Positions 1 to 64,000 of a stretch of 64,000 bases of DNA are shown here, in pieces (within the stretch, counting starts at the first letter, position 1; each line of letters opens with the position of its first letter). The notes beneath the pieces are model-generated. The model ran no database searches. It was given only the letters and a program-made list of their open reading frames with translations, and was not told where the DNA came from. Made by a program: the position numbers and the translations under genes. The stretch covers positions 6,358 to 70,357 of the forward strand of contig CAZACP010000001.1 in the NCBI GenBank assembly GCA_964483665.1, read 5' to 3'. Origin of the DNA: an uncultured Candidatus Saccharibacteria bacterium (GTDB taxonomy: Bacteria > Patescibacteriota > Doudnabacteria > UBA920).

Positions 1-318
1 AAAGCAAAACAGTATACTCAAAAAAAATTTACGGACTATTTAACGGGCATTGGAAAAAAAATCTTTTTGGACAAAGAGGCTTGGCCCGCGGCGCAGCAAT
101 TGGTATTGCAAATTATTGACAATAATTGGAGCGCGAATTTGGAGTTAATGGATGTTTTAAAAGAAGAGTCGAGCCTGTTTTCTTACGCAACGCAGGATCC
201 GCTTATGGATTTTATTTCCGAGGGGCGTAAGCTATTTACAGAAATGGGAAAGAATATAGAAAAGCAATTTGTCGCGGCAATTTTTTTAAGACTCGCCCAG
301 CAGGGAAAGATTGAGTAA
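1..318 (+). CDS. 3' part of a gene that starts upstream of the window; hypothetical protein
   Basis: Frame 1 is open from nt 1 into the listed 67..318 ORF; no recognisable family. Confidence 0.4.
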   Translation, partial: KAKQYTQKKFTDYLTGIGKKIFLDKEAWPAAQQLVLQIIDNNWSANLELMDVLKEESSLFSYATQDPLMDFISEGRKLFTEMGKNIEKQFVAAIFLRLAQQGKIE

Positions 319-469
319 AAAATGACAAAAATACAAATGCACTTGCAACTATACTTTTTTCATTTATGTCATTTTCGCCGTTTTTGTCATTAAGTCCGTT
401 AAGTAAATTGCTGTGTGGAAGAAAGGAGCAAATGTTGCAAAAGCAGCATTTTTTTTATATAATCCCTTT

Positions 470-754
470 ATGCTTACAAAAGAAGAAGTAGAGAAAATTG
501 CTGTTTTAGCCAGAATTGAACTTACCGAAAACGAGGTGGAAAAGTTTCAAAAAGACCTTTCCGCTGTTTTAGATTACGTGGAAGAGTTAAAAGAGGTGAA
601 TGTGGAAGGTTTGGAAGAGGTAAGCCAGGTAACTGGCTTAGTAAATGTCCAGAGAATGGACGTAGTGGTTGACCATGGAAATAGGGAAGAAATTTTTTCA
701 CAAGCGCCGGAAATGAAAGACGGGTATTTCAAAGTTAAAGCGATTTTGAATTAA
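470..754 (+). CDS. gatC: Asp/Glu-tRNA(Asn/Gln) amidotransferase subunit C
   Basis: MLTKEEVEKIAVLARIELTENEVEKFQKDLSAVLDYVEEL matches GatC; ~94 aa from the internal ATG at 470 (the listed ORF starts at 413); directly upstream of gatA and gatB. Confidence 0.8.
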   Translation: MLTKEEVEKIAVLARIELTENEVEKFQKDLSAVLDYVEELKEVNVEGLEEVSQVTGLVNVQRMDVVVDHGNREEIFSQAPEMKDGYFKVKAILN

Positions 755-856
755 ATAAAATTTGGAAATTAAGTAAAATTAAGTAAAATTTCAGTGCAGT
801 AATTTTTATTTAATTTTACTTAATTATGTTCAATTTTATTTAATATATTTTTAAAA
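755..856. repeat. Conserved AT-rich intergenic element, copy 1 (see 31355..31456); contains the inverted repeat aattaagtaaaatt / aattttacttaatt
   Basis: About 44 nt near-identical to the ftsE|ftsX spacer; ends immediately 5' of the gatA ATG. Confidence 0.7.
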
Positions 857-2347
857 ATGTCTGGCTTTGAATATAAAACTTTAAAAGAGTTACGTGCTTT
901 ATTAGATAGTAAGATGGTTTCGTCTGTAGAACTGACGAAATATTTTTTGTCGCGTATAAAAAATTTAGACAAAGACTTAAACAGTTTTGTTACGGTGTCC
1001 GAAGAAGAAGCTTTAAAAAATGCCAAGGAAGCAGACGAATTCATAAATTCGCCGGGTGAGAATCCTTTTTTATGCGGAATACCATATGCCAGTAAGGACT
1101 TGTTTAATACCAAAGGCATACGGACAACTGCCAGCAGTAAAATTTTAGACAATTTTTTACCGCCATTTGACGCGACGGTAACAAAAAAATTAAAAGAACA
1201 AAAATCTGTTTTATTGGGAAAGACTAATTTAGACGAATTTGCCCACGGCTCCAGCACTGAAACTTCCGCTTACGGGGCTTCTCATAACCCGTGGGATAAA
1301 AATCGAATACCGGGCGGAAGCAGCGGAGGCAGTACAGCCGCGGTAGCCGGAGGGCTTACTCCGTGGGCAACAGCCACTGAAACCGGCGGCAGTATTCGCC
1401 AGCCGGCCAGTCTTTGCGGGGTAAGCGGCTGGAAGCCGACTTACGGCCGGGTAAGCCGCTACGGCGTAATTGCTATGGGTTCTTCCCTCGACTGTCCGGG
1501 CGCAGTTGCTTACACTGTGGAAGACTTGGCTCATTTGGCAGAAATTATGTCGGGACACGACGAACAAGATTCAACTACCAGTCCTATACAAGTTCCCGCT
1601 TACCATAAAAATTTAAATAAAGATATTTCAGGTTTAACTTTAGGTGTTCCCAAGCAATATTTTGTTGACGGAATGGAAGACGGCGTGAGGGAAAAAGTTT
1701 TAGACGCTATTAAGCATTTAGAAAAACTCGGAGCTAAAATAAAAGAGGTAGATTTGCCGAATACCAAATACGGCTCTTTGGTATACGCCATAATTTGTCC
1801 TTCAGAAGTTTCTTCCAATTTAGCCCGCTTTGACGGAATACGTTATGGTCATTCTGCCAAGGATGCTAAAACTTTGCTTGAAACTTACCAAAAAAGCCGG
1901 GGCGAGGGTTTTGGCACCGAATCCAAGCGCAGGATTTTAACCGGCACTTATGTGCTTTCCGCCGGATATTTTGACGCTTACTACCGAAAGGCGCAAAAAG
2001 TCAGGAGACTTATTATAAATGAATTTAACAGCGTTTTTAAAGAAGTAGATGCTTTAATATGTCCTTCTTCGCCGAATGTAGCGGTAAAAATTGGCGGCGC
2101 AAAAGAAAATCCGCTTTTTGGCTATATTGCCGACCAGTTAAATATCCCTTCTTCGCTCGCGGGTTTACCCGCTCTTTCGGTTCCTTGCGGTTTTGCTCGT
2201 CCGAGCGATGGCGAGTCGCCAAGTATGGACGGTTTGCCGGTTGGTCTTCAAATAATCGGTCCGCAGTGGGGAGAGCAGACAATATTTAACATAGGCTACG
2301 CTTACCAGCAGGAAACGGATTGGCATAGGAAACACCCTGGGGTTTAA
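857..2347 (+). CDS. gatA: Glu-tRNA(Gln) amidotransferase subunit A (amidase family)
   Basis: Amidase signature GGSSGGSTAAVAGG and the catalytic Ser-cisSer-Lys context; 496 aa; gatCAB order. Confidence 0.95.
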   Translation: MSGFEYKTLKELRALLDSKMVSSVELTKYFLSRIKNLDKDLNSFVTVSEEEALKNAKEADEFINSPGENPFLCGIPYASKDLFNTKGIRTTASSKILDNFLPPFDATVTKKLKEQKSVLLGKTNLDEFAHGSSTETSAYGASHNPWDKNRIPGGSSGGSTAAVAGGLTPWATATETGGSIRQPASLCGVSGWKPTYGRVSRYGVIAMGSSLDCPGAVAYTVEDLAHLAEIMSGHDEQDSTTSPIQVPAYHKNLNKDISGLTLGVPKQYFVDGMEDGVREKVLDAIKHLEKLGAKIKEVDLPNTKYGSLVYAIICPSEVSSNLARFDGIRYGHSAKDAKTLLETYQKSRGEGFGTESKRRILTGTYVLSAGYFDAYYRKAQKVRRLIINEFNSVFKEVDALICPSSPNVAVKIGGAKENPLFGYIADQLNIPSSLAGLPALSVPCGFARPSDGESPSMDGLPVGLQIIGPQWGEQTIFNIGYAYQQETDWHRKHPGV

Positions 2348-2386
2348 TTTTAAATTTTAAATTTAAAATTTTAATTTGGAAACCCA

Positions 2387-2752
2387 ATGAACACTTTAAG
2401 CTATGATTTGGAAGAACGGACAGCAAAGTTTGGAGAAAGTATTTTAAAATTTTGCAAGTTTTTAAAAAGAGATGTTGTTTTAAATCCTCTTATTTCGCAA
2501 ATTGTAAGATCGTCAACTAGCATCGGGGCTAATTACATGGAAGCAAATGGAGCAAGCTCAAAAAAAGATTTTATTAATAAAATTTATATTTGTAAAAAAG
2601 AATTACAAGAGACAAAACATTGGCTTAGGATGATTGTCGCTTATGTTCCTGAAAATAGAAATGAAATTGTAGTATTATGGAAGGAAGCAAATGAACTCTC
2701 TATGATTTTTAGTAAAATTGCTTATACTTCAAGGCAGAATGCAGAAAATTGA
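2387..2752 (+). CDS. Four-helix-bundle protein (formerly 23S rRNA intervening-sequence protein family)
   Basis: 121 aa; the SIGANYMEA...KHWLRM motif pattern is typical of the TIGR02436 family; inserted between gatA and gatB; flanked by tttaaaattt-type word repeats. Confidence 0.7.
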   Translation: MNTLSYDLEERTAKFGESILKFCKFLKRDVVLNPLISQIVRSSTSIGANYMEANGASSKKDFINKIYICKKELQETKHWLRMIVAYVPENRNEIVVLWKEANELSMIFSKIAYTSRQNAEN

Positions 2753-2778
2753 AATTTAAAATTTAGAATTTAAAATTT

Positions 2779-4362
2779 GTGAAAATATTTCCATCATCAG
2801 CCGAATATAGGCCTGTAATTGGATTTGAAATCCATATACAGCTGGCAACTAAGTCTAAAATGTTTGGCCGCGCGGCCAATAATCCCGACCAGAAAGAACC
2901 AAATACAGACATAGACGAGGTTAATACCGGCCAGCCGGGAACTTTGCCGGTGGCCAACAAGGAAGCTATACGCCTTGCGGCCATGGTGGGTCTTGCTTTA
3001 AATTGCCAAATTGATGAATGGAGCAAGTTTGACCGAAAGCACTATTTTTATCCTGACTTGCCCAAAGGCTACCAAATTTCGCAGTATGATAAGCCTATTA
3101 GCAGAGATGGGTATCTTGATCTGGTGATAACCCCCTCATCCGTCCCGACTAAAGTCGGGACACCTTCTCCCTCAAGGGGAGAAGGTGATAATGTTATCCG
3201 CAAGCGGATACATATAACACGTGCTCATTTGGAAGAAGATGCGGGGAAAAATATTCACCCGGAGGGCTTGCCTTATTCATTAGTCGATTATAATAGAGCC
3301 GGCGCTCCGCTTTTAGAAATTGTTACAGAGCCAGAGCTGGAGAGCGGGGAAGACGCAAAAGCTTTTTTAACCGAGCTTAGAAACATTGTCCGGTACCTTG
3401 GCGCCAGCAGCTGCGATATGGAAAAAGGCACAATGCGGGTTGAACCGAACATTAGCGTTAGAAAACCCGGCGAAACCGGTTTGCCAAATTATAAAGTTGA
3501 AGTAAAAAATATTAACAGCATAAAATTTGCCCAGGCTGCCATAGACTACGAAATTGCCCGGCAGATAGAAATTTTAAAAGAAGGCGGCACACCCAAGCAG
3601 GTAACTATGGGTTGGGACGAAAAAAATAGCCGCACGGTTGAGCAGCGTTCTAAAGAAGAAGCCAATGACTATAGGTATTTTCCGGATCCGGATTTGCCGG
3701 TTTTGCAGTTTACTAAAGAGTATTTGGAAGACTTAAAAAATAGAATGCCCGAATTGCCCGCGCAAAAAAGAGCTAGGTTTTTAGAAGAGTTTGGTTTGCC
3801 ACAAGCCGATGTAGAGAATTTAATAAATTGGAAAGAACTTGCCAGCTATTTTGAAGATGTGGTTAGTGAAATAGATGAATGGTGGTCTCAGTTTTATCCT
3901 ATGAATTTATCAACAAAAGAAGTTCATAAACAGAACCGTGAGACTTATATAAAAAGAGCTGCTAATTGGTGTCTGCAAGATTTTAGCGCGCTATTGAATG
4001 AAAAAGGTATTAATCCGATGGATAGCAAGATAACTCCGGAAAATTTTGCAGAATTAATTTTTATGTTCCAGGGAAATAAGATATCTATTACTGCTGCCAA
4101 ACAAGTATTTAAAGTAATGTTTGAAAAAGGCGGTGAGCCGGATAATATTGTTGCGGATTTAGGTTTAGAGCAAACTTCAGACGAAGGCGCTATTTCGGCA
4201 GCAATAGACAAGGTCATCACCGCAAATTCAAAAGCAGTGGCAGACTATAAAGCTGGGCAGGAAAAGAGCTTTGGCTTTTTAGTCGGACAGGCTATGAAAG
4301 AACTTAAAGGCAAAGGGAACCCGGGGGTTATAAACGACATTCTAAAAAAGAAATTGATATAG
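2779..4362 (+). CDS. gatB: Asp/Glu-tRNA amidotransferase subunit B, carrying an in-frame repeat-element insertion
   Basis: GTG start; VIGFEIHIQL...RAHLEEDAGK...DYRYFPDPDLP are GatB hallmarks; about 19 extra residues (TPSSVPTKVGTPSPSRGEG) relative to the usual loop. Confidence 0.95.
   Translation: MKIFPSSAEYRPVIGFEIHIQLATKSKMFGRAANNPDQKEPNTDIDEVNTGQPGTLPVANKEAIRLAAMVGLALNCQIDEWSKFDRKHYFYPDLPKGYQISQYDKPISRDGYLDLVITPSSVPTKVGTPSPSRGEGDNVIRKRIHITRAHLEEDAGKNIHPEGLPYSLVDYNRAGAPLLEIVTEPELESGEDAKAFLTELRNIVRYLGASSCDMEKGTMRVEPNISVRKPGETGLPNYKVEVKNINSIKFAQAAIDYEIARQIEILKEGGTPKQVTMGWDEKNSRTVEQRSKEEANDYRYFPDPDLPVLQFTKEYLEDLKNRMPELPAQKRARFLEEFGLPQADVENLINWKELASYFEDVVSEIDEWWSQFYPMNLSTKEVHKQNRETYIKRAANWCLQDFSALLNEKGINPMDSKITPENFAELIFMFQGNKISITAAKQVFKVMFEKGGEPDNIVADLGLEQTSDEGAISAAIDKVITANSKAVADYKAGQEKSFGFLVGQAMKELKGKGNPGVINDILKKKLI
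3130..3186 (+). repeat. MITE-like hairpin element inside the gatB coding sequence, in frame
   Basis: ccccctcatccg + gtcccgac-taaa-gtcgggac + caccttctccc-tcaa-ggggagaagg; same architecture as the copies at 33136 and 33537. Confidence 0.8.
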
Positions 4363-4500
4363 TGTCGTCCCGGAATTTTTAAGGGCTGTTAAAATATCCG
4401 GGATCTAGATATTAGAAATTAAACAATAAAATTTAAAGGCTCACTCGAGTGAGCCTTTAAAAATGGCAAAATAAAACCCCTAGTTTAGGGTGGGGTAAAA

Positions 4501-4537
4501 AAAATGTGCCGCCCCGGAAATGCTCGTCGGGGCGGCT
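4501..4537 (-). terminator. Rho-independent terminator for the minus-strand orphan gene
   Basis: gccgccccg...cggggcggc stem followed by a T-run on the minus strand. Confidence 0.6.
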
Positions 4538-4542
4538 GGTGG

Positions 4543-4881
4543 TTATTCGCGTGGCCTGCGAGGCCGGTTAGGCGGTTGATAGCGGCGATCCTTGTATGGA
4601 TCGTCTTTATGCAGCCAGCCGTGAAAGCCTTCTAACCCGTAAATTGAAGGGGGACTGACGTCTTGAGGGTACGACGGGGTTGCGGTTTCGGAAGAACCGC
4701 CGAAGAGCTCAGTTGTCTCTTCTGCGCCGGTCATGAACGGAATTCCTTGGCTTGGGTCGGGTACGAACCCTAACCCTCCAGAAAAAGGCATATTGTGGCT
4801 TGTTCGAGTTGGCGGGTTTCCTAGACCCATAAACCCTTCCATAATTTCATCATGGTTTGCGATAGTTAAACAGTGTGCCAT
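4543..4881 (-). CDS. Orphan G+C-rich small protein (Pro/Gly/Ser-rich, basic C-terminal tail)
   Basis: Only long ORF in a visibly GC-rich patch; perfect SD ggaggaaagtgATG; no family recognised. Confidence 0.45.
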   Translation of the reverse strand: MAHCLTIANHDEIMEGFMGLGNPPTRTSHNMPFSGGLGFVPDPSQGIPFMTGAEETTELFGGSSETATPSYPQDVSPPSIYGLEGFHGWLHKDDPYKDRRYQPPNRPRRPRE

Positions 4882-5175
4882 CACTTTCCTCCTCTCCGGG
4901 GAAGTATAAAAAATTACAGAGAGAGAGTCAACTATTCACAGATACACAGATAATATGCAGATTGCACAGATAAGCATATTGTCATTCCGAGCGGAGCGAG
5001 GAATCGCTTCGCGATTGTTTATTAACAAGTTTTAGTATTACCGAAAGTTAAGGGATCCTTCGACTCCTCGACAATTTTAATCTAAAAATTGTCTCGTTGC
5101 TCAGGATTACAAAACATGTTGAGATTGGTTATATTTTTACCTATTTTATACCTTAATTTTTTGATTAGAAATAAC

Positions 5176-5218
5176 AAACGCCGCGGTGTAAACCTCCAGG
5201 TTCCGCAGCGTTTTTTTG
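5176..5218. terminator. Bidirectional hairpin terminator
   Basis: aaacgccgcgg...ccgcagcgttt stem with T-runs on both sides. Confidence 0.5.
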
Positions 5219-5233
5219 TTGTTCAAGGACAAG

Positions 5234-5452
5234 TTAATCCTCATCTTCATCATCGCTTTCATCGAGAGGGCAGTCGGTGCACCGGCCGCTTCCACAACAC
5301 CCGTGAGCTTCGAGGTATTCGTTATAAAGTTTGAGAATTTTATCTATATGGTAGGTACCATCTTTTAACCTTCCTTCTGCTAAGGCTTTCTTTGCCCAAG
5401 CTTCTGCCATGAAGTGGCTACCACCGGTAATGATCATGAGCCTCCTTTTCAT
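5234..5452 (-). CDS. Small Cys-rich protein with acidic tail (HGCCGSGRCTDCPLDESDDEDED); unknown function
   Basis: Starts 9 nt after the miaA stop on the same strand, so probably co-transcribed; aaggaggctcATG SD at the second Met. Confidence 0.5.
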   Translation of the reverse strand: MKRRLMIITGGSHFMAEAWAKKALAEGRLKDGTYHIDKILKLYNEYLEAHGCCGSGRCTDCPLDESDDEDED

Positions 5453-5461
5453 GATACCTTA

Positions 5462-6472
5462 TCATTTTCCTAAAAATTTTTCAACCGGCTTTGCGGTTTT
5501 TGAAAAGTCGGGCGGAAGCCAAATTATTTGTTTACTCTTTCTCCACCACGTAAGTTGGCGTTTTGAATAATGTTTTATGGCGAAAAGCAATTGCGTGAAC
5601 ATTTCATCGTAAGTTAGCTTTTTTTGCAGATACAAAGAAATAAATCGGTATTCAAGGCCAAAACTATTTAAACGTTTCCAAGATAAACCTCTCCCACCTC
5701 TCGCATTCGCTCGAGGCACCCTCTCCATGCTTTGGAGAGGGTGATTGTGTAGGTCTGCGACTTCTTTTATTATTCCTTGCTTAAAGCGCTCTTTAAGGCG
5801 TTTTTCTATTTTTTTATATAAATCTTTTTGATTGGTTTTTATGCCGAGCCATAAAGTAGGGTAGAGGGTAGAGGGCTGGGGCTTGAGTGGGGAAATGGGT
5901 TTTTTTGTTGCCTCGATGATTTCTAACGCGCGGATTAAGCGTCGTTTGTTGAATCTATCAGTGGTACTTGCCCGAGCTGGATCAAGTTTTGCAAGCTGTT
6001 TGTAAAGTTCTTCAGCAGATTTTTTTTCTAAAGCTGCGCGGAGTTTTTTGTTGGGTTTAACATCCGGGAGTTTTTGGTTATAAACGACCGCGTCTATCCA
6101 ATGAGCGGTTCCGCCACATAGAATAGGCAGTTTGCCTCTTTTTAAAACAGCAGAAATTGCTTTTTGCGCGTCCTTCTTAAAAAGCGCGGCAGAGAATTGT
6201 TTTTTTGGGTTTACGTAGTCTATGCAGTGGTGAAAAACGCCTTTGTATCTGTAAAACGCACGGCCGTGTGTTTTTACGGAAATCCATTTGCCCGGGATCT
6301 TGCCCGTGCCTAAATTAAGTCCTTTATAAATTTGCCGGCTGTCTGCGGAAATTATTTCACCGTTAAAACGCTTTGCTAGTTTTACTGCCAGTTCACTTTT
6401 GCCCGAAGAGGTAGGGCCAACAAGTACTAAAATTTTAGATTTTAGATTTAAGATTTTAGATTTTGAAAACAT
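5462..6472 (-). CDS. miaA: tRNA dimethylallyltransferase
   Basis: P-loop GPTSSGKSELAVKLA...IISADSRQIYKGL; the N-terminal SKSKILNLKSKIL is encoded by the tttagattttag word repeat. Confidence 0.9.
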   Translation of the reverse strand: MFSKSKILNLKSKILVLVGPTSSGKSELAVKLAKRFNGEIISADSRQIYKGLNLGTGKIPGKWISVKTHGRAFYRYKGVFHHCIDYVNPKKQFSAALFKKDAQKAISAVLKRGKLPILCGGTAHWIDAVVYNQKLPDVKPNKKLRAALEKKSAEELYKQLAKLDPARASTTDRFNKRRLIRALEIIEATKKPISPLKPQPSTLYPTLWLGIKTNQKDLYKKIEKRLKERFKQGIIKEVADLHNHPLQSMERVPRANARGGRGLSWKRLNSFGLEYRFISLYLQKKLTYDEMFTQLLFAIKHYSKRQLTWWRKSKQIIWLPPDFSKTAKPVEKFLGK

Positions 6473-6659
6473 TACTAAATCAGTTGCTAAAATTCGACAT
6501 GTTACTTATAGAGTTTTTGTTCAATAAAAGTTTAATGTTTTTTTGTTGTCAATTTTTTACCCGCGTGCTTAGTTTGTAATATTAAAGAACGGCTGTGAAC
6601 GCGCATGCGTGGGCGCTTTTTTTGTTCTCGTTTTTTGGCTTTGGTTAGATACTCGTCTA

Positions 6660-6691
6660 AAATTCGTTTTTTCATGGTTTTGTGGTATAAT
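6660..6691 (+). promoter_or_regulatory. Candidate extended -10 promoter (tgg-tataat)
   Basis: tgtggtataat at 6681-6691, about 100 nt upstream of the 6799 start. Confidence 0.35.
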
Positions 6692-6798
6692 TTAGCTACA
6701 GAATAATAAATTTATACACTACCGATACCTACAGAAACTTTAAAGCATTGACATTGCATAATATTGTAAATTTATCTCTAAAATTAAAAATTACACTT

Positions 6799-7314
6799 AT
6801 GAAAAAATTCACATACATTATTCTTGCCTTAATAATTATAGCAGGGGGCTACTATTTTTACGATACGTACAGGAAAGCAGATTTTGTAAAAGTTGAAGAT
6901 TTGCAGCAATCTCCCACAACGCCCAACGCACCAACACCGACTCCCACAAAAGAGTCTGTAGCAACTCCGACACCTAAAACTAACCAAGGCGGCGGGACTT
7001 TTTCCTCGGGTGAGGAGAATGTAGACGGAGGTTCAAGCGTCCAGGTTTTAGAGGTGGTTTTTGACGGCAATGCTTTTAGCCCTAGTTCGTTAAATATAAA
7101 TGTTAATGACTGGGTATTTTTTAAAAACGCTTCAGATTCAGATTTATGGGTAGCCTCCGACACTCACCCCAGCCATACCGGCTACGCGGGGTTTGATTCT
7201 AAGAAAAAAATAGCCAAGGGCGGGACTTACAAATTTGAATTTACCAAAGCAGGAACTTTTGGTTTTCATAATAATTTAAATCACGAGCAAAAAGGTAGTA
7301 TAAACGTTAAATAG
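6799..7314 (+). CDS. Membrane-anchored secreted protein with a Pro/Thr-rich linker and a cupredoxin-like beta-sandwich domain
   Basis: MKKFTYIILALIIIAGG signal/anchor; PTTPNAPTPTPT linker; C-terminal FEFTKAGTFGFHNNLNH resembles a plastocyanin-like fold but lacks the Cys ligand. Confidence 0.5.
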   Translation: MKKFTYIILALIIIAGGYYFYDTYRKADFVKVEDLQQSPTTPNAPTPTPTKESVATPTPKTNQGGGTFSSGEENVDGGSSVQVLEVVFDGNAFSPSSLNINVNDWVFFKNASDSDLWVASDTHPSHTGYAGFDSKKKIAKGGTYKFEFTKAGTFGFHNNLNHEQKGSINVK

Positions 7315-7320
7315 AAATTA

Positions 7321-8130
7321 ATGCACTGGAATATTTTTGGCCATAATCATGTAAAAAGAATTTTAGAACTACAAATAAAGTCCGGGGTTTTTTCCCATAC
7401 CTATTTATTTTTAGGCTCGGAAAGTTTGGGCAAGAAAAGTTTGGCTTTTGATTTTGCCAAAGAAATTTTAAAAACCGAGAAGCTGGAAAACCATCCGGAT
7501 TTTGTTTTTTTGGACGAAAGCAATATTTCCATAGAAAGGTTAAGGGAGTTTATGGAAAATTTAAGTCTAAGGCCTTTTTTAGGAAACCGCAAAGTGGCGG
7601 TTATAAATAACGCCGAGAATTTAAATATTCAAAGTCAGAACGCGCTGTTAAAAACGCTGGAAGAGCCTTCCAAATCTACTGTGGTTATTTTAATTTCTTC
7701 AAAGCCGCTTTTGCCCACAATTATGTCTAGGTGCCAAATTTTTAGGTTTAACAGGTTTAGCGAAAGGCAGATGAGCGAATTCTTAGCCGACTTAAAGCTA
7801 ACTCCTAGCCAGGAAAGTTTACATAGTGCGTTTGGCATGCCGGGAAAAGTTATTTCTCCCGACGCCAATTTTGCTGAAGGGGAAAATTCCTGGCAGGAAG
7901 TTAAAACTTTAACCAGAGCGGAAAAATTAGCCCGTATAACGAAATGGTCGGAGAATGAAAGCGAAGATTTGGTTAAAATGTTTGAAATGTTTTCGCGCGT
8001 CGAAATATTGAGCTTAAAGCAAGAGCCAAAAAATTTTCGCAATGTGAATCTGCTTTTACAGGCCGCAGGGGCTTTAAAAAAGAATTTTAACAAAAAATTA
8101 GTTTTGCAAACCCTTTTTTTAAATTTATAA
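7321..8130 (+). CDS. holB: DNA polymerase III delta-prime subunit
   Basis: AAA+ clamp-loader features HTYLFLGSESLGKKSLA, ...LKTLEEP... and the SRC motif. Confidence 0.8.
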   Translation: MHWNIFGHNHVKRILELQIKSGVFSHTYLFLGSESLGKKSLAFDFAKEILKTEKLENHPDFVFLDESNISIERLREFMENLSLRPFLGNRKVAVINNAENLNIQSQNALLKTLEEPSKSTVVILISSKPLLPTIMSRCQIFRFNRFSERQMSEFLADLKLTPSQESLHSAFGMPGKVISPDANFAEGENSWQEVKTLTRAEKLARITKWSENESEDLVKMFEMFSRVEILSLKQEPKNFRNVNLLLQAAGALKKNFNKKLVLQTLFLNL

Positions 8131-8147
8131 AATTTTAAAATAAAAAC

Positions 8148-9209
8148 ATGAAAAAATTTTTTATTTTTCTAATCCCTGCGCTTTTGTTGTCAGCGGGTTG
8201 CGACGTTTTTTCCAAAGGAGGCAGCGCGGGGCTTTCAAAAACTATAAATGGCGGAGTTGACTGGATTTTAGCCAACAAGCAGGATGGCGGCAGCGGGAGC
8301 ATGCAGGCAGCCAATATTTCCAAGTTGGAAATTGACCCAAATAATCGGGAGAATATTTACGCGGGAAGCTATAACGGCGGGTTGTTTTTGTCTACCGACA
8401 GCGGCGGAACTTGGAAAAATATATTAAGCAACAGCACGGTTTTTGATTTTGCGGTTAATATGGCAAACCCCAAAATTATTTATGCGGCAGGCGACATTGG
8501 GGGGTTGGGAAGAGTGGTTAAAACATCAGACGGCGGAAAAAGTTGGCTTAAAGCTTACAACGAGTCAACGCCCAATAATCCGGTTAGGAGCATTGCCCTA
8601 AACCCCTCAAACCCCGAACATCTGGTTATAGGAACAGACTCGGGGACGGTTATAAAAAGCACTGATGGGGGCTTAAATTGGCAGCTTTTAAAAAATTTTT
8701 CCAGCAAAATTAACAGAATATATTGGACAAACAGCGGGGTCTATGTATTAGTAAGAGAAAAGGGTTTGTTTAAAGGCAGCGGGGTAGGTGATGATTTTAC
8801 CGATTTAACTTCCGGGCTTAGAAGCGAAGGACTGCTTAACCAATTTTCTAAAACCGGTTCGGTAAAAATATTTAACCAGGCGTATGTTGACCCTTTAAGT
8901 AGCAATCTTTTGTATGTAACTACGGATATTGGCTTGTTTAAGTCAATAGATTTAGGAAAAAATTGGACAGCTGTAAAATTGCCGGTAAAACAGGAAGCTT
9001 TAAACGCCAGGCCAATAGTAGTAGCTAAGCAAAATAGTAATACAGTCTTGACCGCCATAGGTTCTATTGTGTATAAATCTACAGACGGGGGAAATAGTTT
9101 TCAAACTCAAAACGTGCCTTTTTTAAACGCTTTTGTAAACTACTTAGTTATGGATCCCGTATTGCCTCAAATAATGTATGTGGGAGGGTATGTAAACCAA
9201 AACAATTAA
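8148..9209 (+). CDS. Lipoprotein with BNR/Asp-box repeats (beta-propeller, Ycf48/sialidase-like)
   Basis: Lipobox LLLSAGC; repeated S/T-x-D-G-G-x-(T/S)-W motifs (TDSGGTWKN, TSDGGKSWL, STDGGLNWQ, STDGGNSFQ). Confidence 0.7.
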   Translation: MKKFFIFLIPALLLSAGCDVFSKGGSAGLSKTINGGVDWILANKQDGGSGSMQAANISKLEIDPNNRENIYAGSYNGGLFLSTDSGGTWKNILSNSTVFDFAVNMANPKIIYAAGDIGGLGRVVKTSDGGKSWLKAYNESTPNNPVRSIALNPSNPEHLVIGTDSGTVIKSTDGGLNWQLLKNFSSKINRIYWTNSGVYVLVREKGLFKGSGVGDDFTDLTSGLRSEGLLNQFSKTGSVKIFNQAYVDPLSSNLLYVTTDIGLFKSIDLGKNWTAVKLPVKQEALNARPIVVAKQNSNTVLTAIGSIVYKSTDGGNSFQTQNVPFLNAFVNYLVMDPVLPQIMYVGGYVNQNN

Positions 9210-9226
9210 CAATTTACGATTAACAA

Positions 9227-9790
9227 TTGACCATGATCGATCAAATTATAAACAATCATAAACCAGAATTTGAAAAAGCTATAGAACACTATTTGCACGA
9301 ACTTTCGTCGGTCCGCACAGGCAGGGCAAACCCGGCTTTGCTTAATACTGTTACAGTAGAAAGCTATGGCGCAAAAATGTCTTTAGAACAGGTAGCCTCT
9401 GTTACCGTGAGTGACGCTAAAACTTTAGTAATAAGCCCGTGGGACAAAAGCCAACTTCAGGCCATAGAAAAAGGCATTCAGCTGGCTAACTTAGGTTTTA
9501 ATCCTTCGAACGACGGTATTGTAATTCGAATTATTTTACCCGCTCTTTCTGAAGAGCGAAGAAAAGAAATGGTAAAAATGGTCGGGCAGATTGCTGAGAA
9601 AGGAAAAATTGCTATTCGAAATGTAAGGGAAAGCGTAATAAAAGAAATGAAAAAAGCGGAAAGCGACGGAAAAATTTCCAAGGACGATTTAACTCACGGG
9701 CAAAAAAAACTGCAGGAGAGCGTGGACAAATATAACGAGGAAATTAAAAAACACGCGGAAAGCAAGGAAAAAGAAGTAATGACTGTTTAA
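9227..9790 (+). CDS. frr: Ribosome recycling factor
   Basis: 187 aa; RRF length and the conserved RTGRANPALL block. Confidence 0.9.
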   Translation: MTMIDQIINNHKPEFEKAIEHYLHELSSVRTGRANPALLNTVTVESYGAKMSLEQVASVTVSDAKTLVISPWDKSQLQAIEKGIQLANLGFNPSNDGIVIRIILPALSEERRKEMVKMVGQIAEKGKIAIRNVRESVIKEMKKAESDGKISKDDLTHGQKKLQESVDKYNEEIKKHAESKEKEVMTV

Positions 9791-9793
9791 TTT

Positions 9794-10234
9794 ATGGCGA
9801 AATTTCCATCTTTCAAAGATGTTGGCAGGGCAATGGGTTTTGAGTTTAGTGAAGGAGAAAATGTTTTAAACAATCTGAATCAGATTTTAAAAAATTTGGA
9901 TTATTATAAAACACAAGTAGGCGAAGATTTTTTGCGCGACAAATGTGAATATTACCCCAAGGTTGCACCTGAGCCTAAAAATGGAGTCCTTTTATTTCTA
10001 CCGGAAGAGAAACGGGGTAAAACTACATCTGAAGATATGTTTCGTTTATCTATTTATGAATTTATTGATCGAGTGGAAGATTTGGCTGAAAATTCAAGAT
10101 TTAAAAAAAATGATTTAATTGGAATTTTGTCTGAGCTTAAAGATTCAATCAACCAAATGACTAATGCCGAGGCTGTTGAAAAATTAAAACATGTAAGACA
10201 GGATATATTTAATTTAGTTGAAGATATTAAATAA
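9794..10234 (+). CDS. Hypothetical protein
   Basis: ORF tightly packed between frr and rseP; no family recognised. Confidence 0.45.
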   Translation: MAKFPSFKDVGRAMGFEFSEGENVLNNLNQILKNLDYYKTQVGEDFLRDKCEYYPKVAPEPKNGVLLFLPEEKRGKTTSEDMFRLSIYEFIDRVEDLAENSRFKKNDLIGILSELKDSINQMTNAEAVEKLKHVRQDIFNLVEDIK

Positions 10235-10239
10235 TTTTT

Positions 10240-11379
10240 ATGGTAGCAACAATACTTATTTTTATATTAATTTTAGGTTTGCTGGTGTTAGTTCACGAGT
10301 TTGGACATTTTATAGTCGCTAAAAAGAGCGGAATGGTTGTGCATGAGTTCGGTTTTGGTTTCCCGCCCAGGCTAATTGGCCTAAAAAAAATTCAGGGTAA
10401 AAGGAAGGTTGTTTGGGGGCATCAAAAAAGCATTTCAGATTCAGAATTAAACCAGGGCGATGAAAATACTCTATATTCAATAAACAGCATACCGCTTGGC
10501 GGTTTTGTTCGTATAATGGGGGAGAACAATGAACACGAAAACAATCCCAAGAGTTTTATAAACAAACCCTTTTGGCCGAGATTTTTTACGCTTGTGGCAG
10601 GCGTGATAATGAACTTTATATTGGCCGTTGTGATTTTTGGGGTTGGTTTTGGCATTGGTTTGCCTGCCGCTTTTGAAAAGTCTAGCGAAATTCCGAAGTA
10701 CGCAGTAATGGAAAATGCAAAGACAGCGATTATAGAAGTTATAAAAGACCAGCCCGCGGACAAAGCGGGAATTAAGTCGGGAGATTTTATAGTAAGCATA
10801 GACAATAACAAATTTACCAAGGCGGAAGAATACAGGAATTACATACGTTCCAATTCCGGCAAGGAGTTTGCTTTTGAAATAGAACGTGGCGGGCAAATTT
10901 TTAATTTTAAATTAGTTTCCGTGTCTAATCCGGCTGAAGGCCAGGGTCCGACCGGAATTGCATTAACAATGCTAGGGAAGCTAAGATACCCTTGGTATTT
11001 AGCACCATACGAAGGTTTGAAAATGGCCATTGTGCAAACCGGCGCTATTTTTTCCGGACTCTATAAGTTGCTTACTTCCGGCCTCGGTCTTTCTTCTTTG
11101 GGCGGGCCGGTAAAAATAGCTCAGCTCACCGGACAAGTGGCTGATATGGGAATTATTTATTTAATGCAGTTTACCGCGTTTTTGTCGTTAAATTTAGCGG
11201 TTTTAAATATTATGCCGTTTCCGGCTTTAGACGGCGGCCGGGTGGTATTTTTAATAATAGAAAAAATTCGGGGCAAAAGGAATAATCAAAAGTTTGAGCA
11301 AATGGCCAATGCCGCGGGTTTTGCGCTACTGCTTTTGCTTATGTTGGTTGTTACAATTAAGGACGTGAAGGGTTTTTAG
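10240..11379 (+). CDS. rseP: RIP zinc metalloprotease (site-2 protease) with PDZ domain
   Basis: HEFGHF zinc motif in TM1; PDZ (GIKSGDFIVSIDN); C-terminal LDGG motif. Confidence 0.9.
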   Translation: MVATILIFILILGLLVLVHEFGHFIVAKKSGMVVHEFGFGFPPRLIGLKKIQGKRKVVWGHQKSISDSELNQGDENTLYSINSIPLGGFVRIMGENNEHENNPKSFINKPFWPRFFTLVAGVIMNFILAVVIFGVGFGIGLPAAFEKSSEIPKYAVMENAKTAIIEVIKDQPADKAGIKSGDFIVSIDNNKFTKAEEYRNYIRSNSGKEFAFEIERGGQIFNFKLVSVSNPAEGQGPTGIALTMLGKLRYPWYLAPYEGLKMAIVQTGAIFSGLYKLLTSGLGLSSLGGPVKIAQLTGQVADMGIIYLMQFTAFLSLNLAVLNIMPFPALDGGRVVFLIIEKIRGKRNNQKFEQMANAAGFALLLLLMLVVTIKDVKGF

Positions 11380-11459
11380 ACCGTAAAAGTTAATTTTAAA
11401 TTTTAAATTCTAAATTTTAATTTACCCTATTTACTCCATATATCTGCGAAACAACAATT

Positions 11460-12698
11460 ATGAGACAATCAAAATATTTTTTAAAGACCAGCAAAACTAA
11501 GCCGGCCGAAGACACATCGGCAAATGCTATTTTGCTCGAGCAGGGCGGGTTTGTTTATAAAGAAATGGCAGGAGTTTACGCTTATTTGCCTTTGGGTTTT
11601 AGAGTTATAGAAAAAATAAAAAATATTATTAGAGAAGAGATGAACGCTATCGGTGGCCAAGAATTGATTATGACTAGCCTGCAGCGCAAGGAGGTTTGGG
11701 AAAAAACTAATCGTTGGGATGATAATAAAGTGGATGTGTGGTTTAAATCTAAACTAAAAAATGGCGCTGACGTAGGATTAGCATGGTCACATGAGGAGCC
11801 AATTACGACTATGATGCTAAATTATATAAGCAGCTATAGAGATTTACCCGCTTATGTTTATCAATTTCAGACGAAACTTAGAAACGAACTCAGGGCAAAA
11901 AGCGGAATTTTAAGAGGCCGAGAGTTTGTGATGAAAGATTTGTATTCATACAGCCTTAGTCCTGAGGCTCATGAAGAATTTTATCAAAAAGCAATTTCAG
12001 CATATTTAAAAATTTTTGAACGGGTTGGTTTGGGAGAATCGACATTTTTAACTTTCGCTTCGGGCGGAGCGTTTACACAGTTCAGCCACGAATTTCAGAC
12101 CGTGCTTGAAGCTGGTGAAGATGTTATTTATTTAGACCGTAAGAAAAAAATAGCGATTAACAAGGAAGTTTTAACCGAGGAAGTATTAAAACAGCTAAAT
12201 TTAAAACGTGAGGAATTAGAAGAAGTAAAAGCCTCAGAAACCGGCAATATTTTTAATTTTGGCACTACTAAATCTGAACAAATAGGTTTGTATTATAAAG
12301 ATCAACAAGGAAGCAGAAAGCCTGTCATTTTAGGTTCGTATGGTATTGGTATTACAAGAGTAATGGGAGTAATTGTAGAAAAATTCCACGACGAAAAAGG
12401 CATAATCTGGCCGGAGAGCGTGGCGCCGTTTAAGGTGCATCTAATTAGTTTAAAAGGTGCCGAGAACGAAGCAGAAAATATCTACCAAGCTTTATTAAAA
12501 GAAGGAATTGAGGTATTATTAGATGATCGGGAAGTAAGCGCGGGGGCTAAATTTGCCGACTCGGATTTAATTGGAATCCCGCATAGGGTGATAGTTTCAC
12601 CTAAGACCATTGAACAATCATCCGTAGAAATTAAAAAACGATCAGATATAGAATCTAAATTAGTTAAAACTAGGGAGTTAGTTAAATACCTACAATAA
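11460..12698 (+). CDS. proS: Prolyl-tRNA synthetase, compact form without the INS editing domain
   Basis: Class II motifs and an anticodon-binding C-terminus; only 412 aa. Confidence 0.8.
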   Translation: MRQSKYFLKTSKTKPAEDTSANAILLEQGGFVYKEMAGVYAYLPLGFRVIEKIKNIIREEMNAIGGQELIMTSLQRKEVWEKTNRWDDNKVDVWFKSKLKNGADVGLAWSHEEPITTMMLNYISSYRDLPAYVYQFQTKLRNELRAKSGILRGREFVMKDLYSYSLSPEAHEEFYQKAISAYLKIFERVGLGESTFLTFASGGAFTQFSHEFQTVLEAGEDVIYLDRKKKIAINKEVLTEEVLKQLNLKREELEEVKASETGNIFNFGTTKSEQIGLYYKDQQGSRKPVILGSYGIGITRVMGVIVEKFHDEKGIIWPESVAPFKVHLISLKGAENEAENIYQALLKEGIEVLLDDREVSAGAKFADSDLIGIPHRVIVSPKTIEQSSVEIKKRSDIESKLVKTRELVKYLQ

Positions 12699-12833
12699 AT
12701 CCGAAATTCGAATATCGAAATTCGAAACAATACAAAAATCTAAAATAAAAAATTCAAAAGTCAGTAAGGGTTTGGGAATTTTTAATTTAGGATTTTTTCG
12801 AATTTCGTATTTAGCATTTCGAATTTTTAATTT

Positions 12834-13886
12834 ATGTTTGAAGGCATTTATAAAAAATTTTCCAGCGACATTGGCATAGATCTTGGCACTGCCAATACTT
12901 TGGTCTATGTAAAAGGCAAGGGCATTGTTATAAACGAGCCCTCTGTTGTCGCAATTAACCAAAGAACAAAGCAGATTTTGGCTATTGGCGATGAGGCAAG
13001 AAGAATGGTCGGCAGAACGCCCCCGCACATTGTAGCGACCAGGCCTTTGGTAGATGGAGTGATTTCTGATTTTGAAGTGACGGAAGCTATGCTTAGGTAC
13101 TTTATAGACAAAGTTCATAACCAAACTTTTGCTTTTTTGCGCCGTCCGCGTGTGGTTATTGGCATACCTTCAGGAGTAACTGAAGTGGAAAAAAGGGCGG
13201 TTATTGACGCGGCGGTAAATGCCGGCGCAGCCCAGGCTTTTTTAATAGAGGAGCCTATGGCCGCAGCTGTAGGCTCAAGGCTGCCTATTTCCGAACCGAC
13301 CGGCAGCATGATAATTGACATAGGAGGCGGCACGGCTGAAATTGCGGTTATTTCGTTGGGCGGGATTGTAATTTCTAAAAGCATACGAGTGGCCGGAGAT
13401 GAAATGAACGACAATATTGTCCAGTACGCAAGAGAAAAATTTAATTTGCTTATTGGTCCTCGCACTGCCGAAGAAATAAAAATTAGAATAGGCAGCGCAT
13501 ATCCGCTTGAATCAGCCTTAACCTTGGAGGTTAGGGGCAGGGATTTAGTGACCGGGCTTCCGAGGGAAATTCTAATGAACGACAGCCAGGTTAGGGACGC
13601 GCTTTCCCACAGTTTGAAAATGATTGTTAACAATACGAAATCCGTTATTGAGGGCATTCCGCCTGAATTAATTTCGGACATAATGCATAGGGGTATTGTT
13701 TTGGCGGGCGGTGGAGCGCTTTTAAGAGGGCTTAATAAGTTAATGCATGAAGCAACCGATATGCCGGTAGTTATAGCCGAAGACCCCCTAACTTGCGTAG
13801 CTAGGGGAGCGGGCGTGGTGGTGGAAGATTTGGAAACGCTCAAAGATGTGCTTTTGCCTAATGAATTTGGGAACGTACCTAGGTAA
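12834..13886 (+). CDS. mreB: Rod-shape protein MreB (actin-like ATPase)
   Basis: IGIDLGTANTLVYV... and IDIGGGTAEIAV are hallmarks. Confidence 0.95.
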   Translation: MFEGIYKKFSSDIGIDLGTANTLVYVKGKGIVINEPSVVAINQRTKQILAIGDEARRMVGRTPPHIVATRPLVDGVISDFEVTEAMLRYFIDKVHNQTFAFLRRPRVVIGIPSGVTEVEKRAVIDAAVNAGAAQAFLIEEPMAAAVGSRLPISEPTGSMIIDIGGGTAEIAVISLGGIVISKSIRVAGDEMNDNIVQYAREKFNLLIGPRTAEEIKIRIGSAYPLESALTLEVRGRDLVTGLPREILMNDSQVRDALSHSLKMIVNNTKSVIEGIPPELISDIMHRGIVLAGGGALLRGLNKLMHEATDMPVVIAEDPLTCVARGAGVVVEDLETLKDVLLPNEFGNVPR

Positions 13887-14000
13887 AAATATTGACAAAA
13901 ACGACGTAAATGACAAAAATAAAAAATAAAATACAGATTTTTGGGTGGTATTTTAAATTTTTGTCATTTTTATTATTTTTGATCATTTTTCATTTCTTCA

Positions 14001-14798
14001 ATGCGGTTTATATACAATAAAACATTCGTAGCCTTTTTTGTTTGCCTGTGCCTGTTGGTATTTTTTATGTTTTTAAACAGTCAAGGGGCGCTAGACCAAA
14101 TAAAACGGTTTTTTTTAAGGCTTCCGCAACCGGTGGTTAATTTTTCAGGAAATTTAGGCAGGAATACGAAGTCTTTTTTTCTGGCGCTCTATGATTTAAA
14201 GGGAATGGTTAAAGAAAACGCCCAACTCAAAGAAAATATTGCCTTGCTAGAAATTGATCTGGCTGCGGCTGAGGCCGATATTAGAGAAAACGAAATTTTG
14301 CGGAAAGAATTGGGGTTTGTTAAGAGTTCCAAACTGGATTTAGAGCCTTGCGAGGTGCTGTCGGCTAACTCGTTAAACTTAACCGACACTTTAATTATTA
14401 ATTGTGGAACTGATCAGGGTCTTTTAGAAGGACAGGTAATAATTTCTCAGGGTCATATAGTCGGGAAAATAATTTACGTCGGGAAAACTACTTCCACTGC
14501 GCAAATTGCAACCTCTTCCAAATTCTTAACAGACGCTCGCATAAGCAAGACCGGCCAGCCTGCGGTTGTACAGGGGTCGTATAACTCAGGTATGGTAATT
14601 GACCAATTACCCCAGTCAACACAACTCGAGCCAGGCTGGTTAATAGTTTCCGGGGGTATTAATTCTAAAATCCCGGCTGATTTGCCTATTGGGGAAGTTG
14701 GTCAGATTATTTCTTCCCAAAATGATTTATTTAAAAAAGCCAGCCTGCTTTCTCCGGTAGATTTTAACGACTTAAGATTTGTGTATGCCGTAAAGTAG
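14001..14798 (+). CDS. mreC: Rod-shape protein MreC
   Basis: N-terminal TM plus coiled coil plus beta domain; position after mreB. Confidence 0.8.
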   Translation: MRFIYNKTFVAFFVCLCLLVFFMFLNSQGALDQIKRFFLRLPQPVVNFSGNLGRNTKSFFLALYDLKGMVKENAQLKENIALLEIDLAAAEADIRENEILRKELGFVKSSKLDLEPCEVLSANSLNLTDTLIINCGTDQGLLEGQVIISQGHIVGKIIYVGKTTSTAQIATSSKFLTDARISKTGQPAVVQGSYNSGMVIDQLPQSTQLEPGWLIVSGGINSKIPADLPIGEVGQIISSQNDLFKKASLLSPVDFNDLRFVYAVK

Positions 14799-14816
14799 GT
14801 TTGGGGGTACGCGTAT

Positions 14817-15344
14817 ATGATTAAGACATTTGGTTTTTATATCTTGGGTCTTTTATTGTTTGCTGTAAGCGCAGGCTTTTTTAAAAATTTTTTATTGTTT
14901 GGAGCGGCGCCTAATTTGTTATTGCTAATTTCAATCTATTTAGCTTTGGAAGAACCCGGAGAAGCATATTTATTTTTTAGTTTTTTTGCCGGGCTTATGC
15001 TAGATTTTTCCACCGGTGCATATTTGGGCAGCTTTTCTTTGTCCTTTTTAATACTTTCTATTACTCTAAGATTTGTTAGTAGGGAGATAGTCGCGCTAGA
15101 AAAAAATTGGAAATATTTGCCGGCAGTTTTACTAGTTTTTCAGAGCTTGTTGCTTTTTTGGCTATTTTTCTTTAACATGGCGGCATCAAAATTGGTTTCT
15201 GCGCCCCAGGTCTTTTCATTCTTTGAAACTTTTAAAAAATTGTTTTGGCAATATTTTTATAATCTAGCTTGTTTGTATCCGATTTGGAAATTGTCTAAAA
15301 TCCCGTCCCTTTTAGAAGATAAAATTTCCCCGAAGACTAAATAG
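14817..15344 (+). CDS. mreD: Rod-shape protein MreD (polytopic membrane)
   Basis: Hydrophobic 175 aa between mreC and the PBP2 gene. Confidence 0.6.
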   Translation: MIKTFGFYILGLLLFAVSAGFFKNFLLFGAAPNLLLLISIYLALEEPGEAYLFFSFFAGLMLDFSTGAYLGSFSLSFLILSITLRFVSREIVALEKNWKYLPAVLLVFQSLLLFWLFFFNMAASKLVSAPQVFSFFETFKKLFWQYFYNLACLYPIWKLSKIPSLLEDKISPKTK

Positions 15345-15364
15345 CAAAAATTACGATTTTTTTT

Positions 15365-17317
15365 ATGAAGGATCCATTTTTAATTGAAACCAAAGTTCCA
15401 AGCAGCGAAAAAAAAGCTTCTTTAGACTGGGATGAGAGCGCTTCGGATATAAACAGCACAGTTACAGATATTCACGATTCGGAAAGAAGGCAACATGAAT
15501 TTTATTTAACAAGGATTTTTTTGTTGCTAATTTTAGTAATTTTTTCTTCGCGTCTTTTTTATTTGCAAATAATTAAAGGGTCCTATTTTCAGCAAATGGC
15601 TGAAAATAACCGTACCCGAAGCCAGGTATTAGAAGCACCTAGAGGCTTAATTTTTGATATTCGGCAAAAGCCCTTGCTGGAAAATATTGCCGGGTATAAT
15701 TTAATTGCTGTGCCTTTTGACTTGCCAAAAGAGAATTTTGAAGCCGAGATCGTTCGGCTAGCTTCCGTCTTGAATATTAGCCAGGAAGAAATTTATGACA
15801 GTTTAAAAAATATTAACAAGCGTTCAATTACGCCGGTGATAGTAAAACAAGATATTTCTCCTGAAATGGCTATTCTGTTTCAAACCCGGGCGTATGATTT
15901 TCCGGGTTTTTCCGTGCAGCAGTCGCCCATTCGAAATTATTTTTTCCCCGAACAATTTTCCGCTTTGTTAGGCTATACTGGCTTGGCCAATAGTCAAGAT
16001 ATACTGCGCTTAAATTTAAGCGATTCTGACACGGCCACGCAAGTTGGCAAGCAGGGGCTTGAGCTTGAGTATGAAAAGTTTTTAAGAGGTTCAGCCGGTC
16101 AAAATCAAGTGGAAATAGACTCCACAGGCAAGATTTTAAAAGTATTGGGTCAAAAACCCAGCAGGCCAGGGGATTCTTTAATATTAAACATTGATTCAGA
16201 ACTGCAAAAAAAACTTTACGAAGAGCTGATAAAAAACAGCGGGGGAAAAGTGCGAGCCGCGGCAGTGGCATTAAACCCTAAGACCGGGCAGGTTTTGGCT
16301 TTGCTTTCGTTGCCGGGTTTTGACACAAATTTGTTTTCGCACGGTATAACCCAAGCCGACTATCAGCTTTTGTTAAACGATCCGAAAAAACCTTTTTTAA
16401 ACAGGGCAATTTCCGGGCAGTACCCGCCTGGTTCCACGGTAAAACCTATGGTTGCGGCCGCAGCTTTGGCGGAAGGGATTGTAAATGAAGATACAATAAT
16501 AAATGACAAAGGGGTTTTGGTTATTCCAAATCAATTTGATCCGACTGTCGCGTATAATTTTGTCGGCTGGAAACTTTCGGGCTTAGGTCCAATGACCGTT
16601 AAAAGCGCTATTGCACAAAGTTCGGATATTTATTTTTATACGGTTGCGGGCGGGCATCCGAATTCCAAAATTGCAGGTTTGGGCGTTTTAAAATTGGCGG
16701 AGTATTACCGCAAATTTCATTTAAGCCAGCCTTTAGGTATAGATCTTCCGGGTGAAAAACCCGGAGTGGTCGCGGATCCTTCTTGGAAGGAAAAAGCTTT
16801 TGCTAATGACCCGATTTTAAAAAAATGGTATTTGGGCGACACCTACCACATTGGCATAGGCCAGGGCGACATGCTAACTACGCCGCTTCAGGTGGCTTAT
16901 TGGACTGCTGTTTTTGCTAACAACGGAGTCGGCATGAAACCGAAAATATTAAACAGCGTAGTTTCTTCGGAAGGTAAAAATGTTTTTGAAAACAAGCCTG
17001 AAATTTTAGCAAATAAATTTTTAAGCGATGAAATCATAAAAGTTGTCCAAGAGGGTATGAGAGAAACTGTTCTTGAAGGCAGCGGCCGGCAGCTTTTAAG
17101 TCTTCCTATTACTTCCGCCGGGAAAACCGGCACTTCGCAATTTGACGGCTCAGACCCCAAAAAAACTCATGCATGGTTTACGGCATACGCGCCTTTTGAA
17201 GACCCTCAAATAGTCATAACTGTGCTGGTTGAAGCTGGAGGCGAGGGGCATGCCGCGGCTGTGCCTGTAGTTAAAGAAGCATTTTCGTGGTGGGCAAAAG
17301 AGAGGTATGGAAAGTAG
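15365..17317 (+). CDS. mrdA: Penicillin-binding protein 2 (transpeptidase)
   Basis: PBP dimerisation domain plus transpeptidase STVKP, SxN and KTGT motifs. Confidence 0.9.
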   Translation: MKDPFLIETKVPSSEKKASLDWDESASDINSTVTDIHDSERRQHEFYLTRIFLLLILVIFSSRLFYLQIIKGSYFQQMAENNRTRSQVLEAPRGLIFDIRQKPLLENIAGYNLIAVPFDLPKENFEAEIVRLASVLNISQEEIYDSLKNINKRSITPVIVKQDISPEMAILFQTRAYDFPGFSVQQSPIRNYFFPEQFSALLGYTGLANSQDILRLNLSDSDTATQVGKQGLELEYEKFLRGSAGQNQVEIDSTGKILKVLGQKPSRPGDSLILNIDSELQKKLYEELIKNSGGKVRAAAVALNPKTGQVLALLSLPGFDTNLFSHGITQADYQLLLNDPKKPFLNRAISGQYPPGSTVKPMVAAAALAEGIVNEDTIINDKGVLVIPNQFDPTVAYNFVGWKLSGLGPMTVKSAIAQSSDIYFYTVAGGHPNSKIAGLGVLKLAEYYRKFHLSQPLGIDLPGEKPGVVADPSWKEKAFANDPILKKWYLGDTYHIGIGQGDMLTTPLQVAYWTAVFANNGVGMKPKILNSVVSSEGKNVFENKPEILANKFLSDEIIKVVQEGMRETVLEGSGRQLLSLPITSAGKTGTSQFDGSDPKKTHAWFTAYAPFEDPQIVITVLVEAGGEGHAAAVPVVKEAFSWWAKERYGK

Positions 17318-17397
17318 TATTATGTACTAGGTATAATGTATAATGTGTGGGGAAGGTATTTTATATATTATACTTAATACTTTATACACAATACGCG

Positions 17398-18228
17398 ATG
17401 CTTATAGACGGAAAAAAAATTGGCCAGGAAATTTTAAATAATTTATATAGCGAAGTAAAAAAGCTTCCCTTTCAGCCGATTTTTTGCGATATTTTGGTTG
17501 GCAAAGACCCTGCTTCCGTGCAGTACGTCAAAATGAAAGGCCAGGCGGCTGAAAAAATCGGCATTGCGGTGCATAAGGCCGAGTATCCGGAAAATATTAC
17601 TACCGAAGAGTTGTTAACAGAAATACACAAGCTGAATCAAATAAAAAATATGTGCGGACTCATAGTCCAACTGCCTTTGCCGCCGCACATTAACCAGGCA
17701 GAGGTTTTAAATTCAATAGACCCGGCAATAGACGTAGATGTGACCGGAGAAGTTAATTCGCAAAAATTTTATTTAGGTGAGCCGAATGCGTTAGAATTTC
17801 CGACCGCAGTCGCTATATTAAATTTACTTGATTCCACCGGCGAAAATTTAAAAGAAAAAAATTTTTTGGTTATGGGTTTTGGTATGCTGGTAGGCAGGCC
17901 GGTGAGCTACTTGCTCGAAAAAAAGGGTTATAAAGTCGCGGTTGCAAGAAGCAAAACGGCTAATACAAATGAGTTATTAAAAAACGCAGATGTGGTCATT
18001 TCAGCGACCGGCAAACCGAACATAGTGACAGGAGAAAAAATAAAGCCCGGGTCTATAATTATAGACGCCGGAACTTCCGAAAGCGAAGGCGGTATAGTGG
18101 GGGATGTTGATTTTGAATCTGTAAATAAAATTGCAAGTTTTGTTTCCCCGGTGCCGGGCGGCGTAGGAGCGGTAACCGTTGCCATGCTTTTAAGCAATGT
18201 TGTCCAAGTTGCAAAAACTATGAACTAA
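17398..18228 (+). CDS. folD: Methylene-THF dehydrogenase/methenyl-THF cyclohydrolase
   Basis: MLIDGKKIGQEIL start; conserved FolD blocks; the upstream 51 nt of the listed ORF are intergenic word repeat. Confidence 0.9.
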   Translation: MLIDGKKIGQEILNNLYSEVKKLPFQPIFCDILVGKDPASVQYVKMKGQAAEKIGIAVHKAEYPENITTEELLTEIHKLNQIKNMCGLIVQLPLPPHINQAEVLNSIDPAIDVDVTGEVNSQKFYLGEPNALEFPTAVAILNLLDSTGENLKEKNFLVMGFGMLVGRPVSYLLEKKGYKVAVARSKTANTNELLKNADVVISATGKPNIVTGEKIKPGSIIIDAGTSESEGGIVGDVDFESVNKIASFVSPVPGGVGAVTVAMLLSNVVQVAKTMN

Positions 18229-18234
18229 AAGTAG

Positions 18235-19152
18235 TTGGAAAATATTATGTCTGAAATTAAAATAAAAAAAAGCTACTTTCAAATTTTCTTGTTGTTTCTA
18301 GTCCGTTGGCTCAACCGGTTTTTTGTCGTACTTTCTTTGCGTAAGTCAAGAAAATTTTGGGGGTTTGTTTATGACAGTGTAACTAAACAGCCGCTTGATC
18401 CCGTAATAGTCAAGCTGGTGTATGCGCAAAGCGGCGAACCCGCTCAAACTTGCGTTACCGACCTCTCCGGTCGCTATGGTTTTTTAGCTCAGCCGGGAAA
18501 ATTTAAAATTTTTGCCAAAAAAAGCAATTACCTTTTTCCCTCGCGGAGAATACAAGGAGGCAGCGACGGAATTTTTACCGATATTTACAAAGGCGAATTT
18601 TTTGAATTATATAACGAGTCCGAAGTTGTCGGACCAAATATTCCTATGGACCCGATAAAAGAAGACTGGAATCAGGTGGCAAAAGCCAAGATTTTAAAGA
18701 CCTATCCTTTTTTAAAATTGTTTTTTAGACGCATACTGCAGGTATTTTTTTGGTTCGGTTTTGTCTGGGCGTTTGTATTTGTACTAAATGACTTTTTTAT
18801 AAGTTATCAAATTAAATTTTCCGGCTGGCCACAGTATATGCTTGCGGCTTATTTAGCCTTATTTCTTCTAAATAGCGCCATTCCAGAATTCAGGCTTTGG
18901 GGAAGGGTGATAGATTTAAAAACCGGCAAACCCGTAACAGAAGCGCAGCTAGAACTTTCTAATCCGGAAATTCAAACGGTTATTTTGGCAAAAGCCAAAA
19001 GTCAAGATGACGGAAGATTTTTATTAAGAGCTAATCCGGGTAAGTATACTTTGCGCATAAGTTTAAAAGGCCTGACTTCAACTATTCCGGTTAAAGTACA
19101 TGGCGAAGGGGTCGTGAATTTGAATTTTAGAATACTGTGGATAAATAACTAA
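18235..19152 (+). CDS. Membrane protein with two carboxypeptidase-regulatory-like beta-sandwich domains
   Basis: VYDSVTKQPLDPVIVKL...TDLSGRYGF pattern occurs twice; central TM helices. Confidence 0.45.
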   Translation: MENIMSEIKIKKSYFQIFLLFLVRWLNRFFVVLSLRKSRKFWGFVYDSVTKQPLDPVIVKLVYAQSGEPAQTCVTDLSGRYGFLAQPGKFKIFAKKSNYLFPSRRIQGGSDGIFTDIYKGEFFELYNESEVVGPNIPMDPIKEDWNQVAKAKILKTYPFLKLFFRRILQVFFWFGFVWAFVFVLNDFFISYQIKFSGWPQYMLAAYLALFLLNSAIPEFRLWGRVIDLKTGKPVTEAQLELSNPEIQTVILAKAKSQDDGRFLLRANPGKYTLRISLKGLTSTIPVKVHGEGVVNLNFRILWINN

Positions 19153-19183
19153 GCAATATTTATTTGTCTTGTATAATAGAGGT

Positions 19184-19570
19184 ATGGACAAAACCCAAAA
19201 GAAAATATTGATTGTGGAAGACGACACATCTTTGCTAAATACTCTGGCCGACAAGCTTGTTTCTCAGGGTTTTTCTGTAATGAAGGCAGAGGACGGAAAA
19301 AGGGCAATAGACAGTATTCTGCATCATAAACCGGGCTTAATTCTGCTTGATTTGCTTATTCCGGAGGTAGACGGCTACCAGGTATTACAAACAGTCAGAA
19401 CTCATGGCGACCCGCACGTTTCGGCCACCCCTGTAATAGTGTTAAGTAATTTGTGGAGCGATAAAGATATATTAAAGGCTAAGGCGCTTAGGGTTAGTGA
19501 GTATTATGTTAAGGCTCATACAAATTTGGAAGACGTTTACAAAAAAATATCTGAACTAATAAGTTCATAG
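19184..19570 (+). CDS. Stand-alone response-regulator receiver domain protein
   Basis: ILIVEDD...LILLDLLIP...D...K REC signature; no output domain. Confidence 0.8.
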   Translation: MDKTQKKILIVEDDTSLLNTLADKLVSQGFSVMKAEDGKRAIDSILHHKPGLILLDLLIPEVDGYQVLQTVRTHGDPHVSATPVIVLSNLWSDKDILKAKALRVSEYYVKAHTNLEDVYKKISELISS

Positions 19571-19612
19571 TTAAAACATATTTTATTTAATTTGTCAAGT
19601 ATATATTGTTGT

Positions 19613-19641
19613 TTGACAATGCTGTAAACTTGTATTACAAT
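19613..19641 (+). promoter_or_regulatory. Sigma-70-type promoter (TTGACA-17-TACAAT)
   Basis: ttgaca atgctgtaaacttgtat tacaat. Confidence 0.5.
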
Positions 19642-19651
19642 ACTCTTAATT

Positions 19652-19671
19652 AAAGGCCGCAAGTGGCCTTT
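19652..19671 (+). terminator. Hairpin aaaggcc-gcaagt-ggccttt plus T-rich tail, directly after the promoter
   Basis: Perfect 7-bp stem; terminator or attenuator between the receiver gene and secE. Confidence 0.45.
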
Positions 19672-19702
19672 TAAAAAAGCCTTTTTGTTTTTAAAGTAAT
19701 TT

Positions 19703-19885
19703 ATGAATATTTTAAATTTTTTCGTTGAAGTCAAAAATGAGTTAGCAAAGGTAGTTTGGCCGACACGCAAACAAACAATCCAGTATACGGCTGTGGTCAT
19801 AGTATTTAGTTTGGTAATTTCCTTAATTTTAGGCGCGGCTGACCTCGGACTCTTTACAATTTTTGAAAAAATAGTCGCCAGATAA
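19703..19885 (+). CDS. secE: Preprotein translocase subunit SecE
   Basis: 60 aa single-TM; VKNELAKVVWPTRKQ conserved; upstream of nusG. Confidence 0.8.
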   Translation: MNILNFFVEVKNELAKVVWPTRKQTIQYTAVVIVFSLVISLILGAADLGLFTIFEKIVAR

Positions 19886-19886
19886 A

Positions 19887-20423
19887 ATGTTGCCACCTGG
19901 ACATATTGCGGCCGGATATTTAACTGCACTGGCAGCCATAAAAATATTCAAGCCGGACTTTGACCAACAACAAATAAACCAGCTTTTAGTTTTAGGTATG
20001 TTTTGGGGCTTTGCTCCGGATTTAGATGTTTTTTATTCGTTTTATAAGCTTAAAAGTTTTACTTCGGACATTAACAAGGCTGATCATAGAAAATTTGTTA
20101 GTCATTCACCCGTTTTATGGTTGGCTGTAGGCGCAATATTTTATTTTTTTGTTAACAGTTCGTTTTTAAAGTTTAACGCTTTAGTGTTTGTAGCCGGAAG
20201 CTTTAGTCATTTTATTTTAGACAGCATTGAGTACGGAATTCCTTGGCTATGGCCGTTTAAAAGCCGTTTGTTCGCAATAATAAATCCGGGCAAGAAAATA
20301 TTTGAGGTAAAGGAAAAAAGTTTTTTTAAGCACTGGACGGCATTTGTTAAGTTTTATATAACCAGGCCGACATTTTATTTTGAACTTTTAATAATTAGTC
20401 TATTTGTAATCATTAGTATTTAG
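19887..20423 (+). CDS. Membrane-bound metal-dependent hydrolase (YdjM/DUF457 family) inserted between secE and nusG
   Basis: HIAAGY...PDLD...H motifs and a multi-TM profile. Confidence 0.55.
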   Translation: MLPPGHIAAGYLTALAAIKIFKPDFDQQQINQLLVLGMFWGFAPDLDVFYSFYKLKSFTSDINKADHRKFVSHSPVLWLAVGAIFYFFVNSSFLKFNALVFVAGSFSHFILDSIEYGIPWLWPFKSRLFAIINPGKKIFEVKEKSFFKHWTAFVKFYITRPTFYFELLIISLFVIISI

Positions 20424-20430
20424 TAAAGCT

Positions 20431-20976
20431 ATGTCACGACAACAAGTTACCGGAGAAAAACATTGGTACGTGCTCCACACCTACTCAGGCTATGAAGACA
20501 GCGTTGCCTTTAACTTAAAGCAGCGTATTGAGTCTTTAAATATGCAGGACAGTATTTTCGATGTTATAGTGCCAAAGGAAAAGAAAATTAAAATTTCCGG
20601 CGGAAAACGCGTTACCGTAGAAGAGAAAATTTTCCCGGGTTATGTTTTGGTAAATATGATAGTAACCGACGATTCCTGGTATGTGGTCAGAAACACGCCC
20701 AATGTAACGGGGTTTGTGGGCAGCGGTACTGTGCCAACGCCTATTGCGCAGGAAGAATGGGATTATTTGCAGAAAAGAATGGGCCAGGAAGAACCGAAAT
20801 TTAAAGTGGATTTTCAGATTGGCGAATTAGTCAGAATTTTTGACGGACCATTTAAAGACTATGAAGGTAAGGTGGGGAATGTGGACGAACAGCACGGCAA
20901 GGTAAAAGTTATGGTCACCATTTTCGGCAGAGAAACACCGGTAGAGCTGGACTTTTTGCAGGTTAAAAAAATATAA
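20431..20976 (+). CDS. nusG: Transcription termination/antitermination factor NusG
   Basis: HWYVLHTYSGYE NGN domain plus C-terminal KOW (GELVRIFDGPFKDYEGKV). Confidence 0.95.
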   Translation: MSRQQVTGEKHWYVLHTYSGYEDSVAFNLKQRIESLNMQDSIFDVIVPKEKKIKISGGKRVTVEEKIFPGYVLVNMIVTDDSWYVVRNTPNVTGFVGSGTVPTPIAQEEWDYLQKRMGQEEPKFKVDFQIGELVRIFDGPFKDYEGKVGNVDEQHGKVKVMVTIFGRETPVELDFLQVKKI

Positions 20977-21070
20977 CTACAGAAGGCTACAGAAAGAATT
21001 CACTACGGATACCTACAGAAAACTACAGAATCTATATATTCAAGTAATCATAATCTATTAATCATATTCT

Positions 21071-21271
21071 ATGAACGAAAAAGATCCACTGAGACTAATT
21101 GAACAAAGTGATGTTAACGTAATTATTGATATGAATAAAGCAATTGCGAATTTTTATAATCTCTCGGATGATGGTAAAGAACGTTATGTTGCAATGTTGT
21201 CAGAAGCCCAAAAGGATAATATTAGGCTAACTTTGCAAAACTGGATGCGATTGATTGAAAAAGAAAAATAA
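21071..21271 (+). CDS. Small hypothetical protein inserted between nusG and rplK
   Basis: 66 aa; flanked by ctacagaa words upstream and gaatttaggatttaata direct repeats downstream. Confidence 0.35.
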   Translation: MNEKDPLRLIEQSDVNVIIDMNKAIANFYNLSDDGKERYVAMLSEAQKDNIRLTLQNWMRLIEKEK

Positions 21272-21377
21272 TTTTATCCCTAATTCATACTTCGCGCTTC
21301 TCGAATTATGAATTTAGGATTTAATAATTAGAATTTGTTTCGGATTTCGATATTCGAATTTAGGATTTAATACGTTT

Positions 21378-21803
21378 ATGGCTAAAAAAGTTAAAGTAGA
21401 ATTAAAACTTACCTTACCCGCGGGCAAGGCAACCCCGGCACCTCCGGTTGGTACCGCCCTTGGACCCCACGGCGTAAACATTGCGCAGTTCGTTAAGGAA
21501 TTTAACGACAGAACCGCTCCCATGGGAGATTTAATGATCCCGGCGGTTTTAACTATTTTTGAAGACCGCTCGTTTACTTTTATTTTAAAGACTCCGCCGG
21601 CTTCCAACTTAATTATGAAGGCGATTGGTCTTGCCAAAGGCAGCGCCAACCCTCTTTCGACAAAAGTGGGAAAAATTACCAAAAAGCAGGTTAGGGAAAT
21701 CGCGGAAAAGAAAATGCCGGATTTAAACGCCGCAAGTTTGGAAGCGGCAGAAAAAATAATTGCCGGAACTGCCCGCAGTATGGGTGTGGAAGTTATAGAT
21801 TAA
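21378..21803 (+). CDS. rplK: 50S ribosomal protein L11
   Basis: [34 protein letters not shown]. Confidence 0.95.
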
Positions 21804-21863
21804 TTTAAAATTTTAATATCAAAAATTTAAAATTAATGAGCCCCTTTCGGGGCAACTAAATCT

Positions 21864-22196
21864 ATGTCACTAAAAAAAGCATACCTATATTTGGTTTCGG
21901 TCATCTCTTTGGTTATTTGGGTAATAGGCGCAATTATGCTCCTAAATATGGCGCTAAAAACCTGGGTCTTCCCAAAAGCAGACCAAGATTTTTATTCCTA
22001 CCCATGCGTAGCAAAGTATAATCCGGACGGTAGTCAAACACAATGCACCCCAGAAGAGGAGGCTAGGCAAAAAAAGCAGTCAGACGAAAACCGCTCTGCG
22101 CAAAAACAGCGCGATGCAGCCCAGGCTTTGGCTATGATAATAGTCGCAGCCCCGGTCTGGTACGGACATTGGAGACTTGCTAAGAAAGAAGTATAA
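21864..22196 (+). CDS. Small two-TM membrane protein inserted between rplK and rplA
   Basis: Two hydrophobic helices; preceded by a gcccc-tttc-ggggc hairpin. Confidence 0.45.
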   Translation: MSLKKAYLYLVSVISLVIWVIGAIMLLNMALKTWVFPKADQDFYSYPCVAKYNPDGSQTQCTPEEEARQKKQSDENRSAQKQRDAAQALAMIIVAAPVWYGHWRLAKKEV

Positions 22197-22278
22197 AGTA
22201 AACAATTAACCATAAACAATTTACAATTAACTCTTGTGGGAGATCTGACAAGATCGTTTACCACGAAAGGAATAGAGT

Positions 22279-22959
22279 ATGAAAATCGCTAAACGCGTAA
22301 AAGCCAATATGGCTTTAGTGGAAAAAGATAAAGTATATAGCCCGGAAGAGGCTATAGAGCTTGCTAAAAAAACCGCTAACACTAAGTTTGTCGGCAGCGT
22401 TGAAGTTCATGTAAAAATGAAAATCGACTCAAAGAAAACCGACCAGGCTGTTCGCGGCACGGTTAGCTTGCCAAACGGCACAGGCAAAAGCAAGAAAGTT
22501 GCGGCTTTTGTTACGGAAAGCAAGGAAAAAGAAGCCAAAGAAGCCGGGGCTTTTGTAGTTGGCGGCGAAGAATTAATAAAGCAAATTAAAGAAACCGGCA
22601 AAGTGGACTTTGAGGTTGCTATTGCCGAACCGGCAATGATGATAAAATTAGCTCCCCTGGCCAAGATTTTAGGACCAAAAGGCGTAATGCCCAACCCTAA
22701 GACCGGCACTGTAGGCGAGAATATTGGCCAAATTGTGAAGGAAATTGCAGGCGGAAAGGTTAACTTTAAGAACGACGACAGCGGCAATATCCACCAAATT
22801 ATTGGCAAAACCAATTTTGAAAGCAAAGCGCTTTTGGAAAATTTAAAGGCTTTTTACTCGGCTTTAGTGGCAGCCAAGCCGGCTACCCTGAAGGGCCAGT
22901 TTATTTCCGGAGTGAGCTTAAATTCCACAATGGGCCCTGGAATAAAGGTGAAGATTTAA
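22279..22959 (+). CDS. rplA: 50S ribosomal protein L1
   Basis: L1 conserved blocks (FVGSVEVHVKM..., GPKGVMPNPKTGTV). Confidence 0.95.
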   Translation: MKIAKRVKANMALVEKDKVYSPEEAIELAKKTANTKFVGSVEVHVKMKIDSKKTDQAVRGTVSLPNGTGKSKKVAAFVTESKEKEAKEAGAFVVGGEELIKQIKETGKVDFEVAIAEPAMMIKLAPLAKILGPKGVMPNPKTGTVGENIGQIVKEIAGGKVNFKNDDSGNIHQIIGKTNFESKALLENLKAFYSALVAAKPATLKGQFISGVSLNSTMGPGIKVKI

Positions 22960-22977
22960 AATTATCAGGCGGTAATA

Positions 22978-23011
22978 AAACAACCTCTGTGTACACAGAG
23001 GTTGTTTTTTG
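22978..23011 (+). terminator. Rho-independent terminator after rplA
   Basis: aacaacctctgtgtacacagaggttgtt followed by tttttt. Confidence 0.85.
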
Positions 23012-23051
23012 CTATATTTAATTTGCATTTACCTATAACTAAAAACTCCTT

Positions 23052-23483
23052 ATGTCTGACGATTCGATGAAAAAAGTTTTAATAGTTGAGGACGACATAG
23101 ATTTTAGAAATCCGCTTAGGGATTTTTTAACCGCCCAGGGTTTTGCCGTGAGCGTGGCCGACGACGGAGAGCAGGCTATAGATAGAATGCTGGTTCACAG
23201 GCCGCATTTAATTATTTTAGATTTGTTATTGCCTAAAATTCACGGTTTTGAAGTTTTAAAAAGGATCCGTGAATATCCTGAGGCGGAAGTTGCCAAAATC
23301 CCGGTGATTATTTTGAGTAATTTAGCCAGCGAAGCCGACGTAAAACAGGGGAATGCTTTGGGCGTTAGCGCGTATTTTATAAAAGCGCATACGTCAAAGG
23401 ACGAAATTTTGGCCAAAATTAAAGAAATTTTATTTGGCAGCGCGGACGCGAAAACCAGTGATGTTTGGGATTTTACGCAATGA
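23052..23483 (+). CDS. Stand-alone response-regulator receiver domain protein (paralog of 19184..19570)
   Basis: VLIVEDD...LIILDLLLP...; C-terminal ILSNLASEAD...YFIKAHT parallels the other copy. Confidence 0.8.
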   Translation: MSDDSMKKVLIVEDDIDFRNPLRDFLTAQGFAVSVADDGEQAIDRMLVHRPHLIILDLLLPKIHGFEVLKRIREYPEAEVAKIPVIILSNLASEADVKQGNALGVSAYFIKAHTSKDEILAKIKEILFGSADAKTSDVWDFTQ

Positions 23484-23530
23484 CCGCAGATACGCAGATT
23501 AAAAACAGATCGCGTATATAAAAAATAAGA

Positions 23531-23566
23531 AAGCCGCCGTTGGTGGTTACCGCGGGCGGCTTTTTG
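23531..23566. terminator. Bidirectional terminator
   Basis: aaagccgccgttggtggttaccgcgggcggcttttt with T-runs on both strands. Confidence 0.75.
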
Positions 23567-23586
23567 CTTTTCGCGCTGGTTGGCGC

Positions 23587-23751
23587 TTATATAGAACAAA
23601 CGCTTGATGTCGACAGGGTTGGGTTTTCCTGAATGATTAGCTGAGCCTCAAGCCAGTCATTCAAATCGTCTGTGCTGGGAATCCAATGGGGGATTTTCAG
23701 ATCCACGCCTTTAAATTCCGCTAACATCATCAGATGCTTTGTATATAACAT
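23587..23751 (-). CDS. Orphan 54-aa protein with a perfect SD (tctggaggataagtATG)
   Basis: Internal ATG of the listed ORF 23587..23814; GGAGG at the ideal spacing. Confidence 0.45.
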   Translation of the reverse strand: MLYTKHLMMLAEFKGVDLKIPHWIPSTDDLNDWLEAQLIIQENPTLSTSSVCSI

Positions 23752-23965
23752 ACTTATCCTCCAGATTTGTAGTTTCACGGACACCCAAGAAATTAGGTAT
23801 CCATCAAAATACAAAAACCCGTCCCGCTAAGCGGGACGGGTTTGTAAAATGTAAGGAATTAATTACTTACATACAAAAACCTCGCCCCAGCGGGGGTAAG
23901 TAGGCTAAGAAGCAAACCTAAGGTTTTTTGTATGAAATTCATAGAAATATTTTAAACCAATTAAA

Positions 23966-24092
23966 AAATTTTGTCAACCCAGTAGAATTACATTACTATT
24001 TGTAAAAAATAATTTTCAATATTTTTAACTAATTTATTTAAGTATAAAACAATTGCGAATAACTAGGTTGTAATGTAGATCTACTGGGTCAA
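23966..24092. repeat. About 25-nt imperfect inverted repeat (tgtcaacccagtagaattacattac / gtaatgtagatctactgggtcaaaa) around a ~55-bp AT-rich spacer
   Basis: Read directly from the sequence; MITE-like or an operator palindrome. Confidence 0.7.
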
Positions 24093-24113
24093 AAGTAAAA
24101 GCAGCTCTGGGGG

Positions 24114-24416
24114 CTAGTATGGGGTCGTTTTGCCCGCGGAGCTGCTTTTTTGTTCGTTACTCGATATTTCCTCCTTGTTATGGGGCCGGTTTGGCCTCGT
24201 AGTCTTTGTCAAAAGTTGGGCCTGAGAGCTCAACTTTGCAACAATACTTTGTTTCGACGCTCTGTTTAATGTTTGGTCCCAGATTTTAAAACTGAGCGTT
24301 AGACAACTATTTCTCTGGACGCAAATTAGGCGTATTTCAGCCTTCTTGCCATCCAAAACCACTTCAATCGGGGCAGGCCTTTCATTATTGAGAGGCTGAA
24401 TAAATCGGATGGTCAT
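24114..24416 (-). CDS. Orphan 100-aa protein with a perfect SD (ccggaggacgcaaaaATG)
   Basis: Starts MTIRFIQPLNNERPAPIEVVLDGKKAEIRL; a faint AbrB/MazE-like N-terminal flavour only. Confidence 0.45.
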   Translation of the reverse strand: MTIRFIQPLNNERPAPIEVVLDGKKAEIRLICVQRNSCLTLSFKIWDQTLNRASKQSIVAKLSSQAQLLTKTTRPNRPHNKEEISSNEQKSSSAGKTTPY

Positions 24417-24457
24417 TTTTGCGTCCTCCGGTCCGCCTTTGGCGGGCCGCAAGATAC

Positions 24458-24482
24458 AAAAAAACTCCCCGGCTTTAGGGAG
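24458..24482 (-). terminator. Minus-strand hairpin terminator upstream of the orphan gene
   Basis: ctccctaaagccggggag followed by ttttttt on the minus strand. Confidence 0.5.
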
Positions 24483-24628
24483 TAAAAGGGTTTAAATTTT
24501 ATAAAATTTATTAAACCATATTTTTTGTCCCAAAGCCAAAGCCAGATGACTTCTTAGTCATCTTAGTGGTCTTGGTTGTAAGGGACAAAATGTTATTCAT
24601 ATAGCAATTTTATGGTTAAAAACTATTT

Positions 24629-24657
24629 TTGTCAAAGACGGTAAATTATAGTAATAT
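24629..24657 (+). promoter_or_regulatory. Sigma-70-type promoter for dcd (TTGTCA-17-TAATAT)
   Basis: ttgtca aagacggtaaattatag taatat, 38 nt before the dcd ATG. Confidence 0.5.
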
Positions 24658-24694
24658 TAAACAGTGCAATTAAACAATCATCAAAATTAAAAAT

Positions 24695-25285
24695 ATGATT
24701 CTTTCTGACAAAGACATAAAAAAAGCCTTAAAAAATGGCCAGATTAGCATAGACCCTTTGTTCCCGGGCAGCATTCAGCCGGCCAGCGTGGACTTGCACT
24801 TGGGCCCGGATTTTTTAGTTTTTTCCACAGACCAGCATACCTGCATAGACCCTAAACAGCCCATAGACGATATGATGAAAGCAGTAAAAATAGACGACAA
24901 GCGCCAATTTATTTTGCACCCGGGTGAATTTGCTTTGGGTATGGTGTATGAAGTTGTGGGCGTGGCAGACAATATGGTAGGCAGGCTCGAAGGCAAATCT
25001 TCCTTAGGCAGAATGGGACTAATAATTCACGCCACAGCCGGGTACTTGGACCCCGGCAACAAGCTAAAAATGACTTTAGAGCTTTCTAATTTGTCTACTT
25101 TGCCAATAAAGCTGTATTACAAAATGCCTATTGCGCAAATGTCGTTTACCCCGCTATCATCACCAGCGGAAAACGCTTATGGCAAAACCAAATTAAATTC
25201 TAAATACTACGGAGCAATGAAGCCTCAGGCCAGCCAGTACTATAAAAATTTTACTAAGAATAATGGTTGGATGAAAATGAAGTAG
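24695..25285 (+). CDS. dcd: dCTP deaminase
   Basis: MILSDKDI...SVDLHLG... motifs of the dCTP deaminase/dUTPase superfamily; 196 aa. Confidence 0.9.
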   Translation: MILSDKDIKKALKNGQISIDPLFPGSIQPASVDLHLGPDFLVFSTDQHTCIDPKQPIDDMMKAVKIDDKRQFILHPGEFALGMVYEVVGVADNMVGRLEGKSSLGRMGLIIHATAGYLDPGNKLKMTLELSNLSTLPIKLYYKMPIAQMSFTPLSSPAENAYGKTKLNSKYYGAMKPQASQYYKNFTKNNGWMKMK

Positions 25286-25370
25286 GCTACGAAAGTACTA
25301 AATGTACCAAAATACTAAAATTGTTTTCGTATTTCGTACTTTCGTAAATTTTCGTAATTTAGTAGCCCAT

Positions 25371-25808
25371 ATGAGAACAAAAATAACCAGGTTAGACAAA
25401 ACAGTAGAGCTTCCTAAATACCACACCAGTGAGTCCGCGGCTTTTGATTTAGCCGCGAATGAAGACGCGGTTATAAAACCAGGGGAAATTGGCAAAATAA
25501 AAACCGGGTTAATAATAGAAGCGCCCAAGGGACATTTTTTGCTTATAGCCGCCCGCAGCAGTTTGGGACTAAAAAAAGGTCTTAAGCTAGTTAACGGAAT
25601 AGGCGTGGTAGACAGAGACTACGCCGGACCCACAGACGAAATTCATATTTTAGTTCATAACTTTACCGCACTGCCGGTAGAAATTAAAAAAGGCGACAGG
25701 CTAGCCCAAGGCATGTTTGTAAAGGTTGATCAAATTGAATGGGAAGAAGTAGATAATATTCGCGAGCAGAGCAGGGGAGGGTACGGAAGCACGGGAGGTT
25801 ACAAATAA
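25371..25808 (+). CDS. dut: dUTP diphosphatase
   Basis: dUTPase motifs (SAAFDL, GLIIEAP, GVVDRDYAG, RGGYGSTG); the upstream part of the listed ORF is ttcgta word repeat. Confidence 0.85.
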   Translation: MRTKITRLDKTVELPKYHTSESAAFDLAANEDAVIKPGEIGKIKTGLIIEAPKGHFLLIAARSSLGLKKGLKLVNGIGVVDRDYAGPTDEIHILVHNFTALPVEIKKGDRLAQGMFVKVDQIEWEEVDNIREQSRGGYGSTGGYK

Positions 25809-25822
25809 ATTTTAAATTTCAA

Positions 25823-26371
25823 ATGTCAAATTTTAAATTAATTATAGGGCTTGTTGGGGAAAAATTAGCCGGAAAAGACACTGTGGCTAACTATTTGGTT
25901 AAATCCAAAGGCGCTTTTCATATTCGTTTTACCCATATTTTAGACGAAATACTAACCTCGCTAGACCTTCCTTTGTCGCGCAGGAATGAAATAGACTTAG
26001 GGCTTGGTTTGAGAAAAGTTTTTGGCGACGGGGTTTTGGGCAAGGCCGTGGTGAAAAGAGCGCTTTCTGCCAACGAAGATTTTATAGTTATAAACGGCAT
26101 ACGAATGGATGAAATGAAGAATGTAAAAGAAATTGGCGCGAAAGTTATTTATGTTACCGCCCCGGTAAATTTAAGGTTTGAGCGTTACAAGCAGCGCCAT
26201 GAAAAAGCAGACGACGGTGTTATGAACCTAGAGCAGTTTGTGCAGCAGGAAAAAGAATTAACCGAAATAGGCATTCCCGAATTAGGCAAACAGGCGGATT
26301 TTAAAATTGAAAATACCGGCAGCGTGGAAGAATTATATAAACAAGTTGAAGAAATATTAGCCAAATTCTAA
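25823..26371 (+). CDS. P-loop nucleotide kinase; the P-loop resembles phage-type dNMP kinases
   Basis: GLVGEKLAGKDTVANYL compares to the T4 dNMP kinase GVKRSGKDTTADF; it sits in a dTTP-pathway cluster. Confidence 0.5.
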   Translation: MSNFKLIIGLVGEKLAGKDTVANYLVKSKGAFHIRFTHILDEILTSLDLPLSRRNEIDLGLGLRKVFGDGVLGKAVVKRALSANEDFIVINGIRMDEMKNVKEIGAKVIYVTAPVNLRFERYKQRHEKADDGVMNLEQFVQQEKELTEIGIPELGKQADFKIENTGSVEELYKQVEEILAKF

Positions 26372-26374
26372 AGT

Positions 26375-27112
26375 ATGGCCATTTTGAGGTTTGGAAAAAC
26401 AAAAAAGAAAGAAGAACCGCAGCGCGGGCGTTTTATAGTTATAGACGGGACTGACGGCAGCGGCAAGGCAACTCAGACTAAAATGCTCATAGAAACTTTG
26501 CGCTTGGAAAATTATCCGGTGGAAATGGTGGACTTTCCCCAATACGGCACCAAGTCCGCAGGCATAATTGAAGAATATTTAAACGGCAAATACGGGCAAG
26601 TGAGTCCTCAGGCAGCCAGTATTTTTTACGCTATAGACAGGTTTGACGCCAGTTACAAAATTCGGGAGTGGCTTTTGCAAGGCAAGATTGTTATTGCTAA
26701 CCGTTATGTAACGGCCAATGCCGGACATCAGGGCGGAAAAATTGAAAGCGACTTTCAACGCCTAAAATTTTTTAAGTGGCTAAATAATTTAGAGTACGAG
26801 GTGTTTAATATCCCAAGGCCGGATTTAAACATAATTCTTCATGTGCCGGCGGAAATAGCTCAAACTTTGGTAGATAAAAAGTCCGTTAGCGACCGGGCTT
26901 ATGTGAACGGAAAAAAGCGCGACTTGCACGAGTCGGATATTGAGCATTTAAAAAACGCGGAAAAAGTCTATTTGGAAATAGCCAAGCTGTTTCCAAATAC
27001 AAAATTAATAGAGTGCGTGGAAGCCGGCAGGCTGCTTGAGCCGAACACTGTACACAACAAAGTTTGGCAACTGGTAAGACGCATAGGTTTAAAAGATTTT
27101 AAAGTAAAGTAG
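26375..27112 (+). CDS. tmk: Thymidylate kinase
   Basis: FIVIDGTDGSGKATQ P-loop; DRY-like motif; 245 aa. Confidence 0.9.
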   Translation: MAILRFGKTKKKEEPQRGRFIVIDGTDGSGKATQTKMLIETLRLENYPVEMVDFPQYGTKSAGIIEEYLNGKYGQVSPQAASIFYAIDRFDASYKIREWLLQGKIVIANRYVTANAGHQGGKIESDFQRLKFFKWLNNLEYEVFNIPRPDLNIILHVPAEIAQTLVDKKSVSDRAYVNGKKRDLHESDIEHLKNAEKVYLEIAKLFPNTKLIECVEAGRLLEPNTVHNKVWQLVRRIGLKDFKVK

Positions 27113-27119
27113 TTTATCT

Positions 27120-27160
27120 CACAGATACGCAGATACTTCAGAGCGCACAGATAAAACACC
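27120..27160. repeat. Left cacagata-type repeat block bracketing the GxxExxY ORF
   Basis: tctcacagatacgcagatac...cacagataaaac; its reverse complement (gtatctgagtatctgtg) lies at 27545..27585. Confidence 0.7.
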
Positions 27161-27169
27161 AGGAATTTT

Positions 27170-27544
27170 ATGGAAGATTTTTTATACAAAGATTTAACAG
27201 AAAAATTAATAAAAGCAATTTTTAATGTTTATAATGAATTAGGATATGGTTATCGGGAAAAAGAATATCAAAATGCTTACGCGGAGGAATTAAAAGATTT
27301 AGGGCTGCTTTTTTCAAGAGAGTTATATTCAAATCTAACATATAAGGGTAAAGTAATTAGAAGATATTTTTTGGACTTTTTGGTTGAAAATAAAGTAGTT
27401 GTTGAGCTTAAAGTTGCAAATGAAGTTTATCACCAGCATTTTACTCAAGTTTTACAGTATTTGAAAAATAATAATTTGCAATTAGGTCTAATTTTAGTTT
27501 TAACCCCAACGAAGGTTCTTATTAAGAGAGTAATAAATCAGTAA
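27170..27544 (+). CDS. GxxExxY family protein (PD-(D/E)XK-like, TIGR04256)
   Basis: ELGYGYREKEYQNA...LDFLVENKVVVELK matches the GxxExxY signature; inserted between tmk and thyA. Confidence 0.75.
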   Translation: MEDFLYKDLTEKLIKAIFNVYNELGYGYREKEYQNAYAEELKDLGLLFSRELYSNLTYKGKVIRRYFLDFLVENKVVVELKVANEVYHQHFTQVLQYLKNNNLQLGLILVLTPTKVLIKRVINQ

Positions 27545-27585
27545 ATCGCGTAATCCGCGTTATCTGAGTATCTGTGAAAGAAACA
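27545..27585. repeat. Right inverted copy of the cacagata words
   Basis: cgcgtaatccgcgttatctgagtatctgtg. Confidence 0.7.
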
Positions 27586-27592
27586 TAAATAT

Positions 27593-28405
27593 ATGCAAGC
27601 ATATTTAGATTTATTAAAAAAAATAAAAGATGAAGGCGTAGAAAAGCATGACCGCACGGGCACCGGAACTAAAAGCATATTTGGCTACCAAATGCGTTTT
27701 GATTTAAGCAAAGGTTTTCCTTTACTAACTACCAAAAAGGTTCATTTAAAGTCCGTAATTTACGAGCTGCTTTGGTTTTTAAAAGGCGATACCAACGTAA
27801 AATGGCTTAATGAGCATGGAGTTACTATTTGGGATGAATGGGCTGACGAAAACGGGGACTTAGGACCCGTTTACGGCAAGCAGTGGCGAGCTTGGAGGGG
27901 TTATAACGGAGAAACTTTTGACCAGATTGCTTATGTTGTAGACCAAATTAAAAATAATCCCGACAATCGCCGTATGATTGTTAGCGGGTGGAACGTGGCA
28001 GATTTGCAATCGCTCATAGCCGGTAAAAAAACCGCGCCTCCGCCGTGCCATACTTTGTTTCAATTTTACGTGGCTAACAACAAGCTTTCTTGCCAGCTGT
28101 ATCAACGCTCAGCCGATGTGTTTTTGGGCGTGCCGTTTAATATAGCGTCTTACAGCCTTTTAACAATGATGATGGCGCAGGTAACAGACAAAGATTTAGG
28201 AGAATTTGTCCATACTTTTGGCGACGCGCATATTTATAACAATCATATGGAGCAGGTGAATTTGCAACTTAGCCGCACTCCCAAAGCCTTGCCGACCATG
28301 AAGTTAAATCCGGAAGTTAAAAGCATTTTTGATTTTAAATATGAAGATTTTACTTTGGAAAATTACAATCCCGATCCGGGCATAAAAGCGCCAATAGCTA
28401 TTTAG
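27593..28405 (+). CDS. thyA: Thymidylate synthase (ThyA type)
   Basis: Active-site PPCH plus [10 protein letters not shown] and the classic ThyA blocks. Confidence 0.95.
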
Positions 28406-28476
28406 TAAGTAGTTAGTAGTAGGTAGTAAGTAGCAAGCAAAGTTAAGAATATTGAAGTATTAACAAATTAATTAAC

Positions 28477-28950
28477 ATGATATCAATTATTGCCGCGGTG
28501 GCGGACAACAATGTAGTTGGGGTGAACAACAAGCTGCCTTGGGATTTACCCGAGGATTTAAAGCATTTTCAAGTTACCACAAAAGGCAAGCCTGTGCTTA
28601 TGGGCGACAGGACTTTTGAGTCCATAGTTTCCATTTTAGGCAAGCCTTTGCCGGGCAGAAAAAATATTGTTGTAACTTTAAACAAAGATTTTAAAGTTCC
28701 AGAAGGGGTGGAGCTGAGTTTTGATTTGTTCGGGGTTTTAGAAAAATATAAAAACGAAGATTTGTTTGTTATTGGCGGGCCCACAATATGGAAACTGAGT
28801 TTGCCAAAAGTAGACAGGCTTTATATAACCCACGTTCATAAAAGCCCGCAAGGTGACGCGTTTTTTCCGGAGGTGAATTGGAGCGAATGGAAAAAAGTTT
28901 CCAGTGACCCCCGCGAAGGCATTGAATTTGCGGTTTACGACAGGCTGTGA
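28477..28950 (+). CDS. folA: Dihydrofolate reductase
   Basis: MISIIAAVADNNVVGVNNKLPWDLPEDLKHF...VIGG. Confidence 0.9.
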   Translation: MISIIAAVADNNVVGVNNKLPWDLPEDLKHFQVTTKGKPVLMGDRTFESIVSILGKPLPGRKNIVVTLNKDFKVPEGVELSFDLFGVLEKYKNEDLFVIGGPTIWKLSLPKVDRLYITHVHKSPQGDAFFPEVNWSEWKKVSSDPREGIEFAVYDRL

Positions 28951-28962
28951 GGAAGGCAAAAT

Positions 28963-28984
28963 AAAATCCCCCTTCTTGGGGGTT
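28963..28984 (+). terminator. Hairpin after folA
   Basis: aaatcccccttcttgggggttt. Confidence 0.6.
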
Positions 28985-29034
28985 TAAAATAAAATTGTGG
29001 CCGCGGGTATAACTTCTACCGTTGGCCGGATGGC

Positions 29035-29241
29035 TTATCTCGTTACCTTAATAAACCACCTATACGCGGCTGCGACGCCTATTGGAGCGGCTGCTAGGAT
29101 CGAGGATCCTAAATGGGCCGCCGCCTTTCGGCTCTCGCCGAAAATTGGTGAATCATCCATGTGCCACATGGTTGGCACAAACCAACCGTACCAAAGATAG
29201 CCGAAAGCGACAGTACATACTAGACAAACCAACTTTTTCAT
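29035..29241 (-). CDS. Small hydrophobic protein (Trp-rich TM), uncertain
   Basis: ORF in a GC-richer patch; gagggtttATG start context. Confidence 0.3.
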   Translation of the reverse strand: MKKLVCLVCTVAFGYLWYGWFVPTMWHMDDSPIFGESRKAAAHLGSSILAAAPIGVAAAYRWFIKVTR

Positions 29242-29423
29242 AAACCCTCTTCTTAGATTGTATTTGCCCACGGTGGTCCGCAGGCAGCAATAGGCAATTT
29301 CTGAAAATAAAAAACGGCCTATTGCCGCATACGAAAGCTTATTTTATTACTTATATTTTCTTATTTTTTAGCCCTTTTGTCAATGCTAGAGGCCTTGACA
29401 AAATGTCAAAAATGTGCATATAA

Positions 29424-30527
29424 ATGAACGAATTAGTTAAACGTTTAGAAAATTTAACAACTGAAATAATAAATTTAAAATCCCATTTACACCTGCCCGA
29501 AAAACAGCAGAAGCTTTTGGAGTTGGCGGACGAAATGCAGAAAACCGGTTTTTGGCAAGACAACCAGCAAGCCCAGAAAGTTTCGCAGGAATACAACCAA
29601 CTGAAATCTTTTGTGGAATTTTGGGAGAGTTTGGAAAAAGAGACGGCTGAGGTTTTAGAGCTTGTTAAAAATAATCACGACGAATCGGAAGAAACGCTTA
29701 GCTATCTTAAGGCCCAAACAGAGGAACTGGAAAATAAGTACAAAAAAAATCGCCTGGTAGCGCTGCTAAATAAAAAATACGACGACCATAACGCTATATT
29801 TAGCATTCATAGCGGAGCTGGGGGGCTTGATGCCCAAGATTGGGCGGAAATGTTGCTGAGGATGTTTATGCGTTATGCAGGCAAAAAGGGCTTTAAAACG
29901 GAAATTTTGGAGCTTAATAAGGGCTCTGAGGGGGGAGTTAAGTCTGCGGTGGTTTCTGTCAGAGGGCCTTTTGCCTACGGCTTTTTTAAAAGTGAGGCCG
30001 GGGTGCATAGGTTAGTTAGGCTTAGTCCTTTTAATCCGGCCCATACCAGGGAAACCTCGTTTGCGCTGCTCGAACTTTTGCCTGAACTGGAAGCCCAGGA
30101 AGAAATGAAAATCGATCCCGGTGATTTAAAAATAGAAGCCAATACCGCAAGCGGCCATGGCGGCCAGTCGGTTAATACCACTTATTCAGCCATTCGCATA
30201 ACCCATATTCCGACAGGCATTAAGGTTAGTATTCAAAACGAACGTTCCCAGCACCAGAACCGCGAACTGGCAATGAAAATTTTAATGTCTAAATTAAAGG
30301 CTTTGGAAGAAGAAAGGCTTCAGAAAGAAAAACAGGAGCTAAGAGGCGAATTTAAATCCGCGGAGTGGGGGAACCAAATTCGTTCTTACGTTATACACCC
30401 CTACAAGCTGGTAAAAGACCACAGAACAGGTTTTGAATCGACTAATCCGGATGATGTGTTAGATGGCGAGTTAGACGAGTTTGTAGAGAAGTATTTAGAA
30501 AAAACAACAGCAGGTACGCAGATTTAA
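29424..30527 (+). CDS. prfB: Peptide chain release factor 2 (single ORF, no programmed frameshift)
   Basis: SPF tripeptide plus the GGQ motif (SGHGGQSVNTT); 367 aa, continuous. Confidence 0.95.
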   Translation: MNELVKRLENLTTEIINLKSHLHLPEKQQKLLELADEMQKTGFWQDNQQAQKVSQEYNQLKSFVEFWESLEKETAEVLELVKNNHDESEETLSYLKAQTEELENKYKKNRLVALLNKKYDDHNAIFSIHSGAGGLDAQDWAEMLLRMFMRYAGKKGFKTEILELNKGSEGGVKSAVVSVRGPFAYGFFKSEAGVHRLVRLSPFNPAHTRETSFALLELLPELEAQEEMKIDPGDLKIEANTASGHGGQSVNTTYSAIRITHIPTGIKVSIQNERSQHQNRELAMKILMSKLKALEEERLQKEKQELRGEFKSAEWGNQIRSYVIHPYKLVKDHRTGFESTNPDDVLDGELDEFVEKYLEKTTAGTQI

Positions 30528-30575
30528 AAGAGATAACACAGATGTTCAAAATAGAAGTTATCTCTTTTTATTTTA
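30527..30575 (+). terminator. Rho-independent terminator after prfB
   Basis: aagagataac...gttatctctt stem followed by a T-run. Confidence 0.75.
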
Positions 30576-30676
30576 ATAAAAATTTGATATAATTAATTTA
30601 TTGAACTCGCATACAGAAATAAATTAATTTCGAAAAAGTATCTGTGGTATCTGTGCGCTGAAAAGATCTGTGATCT

Positions 30677-31354
30677 ATGATTAAATTCCAAAAAGTAACA
30701 AAAAATTATAAAAATTCCAAAGCTTTGGACGGCGTGGATTTAGACATACATCACGGAGAGTTTATTTCTTTGGTGGGCAGGAGCGGAGCTGGGAAATCTA
30801 CTTTGTTAAAACTAATAATTGGCGAGGAAGAAATAGACGGCGGGAGGATTTTAATTGACGACATTGACATCTCCCAAGTTCGAAAGTCTGACCTGCCTTT
30901 CTTAAGAAGAAAGATTGGCGTGGTGTTTCAGGACATGAGGCTTTTGCCCAGGCGGACGGCTTTTGAAAATATTGCTTTTGCAATGGAAGTCTGTGGGCAC
31001 CGGTATGAAAATATTGTTAAGGAAGTTCCCAAAATTTTAGAGCTGGTCGGCCTTCACCATAAGCGCAATAATTTTCCGGACGAAATGTCGGGCGGCGAAA
31101 AGCAGCGCGTGGCTATTGCGCGCGCGCTTTCACACCGGCCTGTGCTGCTTTTGGCCGATGAGCCGACGGGAAATTTAGACGAAGTTAACGCGGCAGAGGT
31201 TTTAGATTTGCTTTTAAAAATCAACAACCTTGGGACAACTGTAATTTTAGCGACCCACGCGGCGGATTTGGTAAACAAAATTAAAAAGCGCGTAATAACC
31301 ATAGAAAACGGAAAAATTACCATTGAGCAGGAGAAGGGAAAATATAAGTTATAA
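30677..31354 (+). CDS. ftsE: Cell-division ABC ATPase FtsE
   Basis: Walker A GRSGAGKST, signature LSGGEKQR, Walker B LLLADEPT. Confidence 0.95.
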   Translation: MIKFQKVTKNYKNSKALDGVDLDIHHGEFISLVGRSGAGKSTLLKLIIGEEEIDGGRILIDDIDISQVRKSDLPFLRRKIGVVFQDMRLLPRRTAFENIAFAMEVCGHRYENIVKEVPKILELVGLHHKRNNFPDEMSGGEKQRVAIARALSHRPVLLLADEPTGNLDEVNAAEVLDLLLKINNLGTTVILATHAADLVNKIKKRVITIENGKITIEQEKGKYKL

Positions 31355-31456
31355 TTAATTAAAAATAAATAAAATTAAGTAAAATTGATCATAATTTATG
31401 TGCAGAAATTTTTATTTAATTTTATTTAATTATGGTCAATCTTATTTAATTTCATA
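31355..31456. repeat. Conserved AT-rich intergenic element, copy 2 (matches 755..856)
   Basis: aaattaagtaaaatt...gtgcagaaatttttatttaattttatttaattatggtcaatcttatttaat. Confidence 0.7.
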
Positions 31457-32374
31457 ATGTTCGATTCCATTTCATTTTTTAGAATAGTTAAGACAGGTTT
31501 CGTCAATTTTTGGCGCAATTTGTCTTTGTCCGCGGCTGCAACCATGGTTATGAGCATAACTTTGGTAATTTTTGCTTCGCTGTTTTTAATTTTTGGCGTT
31601 ACTCAGTATAGTTTAAAAACTATTAAGAATACCGTAGACATAAGTGTGTATTTTAAGTCAGGTCTTGGTGAGGACAAAATAAACAGCATAAAAAGCGAAC
31701 TGGAAACTAATACTAAAATTCAAACAGTCCGCTATACTTCGGCCGCGGAAGCATTTAAGCAATTTAAAGAAAAGCACAATAATGATCCTTTAATTCAGCA
31801 ATCTTTAAACGAGCTGACAGAAAACCCGCTGCCTGCGACTTTAAATGTTAAGGCCTATAATTTAGAAGACTATCCGGAAATAGCAAACCAGCTGTCAGAT
31901 ACAAAATTCAAAGATTTTATAGACAAAATAAATTATGAAGATAACCGGGTCGTAATTGAGCGGTTAAACAAAATTTTAAAATTCGTTATTACTTTTGGTT
32001 TAGGTTTGATTGCGGTTTTTTCACTTATAGCTGTTTTAGTCATTTTTAACACAATTACGCTTACTATTTATAACCGCAAAGAAGAAGTGGAAATTATGCG
32101 GCTGGTGGGGGCGACTAACTGGTATATTCGCGGCCCTTTTTTGGTTGAGAGTTTTTTGTACGGTATTTTTGCCAGCATAATAACCGCAAGCTTGCTTTCC
32201 CCGGTATTTACCAAGTTTTTACCCAAAATTGCTTTTTACGTAAACCCGCAAATTTCGGTGTTTAACCAAAACATATTTAATTTTTGGTTTTTAATGCTTA
32301 TTTTATTGGCTTTAGGCTTGATTTTGTCGGTTGTTTCCACTCTGCTTGCTATAAGGCGGTATTTAAAAATATAG
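31457..32374 (+). CDS. ftsX: Cell-division permease-like FtsX
   Basis: Four-TM FtsX topology with a large extracellular loop; adjacent to ftsE. Confidence 0.85.
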   Translation: MFDSISFFRIVKTGFVNFWRNLSLSAAATMVMSITLVIFASLFLIFGVTQYSLKTIKNTVDISVYFKSGLGEDKINSIKSELETNTKIQTVRYTSAAEAFKQFKEKHNNDPLIQQSLNELTENPLPATLNVKAYNLEDYPEIANQLSDTKFKDFIDKINYEDNRVVIERLNKILKFVITFGLGLIAVFSLIAVLVIFNTITLTIYNRKEEVEIMRLVGATNWYIRGPFLVESFLYGIFASIITASLLSPVFTKFLPKIAFYVNPQISVFNQNIFNFWFLMLILLALGLILSVVSTLLAIRRYLKI

Positions 32375-32685
32375 CTACAGAACTACAGGTCTGTATATTA
32401 CAGAAAACAACAGAAGTTGATAAATATCGGTTTCTAAAATTCTGTAGTTTTCCGTAGATTCGTATATTTGGTAACTTTTGCAGGATTTTTATCCACAAAT
32501 TTGCATTTTTTTTCTACATAAGTATAATAAGAAAGAGCCCTAAAATAGCAGTAAGCATAAAGGGCTAAATGGCTCTCGCGAAAGCGGGATTTTTTTATTA
32601 AGAAAACTGATGGCACGGATCGAGAAACGGATGGACACAGAAGTCCGTGTCCCTCTGTAATTGTCAGTGTAATCGGTTTTATTTT

Positions 32686-33132
32686 ATGAAAGTTATTTTT
32701 ACAAAAGATGCCCCGGGGCATGGCAAAAAAGGTGAAGTCAAAGAAGTGGCGAGTGGCTTTGCCCAGAATTTTTTAATTGCCAAAGGTTTTGCGCAAGTCG
32801 CAACTCAGCAAATAATTGCGAAAGTAGAAAAGGAAAAAAGGGAACACGATCTTAAGGTATTGAAAGATACTAAGATATTGGAAAATCTAAAAGCGGATTT
32901 AGAGAAAAGAGTTTTTACTGTGGGTGTAAAAGTAGGGGACAAGGGGCAAATTTTTGGCGGGGTGCACGAGAAAGAAATAGCGGAAACAATTGCCGAAAAG
33001 AAATTTATGGTAATAAATAGAAATATGGTTGAAATAGAAAAACCAATTAAAGCCCTGGGGGAACATATGGTAAAAGTTAAGTTAGCGCAGGGAATTATCG
33101 CAAGCGTAAAAATTAAAGTACAGCCGATGTAG
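32686..33132 (+). CDS. rplI: 50S ribosomal protein L9
   Basis: [30 protein letters not shown]. Confidence 0.9.
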
Positions 33133-33135
33133 TAG

Positions 33136-33587
33136 AGCCTTCTCCCGGCGGGGAGAAGGTGCCCGAAGGGCGGATGAGGGTGTTATATGCGCAACATAAA
33201 CAAAAGCTTTGTTAATCTTTCTAGGAATTTAAGAAAAAACGAAACACCTTGGGAAATAAAGTTATGGCAAAGGTTAAGGGGAAGGAAATTTTTAGGATTT
33301 AAATTTAAAAAACAATTGGTTATAGGTAATTATATTTACGACTTTGGCTGCTTTGAAAAGAGACTATTAATTGAACTAGATGGCGGACAATATAGTGAAA
33401 ATGATATTAAAGATAAAGATCAAATTAAGGAAGATTTTGCAAAAAACCAGGGCTATAAAATTATCAGGTTTTGGAATAATGAACTAGACAACAATTTTGA
33501 AGGAGTTTTGGAGACAATTAGAAAAAACTTATTATAACCCTCATCCGGCCGTTGGCCACCTTCTCCCCTAAAGGGAGAAGGCAAACT
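33136..33587. mobile_element. Composite miniature element: DUF559 ORF bracketed by inverted copies of the ccctcatccg/ccttctccc hairpin MITE
   Basis: Left copy 33136..33183 (reverse orientation), right copy 33537..33587; the arms are conserved and the small hairpins differ but remain stems. Confidence 0.7.
33187..33537 (+). CDS. DUF559 (Vsr-like endonuclease-fold) domain protein
   Basis: WEIKLWQRLRGRKFLGFKFKKQ...IELDGGQY matches the DUF559 pattern. Confidence 0.7.
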   Translation: MRNINKSFVNLSRNLRKNETPWEIKLWQRLRGRKFLGFKFKKQLVIGNYIYDFGCFEKRLLIELDGGQYSENDIKDKDQIKEDFAKNQGYKIIRFWNNELDNNFEGVLETIRKNLL

Positions 33588-33608
33588 AACATCCGTTTTG
33601 CTAAAATT

Positions 33609-35129
33609 ATGGAATCTTTTCCTCCAATTCATGAAATAGACCACCCGGCAATGCCAAAGTCCAGGCTTAATAGCTTGTTGATTATTTTAATGGTGACTTT
33701 ATTTTTAAGCGGCGGAGCTTTAATAGTTCTAAAGCAAATAGACACTTACCACAGAAAGCAGCTATATATAGCCACTAATGCCGCTTTGCCGGTGCATAAA
33801 GCCAAATTAACAAAATCCAATGTAGAAGTAAAAACTTTTGTGAGTCCTGAGTTTGGTTTTGTTCAGGAGTATACAGAGTTTTATGAGTCATACGAAATAA
33901 GCCCAATCGAAGCTTTTCCGGTTTTAAACTATGAAAAAGGACCAAAAGGCTACAAAAAAGGCTACAGGTTTGCTTCCTCGTTAAGCAGCGTGTTTTGTCC
34001 GGTTTTAGAAGTTTTGGTCTACTCAACCGAAGAAAAAACCGCGGCAAATTGGTTAAAGGTTAATACCGATATAAAAGGAGCTTTTGCAAGTCAGTCCGCA
34101 GAAAATATAAATCAGATTGAGTTTATAAAGCTTACGGGTCCTGGGGGCGATATGGTTCCAAGTGAGGTGTATTTGGCTTTGGCAAATAAGAATTTATACC
34201 AGTTAAATTTAAACTTTGGCCTTAAAGGCGACGCAGTAGACCCTAAATGCGGCAATATACTTTCGGGCTTTAAATTAACCGGTTTAACATCAGCAGAATG
34301 GAAAACATATAAGAATGAGGAATATGGGTTTGAGATGAAAATTCCATCCGAGTGGATAGTTGAAGAAACTCCTTACACGGTAATGTTTAGTACCCCAGAA
34401 AATAAAAAGCTTGCAGAAGAAAACAAAAAGAATTGCGAGACCGGAAAAAATGAATGCAACCCGGAATTTAATTCCCCGCACATGTTTTTTTCAAACAAAG
34501 ATTATTCCAAAACCGATATTATTCAACAGGAATTTAATATTAATGTTAATGGAACAGTTTGGTACAAGTACGCAATACCTAGTTTAGGTGACCCTTGGTA
34601 TTACAAAATTGAACACAATAACAAAATATACAATTTCATAATAAAAAAAGAACAATTCGAGCCTATTTTCTTTCAAATCCTCTCAACCTTAAGATTTACT
34701 GAAAAAGCTGACACCTCAACCTGGAAAACTTATAGGAATGAGGAATATGGATTTGAGTTTAAGTATCCTTTAGATTTTACAATTTTTGAAGGCGATAGCT
34801 ATCAACTACAGGGAGCAAAAAATGAATTAGTAGACGTTTTTTCAGTGCAGATCATAAACAATTCTAACAAAGAAGTGAAGTTAACGTATCTAATTAATAC
34901 TCCAGGTTCAGGATGTGGAGAAGGTGCTGAAAGAATTTCATCAATAAGTATGGAGGCTAGTAGTTTAGGAATAACAAAAGATGTATATTTATGGGGCATT
35001 TCTGGTAGTAAATGTTTTGATTACTCAGGATTTGGAAAAGGTTACATAATTGCTTCAATCCCAAAAAATTATGGTAATTTTGAATCTGTTTTTGACAAAA
35101 TAGTTTTGTCTATTAAATTTACTAAATAA
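33609..35129 (+). CDS. Membrane-anchored extracytoplasmic protein with a duplicated WKTY(K/R)NEEYGFE(M/F)K motif
   Basis: TM LLIILMVTLFLSGGALIVL; two repeat copies about 140 aa apart; the listed ORF start overlaps the MITE, so I trimmed it to MESFPP. Confidence 0.55.
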   Translation: MESFPPIHEIDHPAMPKSRLNSLLIILMVTLFLSGGALIVLKQIDTYHRKQLYIATNAALPVHKAKLTKSNVEVKTFVSPEFGFVQEYTEFYESYEISPIEAFPVLNYEKGPKGYKKGYRFASSLSSVFCPVLEVLVYSTEEKTAANWLKVNTDIKGAFASQSAENINQIEFIKLTGPGGDMVPSEVYLALANKNLYQLNLNFGLKGDAVDPKCGNILSGFKLTGLTSAEWKTYKNEEYGFEMKIPSEWIVEETPYTVMFSTPENKKLAEENKKNCETGKNECNPEFNSPHMFFSNKDYSKTDIIQQEFNINVNGTVWYKYAIPSLGDPWYYKIEHNNKIYNFIIKKEQFEPIFFQILSTLRFTEKADTSTWKTYRNEEYGFEFKYPLDFTIFEGDSYQLQGAKNELVDVFSVQIINNSNKEVKLTYLINTPGSGCGEGAERISSISMEASSLGITKDVYLWGISGSKCFDYSGFGKGYIIASIPKNYGNFESVFDKIVLSIKFTK

Positions 35130-35218
35130 TATTTTAGATTCCGGATATCCGCCAGAAGCGGATTCCGGGATGACATCATTTCAATCTAAAATCATCAATC
35201 TTAAACCTTAAATTTCTT

Positions 35219-36919
35219 ATGTCCTACCACATAAAAGCCCGTAAGGCGAAAAAGTTAAATACCAAGTTTATATTCGTTTCCGGCGGGGTTATATCCTCAG
35301 TAGGAAAAGGTATTACCACCGCATCTTTGTCCGCACTGCTTGAAAGCCGGGGGTATAAAGTCGCTCCGGTTAAAATGGATATGTATTTAAACGTGGACGC
35401 GGGCACCATAAGGCCTCAGGAACACGGCGAAGTATTTGTAACTAAAGACGGCGTGGAAACAGACCAGGACGTAGGAAATTACGAACGCTTTTTAAATGCC
35501 GATTTGTCATCTTCCAATTATGTAACTAACGGCCAAATATACCAAACCATAATTCAAAAAGAAAGAAATTTTGAATACGACGGCGAAGACGTGGAAATTG
35601 TGCCGCATGTGCCGGAAGAAATTATTCGCCGAATGGAAAAAGCCGCTCAGGAGCGAAAAGCGGATTTTGTAATAGCGGAAATTGGCGGAACTGTTGGCGA
35701 ATACCAGAATGTCTTGTTTATAGAGGCTAACCGTATAATGAAGTATAGAGACGGCAGAGACGTAATTCATATTCACGTGGGTTATTTGCCAACCCCGCCA
35801 AGCGTAGGGGAAATGAAGTCTAAGCCCATGCAAACCAGCGTTAGGATTTTAAACGGCAGCGGTATTCAGCCTGACTTTTTAATTTGCCGCGCGGAAAAAG
35901 CCGTAGACGACAGGCGCAAAGAAACCCTAGCCTGGATAACCAGCGTACCGGCTTCGCATATAATTTCCGCTCCAAATTTAGACACTATTTATAGAGTGCC
36001 ATTGAATTTTGACCAACAAAAACTGACAGACAAAATTTTGGAAAAATTTAAGTTAAAGCCAAAAAAGAGCGGAATGAAAGAATGGAATAATTTGCTTTCC
36101 AAAATTACCAGACTAAACAGTTCTGAAAAAACAGTAGATATAGCCGTGGTCGGAAAGTATTACGAAACAGGGGACTATAAATTAGCTGACGTGTATATTT
36201 CGGTTGTAGAAGCTATTAAGCACGCCTCCTGGAACAACGGAGTTAGGGCAAACCTTCACTGGGTTTCGAGTTTAGATGTAGAAAAGCACGGTGCGGCCAA
36301 AGTATTAAAGGAATTTGACGGAATTGTGGTGCCGGGCGGGTTTGGCAGCAGGGGAACGGAAGGGATGATAGAAACTATAAAGTATGCTCGGGAAAGTAAA
36401 GTTCCATATTTGGGACTTTGTTATGGCATGCAAATGGCAACAATAGAGTTTGCTAGAAACGTAGCCGGGCTTAAAGGCGCAAATACAACTGAGGTGGACG
36501 ACGGCAATCCGCATCCGGTTATACATATTATGCCTGACCAGGAAAAAAAGCTCTTAAACAGGGAATACGGCGCCACTATGCGCCTTGGGGCTTGGGACTG
36601 CGTAATTCAAAGAGGTACGCACACAGAAAGTGCTTATTTATCATCATCTGTAATTAAAAAAACCGGCACCGCCAAGATTTCAGAACGCCATCGCCATCGT
36701 TACGAATTTAACAACGCTTACCGAGAACAGCTTGTAAACGCGGGGCTTACTATTGCCGGCACCACGCCAGACGGCAAGTTAGTAGAAATTGTTGAAATAA
36801 AAGACCATCCGTTTTTTGTAGGTTCCCAGTTTCACCCGGAATTTCTTTCAAGGCCCCTAAGCCCGCACCCGCTGTTTAAAGGTTTTATGAAAGCGGTTAT
36901 TAAGCTAAAAACCAAGTAA
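35219..36919 (+). CDS. pyrG: CTP synthase
   Basis: FIFVSGGVISSVGKG...; GATase C-terminus with GLCYGMQ and HRHRYEFN. Confidence 0.95.
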   Translation: MSYHIKARKAKKLNTKFIFVSGGVISSVGKGITTASLSALLESRGYKVAPVKMDMYLNVDAGTIRPQEHGEVFVTKDGVETDQDVGNYERFLNADLSSSNYVTNGQIYQTIIQKERNFEYDGEDVEIVPHVPEEIIRRMEKAAQERKADFVIAEIGGTVGEYQNVLFIEANRIMKYRDGRDVIHIHVGYLPTPPSVGEMKSKPMQTSVRILNGSGIQPDFLICRAEKAVDDRRKETLAWITSVPASHIISAPNLDTIYRVPLNFDQQKLTDKILEKFKLKPKKSGMKEWNNLLSKITRLNSSEKTVDIAVVGKYYETGDYKLADVYISVVEAIKHASWNNGVRANLHWVSSLDVEKHGAAKVLKEFDGIVVPGGFGSRGTEGMIETIKYARESKVPYLGLCYGMQMATIEFARNVAGLKGANTTEVDDGNPHPVIHIMPDQEKKLLNREYGATMRLGAWDCVIQRGTHTESAYLSSSVIKKTGTAKISERHRHRYEFNNAYREQLVNAGLTIAGTTPDGKLVEIVEIKDHPFFVGSQFHPEFLSRPLSPHPLFKGFMKAVIKLKTK

Positions 36920-36933
36920 GTCGTTACAACTAT

Positions 36934-36958
36934 AAAACCCCTCAGTAGAGGGGTTTTT
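36934..36958. terminator. Bidirectional terminator between convergent pyrG and the anti-sigma gene
   Basis: aaaacccctcagtagaggggttttt. Confidence 0.8.
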
Positions 36959-36962
36959 ACAT

Positions 36963-37793
36963 TTAGTCTTCAAATAAAGGCGGTTTGCCGGTTTTTTTGT
37001 TTTCAACTTTTTTAATTTCCAGGTCTTGTTTTTGTCTGCCGGGAATTTCTTTTTCATTGTTTTCCGGTTTTTTGTCTTTTATAAATTCACCTTTAACTCT
37101 GTCTTCTTCTTTGTTAGGGTTTTCTTTTTTCAGTTCTTCAGTTTTTATTTTTACTTCTGTTGGGCTGGCTGAAGAAGCGCCTGTAAAGTTAATTTCTATT
37201 TCCACACCGCCTTCATGTTTGCCTTGCAATTTGAGTAAAGTTTCGGAAACCGAAGAAGCGGCTTGAGTATGTCCTTTGGCTTCCAGTTGTGCTTTTACAT
37301 CTGTTAAAATTTCCACCGCGTTTTGTAAGTTATTTTTGGCTTCGTTTTCGTAATTCTGTCGATTTGAATAATTTTCTGTTGGTTTTTCTACAGTTTGTAT
37401 GCGAAGCCTGCTTAATTCTTTTAAGCGCTCTTCGGCAAAATGCGACCTAAGCTTTGCCTTTCGTTCAGTAGATGTGCTTAGGCTAACCTCAATTTTTTCT
37501 TTGACTTGTTTTACCGGGTAAAGCAAGTCCCCGGGCACAGAGGAATTTGAAGCAAAAGCTGTTCCACCTATAAAAAATATTCCAACCATACCGGCTAAGG
37601 CAAAGCGTATAAAATGCGTATGCTGGTTATACCAAAATACTCCCTCAGGTTTGGTACTTTCCTGTGGTTCTTTAATTTTTTCTAAAATAGCCTGCTTAAT
37701 TTGCTCTTTTCGTAAACTGGGTAAAGAACTTTTATCCGCTAATTTTTTTAGTTTGGCTATTTCAGTATTAAATTTTTTAGTGTCCCATAGCAT
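36963..37793 (-). CDS. Putative anti-sigma factor (single TM, extracytoplasmic coiled region)
   Basis: Overlaps the upstream ECF sigma stop by 17 nt; TM FALAGMVGIFFIGGTAFA. Confidence 0.5.
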   Translation of the reverse strand: MLWDTKKFNTEIAKLKKLADKSSLPSLRKEQIKQAILEKIKEPQESTKPEGVFWYNQHTHFIRFALAGMVGIFFIGGTAFASNSSVPGDLLYPVKQVKEKIEVSLSTSTERKAKLRSHFAEERLKELSRLRIQTVEKPTENYSNRQNYENEAKNNLQNAVEILTDVKAQLEAKGHTQAASSVSETLLKLQGKHEGGVEIEINFTGASSASPTEVKIKTEELKKENPNKEEDRVKGEFIKDKKPENNEKEIPGRQKQDLEIKKVENKKTGKPPLFED

Positions 37794-38331
37794 TGTTTTG
37801 CCTTAAAATTTTTCTTAGCTTGTTAAGCGCCCTATACTGCAGAACTCTTATGCTCACAGAATTTTTATTCAAAATTTTCGCGCAATCTTTTAATTCAATG
37901 TCTTGCACGAACCTTAGCTCAATAATTTCCCTATATTTTTCCGGCAGCAAAGCAACGGCTTTTTTTATTATTTCAATGTCTGAATATATAACGAGTTCTT
38001 CCGCCGGTGTTCTGCCTGAAGAAACGTTTAAATTTTCGTCTAATTCCAAATTTTCCGGGCGCCTGTAAATTTTGCGAAAGTGGTCATTAACCGTGTTGGC
38101 CGCAATAGTGTAGAGCCATGACTTAAACTTTAAACCCTTGTCAATTTTTAAGCGGGGGAGCGCCTTGTGGGCTTTTATAAAAACTTCTTGCAGTAGATCC
38201 TCAGCCTCTTGCTGGTTTTGAACTTTGGTTTTTATATACCGAAAGAGCAGTTCTGAGTAAGCGTCGTAAAGTTTTCCAAAGGCTTTGTCGTCGCCGTTTT
38301 GCGCATGTTTAATGAGTTCTGTTGTTTCCAT
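37777..38331 (-). CDS. ECF-type sigma-70 family factor
   Basis: Region 2 (LLQEVFIKAHKAL...FKSWLYTIAANTVNDHFRK) and region 4 HTH (DCAKILNKNSVSIRVLQYRALNKLR). Confidence 0.8.
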   Translation of the reverse strand: METTELIKHAQNGDDKAFGKLYDAYSELLFRYIKTKVQNQQEAEDLLQEVFIKAHKALPRLKIDKGLKFKSWLYTIAANTVNDHFRKIYRRPENLELDENLNVSSGRTPAEELVIYSDIEIIKKAVALLPEKYREIIELRFVQDIELKDCAKILNKNSVSIRVLQYRALNKLRKILRQNNAMGH

Positions 38332-38427
38332 GCGGTTATTATAACGCATTTTGGCACTTAATGTTACAAATCAAAATCCCGCCCTTTCGCCGGTTGGCGG
38401 ATTAAGGACGGGACAAATTTACCGAAA

Positions 38428-38712
38428 TTATTTTTTAGCGGTTTCTACGCTTACAACCCTGGTTCTGCTTAAGTTGCCGTGAAATTTTTTTACCATCTTG
38501 CTTTGGAATTTTACAACGCCATTCGCAAGAGAGTAGAGGGTAGAGTCGCTGCCTTGTCGGACGTTCTTGCCAGCGTGATATTTGCTGCCTTTTTGTCTGA
38601 CAATAACCTGGCCGGTTTTAACCGCCTGATTACCGAATATTTTTACGCCTAAGCGTTTGGAGACACTGTCGCGGCCTAGCGCTGTTGAGCCTCCGGCTTT
38701 TTTATGGGCCAT
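38428..38712 (-). CDS. rpmA: 50S ribosomal protein L27
   Basis: [16 protein letters not shown]... Confidence 0.95.
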
Positions 38713-38808
38713 ATGTTTTTACTTCGTAAAAAAACAATTAATGATTAACTAAATAACAATTAACTGCGAGTGCAGTCCTGTTAATCGTGAATTGTAAATT
38801 GTTAATTG

Positions 38809-40167
38809 TTATATTTTTTTAAATATTACTATTTCCCTGGCAACTATTTGGTCTTTACGGTCGTAAATAGCTGTTCCTCTGGCTGTGAGCTTTAAAAATT
38901 TGTATTTTTTAGCCTCAGAGGAGGGGATTAAGCTTATAGAATTATATCCTAAAGCCGAGGCAAAGTCAAGACTAGGCAGCATTTCGTACTCGTGCCTGCC
39001 TTTTTTATAAGCCGGTATGCACATAACTATTTTTGCGCCGGAGGGTAAAAATTTGGTGAATTCTTGAAAGGTTTTAGAATAAAGTTCTGTTAAATCGGCG
39101 AAATTTTTCTTAATTTCGTGCTCTTTTGGATAGTTGCCGTATATTGGCCCTAAAGTGCATTCCGTCACTATGCTACTTATTTTTTCTTTGCCAATAAGCT
39201 CTGCAACTTTTGTGGCGTCGGAGGTATTTAAAATATATTTTCCCGGGGCGATTTTATAGCGGTTTCTAAACCATTCCAAATTTTGTTCACTGCCTCTTAC
39301 AGCCACCCTGTTAATGTCTGACCCGAACATTCTGTAGCCCAAAAGCAGACCTTCCTGAATAATAGTGCCGATTCCGCAGAAAGGGTCAAGTATGGTGCTG
39401 CCTGGCTTGCAGCCGCTTAAATTTAGCATGACTTGCGCGACTTTTGGCGGGATCATGCCTTGCTTGTCGTCGCGTACCGGGCGCTGGTAGTCTCTTCGCC
39501 CGTAGTCTTCAAAGTCCTGGACTGTCAAAGTTTTGCCCACATAAACTTTTTCTTTGCCGGCTATAAGGCAAACCTCGGCTCCTTTTTGTAAAAGCAAATT
39601 GCCGGTAACGGCCACAGAGGCCAAAGAAAGGGAATTTATTTCGGGTAATACCAGTCTCACGCTGGCTCCGGTTTCGGTTAGGGTTTTCTTTATCATCATG
39701 CCAATTTTCTTGGGTTCGATGAATATATTGTTAGTTCGCTGGCCGGCAGAATTGTTTTGATTTTGGTTATAGCCGCCATTTTGAAAAGCGGGACGTTTTG
39801 CCAATTCTTCGTCGAGCAAATAAATACTGACTCCAAACTGAATTTTGCCTTTGTAATCTTTTAGAAATTGTTTTTTTAGCACGCTAGGCTTGAAGTAGTG
39901 CTGTAGAGTAAAGTTAACCGAATCAAACTCTCTTTTTTTAAGTTCCTCGCAAATTTGAATTATTTTTATGCAGCCGCCCAAAAACTTTTGCAGCTTTTCC
40001 ACTTGCAAAGGTTTTTGGGTTTCTATAATTAAAACTTCAAATGAAGCGTCTACTATTGAAACGGGGTTGTCTAAAAGCCCCAAAGACGCATCTGCCCTTT
40101 CTAAAACAGCCAAAATTTCGGCCATTGAAAGAGTATAAACCCTCCCTAATATGAATCCGTAGCGCAT
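38809..40167 (-). CDS. THUMP-domain RNA methyltransferase (Trm11/RlmL-like N2-guanine MTase family)
   Basis: SAM motif I DPFCGIGTI; UPF0020-like; trimmed to MRYGFILG because the upstream 80 codons overlap a divergent gene. Confidence 0.65.
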   Translation of the reverse strand: MRYGFILGRVYTLSMAEILAVLERADASLGLLDNPVSIVDASFEVLIIETQKPLQVEKLQKFLGGCIKIIQICEELKKREFDSVNFTLQHYFKPSVLKKQFLKDYKGKIQFGVSIYLLDEELAKRPAFQNGGYNQNQNNSAGQRTNNIFIEPKKIGMMIKKTLTETGASVRLVLPEINSLSLASVAVTGNLLLQKGAEVCLIAGKEKVYVGKTLTVQDFEDYGRRDYQRPVRDDKQGMIPPKVAQVMLNLSGCKPGSTILDPFCGIGTIIQEGLLLGYRMFGSDINRVAVRGSEQNLEWFRNRYKIAPGKYILNTSDATKVAELIGKEKISSIVTECTLGPIYGNYPKEHEIKKNFADLTELYSKTFQEFTKFLPSGAKIVMCIPAYKKGRHEYEMLPSLDFASALGYNSISLIPSSEAKKYKFLKLTARGTAIYDRKDQIVAREIVIFKKI

Positions 40168-40278
40168 TGGATAGTTATCGGTTGATATAATTATAGTCCC
40201 GATGCTTTTTGGTCGGGGCTCCGACTTTACGTCGGAGTTGATAGTACAAACAGATAATGTTACGATTAAGCTAAAGAT

Positions 40279-40692
40279 ATGCTTACTTACCAAGAATTTA
40301 AGGACTGGTGCGAAACCCACAAGCAAAAATTTGTAATAGCCGCCTGTTTTTTGCTGGTGTTTTTGGCAGGAATAGGGGTGGGCAGATATGAAAAAAACAA
40401 CCGGCAAAGCAACATAAATTTAAATAATTATAGCACAAATAATTCAAAAGAGCAAAAAATTAACCAACAAGCAGGGGAGCAGGCGGTTTTGGGAACAGAG
40501 GCGGTAAAGGCTACGACGACTTTGCCGACGGTTATAAACACAGATGCCTGTAAAATAAAAGGCAACATAGGTACAGGCGGGAAAATTTACCATATGCCGG
40601 GCGGCGCTTCCTACAAAATTGTTAAGCCGGAAATGTGTTTTAATACTGAAGCCGAAGCTGTGGCTGCAGGGTTTAGGAAGGCTGGGAGGTAG
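40279..40692 (+). CDS. Membrane-anchored small secreted protein with a C-terminal Cys-pair domain (CKIKGNI...GKIYHMPGG...CFNTEAEAVAAGFRKA)
   Basis: TM VIAACFLLVFLAGIGV; the C-terminal motif is common in small extracellular proteins of Gram-positives. Confidence 0.5.
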   Translation: MLTYQEFKDWCETHKQKFVIAACFLLVFLAGIGVGRYEKNNRQSNINLNNYSTNNSKEQKINQQAGEQAVLGTEAVKATTTLPTVINTDACKIKGNIGTGGKIYHMPGGASYKIVKPEMCFNTEAEAVAAGFRKAGR

Positions 40693-40728
40693 GGTGGGAA
40701 AACAATTAACAATTAACAATTAACTACA

Positions 40729-40762
40729 ACCTGCTCGCGGTATTGACGGGCAGGCTTTTTTT
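40729..40762 (+). terminator. Rho-independent terminator
   Basis: cctgctcgcggtattgacgggcagg followed by ctttttttt. Confidence 0.75.
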
Positions 40763-40779
40763 TGATAACTTATATTAAC

Positions 40780-41050
40780 TTTGCCCTGGCCGAAATACCA
40801 GGGAAAATGGCTCATATTTACCACCTCATCCCGCGTGAGCCATAAAGTCGTCAACCTTCAAAAATGTCCCCGCAAGCTGTTAAAAAATTTTTGAAGGAAA
40901 TGGCGGCGTGTTGTTGTTAGCCAAGGAGGAACTGTCTATAGGGCATGCGTGAGCTTGCTTACAAACCTGAGACTTTATACAGCCTCTGGTTTTGACTTTT
41001 GTCCTCCTTGGCCGGCTGGTTGATGCAGCCGGTCTTTTTATTTGTTTAAC
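40780..41050 (+). other. GC-rich structured non-coding region upstream of iscS; candidate cis-regulatory RNA or sRNA
   Basis: Several hairpins; 11-nt long-range complementarity gccaaggagga / tcctccttggc; ends in the ccggctg...cagccgg hairpin plus T-run. Confidence 0.3.
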
Positions 41051-41079
41051 GAAAAGATTTTAGCTATAATCCCTGTAAT

Positions 41080-42285
41080 ATGCAAAAAGAAATTTATTTA
41101 GACTACGCGGCCACAACCCCGCTTGATACAAAAGTTAAAGCCTCAATGCTGCCATATTTAGGCAGCGCTTTTGGCAACCCTTCCGCTTTGTATAAAAAGG
41201 GGAGAGAGGCAAAACAAGCAGTCGAAAGTTCTAGAAAAAGTATTGCCGGTTTAATAGGCAGCAGGCCGGAGGAAATAATTTTTACCGCCGGAGGAACGGA
41301 AAGTAACAACCTAGCTATTTTTGGCATTTTAAGAGCGGCTTTGGGGCAGAGTAAAAAAAAGTTTCCGCACATAATTACCACCAGCATTGAACATGCTTCT
41401 GTTTTAGAGCCTATAAAGTCGCTTCAAGGGGAAGGTTTTTTGGCGAGTTTGGTAAAGGTAGATTCGGAAGGAATTGTCAGTCCTGAAAATATAAAAAAAC
41501 AAATTCGGCCGGAAACGGTTTTAGTTTCGGTTATGTATGCTAACAACGAAATAGGTTCTATTCAGCCCATAGCCGAAATAGGGAAGCTTATAAGACAAGA
41601 AAACCAAAAACGGGCGGCCAAAAAATTACCTGTAATATATTTTCATACAGACGCCTGCCAAGCAGCCGGTCTGTTGGATATTAACGTACAAAAGCTGGGT
41701 GTGGATTTAATGACCATTAACGGGAGTAAAATATATGGTCCGAAACAGTCAGGCTTTTTATTTGTAAGGAACGGACTGAATATAAAGCCTTTAATGTATG
41801 GCGGGGGGCAGGAAAAGGCTTTGCGCAGCGGAACAGAAAATGTGGCTAATATTGTTGGTTTTTCTACAGCTCTCAAATTGGCTCAAGAAAATAAATTAAA
41901 AGAAAGTAAAAGGCTTGTAGCCCTGCGCGATTATTTTTTTGAAAAACTTAACAAAAATATTTCCGAAATTAGTTTAAACGGACCTGGTCTTAAGTCAGCA
42001 AAACGTTTGGCCAATAATCTTAATATAAGTGTTATGGGCGTTGAAGGCGAAGCCTTACTTCTATATTTAGACGCCCAAGGGGTGTATGTGAGTACCGGCA
42101 GTTCATGTGATTCAAGCTCAGGGCAAGAATCGCACGTTTTAAGGGCAATAGGCTTAAATGCCAAAATGTCCGAATCGGCCATTAGAATTACTTTAGGCAA
42201 AATTACAAATAAAAAAGATATAGATTACGCGTTGCAAGTTCTGGTAAGGGCAGTGAGTCTGTTAAGAAAATCCAAAACCACATAA
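41080..42285 (+). CDS. iscS: Cysteine desulfurase (class V aminotransferase, IscS/NifS-like)
   Basis: PLP-lysine context (SKIYGPKQSG...) and the SSGQESHV cysteine-loop region. Confidence 0.85.
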   Translation: MQKEIYLDYAATTPLDTKVKASMLPYLGSAFGNPSALYKKGREAKQAVESSRKSIAGLIGSRPEEIIFTAGGTESNNLAIFGILRAALGQSKKKFPHIITTSIEHASVLEPIKSLQGEGFLASLVKVDSEGIVSPENIKKQIRPETVLVSVMYANNEIGSIQPIAEIGKLIRQENQKRAAKKLPVIYFHTDACQAAGLLDINVQKLGVDLMTINGSKIYGPKQSGFLFVRNGLNIKPLMYGGGQEKALRSGTENVANIVGFSTALKLAQENKLKESKRLVALRDYFFEKLNKNISEISLNGPGLKSAKRLANNLNISVMGVEGEALLLYLDAQGVYVSTGSSCDSSSGQESHVLRAIGLNAKMSESAIRITLGKITNKKDIDYALQVLVRAVSLLRKSKTT

Positions 42286-42292
42286 GCAGACA

Positions 42293-42318
42293 AAAACCGC
42301 TGGGGAACAGCGGTTTTT
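42293..42318 (+). terminator. Rho-independent terminator after iscS
   Basis: aaaaccgctggggaacagcggttttt. Confidence 0.85.
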
Positions 42319-42381
42319 GAAATACCTACTATGTCGCACAATGTATCTTATGCGACATTGAATATATAAATAAAGCTTTGT

Positions 42382-42410
42382 AAAACCGCCAATCTGTTAA
42401 AGGCGGTTTT
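42382..42410 (-). terminator. Terminator closing the minus-strand hydrolase operon
   Basis: aaaaccgcc...ggcggtttt. Confidence 0.7.
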
Positions 42411-42436
42411 ATTTGGTAATCAGTTAGTTATTTTTT

Positions 42437-42724
42437 TTATGGTTGTTTATTTTGATTTTGTAATAATATATCAATTTTATAATTTTGTTCTCTAATCTTA
42501 TCAATAAGTTGATTTTCTATGTCTGCCCTATCGTTTGACTCGGTAATGACGAACTGTATATAGGCAAAAGCTAAAGCAATAAAAACAGTAAAGAATGCAA
42601 CAATGACACCTGTCATCATTAGTTGCAAAAAATTTAGTTGACTATCAGGAACTTGAGTTCCAAAAGCACCAGAGGTAGAAGCTGTTGTTGTCGTGCTTTT
42701 TTTGCTTTTTTCATTCTCAGTCAT
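42437..42724 (-). CDS. Small single-TM protein (Thr/Ser-rich N-terminus), last gene of the hydrolase operon
   Basis: TM LMMTGVIVAFFTVFIALAFAYIQFV; 7-nt gap to the upstream gene. Confidence 0.45.
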   Translation of the reverse strand: MTENEKSKKSTTTTASTSGAFGTQVPDSQLNFLQLMMTGVIVAFFTVFIALAFAYIQFVITESNDRADIENQLIDKIREQNYKIDILLQNQNKQP

Positions 42725-42730
42725 TTTATT

Positions 42731-42973
42731 TTATTCAAAAATCTTAGCTGGAAAAGTTTTTAGTTCACCAGTAACTTTATTAGCAAATAGCTTTACAGGC
42801 AAACCAGAAGGCATCAGCTTAATGCCACTTGATGGTGTTCCATTAGGAACAGTTGGGGTTGCTTCTGTATACCAAAACCAACCAACAACTTCATCCCAGT
42901 CGCCATCAGTATTATTATTGTTTAATTCAAGTATCTTTTGCTGAATTTTTTCTTTGCTTAAACCGTAAGACAT
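42731..42973 (-). CDS. Small Trp-rich hypothetical protein
   Basis: 80-aa ORF in operon context. Confidence 0.35.
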   Translation of the reverse strand: MSYGLSKEKIQQKILELNNNNTDGDWDEVVGWFWYTEATPTVPNGTPSSGIKLMPSGLPVKLFANKVTGELKTFPAKIFE

Positions 42974-43132
42974 TTTTTACTATTATTTAATTAAATCTAC
43001 GTCAATTTTACCACAAAACCACAACCACGCAAAGAGCTAGAACTTGATATAAAAATTCTGGCTCTCCTACTAAAATTAAGCTGGGATTTATCAACCTATG
43101 TATCTTCAAAAATTTATTACCCTAACTAAACA

Positions 43133-43567
43133 TTAAGGTGTTTTGCTGCAAATAAAGCTTATACTGTTTTGCTGTCCTTTATTTAAATTCATGCTGGCGC
43201 TTGTTGAGCCGATTTCGATTGCTACATTGTTATTGGTTGGACTGACTGCATTTTTTATAAATCTTTCATTCGGACAAATTACACCCAATCGTTCTTTGGT
43301 GTTTGTAAAACCAACTAAAACATATTGGCTTATGTTATTTATGTCTAAGTCTACGGTCTTATCCCCCACTGTTGCTTTTGAGTAAATGTTTCCGTCAAAT
43401 TCGGTTAAGGAAATAAAGTAAAAATCTGAGGCATTAATTTCTGCCGGACTTAGCGAGGTTGAAGGCAGGGTATTTTTTGGTGCAGTTGTTAAAAAGTAAA
43501 ATATCCAGCCAAGTCCTATGACTATTAAACCAACCAGCGAGTATATAATTATTTTGTTTTGATTCAT
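43133..43567 (-). CDS. N-terminally anchored periplasmic-type protein with two Cys; candidate inhibitor/immunity partner of the adjacent hydrolases
   Basis: TM IIIYSLVGLIVIGLGWIFYFL; 7-nt gap after the hydrolase gene. Confidence 0.45.
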   Translation of the reverse strand: MNQNKIIIYSLVGLIVIGLGWIFYFLTTAPKNTLPSTSLSPAEINASDFYFISLTEFDGNIYSKATVGDKTVDLDINNISQYVLVGFTNTKERLGVICPNERFIKNAVSPTNNNVAIEIGSTSASMNLNKGQQNSISFICSKTP

Positions 43568-43573
43568 AAATTT

Positions 43574-44542
43574 TTATGTTCTATTATTGTTTAGCCAATT
43601 AGCTACTGCTTCAACGCCTGCAGCCCAATTCGGACAAAAGCTACGTCTTTGTCCGCTGTCTGTATTTCCATAATTTCCCGGATTGCAAGTATCTACCGCC
43701 ACACCATCAACCCCGTAATGACTGTCGACTTCCATAATTGCCATTAGCACCCTAATGTCGATATTTCTTGCCGCGTTAACAACCATATCACCAGTAAGTG
43801 GGCTTCTTATATTTCCGCCTTTAAAAATTTGAGCTGACCTGTCCATATATGACTTTACTTTTTCAGGGGTGCTTAAATCTTGTCTAAGTAAATTATTATA
43901 TCTGTCCTTAACTAGGTTTTCATGATTAGCATCGGTCGCATAACGGCGAATGTTGTAGCCGGCTAAAATAAATGGAGTACCGTTATTTCCGTTTGCTCCC
44001 GGCAAGCTTGAGCCTGGCACAAAACCAGGAATATAAGCAGGCTGCAGCGTCACACTCGGCGGCTGTATAGGCCTAAACTTAATCAGGTCTGGGTTTAAAG
44101 CTTTAAGTAGAATATAGCCGGCAAACAAAATAACTAAAGAAGTAACTGTGCTGGCTAATATGCTTTTAGCTTTGTCTACAGATTCCTGGTTGCCACCGGC
44201 TCCAATATACAAATATCCGGCAATCACTATAAAAAATACGCCGACTACAGCAGCTGTCACTATGGCAAACCTATACAGCCTGTTTATGCAGTTATATAAA
44301 TCACCGCTGGAAACGTTATTAGCGCCCGATGAATCCAAATGGCCTCCAAAAGCATTTGTAGCAAGATTAGTTTGGCTTTTCTCCGGATCCGAAGGAGCGC
44401 ATAAATATTGTTTTATTTGAGCTCCAACTCCGGCTGTAGTGTAATCTGCGCTGCCGGAAGTGGTGTTTTGGGCAAAGGCAAGGTTTAAAAAACCTATTGC
44501 CAAATAAAAACAAATCGAAATAAGTAAGAGTTTTTTAGGCAT
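43574..44542 (-). CDS. Fusion protein: TrbC/VirB2-like pilin-type N-terminal module (signal peptide, Cys pair, two TM helices) plus a lysozyme/lytic-transglycosylase-like C-terminal domain
   Basis: N-terminal 150 aa nearly identical to the paralog at 44574..45548; C-terminus LMAIMEVDSHYG...CNPGNYG resembles the SLT E-S...NP catalytic region. Confidence 0.6.
   Translation of the reverse strand: MPKKLLLISICFYLAIGFLNLAFAQNTTSGSADYTTAGVGAQIKQYLCAPSDPEKSQTNLATNAFGGHLDSSGANNVSSGDLYNCINRLYRFAIVTAAVVGVFFIVIAGYLYIGAGGNQESVDKAKSILASTVTSLVILFAGYILLKALNPDLIKFRPIQPPSVTLQPAYIPGFVPGSSLPGANGNNGTPFILAGYNIRRYATDANHENLVKDRYNNLLRQDLSTPEKVKSYMDRSAQIFKGGNIRSPLTGDMVVNAARNIDIRVLMAIMEVDSHYGVDGVAVDTCNPGNYGNTDSGQRRSFCPNWAAGVEAVANWLNNNRT
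44052..44310. repeat. Direct repeat, copy B (identical to 45070..45328); a second block 44385..44486 matches 45390..45491
   Basis: 259 bp identical by eye; encodes the shared TM-hairpin module. Confidence 0.85.
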
Positions 44543-44573
44543 TAAAATATTATAAAGATATTGGGATATTAAA

Positions 44574-45548
44574 TTATGGGCACTTGCCTTTTAAATCTAT
44601 GTGCAAATGAAAACTTTGGTCTCTGTCTCTGCCCGGGTTTATGCGATCCTCGGTAATACCAGCCTGTTTTGCTGCGTTATAAATAGCTTCACCAACCGGA
44701 CGGCCTTTGTGAGCTTTAATGTCATAAAAACCGCTTCCCAGCCTGTCGCTAAAGTCTACGGCGCAGCCAAGTTGGTGCTGAGAGCCTTTTGATTCTCTCC
44801 TTACAGTTGAACTAACCTGAGGCTTGCTTCCGCTTTGCGAAGCCACGGAACAAATTTGCAAAAGTTTTTGCCACATAGGCGCGGCCAAATTAGGCAGCTC
44901 GTTGCGCGGCCTGTCTTCGCTGGTTATAGTACAGCCCGCGGCTTCTAATTGCGCAATGCTTCCGCCGGCTGAACCGGTTATAGGGGTTGTAACCTGGGCT
45001 GAAGCTGGGATTTGGGCTGCCGGAGGTTCTCCGGTTTCTGCTTCCGGCGGCTCTGCCGTATCTAAAACTACACTCGGCGGCTGTATAGGCCTAAACTTAA
45101 TCAGGTCTGGGTTTAAAGCTTTAAGTAGAATATAGCCGGCAAACAAAATAACTAAAGAAGTAACTGTGCTGGCTAATATGCTTTTAGCTTTGTCTACAGA
45201 TTCCTGGTTGCCACCGGCTCCAATATACAAATATCCGGCAATCACTATAAAAAATACGCCGACTACAGCAGCTGTCACTATGGCAAACCTATACAGCCTG
45301 TTTATGCAGTTATATAAATCACCGCTGGCTTTGTTGTTATTAGCTGAATACTCGACCTGGCTGCCGGTAAAATTTGTTTGTTTTGGGTCGGGATCCGAAG
45401 GAGCACATAAATATTGTTTTATTTGAGCTCCAACTCCGGCTGTGGTGTAATCTGCGCTGCCGGAAGTAGTGTTTTGGGCAAAGGCAAGGTTAACCCAAGC
45501 CGTAAGGGTGTAAAAGAATATTGTTACAACAAGAATCTTTTTAAGCAT
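44574..45548 (-). CDS. Fusion protein: the same pilin-type N-terminal module plus a peptidase M15A (YcbK/MepK-like, LAS zinc peptidase) C-terminal domain
   Basis: SQHQLGCAVDFS ... DQSFHLHID matches the HxxGxAxD / HxH zinc-binding motifs of M15 peptidases. Confidence 0.65.
   Translation of the reverse strand: MLKKILVVTIFFYTLTAWVNLAFAQNTTSGSADYTTAGVGAQIKQYLCAPSDPDPKQTNFTGSQVEYSANNNKASGDLYNCINRLYRFAIVTAAVVGVFFIVIAGYLYIGAGGNQESVDKAKSILASTVTSLVILFAGYILLKALNPDLIKFRPIQPPSVVLDTAEPPEAETGEPPAAQIPASAQVTTPITGSAGGSIAQLEAAGCTITSEDRPRNELPNLAAPMWQKLLQICSVASQSGSKPQVSSTVRRESKGSQHQLGCAVDFSDRLGSGFYDIKAHKGRPVGEAIYNAAKQAGITEDRINPGRDRDQSFHLHIDLKGKCP
45070..45328. repeat. Direct repeat, copy A
   Basis: See 44052..44310. 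Confidence 0.85.
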
Positions 45549-45587
45549 TATTTATTGCGCTGAAAGATACGAAATTATAGCTAAAAA

Positions 45588-46955
45588 TTACTCTAAAAAG
45601 TTTAAAGGATTATAGGTATAGCCGTAAGGCAAACGATATGAGCCATAAATATTTTGGTATGCGCCGTCTTTAACCCCAAAACCTTCCTGGTCATATACGC
45701 CAAAGTGCAAGTGGTATCCCCTCTCTGGGCCGTAAAGTTTTTTGGTAGTATTGCCGGTATTGCCCTCGTAACCTATAAGGTCGCCTTGGCTGACTTTTTG
45801 TCCTGGGCTGACTTTAATTGTGCGCAAATGGGCGTAAACCGTAATTATTCCGGCAGAGCCGTTTTTAGTTGAAATATTGTGCTTTATCGCCACCCAGTTA
45901 CCATAAGAAGCGTCCGATTTGTCGGTATAAGCCACTTCCCCGCCGGCTGCCGCGTATATTGGCGAACCTGCCGGCGCGGCTATGTCTATGCCGTTGTGGA
46001 AGTTGTAGCCTAAAGCGCGAAACCCGGTATTGCCGTATTTTTGGGTTAATATGCCGTCCAGCGGCCAGGCCAATACGCCTTTTTTAGCCGCAATAGTTTT
46101 GTTTCCAAGTTTTGCTCTTACCTGTTCGTCTAGCTTGGAAATTTCCTCTTCTAACTTGTCGGCCTCGTTTTTGCTGACGGCTAAAAGTTTTTGGAAGTTG
46201 CTTTCAATGCCTCTGGTTTGGTTTAAAAGTTTTTGTTTGTCGTTTCGCTGCTGGGTAAGCGAATTTTGAACCTGTTCAAGCTCTAATTTTAATTCGTTTA
46301 AGCTGGCTAATTGAGCTTGCAAGTCTTTTTGTTGAGCTTCTAAGCGAGCCTTAAGCTGCTTAATTTTTTGCATGATTTGATAGACTTTGTCGTTATAGCT
46401 TTGGGTGTACTGAACCTGGTCTAAGAAACTCGAAAAACTGTCCGCTCCGACTGTGGTTTTTAAAAGATACTCGTTGTCAAACTCGTTTAACTGCCTTATA
46501 AGCTCTGAAAGTATTTTTTTGTTGTCGGAAATTTCTTTAATTTTTTGCTCTATAAGCTTTTGCAGAATTTCTATTTGGGTTTGGGTGTCGTCTATTTGGG
46601 TTTGTTTGGCTTCTATTTGCAGTTCCGTTTGCGCGATTTCTTTTTCAAAAATGCTAATTTCGCTTTTTAAAGTGTTGGATTTGTTGCGGGCATCAGAAAT
46701 TTGCTGGGTAAAACTTTTGATTTGCGAGTTTATTAACTCCAGCTTTTTTTGAGTTTCGCTTTTTTTGGTGTTTAACTGGTCAACCTCTGCCTTGCTTTGT
46801 TCCTGAGCGTTTAGCTCTGTATTTTCCGGAGTTTGGGCATAGGAAAAACTTGCTGCCAACAAAAAAATAATTGCCAAAAAAATTGATTTTGTATTTTTAT
46901 TTTTTTGAGTCAAAATCATTGAAGATATTATACCAGATTTATAAATAAAAAGCAT
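45588..46955 (-). CDS. M23/LytM peptidoglycan endopeptidase with a long N-terminal coiled coil (EnvC-like architecture, active-site residues present)
   Basis: HNGIDIAAPAGSPIYAAAGG...YAHL...GYHLHFGVY; about 250 aa of Q/E/K-rich heptad sequence. Confidence 0.85.
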   Translation of the reverse strand: MLFIYKSGIISSMILTQKNKNTKSIFLAIIFLLAASFSYAQTPENTELNAQEQSKAEVDQLNTKKSETQKKLELINSQIKSFTQQISDARNKSNTLKSEISIFEKEIAQTELQIEAKQTQIDDTQTQIEILQKLIEQKIKEISDNKKILSELIRQLNEFDNEYLLKTTVGADSFSSFLDQVQYTQSYNDKVYQIMQKIKQLKARLEAQQKDLQAQLASLNELKLELEQVQNSLTQQRNDKQKLLNQTRGIESNFQKLLAVSKNEADKLEEEISKLDEQVRAKLGNKTIAAKKGVLAWPLDGILTQKYGNTGFRALGYNFHNGIDIAAPAGSPIYAAAGGEVAYTDKSDASYGNWVAIKHNISTKNGSAGIITVYAHLRTIKVSPGQKVSQGDLIGYEGNTGNTTKKLYGPERGYHLHFGVYDQEGFGVKDGAYQNIYGSYRLPYGYTYNPLNFLE

Positions 46956-46996
46956 CTTTTTTCAAAAATGCTTTTTAAATAATTTGTTTTATTTTC

Positions 46997-48493
46997 TTAA
47001 AGTTTTTCTGCTGCAAACTTAAGCCTTTTTATAATTTCTGCCTTACCCAGGCCAATAAACATTGCGCTTAAAACTTCGAACGGGCTGGGGCTTTTTTCAG
47101 CCCCGGTTAAAGCAGCTCTTAGGGGCCACAAAACTGAGCCGTTATCGTAATTGTTTGTTGTTATAAATTCCTTAATTTTTATTTCCGCGTTTGCTTGTTT
47201 AAAATCTTCATCTGTAAAGGAACTTATTAATTCCACTAATTTTCCTAATACAGCCTTGGTTTTTTCTTTGTCAGACTTTTTCCAAACTAAGAGTCCGCCG
47301 TCGTAATCGGGCGCTGCAAAAAAATACCGAGTCCTTTCCCCTATTTCTGAAAGTTTTTTTAAGCGTTCTTTTTCTAAGTTTGCCACTGCTTCCAGATAAC
47401 CCGGAGGGTATTTTTCTGTTTCTACTCCGGCTGTTTGCCAGTAAGGTAATAAATTTTTTACCAAACTTTCGTTGTTTAAATTTTTTATATATTGCCCGTT
47501 AAGCCAGTCCAGTTTGGCGGTGTCAAAAACCGCGCCTGATTTGTTTACTTTGCTTAAATCAAACTGCTGAATTAAATCTTCCAGGCTAAAAATTTCCTGC
47601 TCGGTTTTTGGGTTCCAGCCCAAGAAAGCTACAAAATTTAAAAGCGCTTCTTTTAAATAGCCTTTTTGCAAAAAGTCTTCTACGCTTACATCGCCTTGGC
47701 GCTTGGAAAGTTTAGATTTGTCCGGGTTTAAAATTAAGGGCAAATGCGCAAAGGCCGTTGGCTTGTAGCCTAATGCCTGGTAAATTAGCAAATGTTTTGG
47801 AGTTGAGGGCAGCCATTCCTCGCCCCTTATAACGTGAGTAATTTGCATTTCGTGGTCGTCAACCACCACGGCTAAATGGTAAGTCGGAAACCCGTCGGAT
47901 TTTATAATTACCTGGTCGTCTAAAATTTTATGATCGTATTTTACGTCGCCGTAAATTAAGTCATTTACCACGGTTTCGCCTTCTAAGGGTATGGCAAAAC
48001 GAACCACTGGTTTTTTGCCCAAGGCGTTAAATTCGTCGGTCTGTTTTTTTATTTCTTCTTCGCTTAAATTTCTGCAGTGCCTGTCATACATCGGCGGTTT
48101 TTTTAGCGCGGTTTGTTCTTTGCGCAAATCTTCTAAGCGGGCTTCGCTGCAAAAACAATAGTAAGCTTTTTTTTCGGTAATTAATTTTTGCGCTGCCTCT
48201 TGGTATTTTTTTAAACGTTTAGATTGCAAATACGGCCCAAACTCTCCCCTCTCGCCCAGGCTGCCGTCTTCTTTTAAATAAAAACCTTCGTCAAATTCTA
48301 TTCCTACCTCTTTCATTACCTTCAGTAAATTTTCCACGGCGCCTTGTACTTGCCTGCTTTGGTCGGTGTCTTCAATTCTTAAAACGTGCGTTCCGTTGTT
48401 ATGCCTGGCAAAGAGGTAGGAAAAAAGCGCGGTTCTTAAAGAACCTATGTGTACAAAACCGGTTGGACTGGGAGCGAAACGAGTGCGAACCAT
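46997..48493 (-). CDS. gltX: Glutamyl-tRNA synthetase
   Basis: MVRTRFAPSPTGFVHIGSLRTALF... HIGH-type; KLSKR (KMSKS) motif. Confidence 0.95.
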   Translation of the reverse strand: MVRTRFAPSPTGFVHIGSLRTALFSYLFARHNNGTHVLRIEDTDQSRQVQGAVENLLKVMKEVGIEFDEGFYLKEDGSLGERGEFGPYLQSKRLKKYQEAAQKLITEKKAYYCFCSEARLEDLRKEQTALKKPPMYDRHCRNLSEEEIKKQTDEFNALGKKPVVRFAIPLEGETVVNDLIYGDVKYDHKILDDQVIIKSDGFPTYHLAVVVDDHEMQITHVIRGEEWLPSTPKHLLIYQALGYKPTAFAHLPLILNPDKSKLSKRQGDVSVEDFLQKGYLKEALLNFVAFLGWNPKTEQEIFSLEDLIQQFDLSKVNKSGAVFDTAKLDWLNGQYIKNLNNESLVKNLLPYWQTAGVETEKYPPGYLEAVANLEKERLKKLSEIGERTRYFFAAPDYDGGLLVWKKSDKEKTKAVLGKLVELISSFTDEDFKQANAEIKIKEFITTNNYDNGSVLWPLRAALTGAEKSPSPFEVLSAMFIGLGKAEIIKRLKFAAEKL

Positions 48494-48536
48494 AAAGTAA
48501 ATGACAAAAATTAAATAATTGACAAAAATGACAAAA

Positions 48537-48890
48537 TTATTCCCAAACTAAAGTTAATATTAGACCAATAAATCCTAAAATTAAACCGGCTATTGCGCCT
48601 TTAGTTGGGAGTTGGTGGGAAACGTAATAAGTCATTAGTGGTTCGGCAACCAAAATTGAGGTTATGGAAATTACTGTTACTATCCAAATATTTTTAAATG
48701 CTCTTAATCCAAACATATAGCCGCACAAAAGCATAAAGGTGCTAACTAAAGCAAAAAGCACGACTTTCCCGATTACCGGCCAAAAAGGTTTTTGTTCTGT
48801 ATAAAATAAACGAGCTGAAAGAACCTCAGCGTAAATTATAAGAGCTTCGCCAACAAACAGTACCAGACTGGAAATAATTTTTTGATACAT
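48537..48890 (-). CDS. Small 4-TM membrane protein (SMR/ArnE-ArnF-like fold?)
   Basis: 117 aa with four hydrophobic segments; next to the TagA-like glycosyltransferase. Confidence 0.4.
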   Translation of the reverse strand: MYQKIISSLVLFVGEALIIYAEVLSARLFYTEQKPFWPVIGKVVLFALVSTFMLLCGYMFGLRAFKNIWIVTVISITSILVAEPLMTYYVSHQLPTKGAIAGLILGFIGLILTLVWE

Positions 48891-48899
48891 ATTTTGCCA

Positions 48900-50243
48900 T
48901 TATATTATAGCTTTTTCGAGCATTTCTTTCAAATCATTTTGTACAATTTTGGCCAAAGTTTCTCTTTCGGGATGTACTTGTGAATTGAGTTCTTGGATAC
49001 TCGCCCATTTAAAACCTATAAACTCTTTTTGATCCATTTGAATTTCAGTGTCTGAACCTAAAAATTTTAAATAAACTATGGTTTGTTTTTGCCCGCAGTT
49101 TTTATGGTTTCTGTTTTTAAACAGTTTGCGAAGCGCGTTGTTCCAATAATAGATGTTTGTTTTGTCGGAAATTTTAATTAGGTCTAAATTTTTTATACCT
49201 GTTTCTTCAAAAGCTTCCCGCTTGGCCGCGGCAGTTGTCTCCTCTCCTTTGTCTATACCGCCTTGTGGCAACTGCCAGTAGTTTTTTTGTTTAAGTCTTT
49301 CTTCGGAATTAATCAGATCTATATAAAAATCTTTGGGGCTTCTTTCGCCGATTAAAACTTTATTTTCTTTATTTAAAATTACCACAGCCACGTTTTGCCT
49401 AAGCGGGTAGCTGTTAAAAATTTTATACCTCATTAGCATGGCTATAAGCCCAAAAGTCGCGTTAAAAATGCGCCTTAGCCTATATGGCTGGGTTATTAGC
49501 CTAAATAGCCATTCTAAACCCATTTTACGCACAAATTTGGGCGGATTTAGGCGCTTTTTGGCAATATAGTCAAAAGTACCGCCCAGGCCAATTGCCAATT
49601 TTACGGGCAAATTTTTAAGGTTGGCCTGTATCCAGGCCTCCTGTTTAATTGGCCCGTAGGCTACAAATAATATGTCAGGTGAAGCTTTTTTTATGTCTTC
49701 GTATATGGTAGGATCTTCCGGATTCTTACCCGAGAAACCGGCAATACGGAGGCCGGGATATTTTGTTATTAAAATATTCGAAACTAGTTTTGGAGTATTT
49801 CCAAAACCGCCTAAAAGGTAAATTGAAAAATTATTTTCTTCAGCCATTTTGGCAATATCCCAAATCAGCTCTGAACCCGGAATGGTTTCAAAATCCCTTT
49901 TTTTAAATAAAAGTTTTAATAGAGTTAGCTTTATTTGCCAAAGGCTTTGTAAAATTTTTCCCAAATACGATTTTGCGGTAAGCGGCAAATTTAAAAATTT
50001 ATGCGCCCAAAAAATTCCTATGCCGTCTGGCACGGCAATATCCGCCTGGTTTAGCATTGTCATAACCCTAGGGTCCTTTAGGGCCGCATACAAAAATTCC
50101 GAGTAAACAGTGGTTACCCAGGTTTGTTGATTTAAAGCTATACGATTTTTTAACTTATCGATAAGTTCTGATTTGGGCAGAGTATCGATTTTAAGTCCCG
50201 CAACGTCTATTTTATGCATAAGAAAATTATACCTATTTACCAT
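48900..50243 (-). CDS. WecB/TagA/CpsF-family glycosyltransferase fused to a C-terminal Nudix hydrolase domain
   Basis: N-terminal TagA-like fold; C-terminal Nudix box GGIDKGEETTAAAKREAFEETGI. Confidence 0.7.
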   Translation of the reverse strand: MVNRYNFLMHKIDVAGLKIDTLPKSELIDKLKNRIALNQQTWVTTVYSEFLYAALKDPRVMTMLNQADIAVPDGIGIFWAHKFLNLPLTAKSYLGKILQSLWQIKLTLLKLLFKKRDFETIPGSELIWDIAKMAEENNFSIYLLGGFGNTPKLVSNILITKYPGLRIAGFSGKNPEDPTIYEDIKKASPDILFVAYGPIKQEAWIQANLKNLPVKLAIGLGGTFDYIAKKRLNPPKFVRKMGLEWLFRLITQPYRLRRIFNATFGLIAMLMRYKIFNSYPLRQNVAVVILNKENKVLIGERSPKDFYIDLINSEERLKQKNYWQLPQGGIDKGEETTAAAKREAFEETGIKNLDLIKISDKTNIYYWNNALRKLFKNRNHKNCGQKQTIVYLKFLGSDTEIQMDQKEFIGFKWASIQELNSQVHPERETLAKIVQNDLKEMLEKAII

Positions 50244-50353
50244 TGACTTTTCAATACAAATAAGGTATATTTAGGTGTTTTCTGTCTGAAGCTTGCTTTA
50301 GGTAAAAAACCGTACGATGAATTTCGTTACGAACCTATGTTGGAGGAAAAACT

Positions 50354-50737
50354 GTGACTTCAAAAAGAGTTCTAACAGCTCTTGAGTCTCAACAGGTTAG
50401 TGCAATGGCTCAAGCTATTGTTACTATTCGTTCAATCAACTTCAGCTTACTACTACAAGTAGGAACTGAATTTGACCTCATGCTTGCATCGCTGTATCCT
50501 TTTGGTATCTTGGGGGTTATGGCTGTGATGCAAAGCTCGATGTCGGGTGAAAGTCGTAAGGCTTTTTACGTGCACCTGATGTCCGGACTGCCGTATTACT
50601 ATACCAGTTTTGGCGACATCGTAAGGTGCGTATTCGGTGGAGACGAAATAGCGGCAAGGCAGGCCTTGGCAATAGGTCAGGAAATTCTGGAACTTGCCCC
50701 ACAGCATTTTCCGGAATTACGTAGGATTGGGTTGTAG
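50354..50737 (+). CDS. Orphan GC-richer protein, GTG start with perfect SD (ggaggaaaaactGTG)
   Basis: 127 aa; no family recognised. Confidence 0.4.
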   Translation: MTSKRVLTALESQQVSAMAQAIVTIRSINFSLLLQVGTEFDLMLASLYPFGILGVMAVMQSSMSGESRKAFYVHLMSGLPYYYTSFGDIVRCVFGGDEIAARQALAIGQEILELAPQHFPELRRIGL

Positions 50738-50807
50738 TAATAGAATAAGATCCTGTTTTAGATTTATGTCCGGTATAAAATATAATAAAATTATTAGGTA
50801 AAAATAT

Positions 50808-50850
50808 AAAACCGCTACGGGACCAGCGGTAAGCAAGTTAAGGTCCTTTT
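50808..50850 (+). terminator. Alternative hairpins (ccgct...agcgg / ggacc...ggtcc) plus T-rich tail
   Basis: Read from the sequence. Confidence 0.4.
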
Positions 50851-50898
50851 AAATTTGCCAAATTATTCAAAAGTGCTAAAATCAGCTATAATATTTGT

Positions 50899-51177
50899 AT
50901 GGAAAGTTTAGGAAATATTGCTAAATTTAGCAAAAAAACATCTGCGAAAGTAAAACCAAATAGTCACCTCCACTCCCCCGCCCACTTGCTCGCAGACGAA
51001 CTGTGCCAGAAATTTAACGACAAAAAGCATTTTGCTTTTTATTTAAAAATGGCCGTACTTTACGACCATAATTATTTAAGAAACCTCGCGGGGCAAATTT
51101 TGGAAAGCAAGACTGTTCAAACCCCGGGCAAACTTTTTGCTTATTTGATTAAGAAAAACAACTTGGAAATGAAATAA
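50899..51177 (+). CDS. Hypothetical protein
   Basis: 92-aa ORF; an acidic ~52-aa ORF follows at 51181. Confidence 0.35.
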   Translation: MESLGNIAKFSKKTSAKVKPNSHLHSPAHLLADELCQKFNDKKHFAFYLKMAVLYDHNYLRNLAGQILESKTVQTPGKLFAYLIKKNNLEMK

Positions 51178-51401
51178 TTTATGGAAAAACAGGGTAATAA
51201 AGAATCTGAAAACCGAGAGACGAAAGGGCATAATTATGAATCTGACATGGATTTTGCCGATCCGTTTGAAGAAGAATTTTCGGCTCCTTCTGACCCATTC
51301 AGCCCACCTGATCTAGAAATTAAAGGAAAAAAAGAGTAACTGCAGTCGGTAGTATGTTGCATGTTAACGCAAAATTTTACTACTTACTACTTACTACTAC
51401 C

Positions 51402-51887
51402 ATGATTTTGCCAATAAAAAAACACCCGGATCCAGTGCTTAGGGCTAAAACAGAGCCAGTGGTTTTTCCTTTGTCTCCACAAATAGAGAAATTAACCAAA
51501 GATATGTTTGACACAGTAAAGGCCGCAGACGGTATCGGGCTTGCCGCGCCGCAGGTCGGCAAGAGTGTAAAATTAATTGTCATAAACTTGGAAAAATCCG
51601 GCGTTCCTTTGTTCGCGCTTTACAACCCGCGCATTAAGTCAAAAGGATTTAGAAAAGTGGAAATAGAAGAAGGCTGTCTTTCTTTGCCGGGAATTTACGG
51701 TATGGTTAAGCGGCCAAAAAAAGTTATTATAGAAGCCCAAAACCACAAGGGAGAAAAAATTCTAATTCGCGACGACGGCTGGGTTTCCAGGGTTGCCCAG
51801 CATGAAATAGACCACATAAACGGAATTTTAATAATAGACCTTATAAAGAAATACACAAAGGGAGAAAATTTACTAAATACGAATTAA
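51402..51887 (+). CDS. def: Peptide deformylase
   Basis: GIGLAAPQVG, EGCLSLPG and HEIDHING motifs; the upstream tacttactac words are intergenic. Confidence 0.9.
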   Translation: MILPIKKHPDPVLRAKTEPVVFPLSPQIEKLTKDMFDTVKAADGIGLAAPQVGKSVKLIVINLEKSGVPLFALYNPRIKSKGFRKVEIEEGCLSLPGIYGMVKRPKKVIIEAQNHKGEKILIRDDGWVSRVAQHEIDHINGILIIDLIKKYTKGENLLNTN

Positions 51888-51950
51888 TACGAATATACTA
51901 ATTTTGTTCCCATTCGTATATTAGTAAGTATTAGTATTTTGGTAAAAAAT

Positions 51951-52490
51951 ATGAAGTTTATAAAAGACCTTTTATTTTTCGAAATTAGCACTACCGGGCC
52001 GGATTTAGACAAAGACAACATTATTCAGCTTTCCGCCGTGCTTATAGACAAAGACAACCTTTTGGAAAAGGATTTTTTTAATTCCTATATCCGCATAAGC
52101 TATTTAGACAGTTTGCTTTTGGCGCATTCAAAGTTGCTAAATATAGACTATGAAAAAATGAAGAAAAGCCCAAAGCCACCCGAGGCTTTAAAGGCTTTTC
52201 ACAACAAGTTTAACCCGGCTTTAATTTTACTGGCCACCCAGAGCACCAGCAATATTTTGTTTTTAAAATCGGCTTTTAGAAAAGTCCTTTTGCCTTTTGA
52301 CTACAACCAGCACTCCTTAGACCTGTGGACTTTGGGCTACGTTTACACTTTAAATTACGGTCTTAAAAAAATGCCTTCTTTACATACTTTTGTCGAGTAT
52401 TTTAAACTTAAGCAGCACTACCCTTACGACGCGCTTGAAAAAGCCCGTCTTGAGGCGGAAATTTTTAGAAAAATAATTAAAGAAGTGTAA
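51951..52490 (+). CDS. DnaQ-like 3'-5' exonuclease paralog with degenerate catalytic motifs
   Basis: Exo I FFEISTTG (D and E not conserved) and Y instead of H in Exo III (YDALEKAR). Confidence 0.55.
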   Translation: MKFIKDLLFFEISTTGPDLDKDNIIQLSAVLIDKDNLLEKDFFNSYIRISYLDSLLLAHSKLLNIDYEKMKKSPKPPEALKAFHNKFNPALILLATQSTSNILFLKSAFRKVLLPFDYNQHSLDLWTLGYVYTLNYGLKKMPSLHTFVEYFKLKQHYPYDALEKARLEAEIFRKIIKEV

Positions 52491-52586
52491 CCCATTCGAA
52501 CCTGCGAATTAATCCGAATAATCCTTATACTTATGTATTTAGACTTCGGGTCATTCGGATGTTGTTCGGATATTAGGAGCGCTACT

Positions 52587-53141
52587 ATGAATTTTCACAA
52601 AGATTTATTACTCATTGATCTAGAAACCACCGGACTTGATGCGTCTCGTCAGGAAATTATTCAGTTGTCCGCTATACTGCTGGACAAGAAAACTTTAAAG
52701 GAAAAAAGTTTTTTTAATGCTTATGCAAAACCTGTTAAATGGGCGCAAAGAAACAAAGAGTCTATGAGAATAAACGGCATAAAAAAGGAATGGCTTAACG
52801 CCGCTCCGTCGCTTAGCAGCGTTTTAAAGGAATTTAACAAAAAGTTTAATGCCTCAGAAGTTATTTTGAGTTACTATGGCGGGCCGGTGGATATGGATTT
52901 TTTGCGCGCCGCATACTATAAGCACAAAATAAAATGGCAGTTCGATTACCATTATTTTAACCTTTGGGCGTATTTTTACGCGGTACTGGCTGGAAAAAAT
53001 CAACTTAAAAACAAAAAAAAGTTTACCGGTTTTAGTTTGGAAGATTTAATGAAGAAATTTAAAATAAAGTCCCAAAGCCGGCATGACGGCTTAGAGGATT
53101 GTCGGATTGAGGCGGAGGTTTTGAGAAAATTAATAAAATAA
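52587..53141 (+). CDS. DnaQ-like DEDDh 3'-5' exonuclease (intact motifs)
   Basis: Exo I IDLETTG; Exo III HDGLEDC. Confidence 0.7.
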   Translation: MNFHKDLLLIDLETTGLDASRQEIIQLSAILLDKKTLKEKSFFNAYAKPVKWAQRNKESMRINGIKKEWLNAAPSLSSVLKEFNKKFNASEVILSYYGGPVDMDFLRAAYYKHKIKWQFDYHYFNLWAYFYAVLAGKNQLKNKKKFTGFSLEDLMKKFKIKSQSRHDGLEDCRIEAEVLRKLIK

Positions 53142-53251
53142 TTTTGTCTACTTGTATTTTTTATTTCTGTAGATATTTGGATAAAAAAATATTCGGGATC
53201 CAGAAGCCTAGGGGTTTAGGCTGTCGGATCCCGAAATTAGCATGGTCGAGC

Positions 53252-53587
53252 TTATTTTAAGTCTTTCCCGAACAGCCACTCGACTGGCAGTGTCCAATCT
53301 TGCGGCCTATCATCTTCTGGAACCGCCCCTTCTTCCGGCTGGAATTGTCCAACAGTGAATCCCAGACCTTTCGTGTATTCCTCGATAGCGTTTGCCTCCT
53401 CTGGTGTCAGAGCTTCCAACTCTACATTTGCGTGCATATACCCTAGGGCTGCTGCTTCGCGAAGTTGGGGGCGGACCACGGTTCGGTAATACTTGCTTGG
53501 ATTTTTGCTGAACGCTTCTTCTCTAGCTTTCAATGATTTGTATCCGCGCAAGCTGAGTCCGCGTATACTTCTCAGCTGATTTGTCAT
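53252..53587 (-). CDS. Orphan GC-rich small protein with a perfect SD (aaggagtgagtgATG)
   Basis: Sits between the exonuclease pair and fmt; no family recognised. Confidence 0.45.
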   Translation of the reverse strand: MTNQLRSIRGLSLRGYKSLKAREEAFSKNPSKYYRTVVRPQLREAAALGYMHANVELEALTPEEANAIEEYTKGLGFTVGQFQPEEGAVPEDDRPQDWTLPVEWLFGKDLK

Positions 53588-53729
53588 CACTCACTCCTTT
53601 ATTTCGGACTAAAGAAAAATATCAGAGAGAGTTTTGTCAATAATCTACGGAATATGTATACTGCACTACAGATGTCTATAGAGTTTTTGTAGGTATCTGT
53701 AGATTCGTATAATTTGTAGTTTTGTAGAT

Positions 53730-54662
53730 ATGAAAATTGTATTTTTTGGAACATCTAACGTGGCTTTGCCAATTTTAGAAGCGCTGTCTAAGCAGCACGA
53801 AATTTTGGCAGTGGTTACCAGACCCGACGTTAAAGTAGGGAGAAAACAGGAAATACAGGATTCGCCTGTCAGTGTTTTGGCTACGGAAATGAAGTTAAAA
53901 ATTTTAAAACCGCAAAAGGTTAAGGGCAATAAAGAGTTTTACGAAGAACTTAAAAATTTTGGCGCAGATATTTTTGTGGTAGTTTCTTACGGCCAAATTA
54001 TGCCGTCGGAAATTATTAATATGCCAAAATATAAAACCATTAACGTGCATTTTTCGGTTTTGCCAAAATATAGAGGCCCCTCCCCTATTCAGTTTGCATT
54101 GCTTAACGGTGAATCATATACCGGCACATCGGTTTTTATTTTAGACGAAAAAGTTGACCACGGCCCCTTGCTTGCGACCGAACAAATACAAATAGACGCG
54201 GACGATAATTTTTTAACTCTTTCTCAAAAGTTGGCTTATAAGTCAGCTGCTGTAATTAACGAAGTCATTGCTAATTACGTTTTAGGTAAAATTACTCCCC
54301 TGCCCCAAAACGAAGCACTTGCCACTTACACCAAAATAATTACCAAAGCCGACGGCAAGGTAGACTGGAGCAAAACCGCTGGGGAAATTTATAACCAGTT
54401 TCGAGCTTTTTACCCTTGGCCAGGGCTTTGGACTACCTGGCAGGGAAAAATTTTAAAAATTACAGATGTATCAGTAATTCCCAATGTTGTCGAATCCCCT
54501 CTTATACAAAAAGGCGGCGGTGTCTTAGAAAATGGCGTAGTCGTTTGCGCGAAAAATACTTTTTTACAAATAAAAACCCTCCAAATGGAGGGTAAAAAGG
54601 AAATGACAGTTTCAGATTTTGTTAATGGTAACAGAAATTTTCTTGGTTCACTACTCGGTTAG
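53730..54662 (+). CDS. fmt: Methionyl-tRNA formyltransferase
   Basis: MKIVFFGTS...; formyl-transferase N- and C-terminal domains; HFSVLPKYRG. Confidence 0.9.
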   Translation: MKIVFFGTSNVALPILEALSKQHEILAVVTRPDVKVGRKQEIQDSPVSVLATEMKLKILKPQKVKGNKEFYEELKNFGADIFVVVSYGQIMPSEIINMPKYKTINVHFSVLPKYRGPSPIQFALLNGESYTGTSVFILDEKVDHGPLLATEQIQIDADDNFLTLSQKLAYKSAAVINEVIANYVLGKITPLPQNEALATYTKIITKADGKVDWSKTAGEIYNQFRAFYPWPGLWTTWQGKILKITDVSVIPNVVESPLIQKGGGVLENGVVVCAKNTFLQIKTLQMEGKKEMTVSDFVNGNRNFLGSLLG

Positions 54663-54860
54663 ATTCTCCAATTTTTGTCCATGAGATAGTAAAAAAAGAT
54701 TTATTTCCGCTAAAGCAGCATTTTGTTGGTTTTCGGTTAATTCCATTACAGCATGGTTAATTTCTGAGCGTGTGATTGTTTTTTGTTCTTCGTATTTTCG
54801 TTTAATTAGGTTGACTGCGTGGCTTATAGAGTCAAAATTTTGTTCTGTTTCATTTTTCAT
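54651..54860 (-). CDS. Small hypothetical protein
   Basis: 69 aa, AT-typical; precedes mltG on the same strand. Confidence 0.3.
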   Translation of the reverse strand: MKNETEQNFDSISHAVNLIKRKYEEQKTITRSEINHAVMELTENQQNAALAEINLFLLSHGQKLENLTE

Positions 54861-54865
54861 ATAAT

Positions 54866-55717
54866 TTATTTTAAATATTTAAACTTATTTTGTACGTGTT
54901 CTTCGTGGGTTTTGGCATAGTATGGCTGGCCGGTTTTTTGGTCGTGTAAATAATATAAATATTCGGTATCCGCCGGGTTTAAAACCGCTTCTATAGATTT
55001 TACAGAAGGGTTGGAAATTGGGGTTGGGGGCAGGCCTTTGTGCTTATAAGTATTATAGGGTGAATTAACTTCCAAATCAACCAAACTTGGGCTGGCTTCG
55101 CTCTTGCCTGTCGCGTAATTCACTGTGGCGTCGCTCTGAAGCGGCATACCGATTTTAAGTCGGTTTAAAAAAATGCCGGCAATTGTTGCTTTTTCGTTCG
55201 GAAAATTATTGGCTTCTTTTTCCACAATTGAAGCAAGAATAATTGCTTCATAAAGACTTAGCTTGTGTTGTTGTGCCAAATTTTCCGCGTCTTTGGGAAG
55301 CTTGTTTTCGAAATTTTGAAGCATTTTTTTAATTACTACCTCGCTGGCTTCCTTAGGAGTTGTTAGTGTGCGGTCGGTAATGCTTTTAAAGAAACGGTAA
55401 GTATCCGGGTACAAAAAGCCCTGCAAATTTCCGTTCGCTTGCGCCGGTAAAAATTTAAAGTTAGAAATACTAAAATTTTTTATAGCCAATTTAAAGTCTT
55501 CCTTTTTTACAACCCCTTGCTTTTCCAAATAATCGGCAATTTCGTTATTGTGCCAGCCTTCTAAAATTGTCAGATTTATTTCCTCCGCTTTTTTGTTTTT
55601 TGCCTCTTGGTATTGCTTTTGCCTTAACTTCCTGGCTTGTAGTTTTGAAACAACGTAAAAACTGCCGAAAAAACCAACAGCAGTAATTAATAAAAAAATT
55701 AGAAACTTTTTTGACAT
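54866..55717 (-). CDS. mltG: Endolytic murein transglycosylase (YceG-like)
   Basis: N-terminal TM plus YceG domain (…LQSDATVNYATG…). Confidence 0.85.
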   Translation of the reverse strand: MSKKFLIFLLITAVGFFGSFYVVSKLQARKLRQKQYQEAKNKKAEEINLTILEGWHNNEIADYLEKQGVVKKEDFKLAIKNFSISNFKFLPAQANGNLQGFLYPDTYRFFKSITDRTLTTPKEASEVVIKKMLQNFENKLPKDAENLAQQHKLSLYEAIILASIVEKEANNFPNEKATIAGIFLNRLKIGMPLQSDATVNYATGKSEASPSLVDLEVNSPYNTYKHKGLPPTPISNPSVKSIEAVLNPADTEYLYYLHDQKTGQPYYAKTHEEHVQNKFKYLK

Positions 55718-55883
55718 CTTTAAAATCTGGTTTTTATACCAGTTGATTATACCATATTACTTTCGCAGATACACAGATGAAGAAAATAGCACAGATTAGT
55801 ACCTATTACTGCTGCTCAAGAATTGTAGCCCCCTATTTATAAAGACATACGTGTAATCTGTGTTAAATTTGTGTATCTGCGAT

Positions 55884-56576
55884 CTACATTTTTTTAGTTA
55901 AGCCGTTTTCAACCTCATCGAGAATCTTTTTAGCGTGTTCTTTGCCGCCAAGACCAAAGGCAATGCCGCCGGCAATGGCTATCATGGCTACAATAGCTCT
56001 AAATAAGTCTATTAAGAAGTCCGTGGCAATTTGGAGTTGGGAAAGCGAAGCAATAAGCGCAAAAATTACAATTGCCCATTTGGTAATGCTGGCCAGCGCA
56101 GAAGCTGAAGCGTTAAGCCCGCTGGCTTTAACCGAAGATCCGACAATTCCTGAGAAAAAGTTTGCAGCTAAAATTCCCAAAAGCAAAATTGCCATGGCTA
56201 TTATGACCTGGCCGCCGTAAGCGAGCACGCTGTCGTAAAAGAAGCGACTTACTTCATTAAGTCCTAAAATTTCAGCGGTTGCAATAAAGCTGCCTAAGAA
56301 AAAGAACCACTTTATTATCCAGGCGCCTAAAGCGGAAAGGCTGAGTTTTTTTCCAACCTTCTCACCTAAAGAAGCAAGTCCTAGCGAATTGGCAAGCTGG
56401 TCTATTTTTATCGCGTTTAAGATTTTTTCAACAAAGTTAGAAAGCAGGCTGCCCAAAAGCCAGCCGAAAATTATTACAATAATCGCCGCAAGTAAATTTG
56501 GTAAAAACCAAAGTACTCTCTCGTAGAGGTCGCCAAGCGATGTTAATACAGTTGATTGATATGTCATTAGATTCAC
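55884..56576 (-). CDS. Polytopic membrane protein with conserved TM-helix repeats (MscS-N-terminal-like)
   Basis: Repeated Ala/Gly/Ile-rich helices. Confidence 0.5.
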   Translation of the reverse strand: MNLMTYQSTVLTSLGDLYERVLWFLPNLLAAIIVIIFGWLLGSLLSNFVEKILNAIKIDQLANSLGLASLGEKVGKKLSLSALGAWIIKWFFFLGSFIATAEILGLNEVSRFFYDSVLAYGGQVIIAMAILLLGILAANFFSGIVGSSVKASGLNASASALASITKWAIVIFALIASLSQLQIATDFLIDLFRAIVAMIAIAGGIAFGLGGKEHAKKILDEVENGLTKKM

Positions 56577-56775
56577 AGATACACGGATAACACAGATAAC
56601 ACAGATTTTGTGTTAGTGAGATCCGTGAGATTAATTTATTATTTATTATTATCTTTGTTTCGTTAAGGTTTCCGGTATCGACCTTAACCGGGTTGTTTAA
56701 TTTTAGATTTTTGATTACAGATTTTAGATTGTGTTAGAATCTAAAATCCAAAATTTTTAATTTGCGATTATAATT

Positions 56776-57216
56776 TTATTCGCCCACAATTTTTACCCAC
56801 GCTTCCCTGCTTCTACCGCCGTCCAGTTCTACAAAAAAGACGCTTTGTTTAGGACCTAAGAAAAGTTCGCCACGCTGAACTATGACACTTTCCGAGGCAC
56901 CTAAGAAAAAGGCTTTTACATGGGCATGGCCGTTGCTTCGTTCGTTGGGCGCAATATTTTGCCTAACCTCGAATAAGTCGTGGCTGTAGCTGGCATCAAG
57001 CGGAAATAGTTTGTATAAAGTTTTCATAAAGTCCTGCATAAGCAGCGGCTCGTTATGATTTATTTTTATAGTTGCCGTTGTATGGGGGCTAAAAATAGTA
57101 ATTAAGCCTTCCTTTATGCCGCTTTCAACAACCGCAGTTCTAATGTGCGTGGTTATGTCGAGCATCTCGAATTGTTTTTTGGTTTCTAAAAGCAGTTTTT
57201 TTTGATAGATTTTCAT
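56776..57216 (-). CDS. yjbQ: YjbQ/UPF0047 family protein (secondary thiamine-phosphate synthase)
   Basis: HTTATIKINHNEP...GHAHVKAFFLG. Confidence 0.8.
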   Translation of the reverse strand: MKIYQKKLLLETKKQFEMLDITTHIRTAVVESGIKEGLITIFSPHTTATIKINHNEPLLMQDFMKTLYKLFPLDASYSHDLFEVRQNIAPNERSNGHAHVKAFFLGASESVIVQRGELFLGPKQSVFFVELDGGRSREAWVKIVGE

Positions 57217-57427
57217 AAAGCTACAGAACTATTTGTTATACGAATCTACAGAAAACTACAGAATCGCAAAATTAAAACCTTTTATATTTAAAATGGCGGA
57301 TAATGCTTAAAATTATTTCCCACCCAAATAAATTTTTCTTAGTTTCCAAACTAAAGATTTTCATTTTTGTTTCTACTTTTCTCTAAGCACTATTCGTTAA
57401 TCTCTAAATATATTATACCACAAATTT

Positions 57428-57454
57428 AAAACCCCCGCAAAAAGCGGGGGTTTT
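57428..57454. terminator. Bidirectional terminator after hup
   Basis: aaaacccccgcaaaaagcgggggtttt. Confidence 0.8.
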
Positions 57455-57494
57455 GTTTCTGTGGTATCGGTAAATTTCCGTGGATATCTGTGAA

Positions 57495-57788
57495 TTAAAG
57501 GATAGCGTCTTTTGCGGCTTTTAATACGCGGAATTTAATAACAGTTTTAGCCGGAATTTGAATTGAAGCTCCGGTTGCCGGGTTTCTGCCCATTCTAGCG
57601 TCGCGGTGCTTTTTTAAAAGCTTGCCAAGACCCGGAATGGTGAACTCGCCTTCTTTTTTTGTCGTGGCATAAGCCATGGCAACTAAAGCGTCTATAAATT
57701 CACTAACTTCTTTGCGGGTTTTGCCTAATTTGTCGGCTAAAGCCTGCAGGATTTCTGACTTGGTCATTGTTTGGTTTCCTTTTGCCAT
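57495..57788 (-). CDS. hup: HU family DNA-binding protein
   Basis: MTKSEILQALADK...; the arm motif RNPATG. Confidence 0.9.
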   Translation of the reverse strand: MAKGNQTMTKSEILQALADKLGKTRKEVSEFIDALVAMAYATTKKEGEFTIPGLGKLLKKHRDARMGRNPATGASIQIPAKTVIKFRVLKAAKDAIL

Positions 57789-58209
57789 CTTTCCCCTTCT
57801 TGACCTTTTTTGGTCTAAGGCAAGATGGCGATTATTGATGACTTATTAATTGATAATTTAATATTAGCAAAAAACCCAATAAAATCAAGGGATTTTTACA
57901 CAGTTGTCAAGGATATGGGCGATATTAAGATATTGGATTTTAGGATATTAAATAATTTGGCTTATTTAAAAGGTAAAAGCGACGAGCCTGGCTCATCGCT
58001 TTTTGCGAGATTTTGAAACGCGGCGGACCAGAATCCAATCCCAAAATTTGCATTTGCTAAAAATTATGAGCGCTGCAAGTAGTGCGAATAAATCGCACCG
58101 ACTGCTTTTGGTTATTTGCCAGCGGTCTTTCAGGCCGGCGAAAAAAAATTCCGACAGCGGCAAGTCGTACTGCCTGTACATATCGCGCTTGGAAAGCATT
58201 ACCCACTCC

Positions 58210-59250
58210 TTATAAAACTAGCATTCCGTCGCCAAAAGAAAAGAACCGAAATTCTTTTTCTATGGCTAGTGAGTAAAGTTTAAGCAATTTTTCCTTTTCG
58301 GTCAAAGCAGATACTAGCATCATTAAGCTGCTTTTTGGTACATGAAAATTCGTTATCATTCCGTCAATTAATTTAAACTTAAACCCCGGTTGTATAAAGA
58401 GGTCTGTGCTGCCGGATAGCTTGTTATTTTTTGCAAAGCTTTCTAAGGTTCTGGTTACTGTTGTGCCAACCGCAATTATTGGCCTGCCTTGTTTTTTTGC
58501 TTTTGTTATATAATTAGCGGTTTTTGCGTCTATATAATAATTTTCTTTATGCAATTTGCCGGTTTTTATTTGTTCTTCTGTTAGTTTTGCAAAAGTGCCT
58601 AAGTTAACATCTAAGCGTACAAATTTTATTGCTATGCTTTTTTTGCGCAATTTATTTAGCAACCTTTCTGTAAAGTGTAAGCTTGCCGTAGGCGCCGCGA
58701 CCGACTCCCCTGTTTTTGCAAAAATTGTTTGGTAAGCTTCGCGTCTTTGTTTTTCCGTAAGCTTAGAATGCTTAATGTAGGGAGGTAGCGGAGTAAAGCC
58801 GTGTTTAGAAATTAGCGATAGTATTTCAGAAGTTGGAAAATTAGGCTTTAAATAGTAAATACCTTTATTTTTTTTAAAAACCTTAAAAGTTTCTTTTAAA
58901 ATACGGCCGTCAGTTAAAAGAAACTCTTGATCAGATGATAGCTTTTTATTTGCCAGTACTTGTATTAATCCGCCGGATTGTCTAATGTAAAGCGCTTCTA
59001 CTTTCCCTCCGGTTTTTTTATATAGAGTTAGTCGAGCGGGAATTACCTTAGTTTGGTTAAAAACTAAAACCGAATTTTTAGGCAAATACTTCGGCAGATT
59101 TAAAAATGTATCAAAACTGATTATTTCAGTCTTGCGGTTGTATATCAAAAGCCGCGCGTTGTCGCGCGGACTTATGGGTTTTTGCGCAATTAACTTTGGG
59201 GGTAAGGCGTAATCGTAATCTTGTGTAAGTTTAGCTAAGCTTGATTCCAT
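58210..59250 (-). CDS. queA: S-adenosylmethionine:tRNA ribosyltransferase-isomerase
   Basis: DYDYALPPKLIAQKP N-terminus and QueA blocks. Confidence 0.9.
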   Translation of the reverse strand: MESSLAKLTQDYDYALPPKLIAQKPISPRDNARLLIYNRKTEIISFDTFLNLPKYLPKNSVLVFNQTKVIPARLTLYKKTGGKVEALYIRQSGGLIQVLANKKLSSDQEFLLTDGRILKETFKVFKKNKGIYYLKPNFPTSEILSLISKHGFTPLPPYIKHSKLTEKQRREAYQTIFAKTGESVAAPTASLHFTERLLNKLRKKSIAIKFVRLDVNLGTFAKLTEEQIKTGKLHKENYYIDAKTANYITKAKKQGRPIIAVGTTVTRTLESFAKNNKLSGSTDLFIQPGFKFKLIDGMITNFHVPKSSLMMLVSALTEKEKLLKLYSLAIEKEFRFFSFGDGMLVL

Positions 59251-60163
59251 TGCTGTTAAATTTTACTGATTTGACAAAAAAATAACCGACAATCACAAAA
59301 GTTGTTACCGGAGAAACCCAAGTGTCTATATGCATACCAAAGGCATCGGCTACCATTATGCCGCCCAAAGCCAAAATGGAATACATAGCCCCATTTTTTA
59401 TAAACGCATACTTTTTAATTCTGTCTATATTGTGCAAGGTAAATTCTCTGACCACAAAAGCGCCCAAAGAATTGCCCAGCAGAATTAAAGGCACGGAAAG
59501 CGTAAAGGCAAACGCGCCTAAGACGCCGTCTATGGAAAAGGTTGCGTCTATAACTTCTAAATATAAAATTTTGCTTATATCGGACAGATTGCCTGAGCCG
59601 GACAAAAGATCTTTTTCCCTTGCCGCGGCGTTTTCTTTAAAGCCGTGGGTAATAAAAAAGGCAGTGGAACCGACCACGGCGGAAAAAGCTAAGAAAGGGT
59701 CAAGTTTAAGAGACTGCCAGACAACCACAGACAGAATTATAGAAACAACCGCGTAAAACCATACCCCTTGTTTGTGGAAAAATTTTTCGCCCCATAGCCC
59801 GTAGTTTTTGGGTTCCAAAAACAGCCAGTGAAAAAATAAAAATACTAAAAATATTCCGCCGGCCATAAGCAGCAAGGGGGCGGACTTTTCCACCGCCGCA
59901 ATAACCGAAGGGTCGGAAGAAAACGCCGCGGTTACGGCTTGCCAAGGGCCTAATCCAGGTGTTGAAAGCCAGACTATTAGCCAGGGTAAAAGTCCCCGTA
60001 TTGCAAAAACCGCGAACAGCATGCCCCAGACCAAAAACCAGCGCCTGGCTTTTTGTCCCATAGTGCTTAAAACCTCGGCGTTAATAATGGCATTGTCTAT
60101 GCTGGAAACCGTTTCAAAAAGACAAAGCCCCAAAATAATTAAGATTAAAGAAAAAATGTCCAT
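59231..60163 (-). CDS. TerC/DUF475-like integral membrane protein
   Basis: SIDNAIINA motif; multi-TM; overlaps the queA start by 20 nt. Confidence 0.55.
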   Translation of the reverse strand: MDIFSLILIILGLCLFETVSSIDNAIINAEVLSTMGQKARRWFLVWGMLFAVFAIRGLLPWLIVWLSTPGLGPWQAVTAAFSSDPSVIAAVEKSAPLLLMAGGIFLVFLFFHWLFLEPKNYGLWGEKFFHKQGVWFYAVVSIILSVVVWQSLKLDPFLAFSAVVGSTAFFITHGFKENAAAREKDLLSGSGNLSDISKILYLEVIDATFSIDGVLGAFAFTLSVPLILLGNSLGAFVVREFTLHNIDRIKKYAFIKNGAMYSILALGGIMVADAFGMHIDTWVSPVTTFVIVGYFFVKSVKFNSNGIKLS

Positions 60164-60269
60164 ATATAGTTTAAATAATTTGTTACTCTTTAAGAATTTT
60201 ACCGTATAATACAGTGTCTGCACAAGGAGAAATGAGCTATAATACTTGCAAGTAAAATTTACTCAAAAT

Positions 60270-60836
60270 ATGGAAAAAACATTGGAATCGGCAATTAACG
60301 CCTGCCAAAAAGGCCAGCTAGAACAGTTTGCGGTAATATATGACAGTTATGTAAAGAAAATTTATGACTTTCTTTTTTACCGTTTAAGGCACAAAGAAAC
60401 AGCCGAAGACTTAACCAGCGCAGTTTTTATGAAGGCTTTGGAGAAAATTCAAAGCTATAACCAGCAAAAGAGCGCCTTTAATACCTGGCTTTACACCATA
60501 GCCCGCAATACCCTCTTTGACCACTTTCGTTCCCACAAAGACCAGTCCCCCATTGACGAGGCTTTAGAACATTCTTCAAACCAAAATGTTTCTAAGGAAG
60601 TAGGACTTAAGATGGAGCTGCAAAAAGTAGAGCAGCTTTTAAATAAGCTCGATGCTGAGCAAAGGGACTTGGTTGTAATGCGAGTTTGGGACGGCTTAAG
60701 CTTTAAGGAAATTGCCGAAATTTTGGGCAAAACCGAAGCCGCCAGCAAAATGCAGTTTGGTAGGACTTTAAAACTTTTGCAGGCTCAGGTGCCAATGGCC
60801 TTACTTTATTTGTTGCTAGTAAAACCGACAACCTAA
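60270..60836 (+). CDS. ECF-type sigma-70 family factor
   Basis: Region 2 (FNTWLYTIARNTLFDHFR) and region 4 (LSFKEIAEILGKTEAASKMQFGRTLKLL). Confidence 0.8.
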   Translation: MEKTLESAINACQKGQLEQFAVIYDSYVKKIYDFLFYRLRHKETAEDLTSAVFMKALEKIQSYNQQKSAFNTWLYTIARNTLFDHFRSHKDQSPIDEALEHSSNQNVSKEVGLKMELQKVEQLLNKLDAEQRDLVVMRVWDGLSFKEIAEILGKTEAASKMQFGRTLKLLQAQVPMALLYLLLVKPTT

Positions 60837-60973
60837 ATATTAATTTAATTTAAATCATAAAACCATTCAGAGCGAAGCGAATAAGCGCTTTTGTAAGGGA
60901 CTCCTCACTCCGTTCGGAGTGGTTAAAATTAAGAAGTCATAGGTTTTATAATTCAAAATAACTAAACAATTTT

Positions 60974-62458
60974 ATGAACGAACAAATTAATCAAATATTG
61001 CAGGAATTGTATAAGTACGATCCTGAATTTATGAAGCACGAAAAAGAATTAAAAGAAATATTAGGCCAAATGCTACAAAGCGCGCCAAATACCAAATTTG
61101 ACCCTTTGTTTGCGGAAAGCTTAAGGAAAAAAATCTTAATTAGGGCGGAAGAAATATCTTCCGAATCAGGGTTAGTAAAAGACAGACCCATGTGGCAATT
61201 TGCGCTTCCTGCTTTTGCGGTTATGGCGATTGCTGTTTTAGTAGGCGCTAACTATTGGAAAAATTTAAACAATACTCAAATTGCCAGTATAAAAGAATCT
61301 AAATTACAGCCTTTGGCTTTTGGGTCTTTGTCAGGCATTGTCCCCGGGGGTTTTGGCAGAGGCGGCGGCGGGGGTATGGGCGGAGGCGATGGGTCAGCCC
61401 AAAATACCGCTGTAATTACAGATGAAGCAATGAAAGCCAGGCCGCAAAGCGGCGGAGGCGGAGATATGTCCATTTTGCCGGTTTTTGAAAACTACAAATT
61501 TGTTTATGCCGGTGAAAATTTGGATTTGAAAGAAGAAAACTTACCGGTATTTAGGCGAGTTAAGGGTTTTGGCAAAACTTTAAATTTAAGCAGTATTATT
61601 AAGAATTTTTCTGTGCCGGTTTTTAATCTAAAAAATCTTCAAAATCCTTATGTAGAAATGTTGACTTTAACTGAAGATAGGGATTTCGGCTATATGGTTA
61701 ACTTGAATTTCAAGGAAGGAAGCTTGAATATAAATGAAAACTGGTTTAAATGGCAGACTCCGGACAGAATGTGCCAGGACGAAGCCTGCTATAACCGTTA
61801 TCGCCTTAAGATTTCTGACTTACCTTCAGACGAAGAAGTAATATCAATTGCAGATAATTTTTTAGAGCAATATGGTGTTAATAAAAATATTTATGCAGAG
61901 CCTGTAGTTCAAAAGCAATGGTTTAGGGATTATCAGGTAGCTTCCGATAAATCTATGGCCTGGGTACCGGATGTATTAACTATAGTTTATCCATATCAAA
62001 TTCAAGGACAGACTGTTTATGATCAGTCAGGTTCTCAAAGCGGTCTTATGGTTAGCGTAAATGCCAGAGTAAAAAAAGTTTCCGGGCTTTATGAGTTAAC
62101 TAACCAGGTTTACGAATCATCTGATTATTCTGCTGAAACTTCTTTTGACCGCATTAAAAAAATTGCCGAAGCCGGTGGTAACCAAGTTTTTTATCCGGCC
62201 TACGAGCCTAATATTCCTTCAGTTCAGGTAAAGCTCGGTACTCCAAGCAGGTCTTTAATGCGCATGTGGAAGAACGAAGCCGGCAAAGAAGGCTATGAAA
62301 TTTTTGTGCCCGCATTAGTGTTTCCAATAATTGACCCCCCGGCAAATTTTCCTAGCTACCGCTCGGCGGTAACTATTCCTTTAATTAAAGAATTAATTAC
62401 AGAACCCTCTGTAATAGATCCGGGCCAGCCTATGCCTTTAACAGCGCCCAAGGGTTAA
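60974..62458 (+). CDS. Putative anti-sigma factor / membrane-anchored extracytoplasmic protein
   Basis: Cytoplasmic N-terminus, TM FALPAFAVMAIAVLVGA, Gly-rich linker GGFGRGGGGGMGGGDGS. Confidence 0.45.
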   Translation: MNEQINQILQELYKYDPEFMKHEKELKEILGQMLQSAPNTKFDPLFAESLRKKILIRAEEISSESGLVKDRPMWQFALPAFAVMAIAVLVGANYWKNLNNTQIASIKESKLQPLAFGSLSGIVPGGFGRGGGGGMGGGDGSAQNTAVITDEAMKARPQSGGGGDMSILPVFENYKFVYAGENLDLKEENLPVFRRVKGFGKTLNLSSIIKNFSVPVFNLKNLQNPYVEMLTLTEDRDFGYMVNLNFKEGSLNINENWFKWQTPDRMCQDEACYNRYRLKISDLPSDEEVISIADNFLEQYGVNKNIYAEPVVQKQWFRDYQVASDKSMAWVPDVLTIVYPYQIQGQTVYDQSGSQSGLMVSVNARVKKVSGLYELTNQVYESSDYSAETSFDRIKKIAEAGGNQVFYPAYEPNIPSVQVKLGTPSRSLMRMWKNEAGKEGYEIFVPALVFPIIDPPANFPSYRSAVTIPLIKELITEPSVIDPGQPMPLTAPKG

Positions 62459-62462
62459 AATT

Positions 62463-62692
62463 TTAAAATCCCCTCTTTTTTTAAAAGAGGGGCTGGGGTG
62501 AGGTTGTAAGTTAATTTATAACCTCGCCCCGGAAAACTTTTAGTCCGGATTTAAAAACAAAACGCCCTTTATGTCTAGAGCATAAGCGGGGCGTTTTAAT
62601 TTGTTTAAATTTTCGACAGGACAATTCGCGCCGTGCCCCGTACCCTTCTTCGTGGTACTGGGGCGAATTGTCCAGTCAAATTAAATGCCGAG
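62463..62692. other. GC-rich nested-hairpin region between convergent genes (terminators and/or a small structured RNA)
   Basis: Four stems including ggacaattcgc...gcgaattgtcc and cccctct...agagggg. Confidence 0.35.
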
Positions 62693-62693
62693 T

Positions 62694-63830
62694 TTAAGGT
62701 TTTAAATACTTTTTTTCCTTCAGTTTTTCTGGTAGATAATTATCATCGGAAGGATATTTTTCATAGCCTTTGCCATAGCCTAAGTCTTTCATAAGCTTGG
62801 TCGGGGCGTTTCTAATGTTTAGGGGTACAGGCAGGTTACCGTATTTTTTTACATCATCTAAAGCTTTGAAATAAGCCTCGTAAGACGAGCGGTCTTTTTT
62901 GCAGTTTGCAAGGTATGAAACGCCATGCGCTAAATTTATGGCGCATTCGGGGTAGCCAATTTTTTGGCAGGCTTCAAACACCGCGTTGGCCACAACCAAA
63001 GCCGTGGGTTGGGCAAGGCCAATGTCTTCGCTGGCGAAAATAACCATCCTCCGGGCTATAAACAAAGGGTCTTCGCCAGCTTCCACCATACGAGCGAGAT
63101 AATAAAGGGCAGCGTCGGGCTGGCTCGCGCGCATGCTTTTTATGAACGCGGAAATAGTGTTATAGTGTTCTTCGCCTGTTTTGTCGTAACGCAGGAATTT
63201 GGATTGCAGAGTGTTTTTTAAATTATCCAAAGTTATTTCGCCATAAAGTTCTCTGCAGTTGTCTAACATAGTAAGCGCTTGGCGTGCGTCGCCATTAGCC
63301 ATGCTAACCAGCCATTCCTTTGATTCTTTATTAAGCTTTAGATTGGCGGACTCTATGACTTTTTTTATTTCTTCATCACCCAGCTCGTTTAACACAAACA
63401 CCCGGCAGCGTGAAAGCAAAGCCGGGATAACTTCAAAACTGGGGTTTTCCGTGGTTGCGCCAATTAAAGTTAATTCCCCTTTTTCCACAAATGGCAATAA
63501 AAAATCCTGCTGGGCTTTGTTAAAGCGGTGAATTTCGTCTAAGAACAGAATTTTTGGCTGACCTAACATCGAAGGTTTATCGGTGATAGCCCGTATATCA
63601 TCTTTTCCTGCCGATACGGCTGATAGTTCGTGGTATTCCGCGTTAACAGCCTTCGCATAAATGCGTGCCAAGGTGGTCTTCCCTACTCCGGGCGGACCCC
63701 ACAGAATAAAACTGAACAAATGTTTTTGTTCAATGGCAAGCCGCAAAGGTTTACCTTCCCCTACCAAGTGCTTTTGGCCAATGTAGGTTTCCAAAGACGA
63801 GGGGCGAATTTTATTCGCTAGCGGTTCCAT
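62694..63830 (-). CDS. rarA: Replication-associated recombination protein A (MgsA/RarA, AAA+)
   Basis: [13 protein letters not shown] Walker A; MgsA C-terminal helical domain. Confidence 0.9.
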
Positions 63831-64000
63831 ATATTTAAGTATACGATTGTATACCTTAATAGTATACAAAAATAAACAGCGTGTCAAATTTAGTATAACA
63901 ATCCTTCCTCGCCAAGGCTATGGAGGATCTACGAAAAAGCTCGCTTTACAGCGAGCTTAGGTCTAGGTTGGTGTCTATGCGTATTTGGCTGACAAAGTCA

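Follow-up and report, generated by a model that had tools for sequence, protein, structure and literature searches.

Two tandem predicted peptidoglycan hydrolase genes share a pilin-like module very probably homogenized by gene conversion

Our main finding is that two adjacent genes, here called gene A and gene B, carry a nearly identical pilin-like N-terminal module in front of C-terminal enzyme domains that are unrelated to each other. We are highly confident of this architecture (a module joined to a tethered enzyme) taken together with gene conversion between the module copies, and both predicted C-terminal domains probably have the chemistry of peptidoglycan hydrolases. As a complete explanation, we favor with moderate confidence a locus encoding two Sec-exported, membrane-tethered extracytoplasmic peptidoglycan hydrolases, built on a shared N-terminal module and subject to both gene conversion and cassette exchange. 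That these enzymes work on the wall of the cell that makes them, by remodeling or splitting it during growth or division or by opening it for surface structures, is put forward tentatively, its chances being close to even but somewhat short of it.

The window, that is, the whole stretch of DNA that was analyzed, is 64,000 nt long and comes from an uncultured bacterium of the Patescibacteria, of Doudnabacteria type. The features on which the analysis bears are the following.

43133..43567, minus strand: small protein of 144 aa, N-terminally membrane-anchored, starting 6 nt past gene A
43574..44542, minus strand: gene A, ORF of 322 aa with signal peptide, pilin-like module, linker and predicted lysozyme-like/GH73-like domain
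43577..43972, minus strand: predicted catalytic domain of gene A, lysozyme-like/GH73-like
43724-43726, minus strand: putative catalytic Asp273 of gene A, aligned to the catalytic Glu of MltC
44052..44310, minus strand: first shared block, gene A copy, 0 mismatches in 259 nt against the gene B copy
44311..44384, minus strand: unconverted patch of gene A, a variable loop between invariant Cys48 and Cys85 (from alignments)
44385..44485, minus strand: second shared block, gene A copy, from the mature N-terminus to YLCAPSDP
44471..44542, minus strand: gene A signal peptide (MPKKLLLISICFYLAIGFLNLAFA, followed by Q), with n, h and c regions and an AxA site read from the sequence
44574..45548, minus strand: gene B, ORF of 324 aa with signal peptide, pilin-like module, Pro-rich linker and predicted LAS-fold zinc peptidase domain
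44577..44963, minus strand: LAS domain of gene B, predicted LAS-fold zinc peptidase
44601-44603, minus strand: putative metal ligand H316 of gene B, preceded by H314
44754-44756, minus strand: putative metal ligand D265 of gene B
44775-44777, minus strand: putative metal ligand H258 of gene B
45070..45328, minus strand: first shared block, gene B copy, 0 mismatches in 259 nt against the gene A copy
45329-45390, minus strand: counterpart in gene B of the unconverted patch, 12 nt shorter than that of gene A (from alignments)
45391..45491, minus strand: second shared block, gene B copy, in register 1006 relative to the gene A copy
45477-45548, minus strand: gene B signal peptide, read from the sequence
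45588..46955, minus strand: coiled-coil M23 (LytM) peptidase of EnvC/DipM-like architecture, 39 nt upstream of gene B
46997..48493, minus strand: gltX, glutamyl-tRNA synthetase, upstream border of the slot (gene tables, tblastn)

A first-pass annotation had described two minus-strand ORFs sharing blocks of DNA, and both the ORF list and a repeat search recovered them. The first block, announced as fully identical over 259 bp at an offset of 1018, is exactly that: base by base, the run does not extend leftward and the first mismatch falls at offset 259. A perfect match of this length cannot have arisen by chance. Translated, the block gives SGDLYNCINRLYRF, the two hydrophobic helices, the loop GNQESVDKAK and NPDLIKFRPIQPPSV. 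The second block is nearly identical, as had been stated (3 mismatches in 101 nt by base-by-base comparison, 97% identity), but its offset is 1006 and not 1018, and the start given for it, 45390, is out of register (68 mismatches), whereas 45391 is in register. The repeat search returned a 300-nt direct repeat (44052-44351 / 45070-45369, spacing 1018) and a 123-nt repeat (44363-44485 / 45369-45491, spacing 1006); the offset shifts by 12 nt between the blocks because of an indel in the divergent patch that separates them. The signal-peptide codons of the two genes differ at 28 of 57 positions, and the proteins are 75% identical over their first 187 aa, with no alignment beyond, the 3' halves being unrelated. 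A tblastn and blastn search of the window for further module copies found these two only. A weak tblastn match at 37569-37631 belongs to a DUF5667 anti-sigma-like ORF and reflects mere similarity between transmembrane segments. The antisense ORFs 44148..44420 and 45166..45426 do have the identical 54-aa prefix attributed to them, but this is a by-product of identical DNA and carries no weight as coding evidence; we reject them as genes, as they exist solely through the duplicated DNA.

Both proteins follow the same domain order: signal peptide, variable loop bracketed by cysteines, hydrophobic two-helix hairpin, NPDL..QPPSV junction, Pro-rich linker and enzyme. A TrbC/VirB2-pilin-like topology had been proposed from the letters alone, and profile searches agree with it. 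With signal peptide and hairpin in place, both proteins reach the score of the Pfam family T4SS_pilin (PF18895), at the borderline (26.6 bits for gene A and 26.8 bits for gene B, against a gathering cutoff of 26.6), and the family is matched by 48 of 50 aligned relatives (15 of 17 A-type and 33 of 33 B-type, best E 8.8e-10); TrbC (PF04956) gives weak matches in 11 relatives. AF2 models place the helices at residues 77-110 and 115-144 in gene B and at 79-114 and 119-149 in gene A, with disordered linkers and a C-domain pLDDT of 83-95 and 75-91, respectively; hydropathy peaks lie at residues 1-7, 88-100 and 127-136. Residues C48/C81(85), G113, E116, K122, N146 and P147 of the module are invariant, and the length and sequence of the Cys-bracketed loop vary greatly from one family member to another. 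A linker of 25-40 aa, rich in Pro, joins the NPDL..F..QPPSV exit motif to the catalytic domain. At E<=1e-30 the module subfamily comprises 66 clusters, of which almost all are fusions 250-680 aa long.

The C-termini had been called unrelated to each other and of peptidoglycan-hydrolase type, and structure and profile searches bear this out. The Foldseek E-values of both full-length models are not significant (0.13-0.15), partly because full-length models served as queries; direct searches of PDB sequences with both whole proteins gave nothing meaningful, and NCBIfam yielded no model for gene A, gene B or the small downstream protein. Gene B carries the motif H-x6-D...H-x-H (HQLGCAVD, FHLHID); all 33 sequences compared keep its residues H258, D265 and H316. 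Its metal motif and its fold are those of LAS zinc peptidases (MEROPS clan MD), and both fold and metal triad match MepA/M74, VanY-LdcB/M15B, ChiX/M15C and the Hedgehog N-domain; the best structural neighbors are Shh-N, MepA/M74, LdcB/M15B and ChiX/M15C. The earlier label of M15A zinc peptidase is thus right as to a zinc peptidase of the LAS superfamily but not as to M15A, since the structural neighbors belong to M74, M15B, M15C and Hedgehog, with no M15A protein among them. Pfam Peptidase_M15_4 stayed below its cutoff (E 0.072, 14 bits where 25 are required), PDB sequences held no match to the B-family profile, and no Pfam or PDB sequence family rose above threshold for this domain, which we therefore regard as a separate LAS subfamily. 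Four further invariant Cys in the domain fit an extracytoplasmic location. Orthologues of gene B show 85/66/62% identity and occupy an unchanged position.

For gene A, a lysozyme/SLT-like C-terminus had been suggested, and three lines of evidence uphold it. First, stand-alone proteins 41% identical to the gene A C-domain carry PF01832, and 12 of 17 A-family members match this family (best E 5e-8), the gene A protein itself giving no match at E<=0.1. Second, the top Foldseek matches of the full-length query are to the GH73 catalytic domain of LytB (7pj3/7pj4, probability 0.96/0.84, E 0.13). Third, the A-family profile matches the SLT catalytic helix and motif of MltC at E 0.003. The last two matches are those on which we assign gene A to the lysozyme-like fold. 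A word-indexed homology search with the C-domain alone returned two proteins. Fold and motif positions agree with GH73 (LytB, FlgJ, PF01832), but the catalytic glutamate that GH73 and GH23 enzymes have in the (A)xxES motif is replaced by Asp273. An acidic residue is conserved at this position (D in 16 of the 17 A-family members, E in one); judging from the sequence, the replacement of the canonical Glu could mean an altered or lost glycosidase activity. Orthologues of gene A are 83/55/47% identical.

The two genes lie in a conserved part of the genome. The order gltX – coiled-coil M23 peptidase – module gene(s) is found in 53 of 58 related loci, and across Doudnabacteria-type genomes the slot extends from gltX and the M23 gene, through one or two module genes, to a nifS-like gene further on. 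The M23 neighbor matches PF01551 (E 1e-26), coiled-coil models and NCBIfam models of DipM/MepM/NlpD/EnvC type; its HxxxD and HxH residues, read from the sequence, are kept, and it is therefore probably an enzyme and not an activator alone. The small protein, which has no family match, follows the A-type gene in L001, L003, L004, L005, L006, L022 and L045 (26-32% identity for the distant ones) and is a conserved yet fast-evolving partner of GH73-like module genes. Scans for promoters and terminators gave 19 against 20.4 and 13 against 10.8 in shuffled sequence, that is, no excess, so the operon structure is read solely from the gaps of 39, 31 and 6 nt. FtsX and a PBP transpeptidase are encoded in the same window. 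An origin from a phage lysin or holin is unsupported, no relative of the module having been found on the viral contigs scanned.

What the slot contains depends on the lineage: LAS-B with GH73-like, LAS-3 with GH73-like, SLT, C39-like or short-tail genes. Sorting the C-termini of relatives gave at least 15 types of tail (17 clusters) among 144 homologues, and those that can be annotated are all of wall-degrading kinds (SLT, SLT_3, GDSL, C39-like, CHAP, Amidase_2, M15_4, VanY-like and PF01832 in Pfam). These clusters use coverage limits, because under single-linkage clustering linkers and multi-domain proteins joined types that are unrelated. Since the module is constant and the cassette differs by lineage in one core slot, the module would also serve as a homology arm for the exchange of catalytic cassettes. 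The family is moreover a catalogue of compact, divergent predicted peptidoglycan hydrolases from uncultured bacteria, including the lysozyme-like group with Asp for Glu.

In the mechanism that we propose, the proteins would be exported by Sec and their signal peptide cleaved, which by topology would leave the catalytic domain outside the membrane, where the enzymes would act on peptidoglycan while tethered within about 10 nm of the cell's own membrane. The pilin-type hairpin would be a specific anchor or oligomerization device, and not a subunit of a T4SS pilus. This tether, together with the presumed co-transcription with the EnvC/DipM-like M23 peptidase, would make remodeling or splitting of the cell's own wall the most likely task. 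The frequent exchange of catalytic type counts against such a task, since weapons show it more typically than housekeeping autolysins do. The division hydrolases of the FtsEX–EnvC/PcsB/CwlO/RipC systems offer a parallel in the upstream coiled-coil M23 protein, the FtsX of the window and the extracytoplasmic hydrolases; no known member of these systems has a pilin-like hairpin anchor.

An alternative that we consider unlikely, though deserving of attention, ties the locus to a T4SS: the N-terminal module would be a working VirB2-type pilin that, once extracted from the membrane, primes the Patescibacteria T4SS pilus or co-polymerizes with it, and the hydrolases would either supply the missing VirB1-like function by opening the cell's own wall or ride on the filament and cut the wall of the host. 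The pilins that form the essential array of the Saccharibacteria T4SS do belong to PF18895. Moreover, the essential T4SS cluster of Southlakia epibionticum holds the same two enzyme types that are fused here to the pilin module: SEML1_0006 is a PF01832/lysozyme/Cys-protease protein and SEML1_0007 has a C-terminal Hedgehog/DD-peptidase (LAS) domain, both being neighbors of VirB4 and six PF18895 pilins (SEML1_0014-0019). As GH73/lysozyme, LAS and PF18895 occur there in one T4SS cluster, the fusion can be read as a link to T4SS pilins and not to division. The module is also strongly conserved, inter-helix loop included, and the conservation of the hairpin far beyond the needs of a passive anchor is a hint that it has a dedicated function in assembly, for instance pilus-like polymerization. 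Relatives weakly match a Mycoplasma ICE pilin-like conjugal transfer family, and one Doudnabacteria genome is flagged 'Yes' in the genome table of a published pilin survey, an entry taken to mean that VirB4 is present.

Several observations argue against this alternative. No T4SS component accompanies the module genes, VirB4, VirB6 and PrgI families being absent from nine gene tables (±6-10 kb) and from the scanned ORFs of the window. Functional T4SS pilins are small stand-alone proteins encoded beside virB4/virB6, and what we find are fusions of 322-324 aa in the fixed housekeeping slot described above; every close relative is likewise a long fusion, and none is a free pilin. By contrast, the survey finds pilins near virB4 in 1135 of 1948 assemblies (Quiñonero-Coronel et al. 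2025, PMC12102498). No solved VirB2/TraA pilin stood out structurally among generic helical hairpins. The locus shares with Patescibacteria VirB2/TrbC-like pilins (PF18895) the signal peptide, a conserved Cys, the two-helix hairpin and tandem paralogues, but differs by the fusion, via a linker, to an enzyme of ~130 aa, by its distance from T4SS genes, and by modules that are 100% identical, whereas paralogue identity in the surveyed arrays averages 25% and reaches a maximum of 54% (PMC12102498). The survey of Quiñonero-Coronel et al. 2025 (PMC12102498) makes no mention of pilin-hydrolase fusions. In terms of annotation, a match to PF18895 alone does not indicate a T4SS pilus gene.

The VirB1-like hydrolases of Gram-positive T4SSs (PrgK of pCF10, TraG of pIP501) resemble the present proteins by an N-terminal anchor and an extracytoplasmic glycosidase/peptidase; CwlT of ICEBs1 is another membrane-anchored hydrolase of this kind. 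Their set of M23/LytM, glycosidase and second peptidase is mirrored here by the M23–LAS–GH73-like operon, but they unite these in one protein with a single-pass anchor inside a T4SS operon, whereas here the genes are separate, the anchor is a pilin hairpin and T4SS context is lacking. In this locus two enzyme types, a LAS peptidase and a GH73-like glycosidase, are joined physically to a Patescibacteria VirB2-like pilin module, and in cultivable Saccharibacteria these three components lie together in the T4SS cluster, which is essential but functionally unexplained; the fusion thus offers, in the manner of a Rosetta stone, a clue to the action of that system on cell walls. We hold it improbable that the module is a true polymerizing VirB2-type pilin with which Doudnabacteria build or decorate a hydrolase-bearing, pilus-like filament, or that processing at NPDL/QPPSV, like the trimming of TrbC-type pilins, sets the enzymes free, either of which would make the locus a host-directed, wall-drilling appendage. 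If this were true, the interchangeable cassette would help to set host range, and conversion would keep the modules identical since different enzyme-bearing subunits must co-assemble in one filament.

A likeness to polymorphic effectors had also been noted at the outset. In polymorphic toxins (Rhs, CdiA, MafB; T6SS Tae/Tge; Xanthomonas X-T4SS peptidoglycan-hydrolase effectors), a constant N-terminal part is followed, after a sharp junction, by varied C-terminal wall-degrading domains. The likeness holds for the architecture: a single N-module precedes the many unrelated wall-degrading tails counted above, the junction is sharp, recombination takes place at it in both cases, and cassettes are replaced in the same slot across lineages. 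If a conserved trafficking module delivered interchangeable peptidoglycan-degrading toxins against hosts or competitors, the small membrane-anchored protein, which always comes after the GH73-like gene and evolves fast, would be an immunity protein or inhibitor. The likeness fails for the genomics, and we judge such a delivery system quite improbable: each genome has a single fixed core-genome locus, next to a housekeeping M23 gene and with conserved housekeeping flanks; the gene tables contain no orphan cassettes, toxin/immunity arrays or mobile-element signatures; no secretion-system genes are adjacent; and no consistent immunity gene exists, as the constant small partner accompanies only the GH73-like gene and no candidate lies downstream of the LAS gene, which a gap of 31 nt separates from gene A, or of the SLT or C39-like genes. 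The hairpin, moreover, is retained, so that the enzyme is predicted to stay tethered to its producer. The earlier term 'warhead' presupposes a target, which goes beyond what the data establish.

The case for gene conversion comes from comparisons between genomes. Module DNA is 88-100% identical within a genome, with perfect runs of 259-479 bp, and 59-79% (about 65%) identical between genomes; the C-terminal tails group by type across genomes (41-87% protein identity for the A-type, 44-84% for the B-type). In the 69-codon core, 9 of the 12 two-copy genomes have no synonymous difference between their copies and one has a single such difference, whereas the median between genomes is 24 synonymous and 24 non-synonymous codon differences. 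Modules thus group by genome and flanks by orthology, with synonymous sites homogenized, which is the pattern of concerted evolution. Strain L003, 98.1-99.8% identical to the window, differs from it at 3 synonymous core sites, and at all three both paralogues match each other inside each strain; its identical run reaches 410 bp because its gene B copy carries the loop version of gene A. Together, these identities, synonymous sites and the L003 tract strongly support the ongoing gene conversion or cassette shuffling that the first-pass annotation had proposed. The N-modules are very probably homogenized by repeated non-reciprocal homologous recombination between tandem copies ~1 kb apart; conversion tracts end at the QPPSV junction, where homology ends, and vary in their 5' ends, with the Cys loop and the signal peptide at times escaping.

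It would be far-fetched to trace the pattern to misassembly (collapse or chimera), to duplication of a whole gene in the very recent past or to constraint at the nucleotide level (antisense gene or RNA): metagenome assemblers do merge near-identical repeats (100% could truly be about 98-99%, and 'perfect' identity may be slightly inflated by the popping of de Bruijn-graph bubbles), the longer L003 tract might be a double path switch within the repeat, and antisense ORFs are present in both copies, but no fewer than 10 independent assemblies, made from varied samples by varied pipelines, repeat the two-gene in-frame layout with modules that are identical inside each genome and specific to it, differences can persist, as in the less homogenized pairs of L006 (99.5%), L004 (86.5%) and L014 (88.4%), the old orthologous C-tails and genome-wise modules exclude a recent whole-gene duplication, and free synonymous sites between genomes, with antisense frames that are not conserved, exclude a fixed nucleotide-level constraint.

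Concerted evolution in bacteria is known from tufA/tufB, rRNA operons, and pilE/pilS and opa of Neisseria. The modules resemble these cases in their identity within genomes, divergence between genomes, variable tract ends and ongoing exchange between close strains. They differ from them in that one domain is converted while the others are non-homologous, and in that conversion homogenizes and does not diversify. In the literature searched, we found no description of pilin-hydrolase fusions or of concerted evolution of peptidoglycan hydrolase paralogues. As a natural example of concerted evolution limited to one domain and combined with cassette exchange at a fixed junction, the locus is unusually clean: synonymous change is 0 within genomes and affects roughly one third of codons between them. 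It thereby opens to direct test the hypothesis that co-assembly requires identical modules.

The findings are best summed up as a locus, conserved in Doudnabacteria, that encodes peptidoglycan hydrolases anchored by a pilin-like module; its modules show concerted evolution limited to that domain, and its catalytic cassettes can be exchanged. The locus is related to membrane-anchored wall hydrolases, VirB2-like pilins and gene-conversion paralogues, and does not form a new category. It ties pilin-like modules to wall hydrolases in a phylum with an essential but unexplained T4SS. Its features in the window are as follows.

30677..31354 (+), ORF directly before FtsX, probably FtsE
31457..32374 (+), FtsX, 12 kb from the M23 gene
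42437..42724 (-), small ORF, 95 aa, one hydrophobic segment, weak DUF4199 match
42731..42973 (-), small ORF, 80 aa, no match
43133-43567 (-), small protein, 144 aa, N-terminal membrane anchor, no family match
43574..44542 (-), gene A, 322 aa
44574..45548 (-), gene B, 324 aa
45588-46955 (-), coiled-coil M23 peptidase, 455 aa, HxxxD and HxH residues kept, constant upstream neighbour

The first-pass annotation had described A and B as tandem genes sharing a recombined module; both ORFs exist, the observation is confirmed and its interpretation was largely right. A repeat search found direct repeats of 300 nt at a spacing of 1018 and of 123 nt at a spacing of 1006, and base-by-base comparison recovered the 259-nt identical block (44052-44310 versus 45070-45328, 0 mismatches), with a sharp end on either side. 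The second shared block is real, with 3 of 101 nt mismatched (44385-44485 versus 45391-45491), but its register is 1006 and the start first given for its second copy was 1 base off; a 12-nt indel within the diverged patch between the blocks shifts the offset from 1018 to 1006. Antisense ORFs with a common 54-aa start are present, but they match because the underlying DNA is duplicated and are not the independent confirmation they were taken for. The signal-peptide codons have diverged between A and B (28/57 nt), the DNA 3' of the junction between module and tail is unalignable, and A and B hold the only module copies within the window.

Each protein starts with a typical Sec signal peptide (cleavage between AFA and Q), followed by a segment of about 55 aa with a loop that is bracketed by two invariant cysteines and is hypervariable among family members, both in length and in sequence. 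Hydropathy and AF2 models then show a hairpin of two long hydrophobic helices linked by the conserved loop GNQESVDKAK, after which come the conserved motif NPDL..F..QPPSV, a proline-rich linker of 25-40 aa modelled with low confidence, and a C-terminal domain modelled confidently (AF2 pLDDT 83-95 in B, 75-91 in A). Since the signal peptide is cleaved and two membrane spans follow, the topology should place the C-terminal domain outside the cytoplasmic membrane. The proposed TrbC/VirB2-pilin-like character of the shared part was borne out: Pfam T4SS_pilin (PF18895) matches the hairpins of A and B exactly at the gathering score and those of 48 of 50 relatives well above it (best E 9e-10), some relatives also having weak TrbC/VirB2 matches. 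Five relatives, P0169 (820 aa), P0217 (552 aa), P0188, P0213 and P0239, carry 4-8 separate pilin-module matches per polypeptide, that is, tandem hairpins.

Beyond the junction the two proteins cannot be aligned and are unrelated, as had been claimed, one ending in a lysozyme-like and the other in a LAS-fold domain. The closest stand-alone relatives of A (41% identity) carry PF01832 (GH73 'Glucosaminidase'), which is matched by 12 of 17 A-type family members (best E 5e-8), with no match for window protein A itself. The top structural match to A is the GH73 catalytic domain of pneumococcal LytB (probability 0.96), with an E-value that is weak because the query was full-length. The A-family profile also aligns with the catalytic helix 'AIMQTESSF' of the lytic transglycosylase MltC (E 0.003), with Asp273 of A opposite the MltC catalytic Glu; 16 of 17 members have Asp here and one has Glu, with the adjacent Ser274, Gly277 and an NPGN motif invariant. 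By these matches A carries a lysozyme-like domain between GH73 and SLT, and its conserved acidic residue is, unusually, Asp. As for B, the original assignment to M15A zinc peptidases stands at the level of fold: it is a zinc peptidase with the LAS fold, from an uncurated subfamily, but M15A membership is not established, all sequence-level family matches being below threshold. Within HQLGCAVD ... FHLHID, residues H258, D265 and H316 are invariant in 33 B-type sequences, and so are four cysteines.

At least 15 unrelated tails occur on the same module among 144 homologues, including at least three LAS-like types, GH73-like, SLT (PF01464), SLT_3 (PF18896), SLT_3 with a GDSL esterase, C39-like peptidase, CHAP, Amidase_2, M15_4 and VanY-like domains; all annotatable tails are of cell-wall-degrading types. 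An exhaustive profile-free search returned 6874 module-related representative clusters at E<=1e-3 and 66 at E<=1e-30, and of the best 150 nearly all measure 250-680 aa, so that fusion is the rule in the module subfamily. Where named, the homologues are labelled Candidatus Doudnabacteria or Patescibacteria, and viral contigs contained no module relative. Many TPA_asm MAGs with the locus are titled 'uncultured Candidatus Saccharibacteria bacterium', yet are syntenic with Candidatus Doudnabacteria MAGs (titles of related loci L007-L053); the title seems to be a generic pipeline name, and taxon names are not to be trusted as given.

The window is ordinary chromosome, with genes for, among others, GatA/GatB, a PBP transpeptidase, an RF2-type release factor, FtsX, L9, CTP synthase, an ECF sigma factor, gltX and queA; no T4SS components were found among the window ORFs scanned. 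The methyltransferase ORF at 38809-40407 (-; 532 aa, TTG start) is probably over-extended, its orthologues measuring 436-455 aa; read from the TTG, it overlaps a 137-aa ORF (40279..40692, +). Precomputed tables tag orthologues of this 137-aa ORF as PF27542 (ArfC), with no match in the local Pfam copy. On one strand, gltX, the M23 peptidase, B, A and the small protein follow each other with gaps of 41, 39, 31 and 6 nt, an order kept in related contigs. In two of these, L002 (9033-10013 / 10001-10936) and L006 (5007-6014 / 6001-6975), the upstream module gene instead runs 13-14 nt into the start of the GH73-like gene, versus the 31-nt gap here. Combining 50 loci from a scan of one genome per GTDB species with loci fetched by protein identity, gltX, M23 peptidase and module gene(s) stood together in 53 of 58 sources, in most cases with a nifS-like gene next, on the opposite strand, and four of the five exceptions were truncated by the contig end. 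The module subfamily therefore keeps to a single, fixed slot of the core genome, with one or two copies there (start-to-start spacing 989 to 1505 bp across genomes). The suggestion of cassette shuffling thus holds, the enzyme content of this slot behind the M23 gene depending on lineage: LAS-B plus GH73-like, LAS-3 plus GH73-like, GH73-like followed by the small gene and LAS-3, a lone SLT fusion, a lone C39-like fusion, or a short-tailed version.

With its HxxxD and HxH residues kept, the M23 neighbour looks catalytically intact. The assignment of FtsE comes from synteny with the related contig L061; related contigs have the same M23/FtsX layout, and coupling of the M23 peptidase to FtsEX is possible. 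Detected by tblastn in seven related loci, the small protein comes after the GH73-like module gene in every one of them and evolves fast, with 26-32% identity where the enzyme tail retains 43-59%; it could be a regulator, an inhibitor or an immunity-like partner. L003, a near-identical strain contig, lacks about 760 bp present in the window (42368-43126) between the small gene and the nifS-like gene, a strain-level indel that adjoins the hydrolase locus and holds the 95-aa and 80-aa ORFs.

A survey of Patescibacteria T4SS found VirB2-like pilins via PF18895 in 1948 assemblies, in arrays of 2-11 genes whose members average 25% identity (maximum 54%), with VirB1 missing from most such genomes; it does not mention hydrolase fusions (PMC12102498). 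The T4SS cluster of Southlakia epibionticum is essential (PMC10633639). By structure-based annotation, SEML1_0006 has two lysozyme-like domains (PF01832 and phage-tail lysozyme) and a Cys protease domain, SEML1_0007 has a C-terminal Hedgehog/DD-peptidase domain, and the same cluster holds VirB4 and six PF18895 pilins (PMC10633639, Table S2). The enzyme types of these two proteins are those fused to the pilin module in A and B. Our literature search found no paper describing the fusion family or its concerted evolution; that the T4SS_pilin and SLT_3 accessions are consecutive suggests that Pfam curators may have seen such a fusion.

The catalytic domains of A and B would be extracytoplasmic and tethered, on a linker that could reach about 10 nm, with peptidoglycan as their presumed substrate. 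We tentatively favour a role, shared with the EnvC/DipM-like M23 peptidase, in remodelling the cell's own wall, since the synteny is invariant, the locus sits in the core genome, the enzymes are tethered and T4SS genes are absent from the neighbourhood. Clearly less probable, but the main rival, is a reading in which the module functions as a pilin and the enzymes breach walls for the Patescibacteria T4SS, in a VirB1-like or a host-directed way; the Southlakia parallel supports it, as does a conservation of hairpin and loop beyond the needs of a passive anchor. Tail polymorphism and the fast-evolving small downstream gene would also fit a toxin/immunity system, which the single housekeeping slot and the tether make improbable.

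To follow the module separately from its tails, we split the genes of seven genomes at the QPPSV junction. Module DNA identity was 88-100% within a genome (72% in L004) and 59-79% between genomes, where '100%' might be about 98-99% as graph-based assemblers may merge near-identical repeats; tail identity across genomes was 41-87% for A-type and 44-84% for B-type, the two types being mutually unrelated. Perfect module runs measured 259 bp in the window, 479, 422, 410, 466 and 409 bp in five other assemblies, and 372-431 bp in four further genomes with other tail types or combinations. Over a 69-codon core, the two copies showed 0 synonymous differences in 9 of 12 two-copy genomes, a single one in 1 of 12, and 19-22 in L004 and L014; between genomes the medians were 24 synonymous and 24 non-synonymous codon differences.

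Three explanations of this pattern are excluded. Synonymous sites vary freely from genome to genome, which rules out nucleotide-level constraint; the tails, being old orthologues, rule out a recent whole-gene duplication; and the recurrence of the pattern in at least 10 independent assemblies rules out a one-off assembly error. Artefact explanations are very unlikely. The assembler caveats leave the contrast between within- and between-genome identity unaffected. Conversion is confined to the module, its tracts ending at the domain junction, where homology stops, and starting at variable points (6 nt upstream of the ATG in the related contig L001). L003, from another metagenome, is 98.1-99.8% identical to the window; three synonymous core sites differ, and at each the paralogues share their base within either strain. 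Its B copy has A's version of the Cys loop, giving an identical run of 410 bp that could in principle be a path error, while the window B copy has the loop type of both L001 copies, as does a database cluster 99% identical to B. The loop and core-site pattern therefore indicates that conversion is recent and apparently ongoing, as first proposed from the window and now seen in modules near-identical within genomes and diverged between them, and in the longer L003 tract. Module identity could be neutral, close tandem homology being sufficient, or could be selected if both enzymes must join the same oligomer or share a partner. In L004 and L014 the modules are clearly diverged (86-88% core identity), with gene order and spacing (1380-1404 bp) as in L005, a related locus with a 466-bp identical run.

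Follow-up and report, generated by a model that had tools for sequence, protein, structure and literature searches.

Between the genes for peptide deformylase (def) and methionyl-tRNA formyltransferase (fmt), the stretch of 64,000 nucleotides analysed here (hereafter, the window) carries two tandem genes of the DEDDh exonuclease fold, of which the second, exo2, retains the complete catalytic set and the first, exo1, has lost it. This split def-fmt locus is a lineage marker of Candidatus Doudnabacteria (Patescibacteria), not an insertion, and exo1 defines a new bacterial pseudo-enzyme family. On balance, and with moderate confidence, we favour a reading in which exo2 is a housekeeping 3′-5′ exonuclease and exo1 its non-catalytic nucleic-acid-binding partner, the two likely forming a heterodimer, with the small orphan gene located between exo2 and fmt as the product of a separate and recent event.

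Table 1. Features of the def-fmt locus, with positions counted from the first nucleotide of the window.
Feature	Position	Strand	Description
p92	50899..51177	+	Conserved 92-aa ORF, first gene of the p92-def-exo1-exo2-fmt block
def	51402..51887	+	Peptide deformylase; Pep_deformylase, Pfam PF01327, E 9.6e-46
exo1	51951..52490	+	Pseudo-exonuclease, 179 aa; PF00929 (RNase_T), 33.7 bits
exo2	52587..53141	+	Intact DEDDh 3′-5′ exonuclease (putative), 184 aa; PF00929 (RNase_T), 97.7 bits
Hairpin (inverted repeat I1)	53192..53235		Strong; separates exo2 from the orphan, which converge here; probably terminates transcription in both directions
Orphan	53252..53587	-	111 aa; lineage-specific cargo of the exo2-fmt slot
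Divergent promoter and leader region	53588..53729		Orphan/fmt intergenic region
fmt	53730..54662	+	Methionyl-tRNA formyltransferase; PF00551 Formyl_trans_N, 9.4e-39; PF02911 Formyl_trans_C, 3.7e-24

The succession def, exo1, exo2, minus-strand orphan and fmt, together with the reading frames and motifs that an earlier note on this DNA had reported, was confirmed (Table 1), and Pfam identifies def, fmt and both RNase_T genes. The same note had taken def and fmt to be normally adjacent and had read the 1.8 kb between them as inserted. In a comparison set of 77 species-level Doudnabacteria-like genomes, however, the two genes are not normally neighbours: synteny holds throughout, the order p92-def-exo1-exo2-fmt being conserved in about 70 species, and def-exo1-exo2-fmt synteny recurs in independent metagenome contigs. 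The idea of an insertion therefore survives for the orphan, since the only lineage-specific part of the locus is the 588 bp that carry it, and has to be abandoned for the exonuclease pair, which is old, vertically inherited and ancestral to the clade. Specifically, the position of def is kept across all related loci, exo1 always follows it directly, exo1 and exo2 are adjacent in every one of the 68 loci where both are present, and in most relatives fmt starts 5-135 nt past exo2. In tblastn searches, p92 directly precedes def at nearly every one of the 77 related loci (48-87% identity), the only exceptions being truncated loci; neither Pfam nor the PDB sequences gave a match to it. The neighbours of the locus are all housekeeping genes (WecG-NUDIX, def, fmt, YceG, YjbQ and HU), and scans of the window for Rfam families and tRNAs gave no matches. 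As the genomes of Patescibacteria are very small, genes that are fixed in place throughout the lineage are probably important.

The two exonuclease-like genes are paralogues (33% identity, E 1e-30) and each other's closest relatives, the best relative in the PDB reaching only 1.6e-8; their family HMMs match each other at 1e-33 to 1e-36 and nothing further in the window. The catalytic residues of exo2 are D11, E13, D102, H166 and D171 (ExoI D-x-E, ExoII D, ExoIII H-x4-D). In exo1, the five positions aligned to them read E, S, N, Y and K, all of them changed, and the account of a degenerate gene in tandem with an intact one, with FFEISTTG and YDALEKAR as the altered motifs, holds as originally given. 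The full D-E-D-H-D set is complete in 69 of 69 exo2-type sequences and in 0 of 79 exo1-type proteins; none of the 79 exo1 orthologues retains the aspartates of ExoII and ExoIII, and in 67 of 69 paired copies the latter is replaced by Lys or Arg. The earlier note had reasoned that conservation of both genes with intact motifs in relatives would indicate a sequencing error in the first copy. Both genes are indeed conserved, but exo1 is degenerate everywhere, which strengthens the pseudo-enzyme reading.

Loss of the catalytic residues is accompanied by marked conservation of the rest of the protein. In particular, an intact frame of 178-179 aa is found in more than 300 of its homologues (349 in all, 64-70% identical between species), the protein is identical over many independent samples of this species, and long invariant motifs, for example DKDNLLEK and LWTLGYIYTLNYGLKKMP, are maintained. 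Mean pairwise identity is 59% for exo1 versus 50% for exo2, with exo1 the higher in 91% of species pairs and similar in conservation to def. These comparisons show exo1 to be under strong purifying selection, stronger than that acting on exo2. AlphaFold2 models of exo1 and exo2 have pLDDT values of 92.8 and 95.8, respectively, and Foldseek aligns both, with probability 1.00 and TM 0.7-0.8, to many DEDDh nucleases of known structure: the DinG exonuclease domain, a DnaQ domain, CRN-4, ERI3 and RNase T for exo1 (TM 0.75-0.79), and ERI3, the DinG exonuclease domain, Pol III epsilon and RNase T for exo2 (TM 0.71-0.78). The models give both proteins a generic DnaQ/RNase T/ERI-like fold, of the RNase H-like alpha/beta exonuclease type. 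Both also pass the PF00929 gathering score of 24 bits, and exo1 scores 25.4 on TIGR00573, where the cut-off is 71.5. By fold, exo1 is a member of the family, but it stands outside the enzyme class: metal-ion catalysis has been lost and the fold retained.

As for exo2, which is preceded by the Shine-Dalgarno sequence AGGAG, it is predicted to be a functional, metal-dependent DEDDh 3′-5′ exonuclease on single-stranded 3′ ends, with RNA end trimming or oligonucleotide turnover as likely a task as the processing of DNA. We infer for exo1 the role of a non-catalytic nucleic-acid-binding subunit, and the most likely form of the pair would be an exo1:exo2 heterodimer built like the RNase T dimer, where cutting falls to one protomer and holding the strand to the other; the heterodimer would contain just one active site. 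Mirror-tree analysis is consistent with such an association: the distance matrices of exo1 and exo2 correlate with r = 0.82, the highest value among all gene pairs, and the partial correlation controlling for def, fmt and p92 is 0.67 (p = 0.001), stable with separate alignments. Since def and fmt, which form no complex, also have a partial distance correlation of 0.52, the co-variation of exo1 and exo2 is only suggestive. In 19 of the 68 species, moreover, exo2 starts within 20 nt of the exo1 stop or overlaps it, a spacing compatible with co-translation of subunits. Both families are basic (pI about 9.1 and 9.6), high pI being widespread in AT-rich genomes.

A possibility that we regard as less probable is that exo1 acts independently of exo2, as an RNA/DNA 3′-end-binding pseudo-nuclease or a protein scaffold, their adjacency being the outcome of tandem duplication only. 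At the locus of 8 divergent species, in fact, an exo1-type gene alone lies between def and fmt, with the signatures DENHN, SENHN or DQNRN at the catalytic positions, and in a neighbour-joining tree of a subsample these species sit inside the exo1 clade (77% bootstrap); exo1 can thus persist without an adjacent exo2, although in these 'single-copy' genomes exo2 could sit elsewhere. Independence would also fit with exo1 being the more conserved gene and the one invariably next to def, with the replacement of acidic metal ligands by Lys or Arg, which could touch phosphate directly, and with the distances of exo1, not those of exo2, keeping a partial correlation with fmt (0.24) and p92 (0.33). RNA-binding DEDD pseudonucleases such as Exuperantia and Egalitarian provide a precedent (PMC5785220). 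On the other hand, exo1 co-varies most strongly with exo2, to which it is adjacent wherever both occur and tightly coupled in more than a quarter of the cases.

The favoured heterodimer may also be taken further, in a form that we consider rather unlikely: an obligate asymmetric heterodimer, with one catalytic DEDDh protomer and one that does nothing but hold the substrate, devoted to a translation-linked task at RNA 3′ ends, for example trimming or protecting the 3′ ends of tRNA or initiator tRNA. If true, this would account for a dead subunit being the most conserved member of the pair, locked between def and fmt across a class-level lineage, and a defined role would for the first time be known for a stand-alone DEDDh pseudonuclease in bacteria. 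A literature search for this pair, or for bacterial pairs of dead and active DEDDh paralogues, retrieved nothing specific.

It is improbable that exo2 serves these bacteria as the replicative proofreading subunit (Pol III epsilon, DnaQ), with exo1 accessory or vestigial, even though both genes bear the name 'DNA polymerase III epsilon subunit' in the source annotations, NCBIfam ranks the PolC exonuclease domain and the dnaq family model highest, and the Foldseek comparison with E. coli epsilon yields TM 0.76-0.78. ERI3, RNase T, the DinG exonuclease domain and CRN-4 are structurally just as similar, and exo2 stays under the curated cut-off of every NCBIfam equivalog, namely 52.9 versus 71.5 for TIGR00573 and 41.0 versus 222.7 for TIGR01406 (dnaQ_proteo). 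The match to the Orn model NF003765 (20.6 bits, cut-off 106) covers residues 4-35 only, and the 25 NCBIfam matches listed include no RNase T family model. Epsilon binds the alpha subunit through a C-terminal extension that follows the exonuclease domain, with a clamp-binding motif adjacent. The exo2 sequence ends with ...EAEVLRKLIK and a stop, straight after the ExoIII helix, as that of exo1 does; because the protein terminates there, at 184 aa, it has no C-terminal alpha-tethering segment and no room for a clamp-binding motif. The operon context is, in addition, related to translation and not to replication. Automatic annotations of the kind 'DNA polymerase III epsilon/alpha subunit' are corrected accordingly, as proofreading is impossible for the exo1 protein.

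Far less credible is the view that the pair is an anti-phage defence or regulated toxic nuclease module inserted between def and fmt, a theme that the earlier note had raised and that did not hold up. Active-plus-dead paralogue pairs are known in some systems, and PADLOC reports its generic 'DEDDh, CAS-associated' model for exo2 (7e-24) and exo1 (5e-9) and, weakly and in part, PDC-S48, an exonuclease 'Effector' model and RTasSbcB (DRT). These matches, however, cover only the shared catalytic domain, and at the locus PADLOC finds no system-specific protein model with partner genes nearby. Across about 70 species the block keeps one position and one gene order, and its divergence tracks that of def and fmt; defence islands, quite to the contrary, are patchy and mobile in their distribution. 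The neighbours are housekeeping genes throughout and mobile-element signatures are absent around the pair. Nothing indicates a defence role. Finally, the notion that exo1 is a pseudogene in decay, or an originally intact exonuclease garbled in sequencing or assembly, to which the change of all five catalytic positions in this genome might lend colour, is refuted by the comparative data, that is, by the absence of the full DEDDh set from all 79 orthologues, the purifying selection on an intact frame, the identity of the protein across samples, its invariant motifs and conservation above that of exo2, and the confident AlphaFold2 model.

The orphan is best explained as a separate, recent event: it has its own probable terminator and occupies an exo2-fmt slot whose content varies, with a conserved divergent promoter ahead of it. 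The description of it as an opposite-strand, GC-rich gene with a Shine-Dalgarno sequence was borne out (AAGGAG; 50% GC versus 39% for the window). As stretches with 47% GC or more are scattered over the window, many of them inside ordinary genes, GC-richness is weak evidence of foreign origin, and that explanation was set aside. No Pfam, NCBIfam or PADLOC model matches the orphan, a search of 5.8 billion proteins returned only itself, and it is not present in the closest relatives. Exhaustive HMMER searching yielded a single homologue (P0122), 59% identical and likewise convergent with an exo2 3′ end. Identity between the two is 0.63, 0.68 and 0.37 at the three codon positions, with pN (0.33) below pS (0.83), a pattern that marks the orphan as a real, fast-evolving coding gene; this divergence by codon position, together with the Shine-Dalgarno sequence and the terminator, excludes a spurious ORF. 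The encoded protein has a basic N-terminal half (pI 11.0) and an acidic C-terminal half (pI 4.1). The hairpin between the convergent genes has a folding energy of -27.8 kcal/mol when read on the + strand (z -4.7); on the - strand, where a U-run follows the stem, the value is -27.4 kcal/mol (z -6.3).

A kinship of the orphan with a second orphan of the window (4543-4881), proposed on the basis of a common GLGF motif and general style, was not upheld (BLASTP E 4.9). Given that the two proteins are dissimilar and that the motif reads SLGF in the sole homologue, the shared GLGF is best treated as chance. The two genes are unrelated, yet both have a CT-tract promoter element: the tract that had been noticed ahead of both is real, as the 64 kb contain exactly two occurrences of CAGAGAGAG, where 0.08 would be expected, one copy about 35-45 nt upstream of each start codon.

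At the orphan, the CT/GA tract (53623-53631) lies next to an fmt promoter detected by a promoter scan on the + strand (TTGTCA-N17-TATACT, 53634-53662) and to a 17-bp leader hairpin at about 53666-53702 (-20.6 kcal/mol, z -2.6); in this species the divergent promoter would also provide a separate transcription start for fmt. The whole orphan/fmt intergenic region is nearly base-for-base identical to that of another locus, L017, apart from a difference of 4 bases in CT-repeat length and a few substitutions. The minus-strand coding sequence downstream of the shared promoter is completely different there, a DUF4177-like gene occupying the same exo2-fmt slot; derivation of the orphan from that gene was rejected at the protein level, with no alignment at E ≤ 100. 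In other words, the small gene driven by the conserved divergent promoter is not the same in the closest relative, and the slot represents a small natural case in which genes are exchanged while the signal for their expression stays fixed. The module TTGACAAAA(CT)nGATATTTTT has n = 4 in the window, 6 in L017 and 5 in L034. Within this species n is constant, at 4 in each of 8 population samples, and the number varies only between species; phase variation through (CT)n length is speculation. A metagenome-wide scan for the module TTGAC..(CT)4G..ATTTTT recovered 3 unrelated contigs and no related genes, and this line was dropped.

Among known systems, the best sequence relatives are Pol III epsilon and PolC, in particular the exonuclease domain of T. 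maritima PolC (2p1j, E 1.6e-8), with which exo2 has the intact DEDDh motifs in common. It differs from them in scoring below their cut-offs, in the missing polymerase-binding C-terminus, in the lack of fusion to a polymerase and in its def-fmt operon. The Rv2179c-like 3′-5′ exoribonuclease family (PF16473) matches residues 8-179 of exo2 at 24.4 bits, under a gathering score of 27, and is a precomputed match in many exo2 orthologues; this likeness justifies no more than the designation 'small stand-alone DEDDh exonuclease'.

As regards exo1, the nearest parallels are eukaryotic DEDD pseudonucleases, namely Exuperantia, the Exo domain of Egalitarian and the exonuclease-like domain of PML; yeast Pop2 is another eukaryotic DEDD pseudonuclease. 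All these are domains of larger proteins, whereas exo1 is a free-standing bacterial protein of 179 aa encoded beside its active paralogue in an operon of housekeeping genes, and a pseudo-enzyme with a ready partner for biochemistry. The DEDD fold is described as retained for binding nucleic acids or partners; Exuperantia has lost catalysis, and Egalitarian can do without it (PMC5785220; bioRxiv 10.64898/2026.02.19.706916). A similar logic has been described for AdoMetDC/prozyme and DHS of trypanosomes, where a duplicate that lacks catalytic residues is kept by selection and works with the active copy (PMC5201418, PMC3663545). Fold and chemistry are different in these pairs, and activation by heteromerisation is experimental there, while here the parallel is drawn from paralogy, degeneration, selection and co-variation.

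The architecture proposed for the pair is that of RNase T, an E. coli homodimer of similar size, also basic, that has the DEDDh fold in common with exo1 and exo2 (Foldseek TM about 0.75-0.77), although identity is only 12-20% and the NCBIfam RNase T model is not among the matches listed. In the RNase T dimer, both protomers hold a single strand whose 3′ end lies in one active site (PMC3439924). RNase T has two active sites, whereas in exo1:exo2 one putative protomer would come from a separate, permanently dead gene; if confirmed, such a heterodimer with a single active site would offer a simple model of how homodimeric nucleases give rise to asymmetric ones.

The ORFs proposed by the earlier note, in an AT-rich stretch (39% GC) of Patescibacteria whose homologues in public records are labelled Candidatus Doudnabacteria, are found at the coordinates collected in the table, and the peptides quoted from them (FFEISTTG, YDALEKAR, IDLETTG and HDGLEDC) are all present. 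That note had viewed the two exonuclease-fold genes, the degenerate exo1 and its intact tandem paralogue exo2, as an insertion splitting def from fmt, a view not borne out by a scan with one genome per species, which gave 77 related loci. In particular, tblastn with the window proteins as queries shows the order WecG-NUDIX(-) / p92 / def / exo1 / exo2 / fmt / YceG(-) to be common to essentially all of them, and independent metagenome contigs show a matching gene order. Therefore, the exonuclease genes are no insertion peculiar to the genome of the window; their place between def and fmt is fixed throughout the lineage.

Features of the def-fmt locus and of related sites (window positions unless a locus is named)
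Feature	Position	Strand	Remark
Second orphan, 112 aa	4543-4881	-	
72-aa ORF	5234-5452	-	
WecG-NUDIX fusion, 447 aa	48900-50243	-	
Small ORF, 127 aa	50354-50737	+	
p92, 92 aa	50899-51177	+	
Small ORF, 52 aa	51181-51339	+	
def	51402-51887		Pep_deformylase, 1e-45
exo1	51951-52490	+	RNase_T PF00929, 33.7 bits
exo2	52587-53141	+	RNase_T, 97.7 bits
Hairpin between exo2 and orphan	53192-53235		
Orphan, 111 aa	53252-53587	-	no family match
Promoter/leader module	53588-53729; L017 5385-5540; L034 5560-5725; similar, 4885-4931		
fmt	53730-54662		both formyltransferase domains
Small ORF, 69 aa	54651-54860	-	
ACAGAT/ATCTGT cluster sites	4938-4971, 27121-27152, 30640-30671, 53668-53700, 55773-55861, 56575-56606		
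Loci with long exo2-fmt spacer	L017, L020, L021, L023, L024, L027, L028, L034, L038, L040		

The two genes are paralogues (33% identity, E 1e-30) that differ at the five catalytic columns of the DEDDh family, namely ExoI D-x-E, ExoII D and ExoIII H-x4-D (DEDHD). Exo2 carries D11, E13, D102 and H166-x4-D171, at which exo1 has E, S, N, Y and K, the Lys being K168. Across the family, DEDHD is found in 69/69 exo2-type and in 0/79 exo1-type sequences. Specifically, none of the 69 paired exo1 copies retains the ExoII Asp, which is Asn in 43 of them; Lys or Arg replaces the ExoIII Asp in 67, and the ExoIII His position varies (Y, F, H, W and others). The 349 homologues of the dead copy are mostly of 178 aa and 64-70% identical; mean pairwise identity of exo1 is 59% versus 50% for exo2, being the higher of the two in 91% of species pairs, and its distances are at about the level of those of def. 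Long exo1 motifs, including DKDNLLEK and LWTLGYIYTLNYGLKKMP, are nearly invariant. With such family-wide conservation, above that of the intact copy, exo1 can be neither a sequencing error nor a decaying pseudogene, and it is established as a conserved pseudo-enzyme.

AlphaFold2, with the family alignments as input, models both proteins confidently (pLDDT 92.8 for exo1 and 95.8 for exo2), and a Foldseek comparison with the PDB assigns the DEDDh exonuclease fold to both. TM is about 0.7-0.8 for matches to the S. aureus DinG exonuclease domain, an S. thermophilus DnaQ domain, CRN-4, ERI3, RNase T, 3'hExo and Pol III epsilon, no one subfamily being ahead among these PDB matches. By sequence, none of the solved structures comes closer than the T. 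maritima PolC exonuclease domain (1.6e-8). Curated NCBIfam models all score far under their own cut-offs, PADLOC yields only a generic 'DEDDh, CAS-associated' domain model and weak partial matches, and no further member of either family is encoded elsewhere in the window.

Other genes of the block also have features of their own. The WecG-type glycosyltransferase and NUDIX hydrolase domains fused in one ORF are fused in relatives as well, where a single product carries both Pfam domains, PF03808 and PF00293. The p92 ORF, directly 5' of def in nearly all 77 loci and conserved about as well as def, has no Pfam or PDB match; its distances keep a partial correlation of 0.33 with exo1 and none with exo2. 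The p92-def spacer is much shorter in relatives than in the window, and the WecG-p92 spacer, 54 bp in the closest relative (L017), is variable in others. Three small ORFs of 127, 52 and 69 aa, called genes in public annotations, have tblastn matches only in contigs of the window's own species, which suggests that small intergenic ORFs turn over often in this lineage.

The intergenic site between exo2 and fmt is a hotspot. Its spacer measures 5-135 nt in most species; in ten others it reaches 320-770 nt and contains small ORFs that are unrelated. DUF4177 matches of these ORFs are sub-threshold in L017 and L028 (18-19 bits versus a cut-off of 25), marginal in L034 (E 0.15) and absent in L024. 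ORFs of 53-65 aa, on the minus strand in L017 and L034, are among them, L040 holds a 245-aa ORF without a Pfam match, and small hydrophobic ORFs, probably membrane-spanning, are also present among the long-spacer loci.

The 140 nt from the start of the orphan to that of fmt are nearly base-for-base the same in the window and in L017, which has four extra bases of CT repeat and a few substitutions, and the minus-strand coding sequence behind them is completely different, the two proteins giving no alignment. This region contains a predicted plus-strand promoter, TTGTCA-N17-TATACT, that would serve fmt, a 17-bp leader hairpin and a minus-strand module, TTGACAAAA(CT)nGATATTTTT, with n = 4 in the window and in all eight population samples of its species, 6 in L017 and 5 in L034; the TTGACA-to-TATTTT spacing is 17 nt at n = 6 and 13 nt at n = 4. 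As a conserved divergent promoter and leader element, this module would drive minus-strand genes that are small and unrelated, namely the 111-aa orphan in the window and the 53-65-aa ORFs of L017 and L034. The convergent exo2 and orphan are separated by a strong hairpin. These features are read as a small divergent expression slot that a subclade acquired between exo2 and fmt and whose cargo has since turned over, with fmt uncoupled from the upstream operon in the window's species; the orphan is likewise read as tied to the exonuclease pair by position alone.

Among 5.8 billion proteins, a word-indexed search matches the orphan with itself alone, recurring in many samples of its species and always in this context. 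Exhaustive HMMER finds one homologue, P0122 (103 aa, 59% identity), on a 663-bp contig and likewise convergent with the 3' end of an exo2 gene. Identity between the two at codon positions 1, 2 and 3 is 0.63, 0.68 and 0.37, and pN is only 0.33 compared with a pS of 0.83. The orphan is therefore a coding gene whose product is under purifying selection, although it evolves much faster than its neighbours. The orphan is absent from the closest relatives, namely L017 (exo1 89% identical), L013, L014 and L015. On the short P0122 contig (L016, 445-661) the gene call continues in another reading frame upstream of the exo2 3' end, which suggests a frameshift or an assembly chimera.

The homology once proposed between this orphan and a second one proved wrong. 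The tract said to precede both is real: CAGAGAGAG occurs twice in 64 kb versus 0.08 expected, each time just 5' of one orphan. The second orphan is preceded by TTGACT(CT)4GTAATTTTT-TATACT, a good, near-consensus sigma-70-type promoter. This GC-rich gene lies between gatB and miaA, with a GAGGAGG Shine-Dalgarno and, by eye, a GC-rich hairpin with T-run after the stop at ~4505-4535; its 90%-identity cluster has 2 members only. Beside it, a Cys-rich, acidic-tailed 72-aa ORF adjoins miaA, and neither has a family match. In addition, the hexamer ACAGAT/ATCTGT occurs 39 times versus 15 expected, with intergenic clusters of 2-3 copies, often as CACAGATA or ATCTGTG, ~40-100 nt from start codons; such clusters occur at both orphan promoters and at the fmt leader hairpin, and the hexamer may have a regulatory or leader role throughout the genome.

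As to how the two copies are related, eight of the most divergent loci (L084-L091, JAQBQP01 and JBBTQQ01 being examples of their genomes) have a single exonuclease-fold gene between def and fmt, of exo1 type, with signatures DENHN, SENHN or DQNRN. A neighbour-joining tree, for which two PDB exonuclease domains served as the root, unites all exo1-type sequences in one clade (77% bootstrap); within it, monophyly has 100% support for the single-copy group and 87% for the paired exo1 genes. This tree, weakly supported in its rooting and limited to the def-fmt locus, suggests that the exo1/exo2 split is older than the single-copy group, in which exo2 was later lost or moved. Where both are present, the exo1 stop and exo2 start are <=20 nt apart or overlapping in 19/68 species, and both families are basic. 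Their distance matrices correlate at r = 0.82, the highest of all pairs among p92, def, exo1, exo2 and fmt. Once def, fmt and p92 are controlled for, the partial correlation is 0.67 (permutation p = 0.001), as it also is with separately built alignments. This co-variation is suggestive only, because def and fmt, which form no complex, also give 0.52.

What the data show directly is fold, paralogy, catalytic-residue loss, purifying selection, fixed synteny and co-variation. Beyond these, exo2 would be active as a metal-dependent 3'-5' exonuclease. Exo1 would be unable to bind the two catalytic metals and would keep the substrate groove, with Lys or Arg lining the former Asp-ligand site, and may serve as a non-catalytic subunit or 3'-end binder. 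The main rival is that exo1 acts alone, in the manner of eukaryotic DEDD pseudonucleases, which work alone (PMC5785220); the eight single-copy species favour it. That exo2 is Pol III epsilon is disfavoured by the sub-threshold family scores and by a protein with no C-terminal tether. The defence system that the earlier note had envisaged is disfavoured by a block that is fixed in position and inherited vertically among housekeeping genes. Of the note's interpretation the dead/active pair stands, and the recent insertion, the defence link and the orphan homology fall.

Literature searches turned up neither this pair nor any free-standing dead DEDDh paralogue from bacteria, an absence that is not proof of novelty. 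For exo1 as partner of exo2, a concrete model is the RNase T dimer, whose two protomers both touch the one bound strand while the 3' end of that strand sits in one active site (PMC3439924). DEDD pseudonucleases are already known, as are pseudo-enzyme partners; exo1 and exo2 represent a bacterial variant with a clear testable hypothesis.
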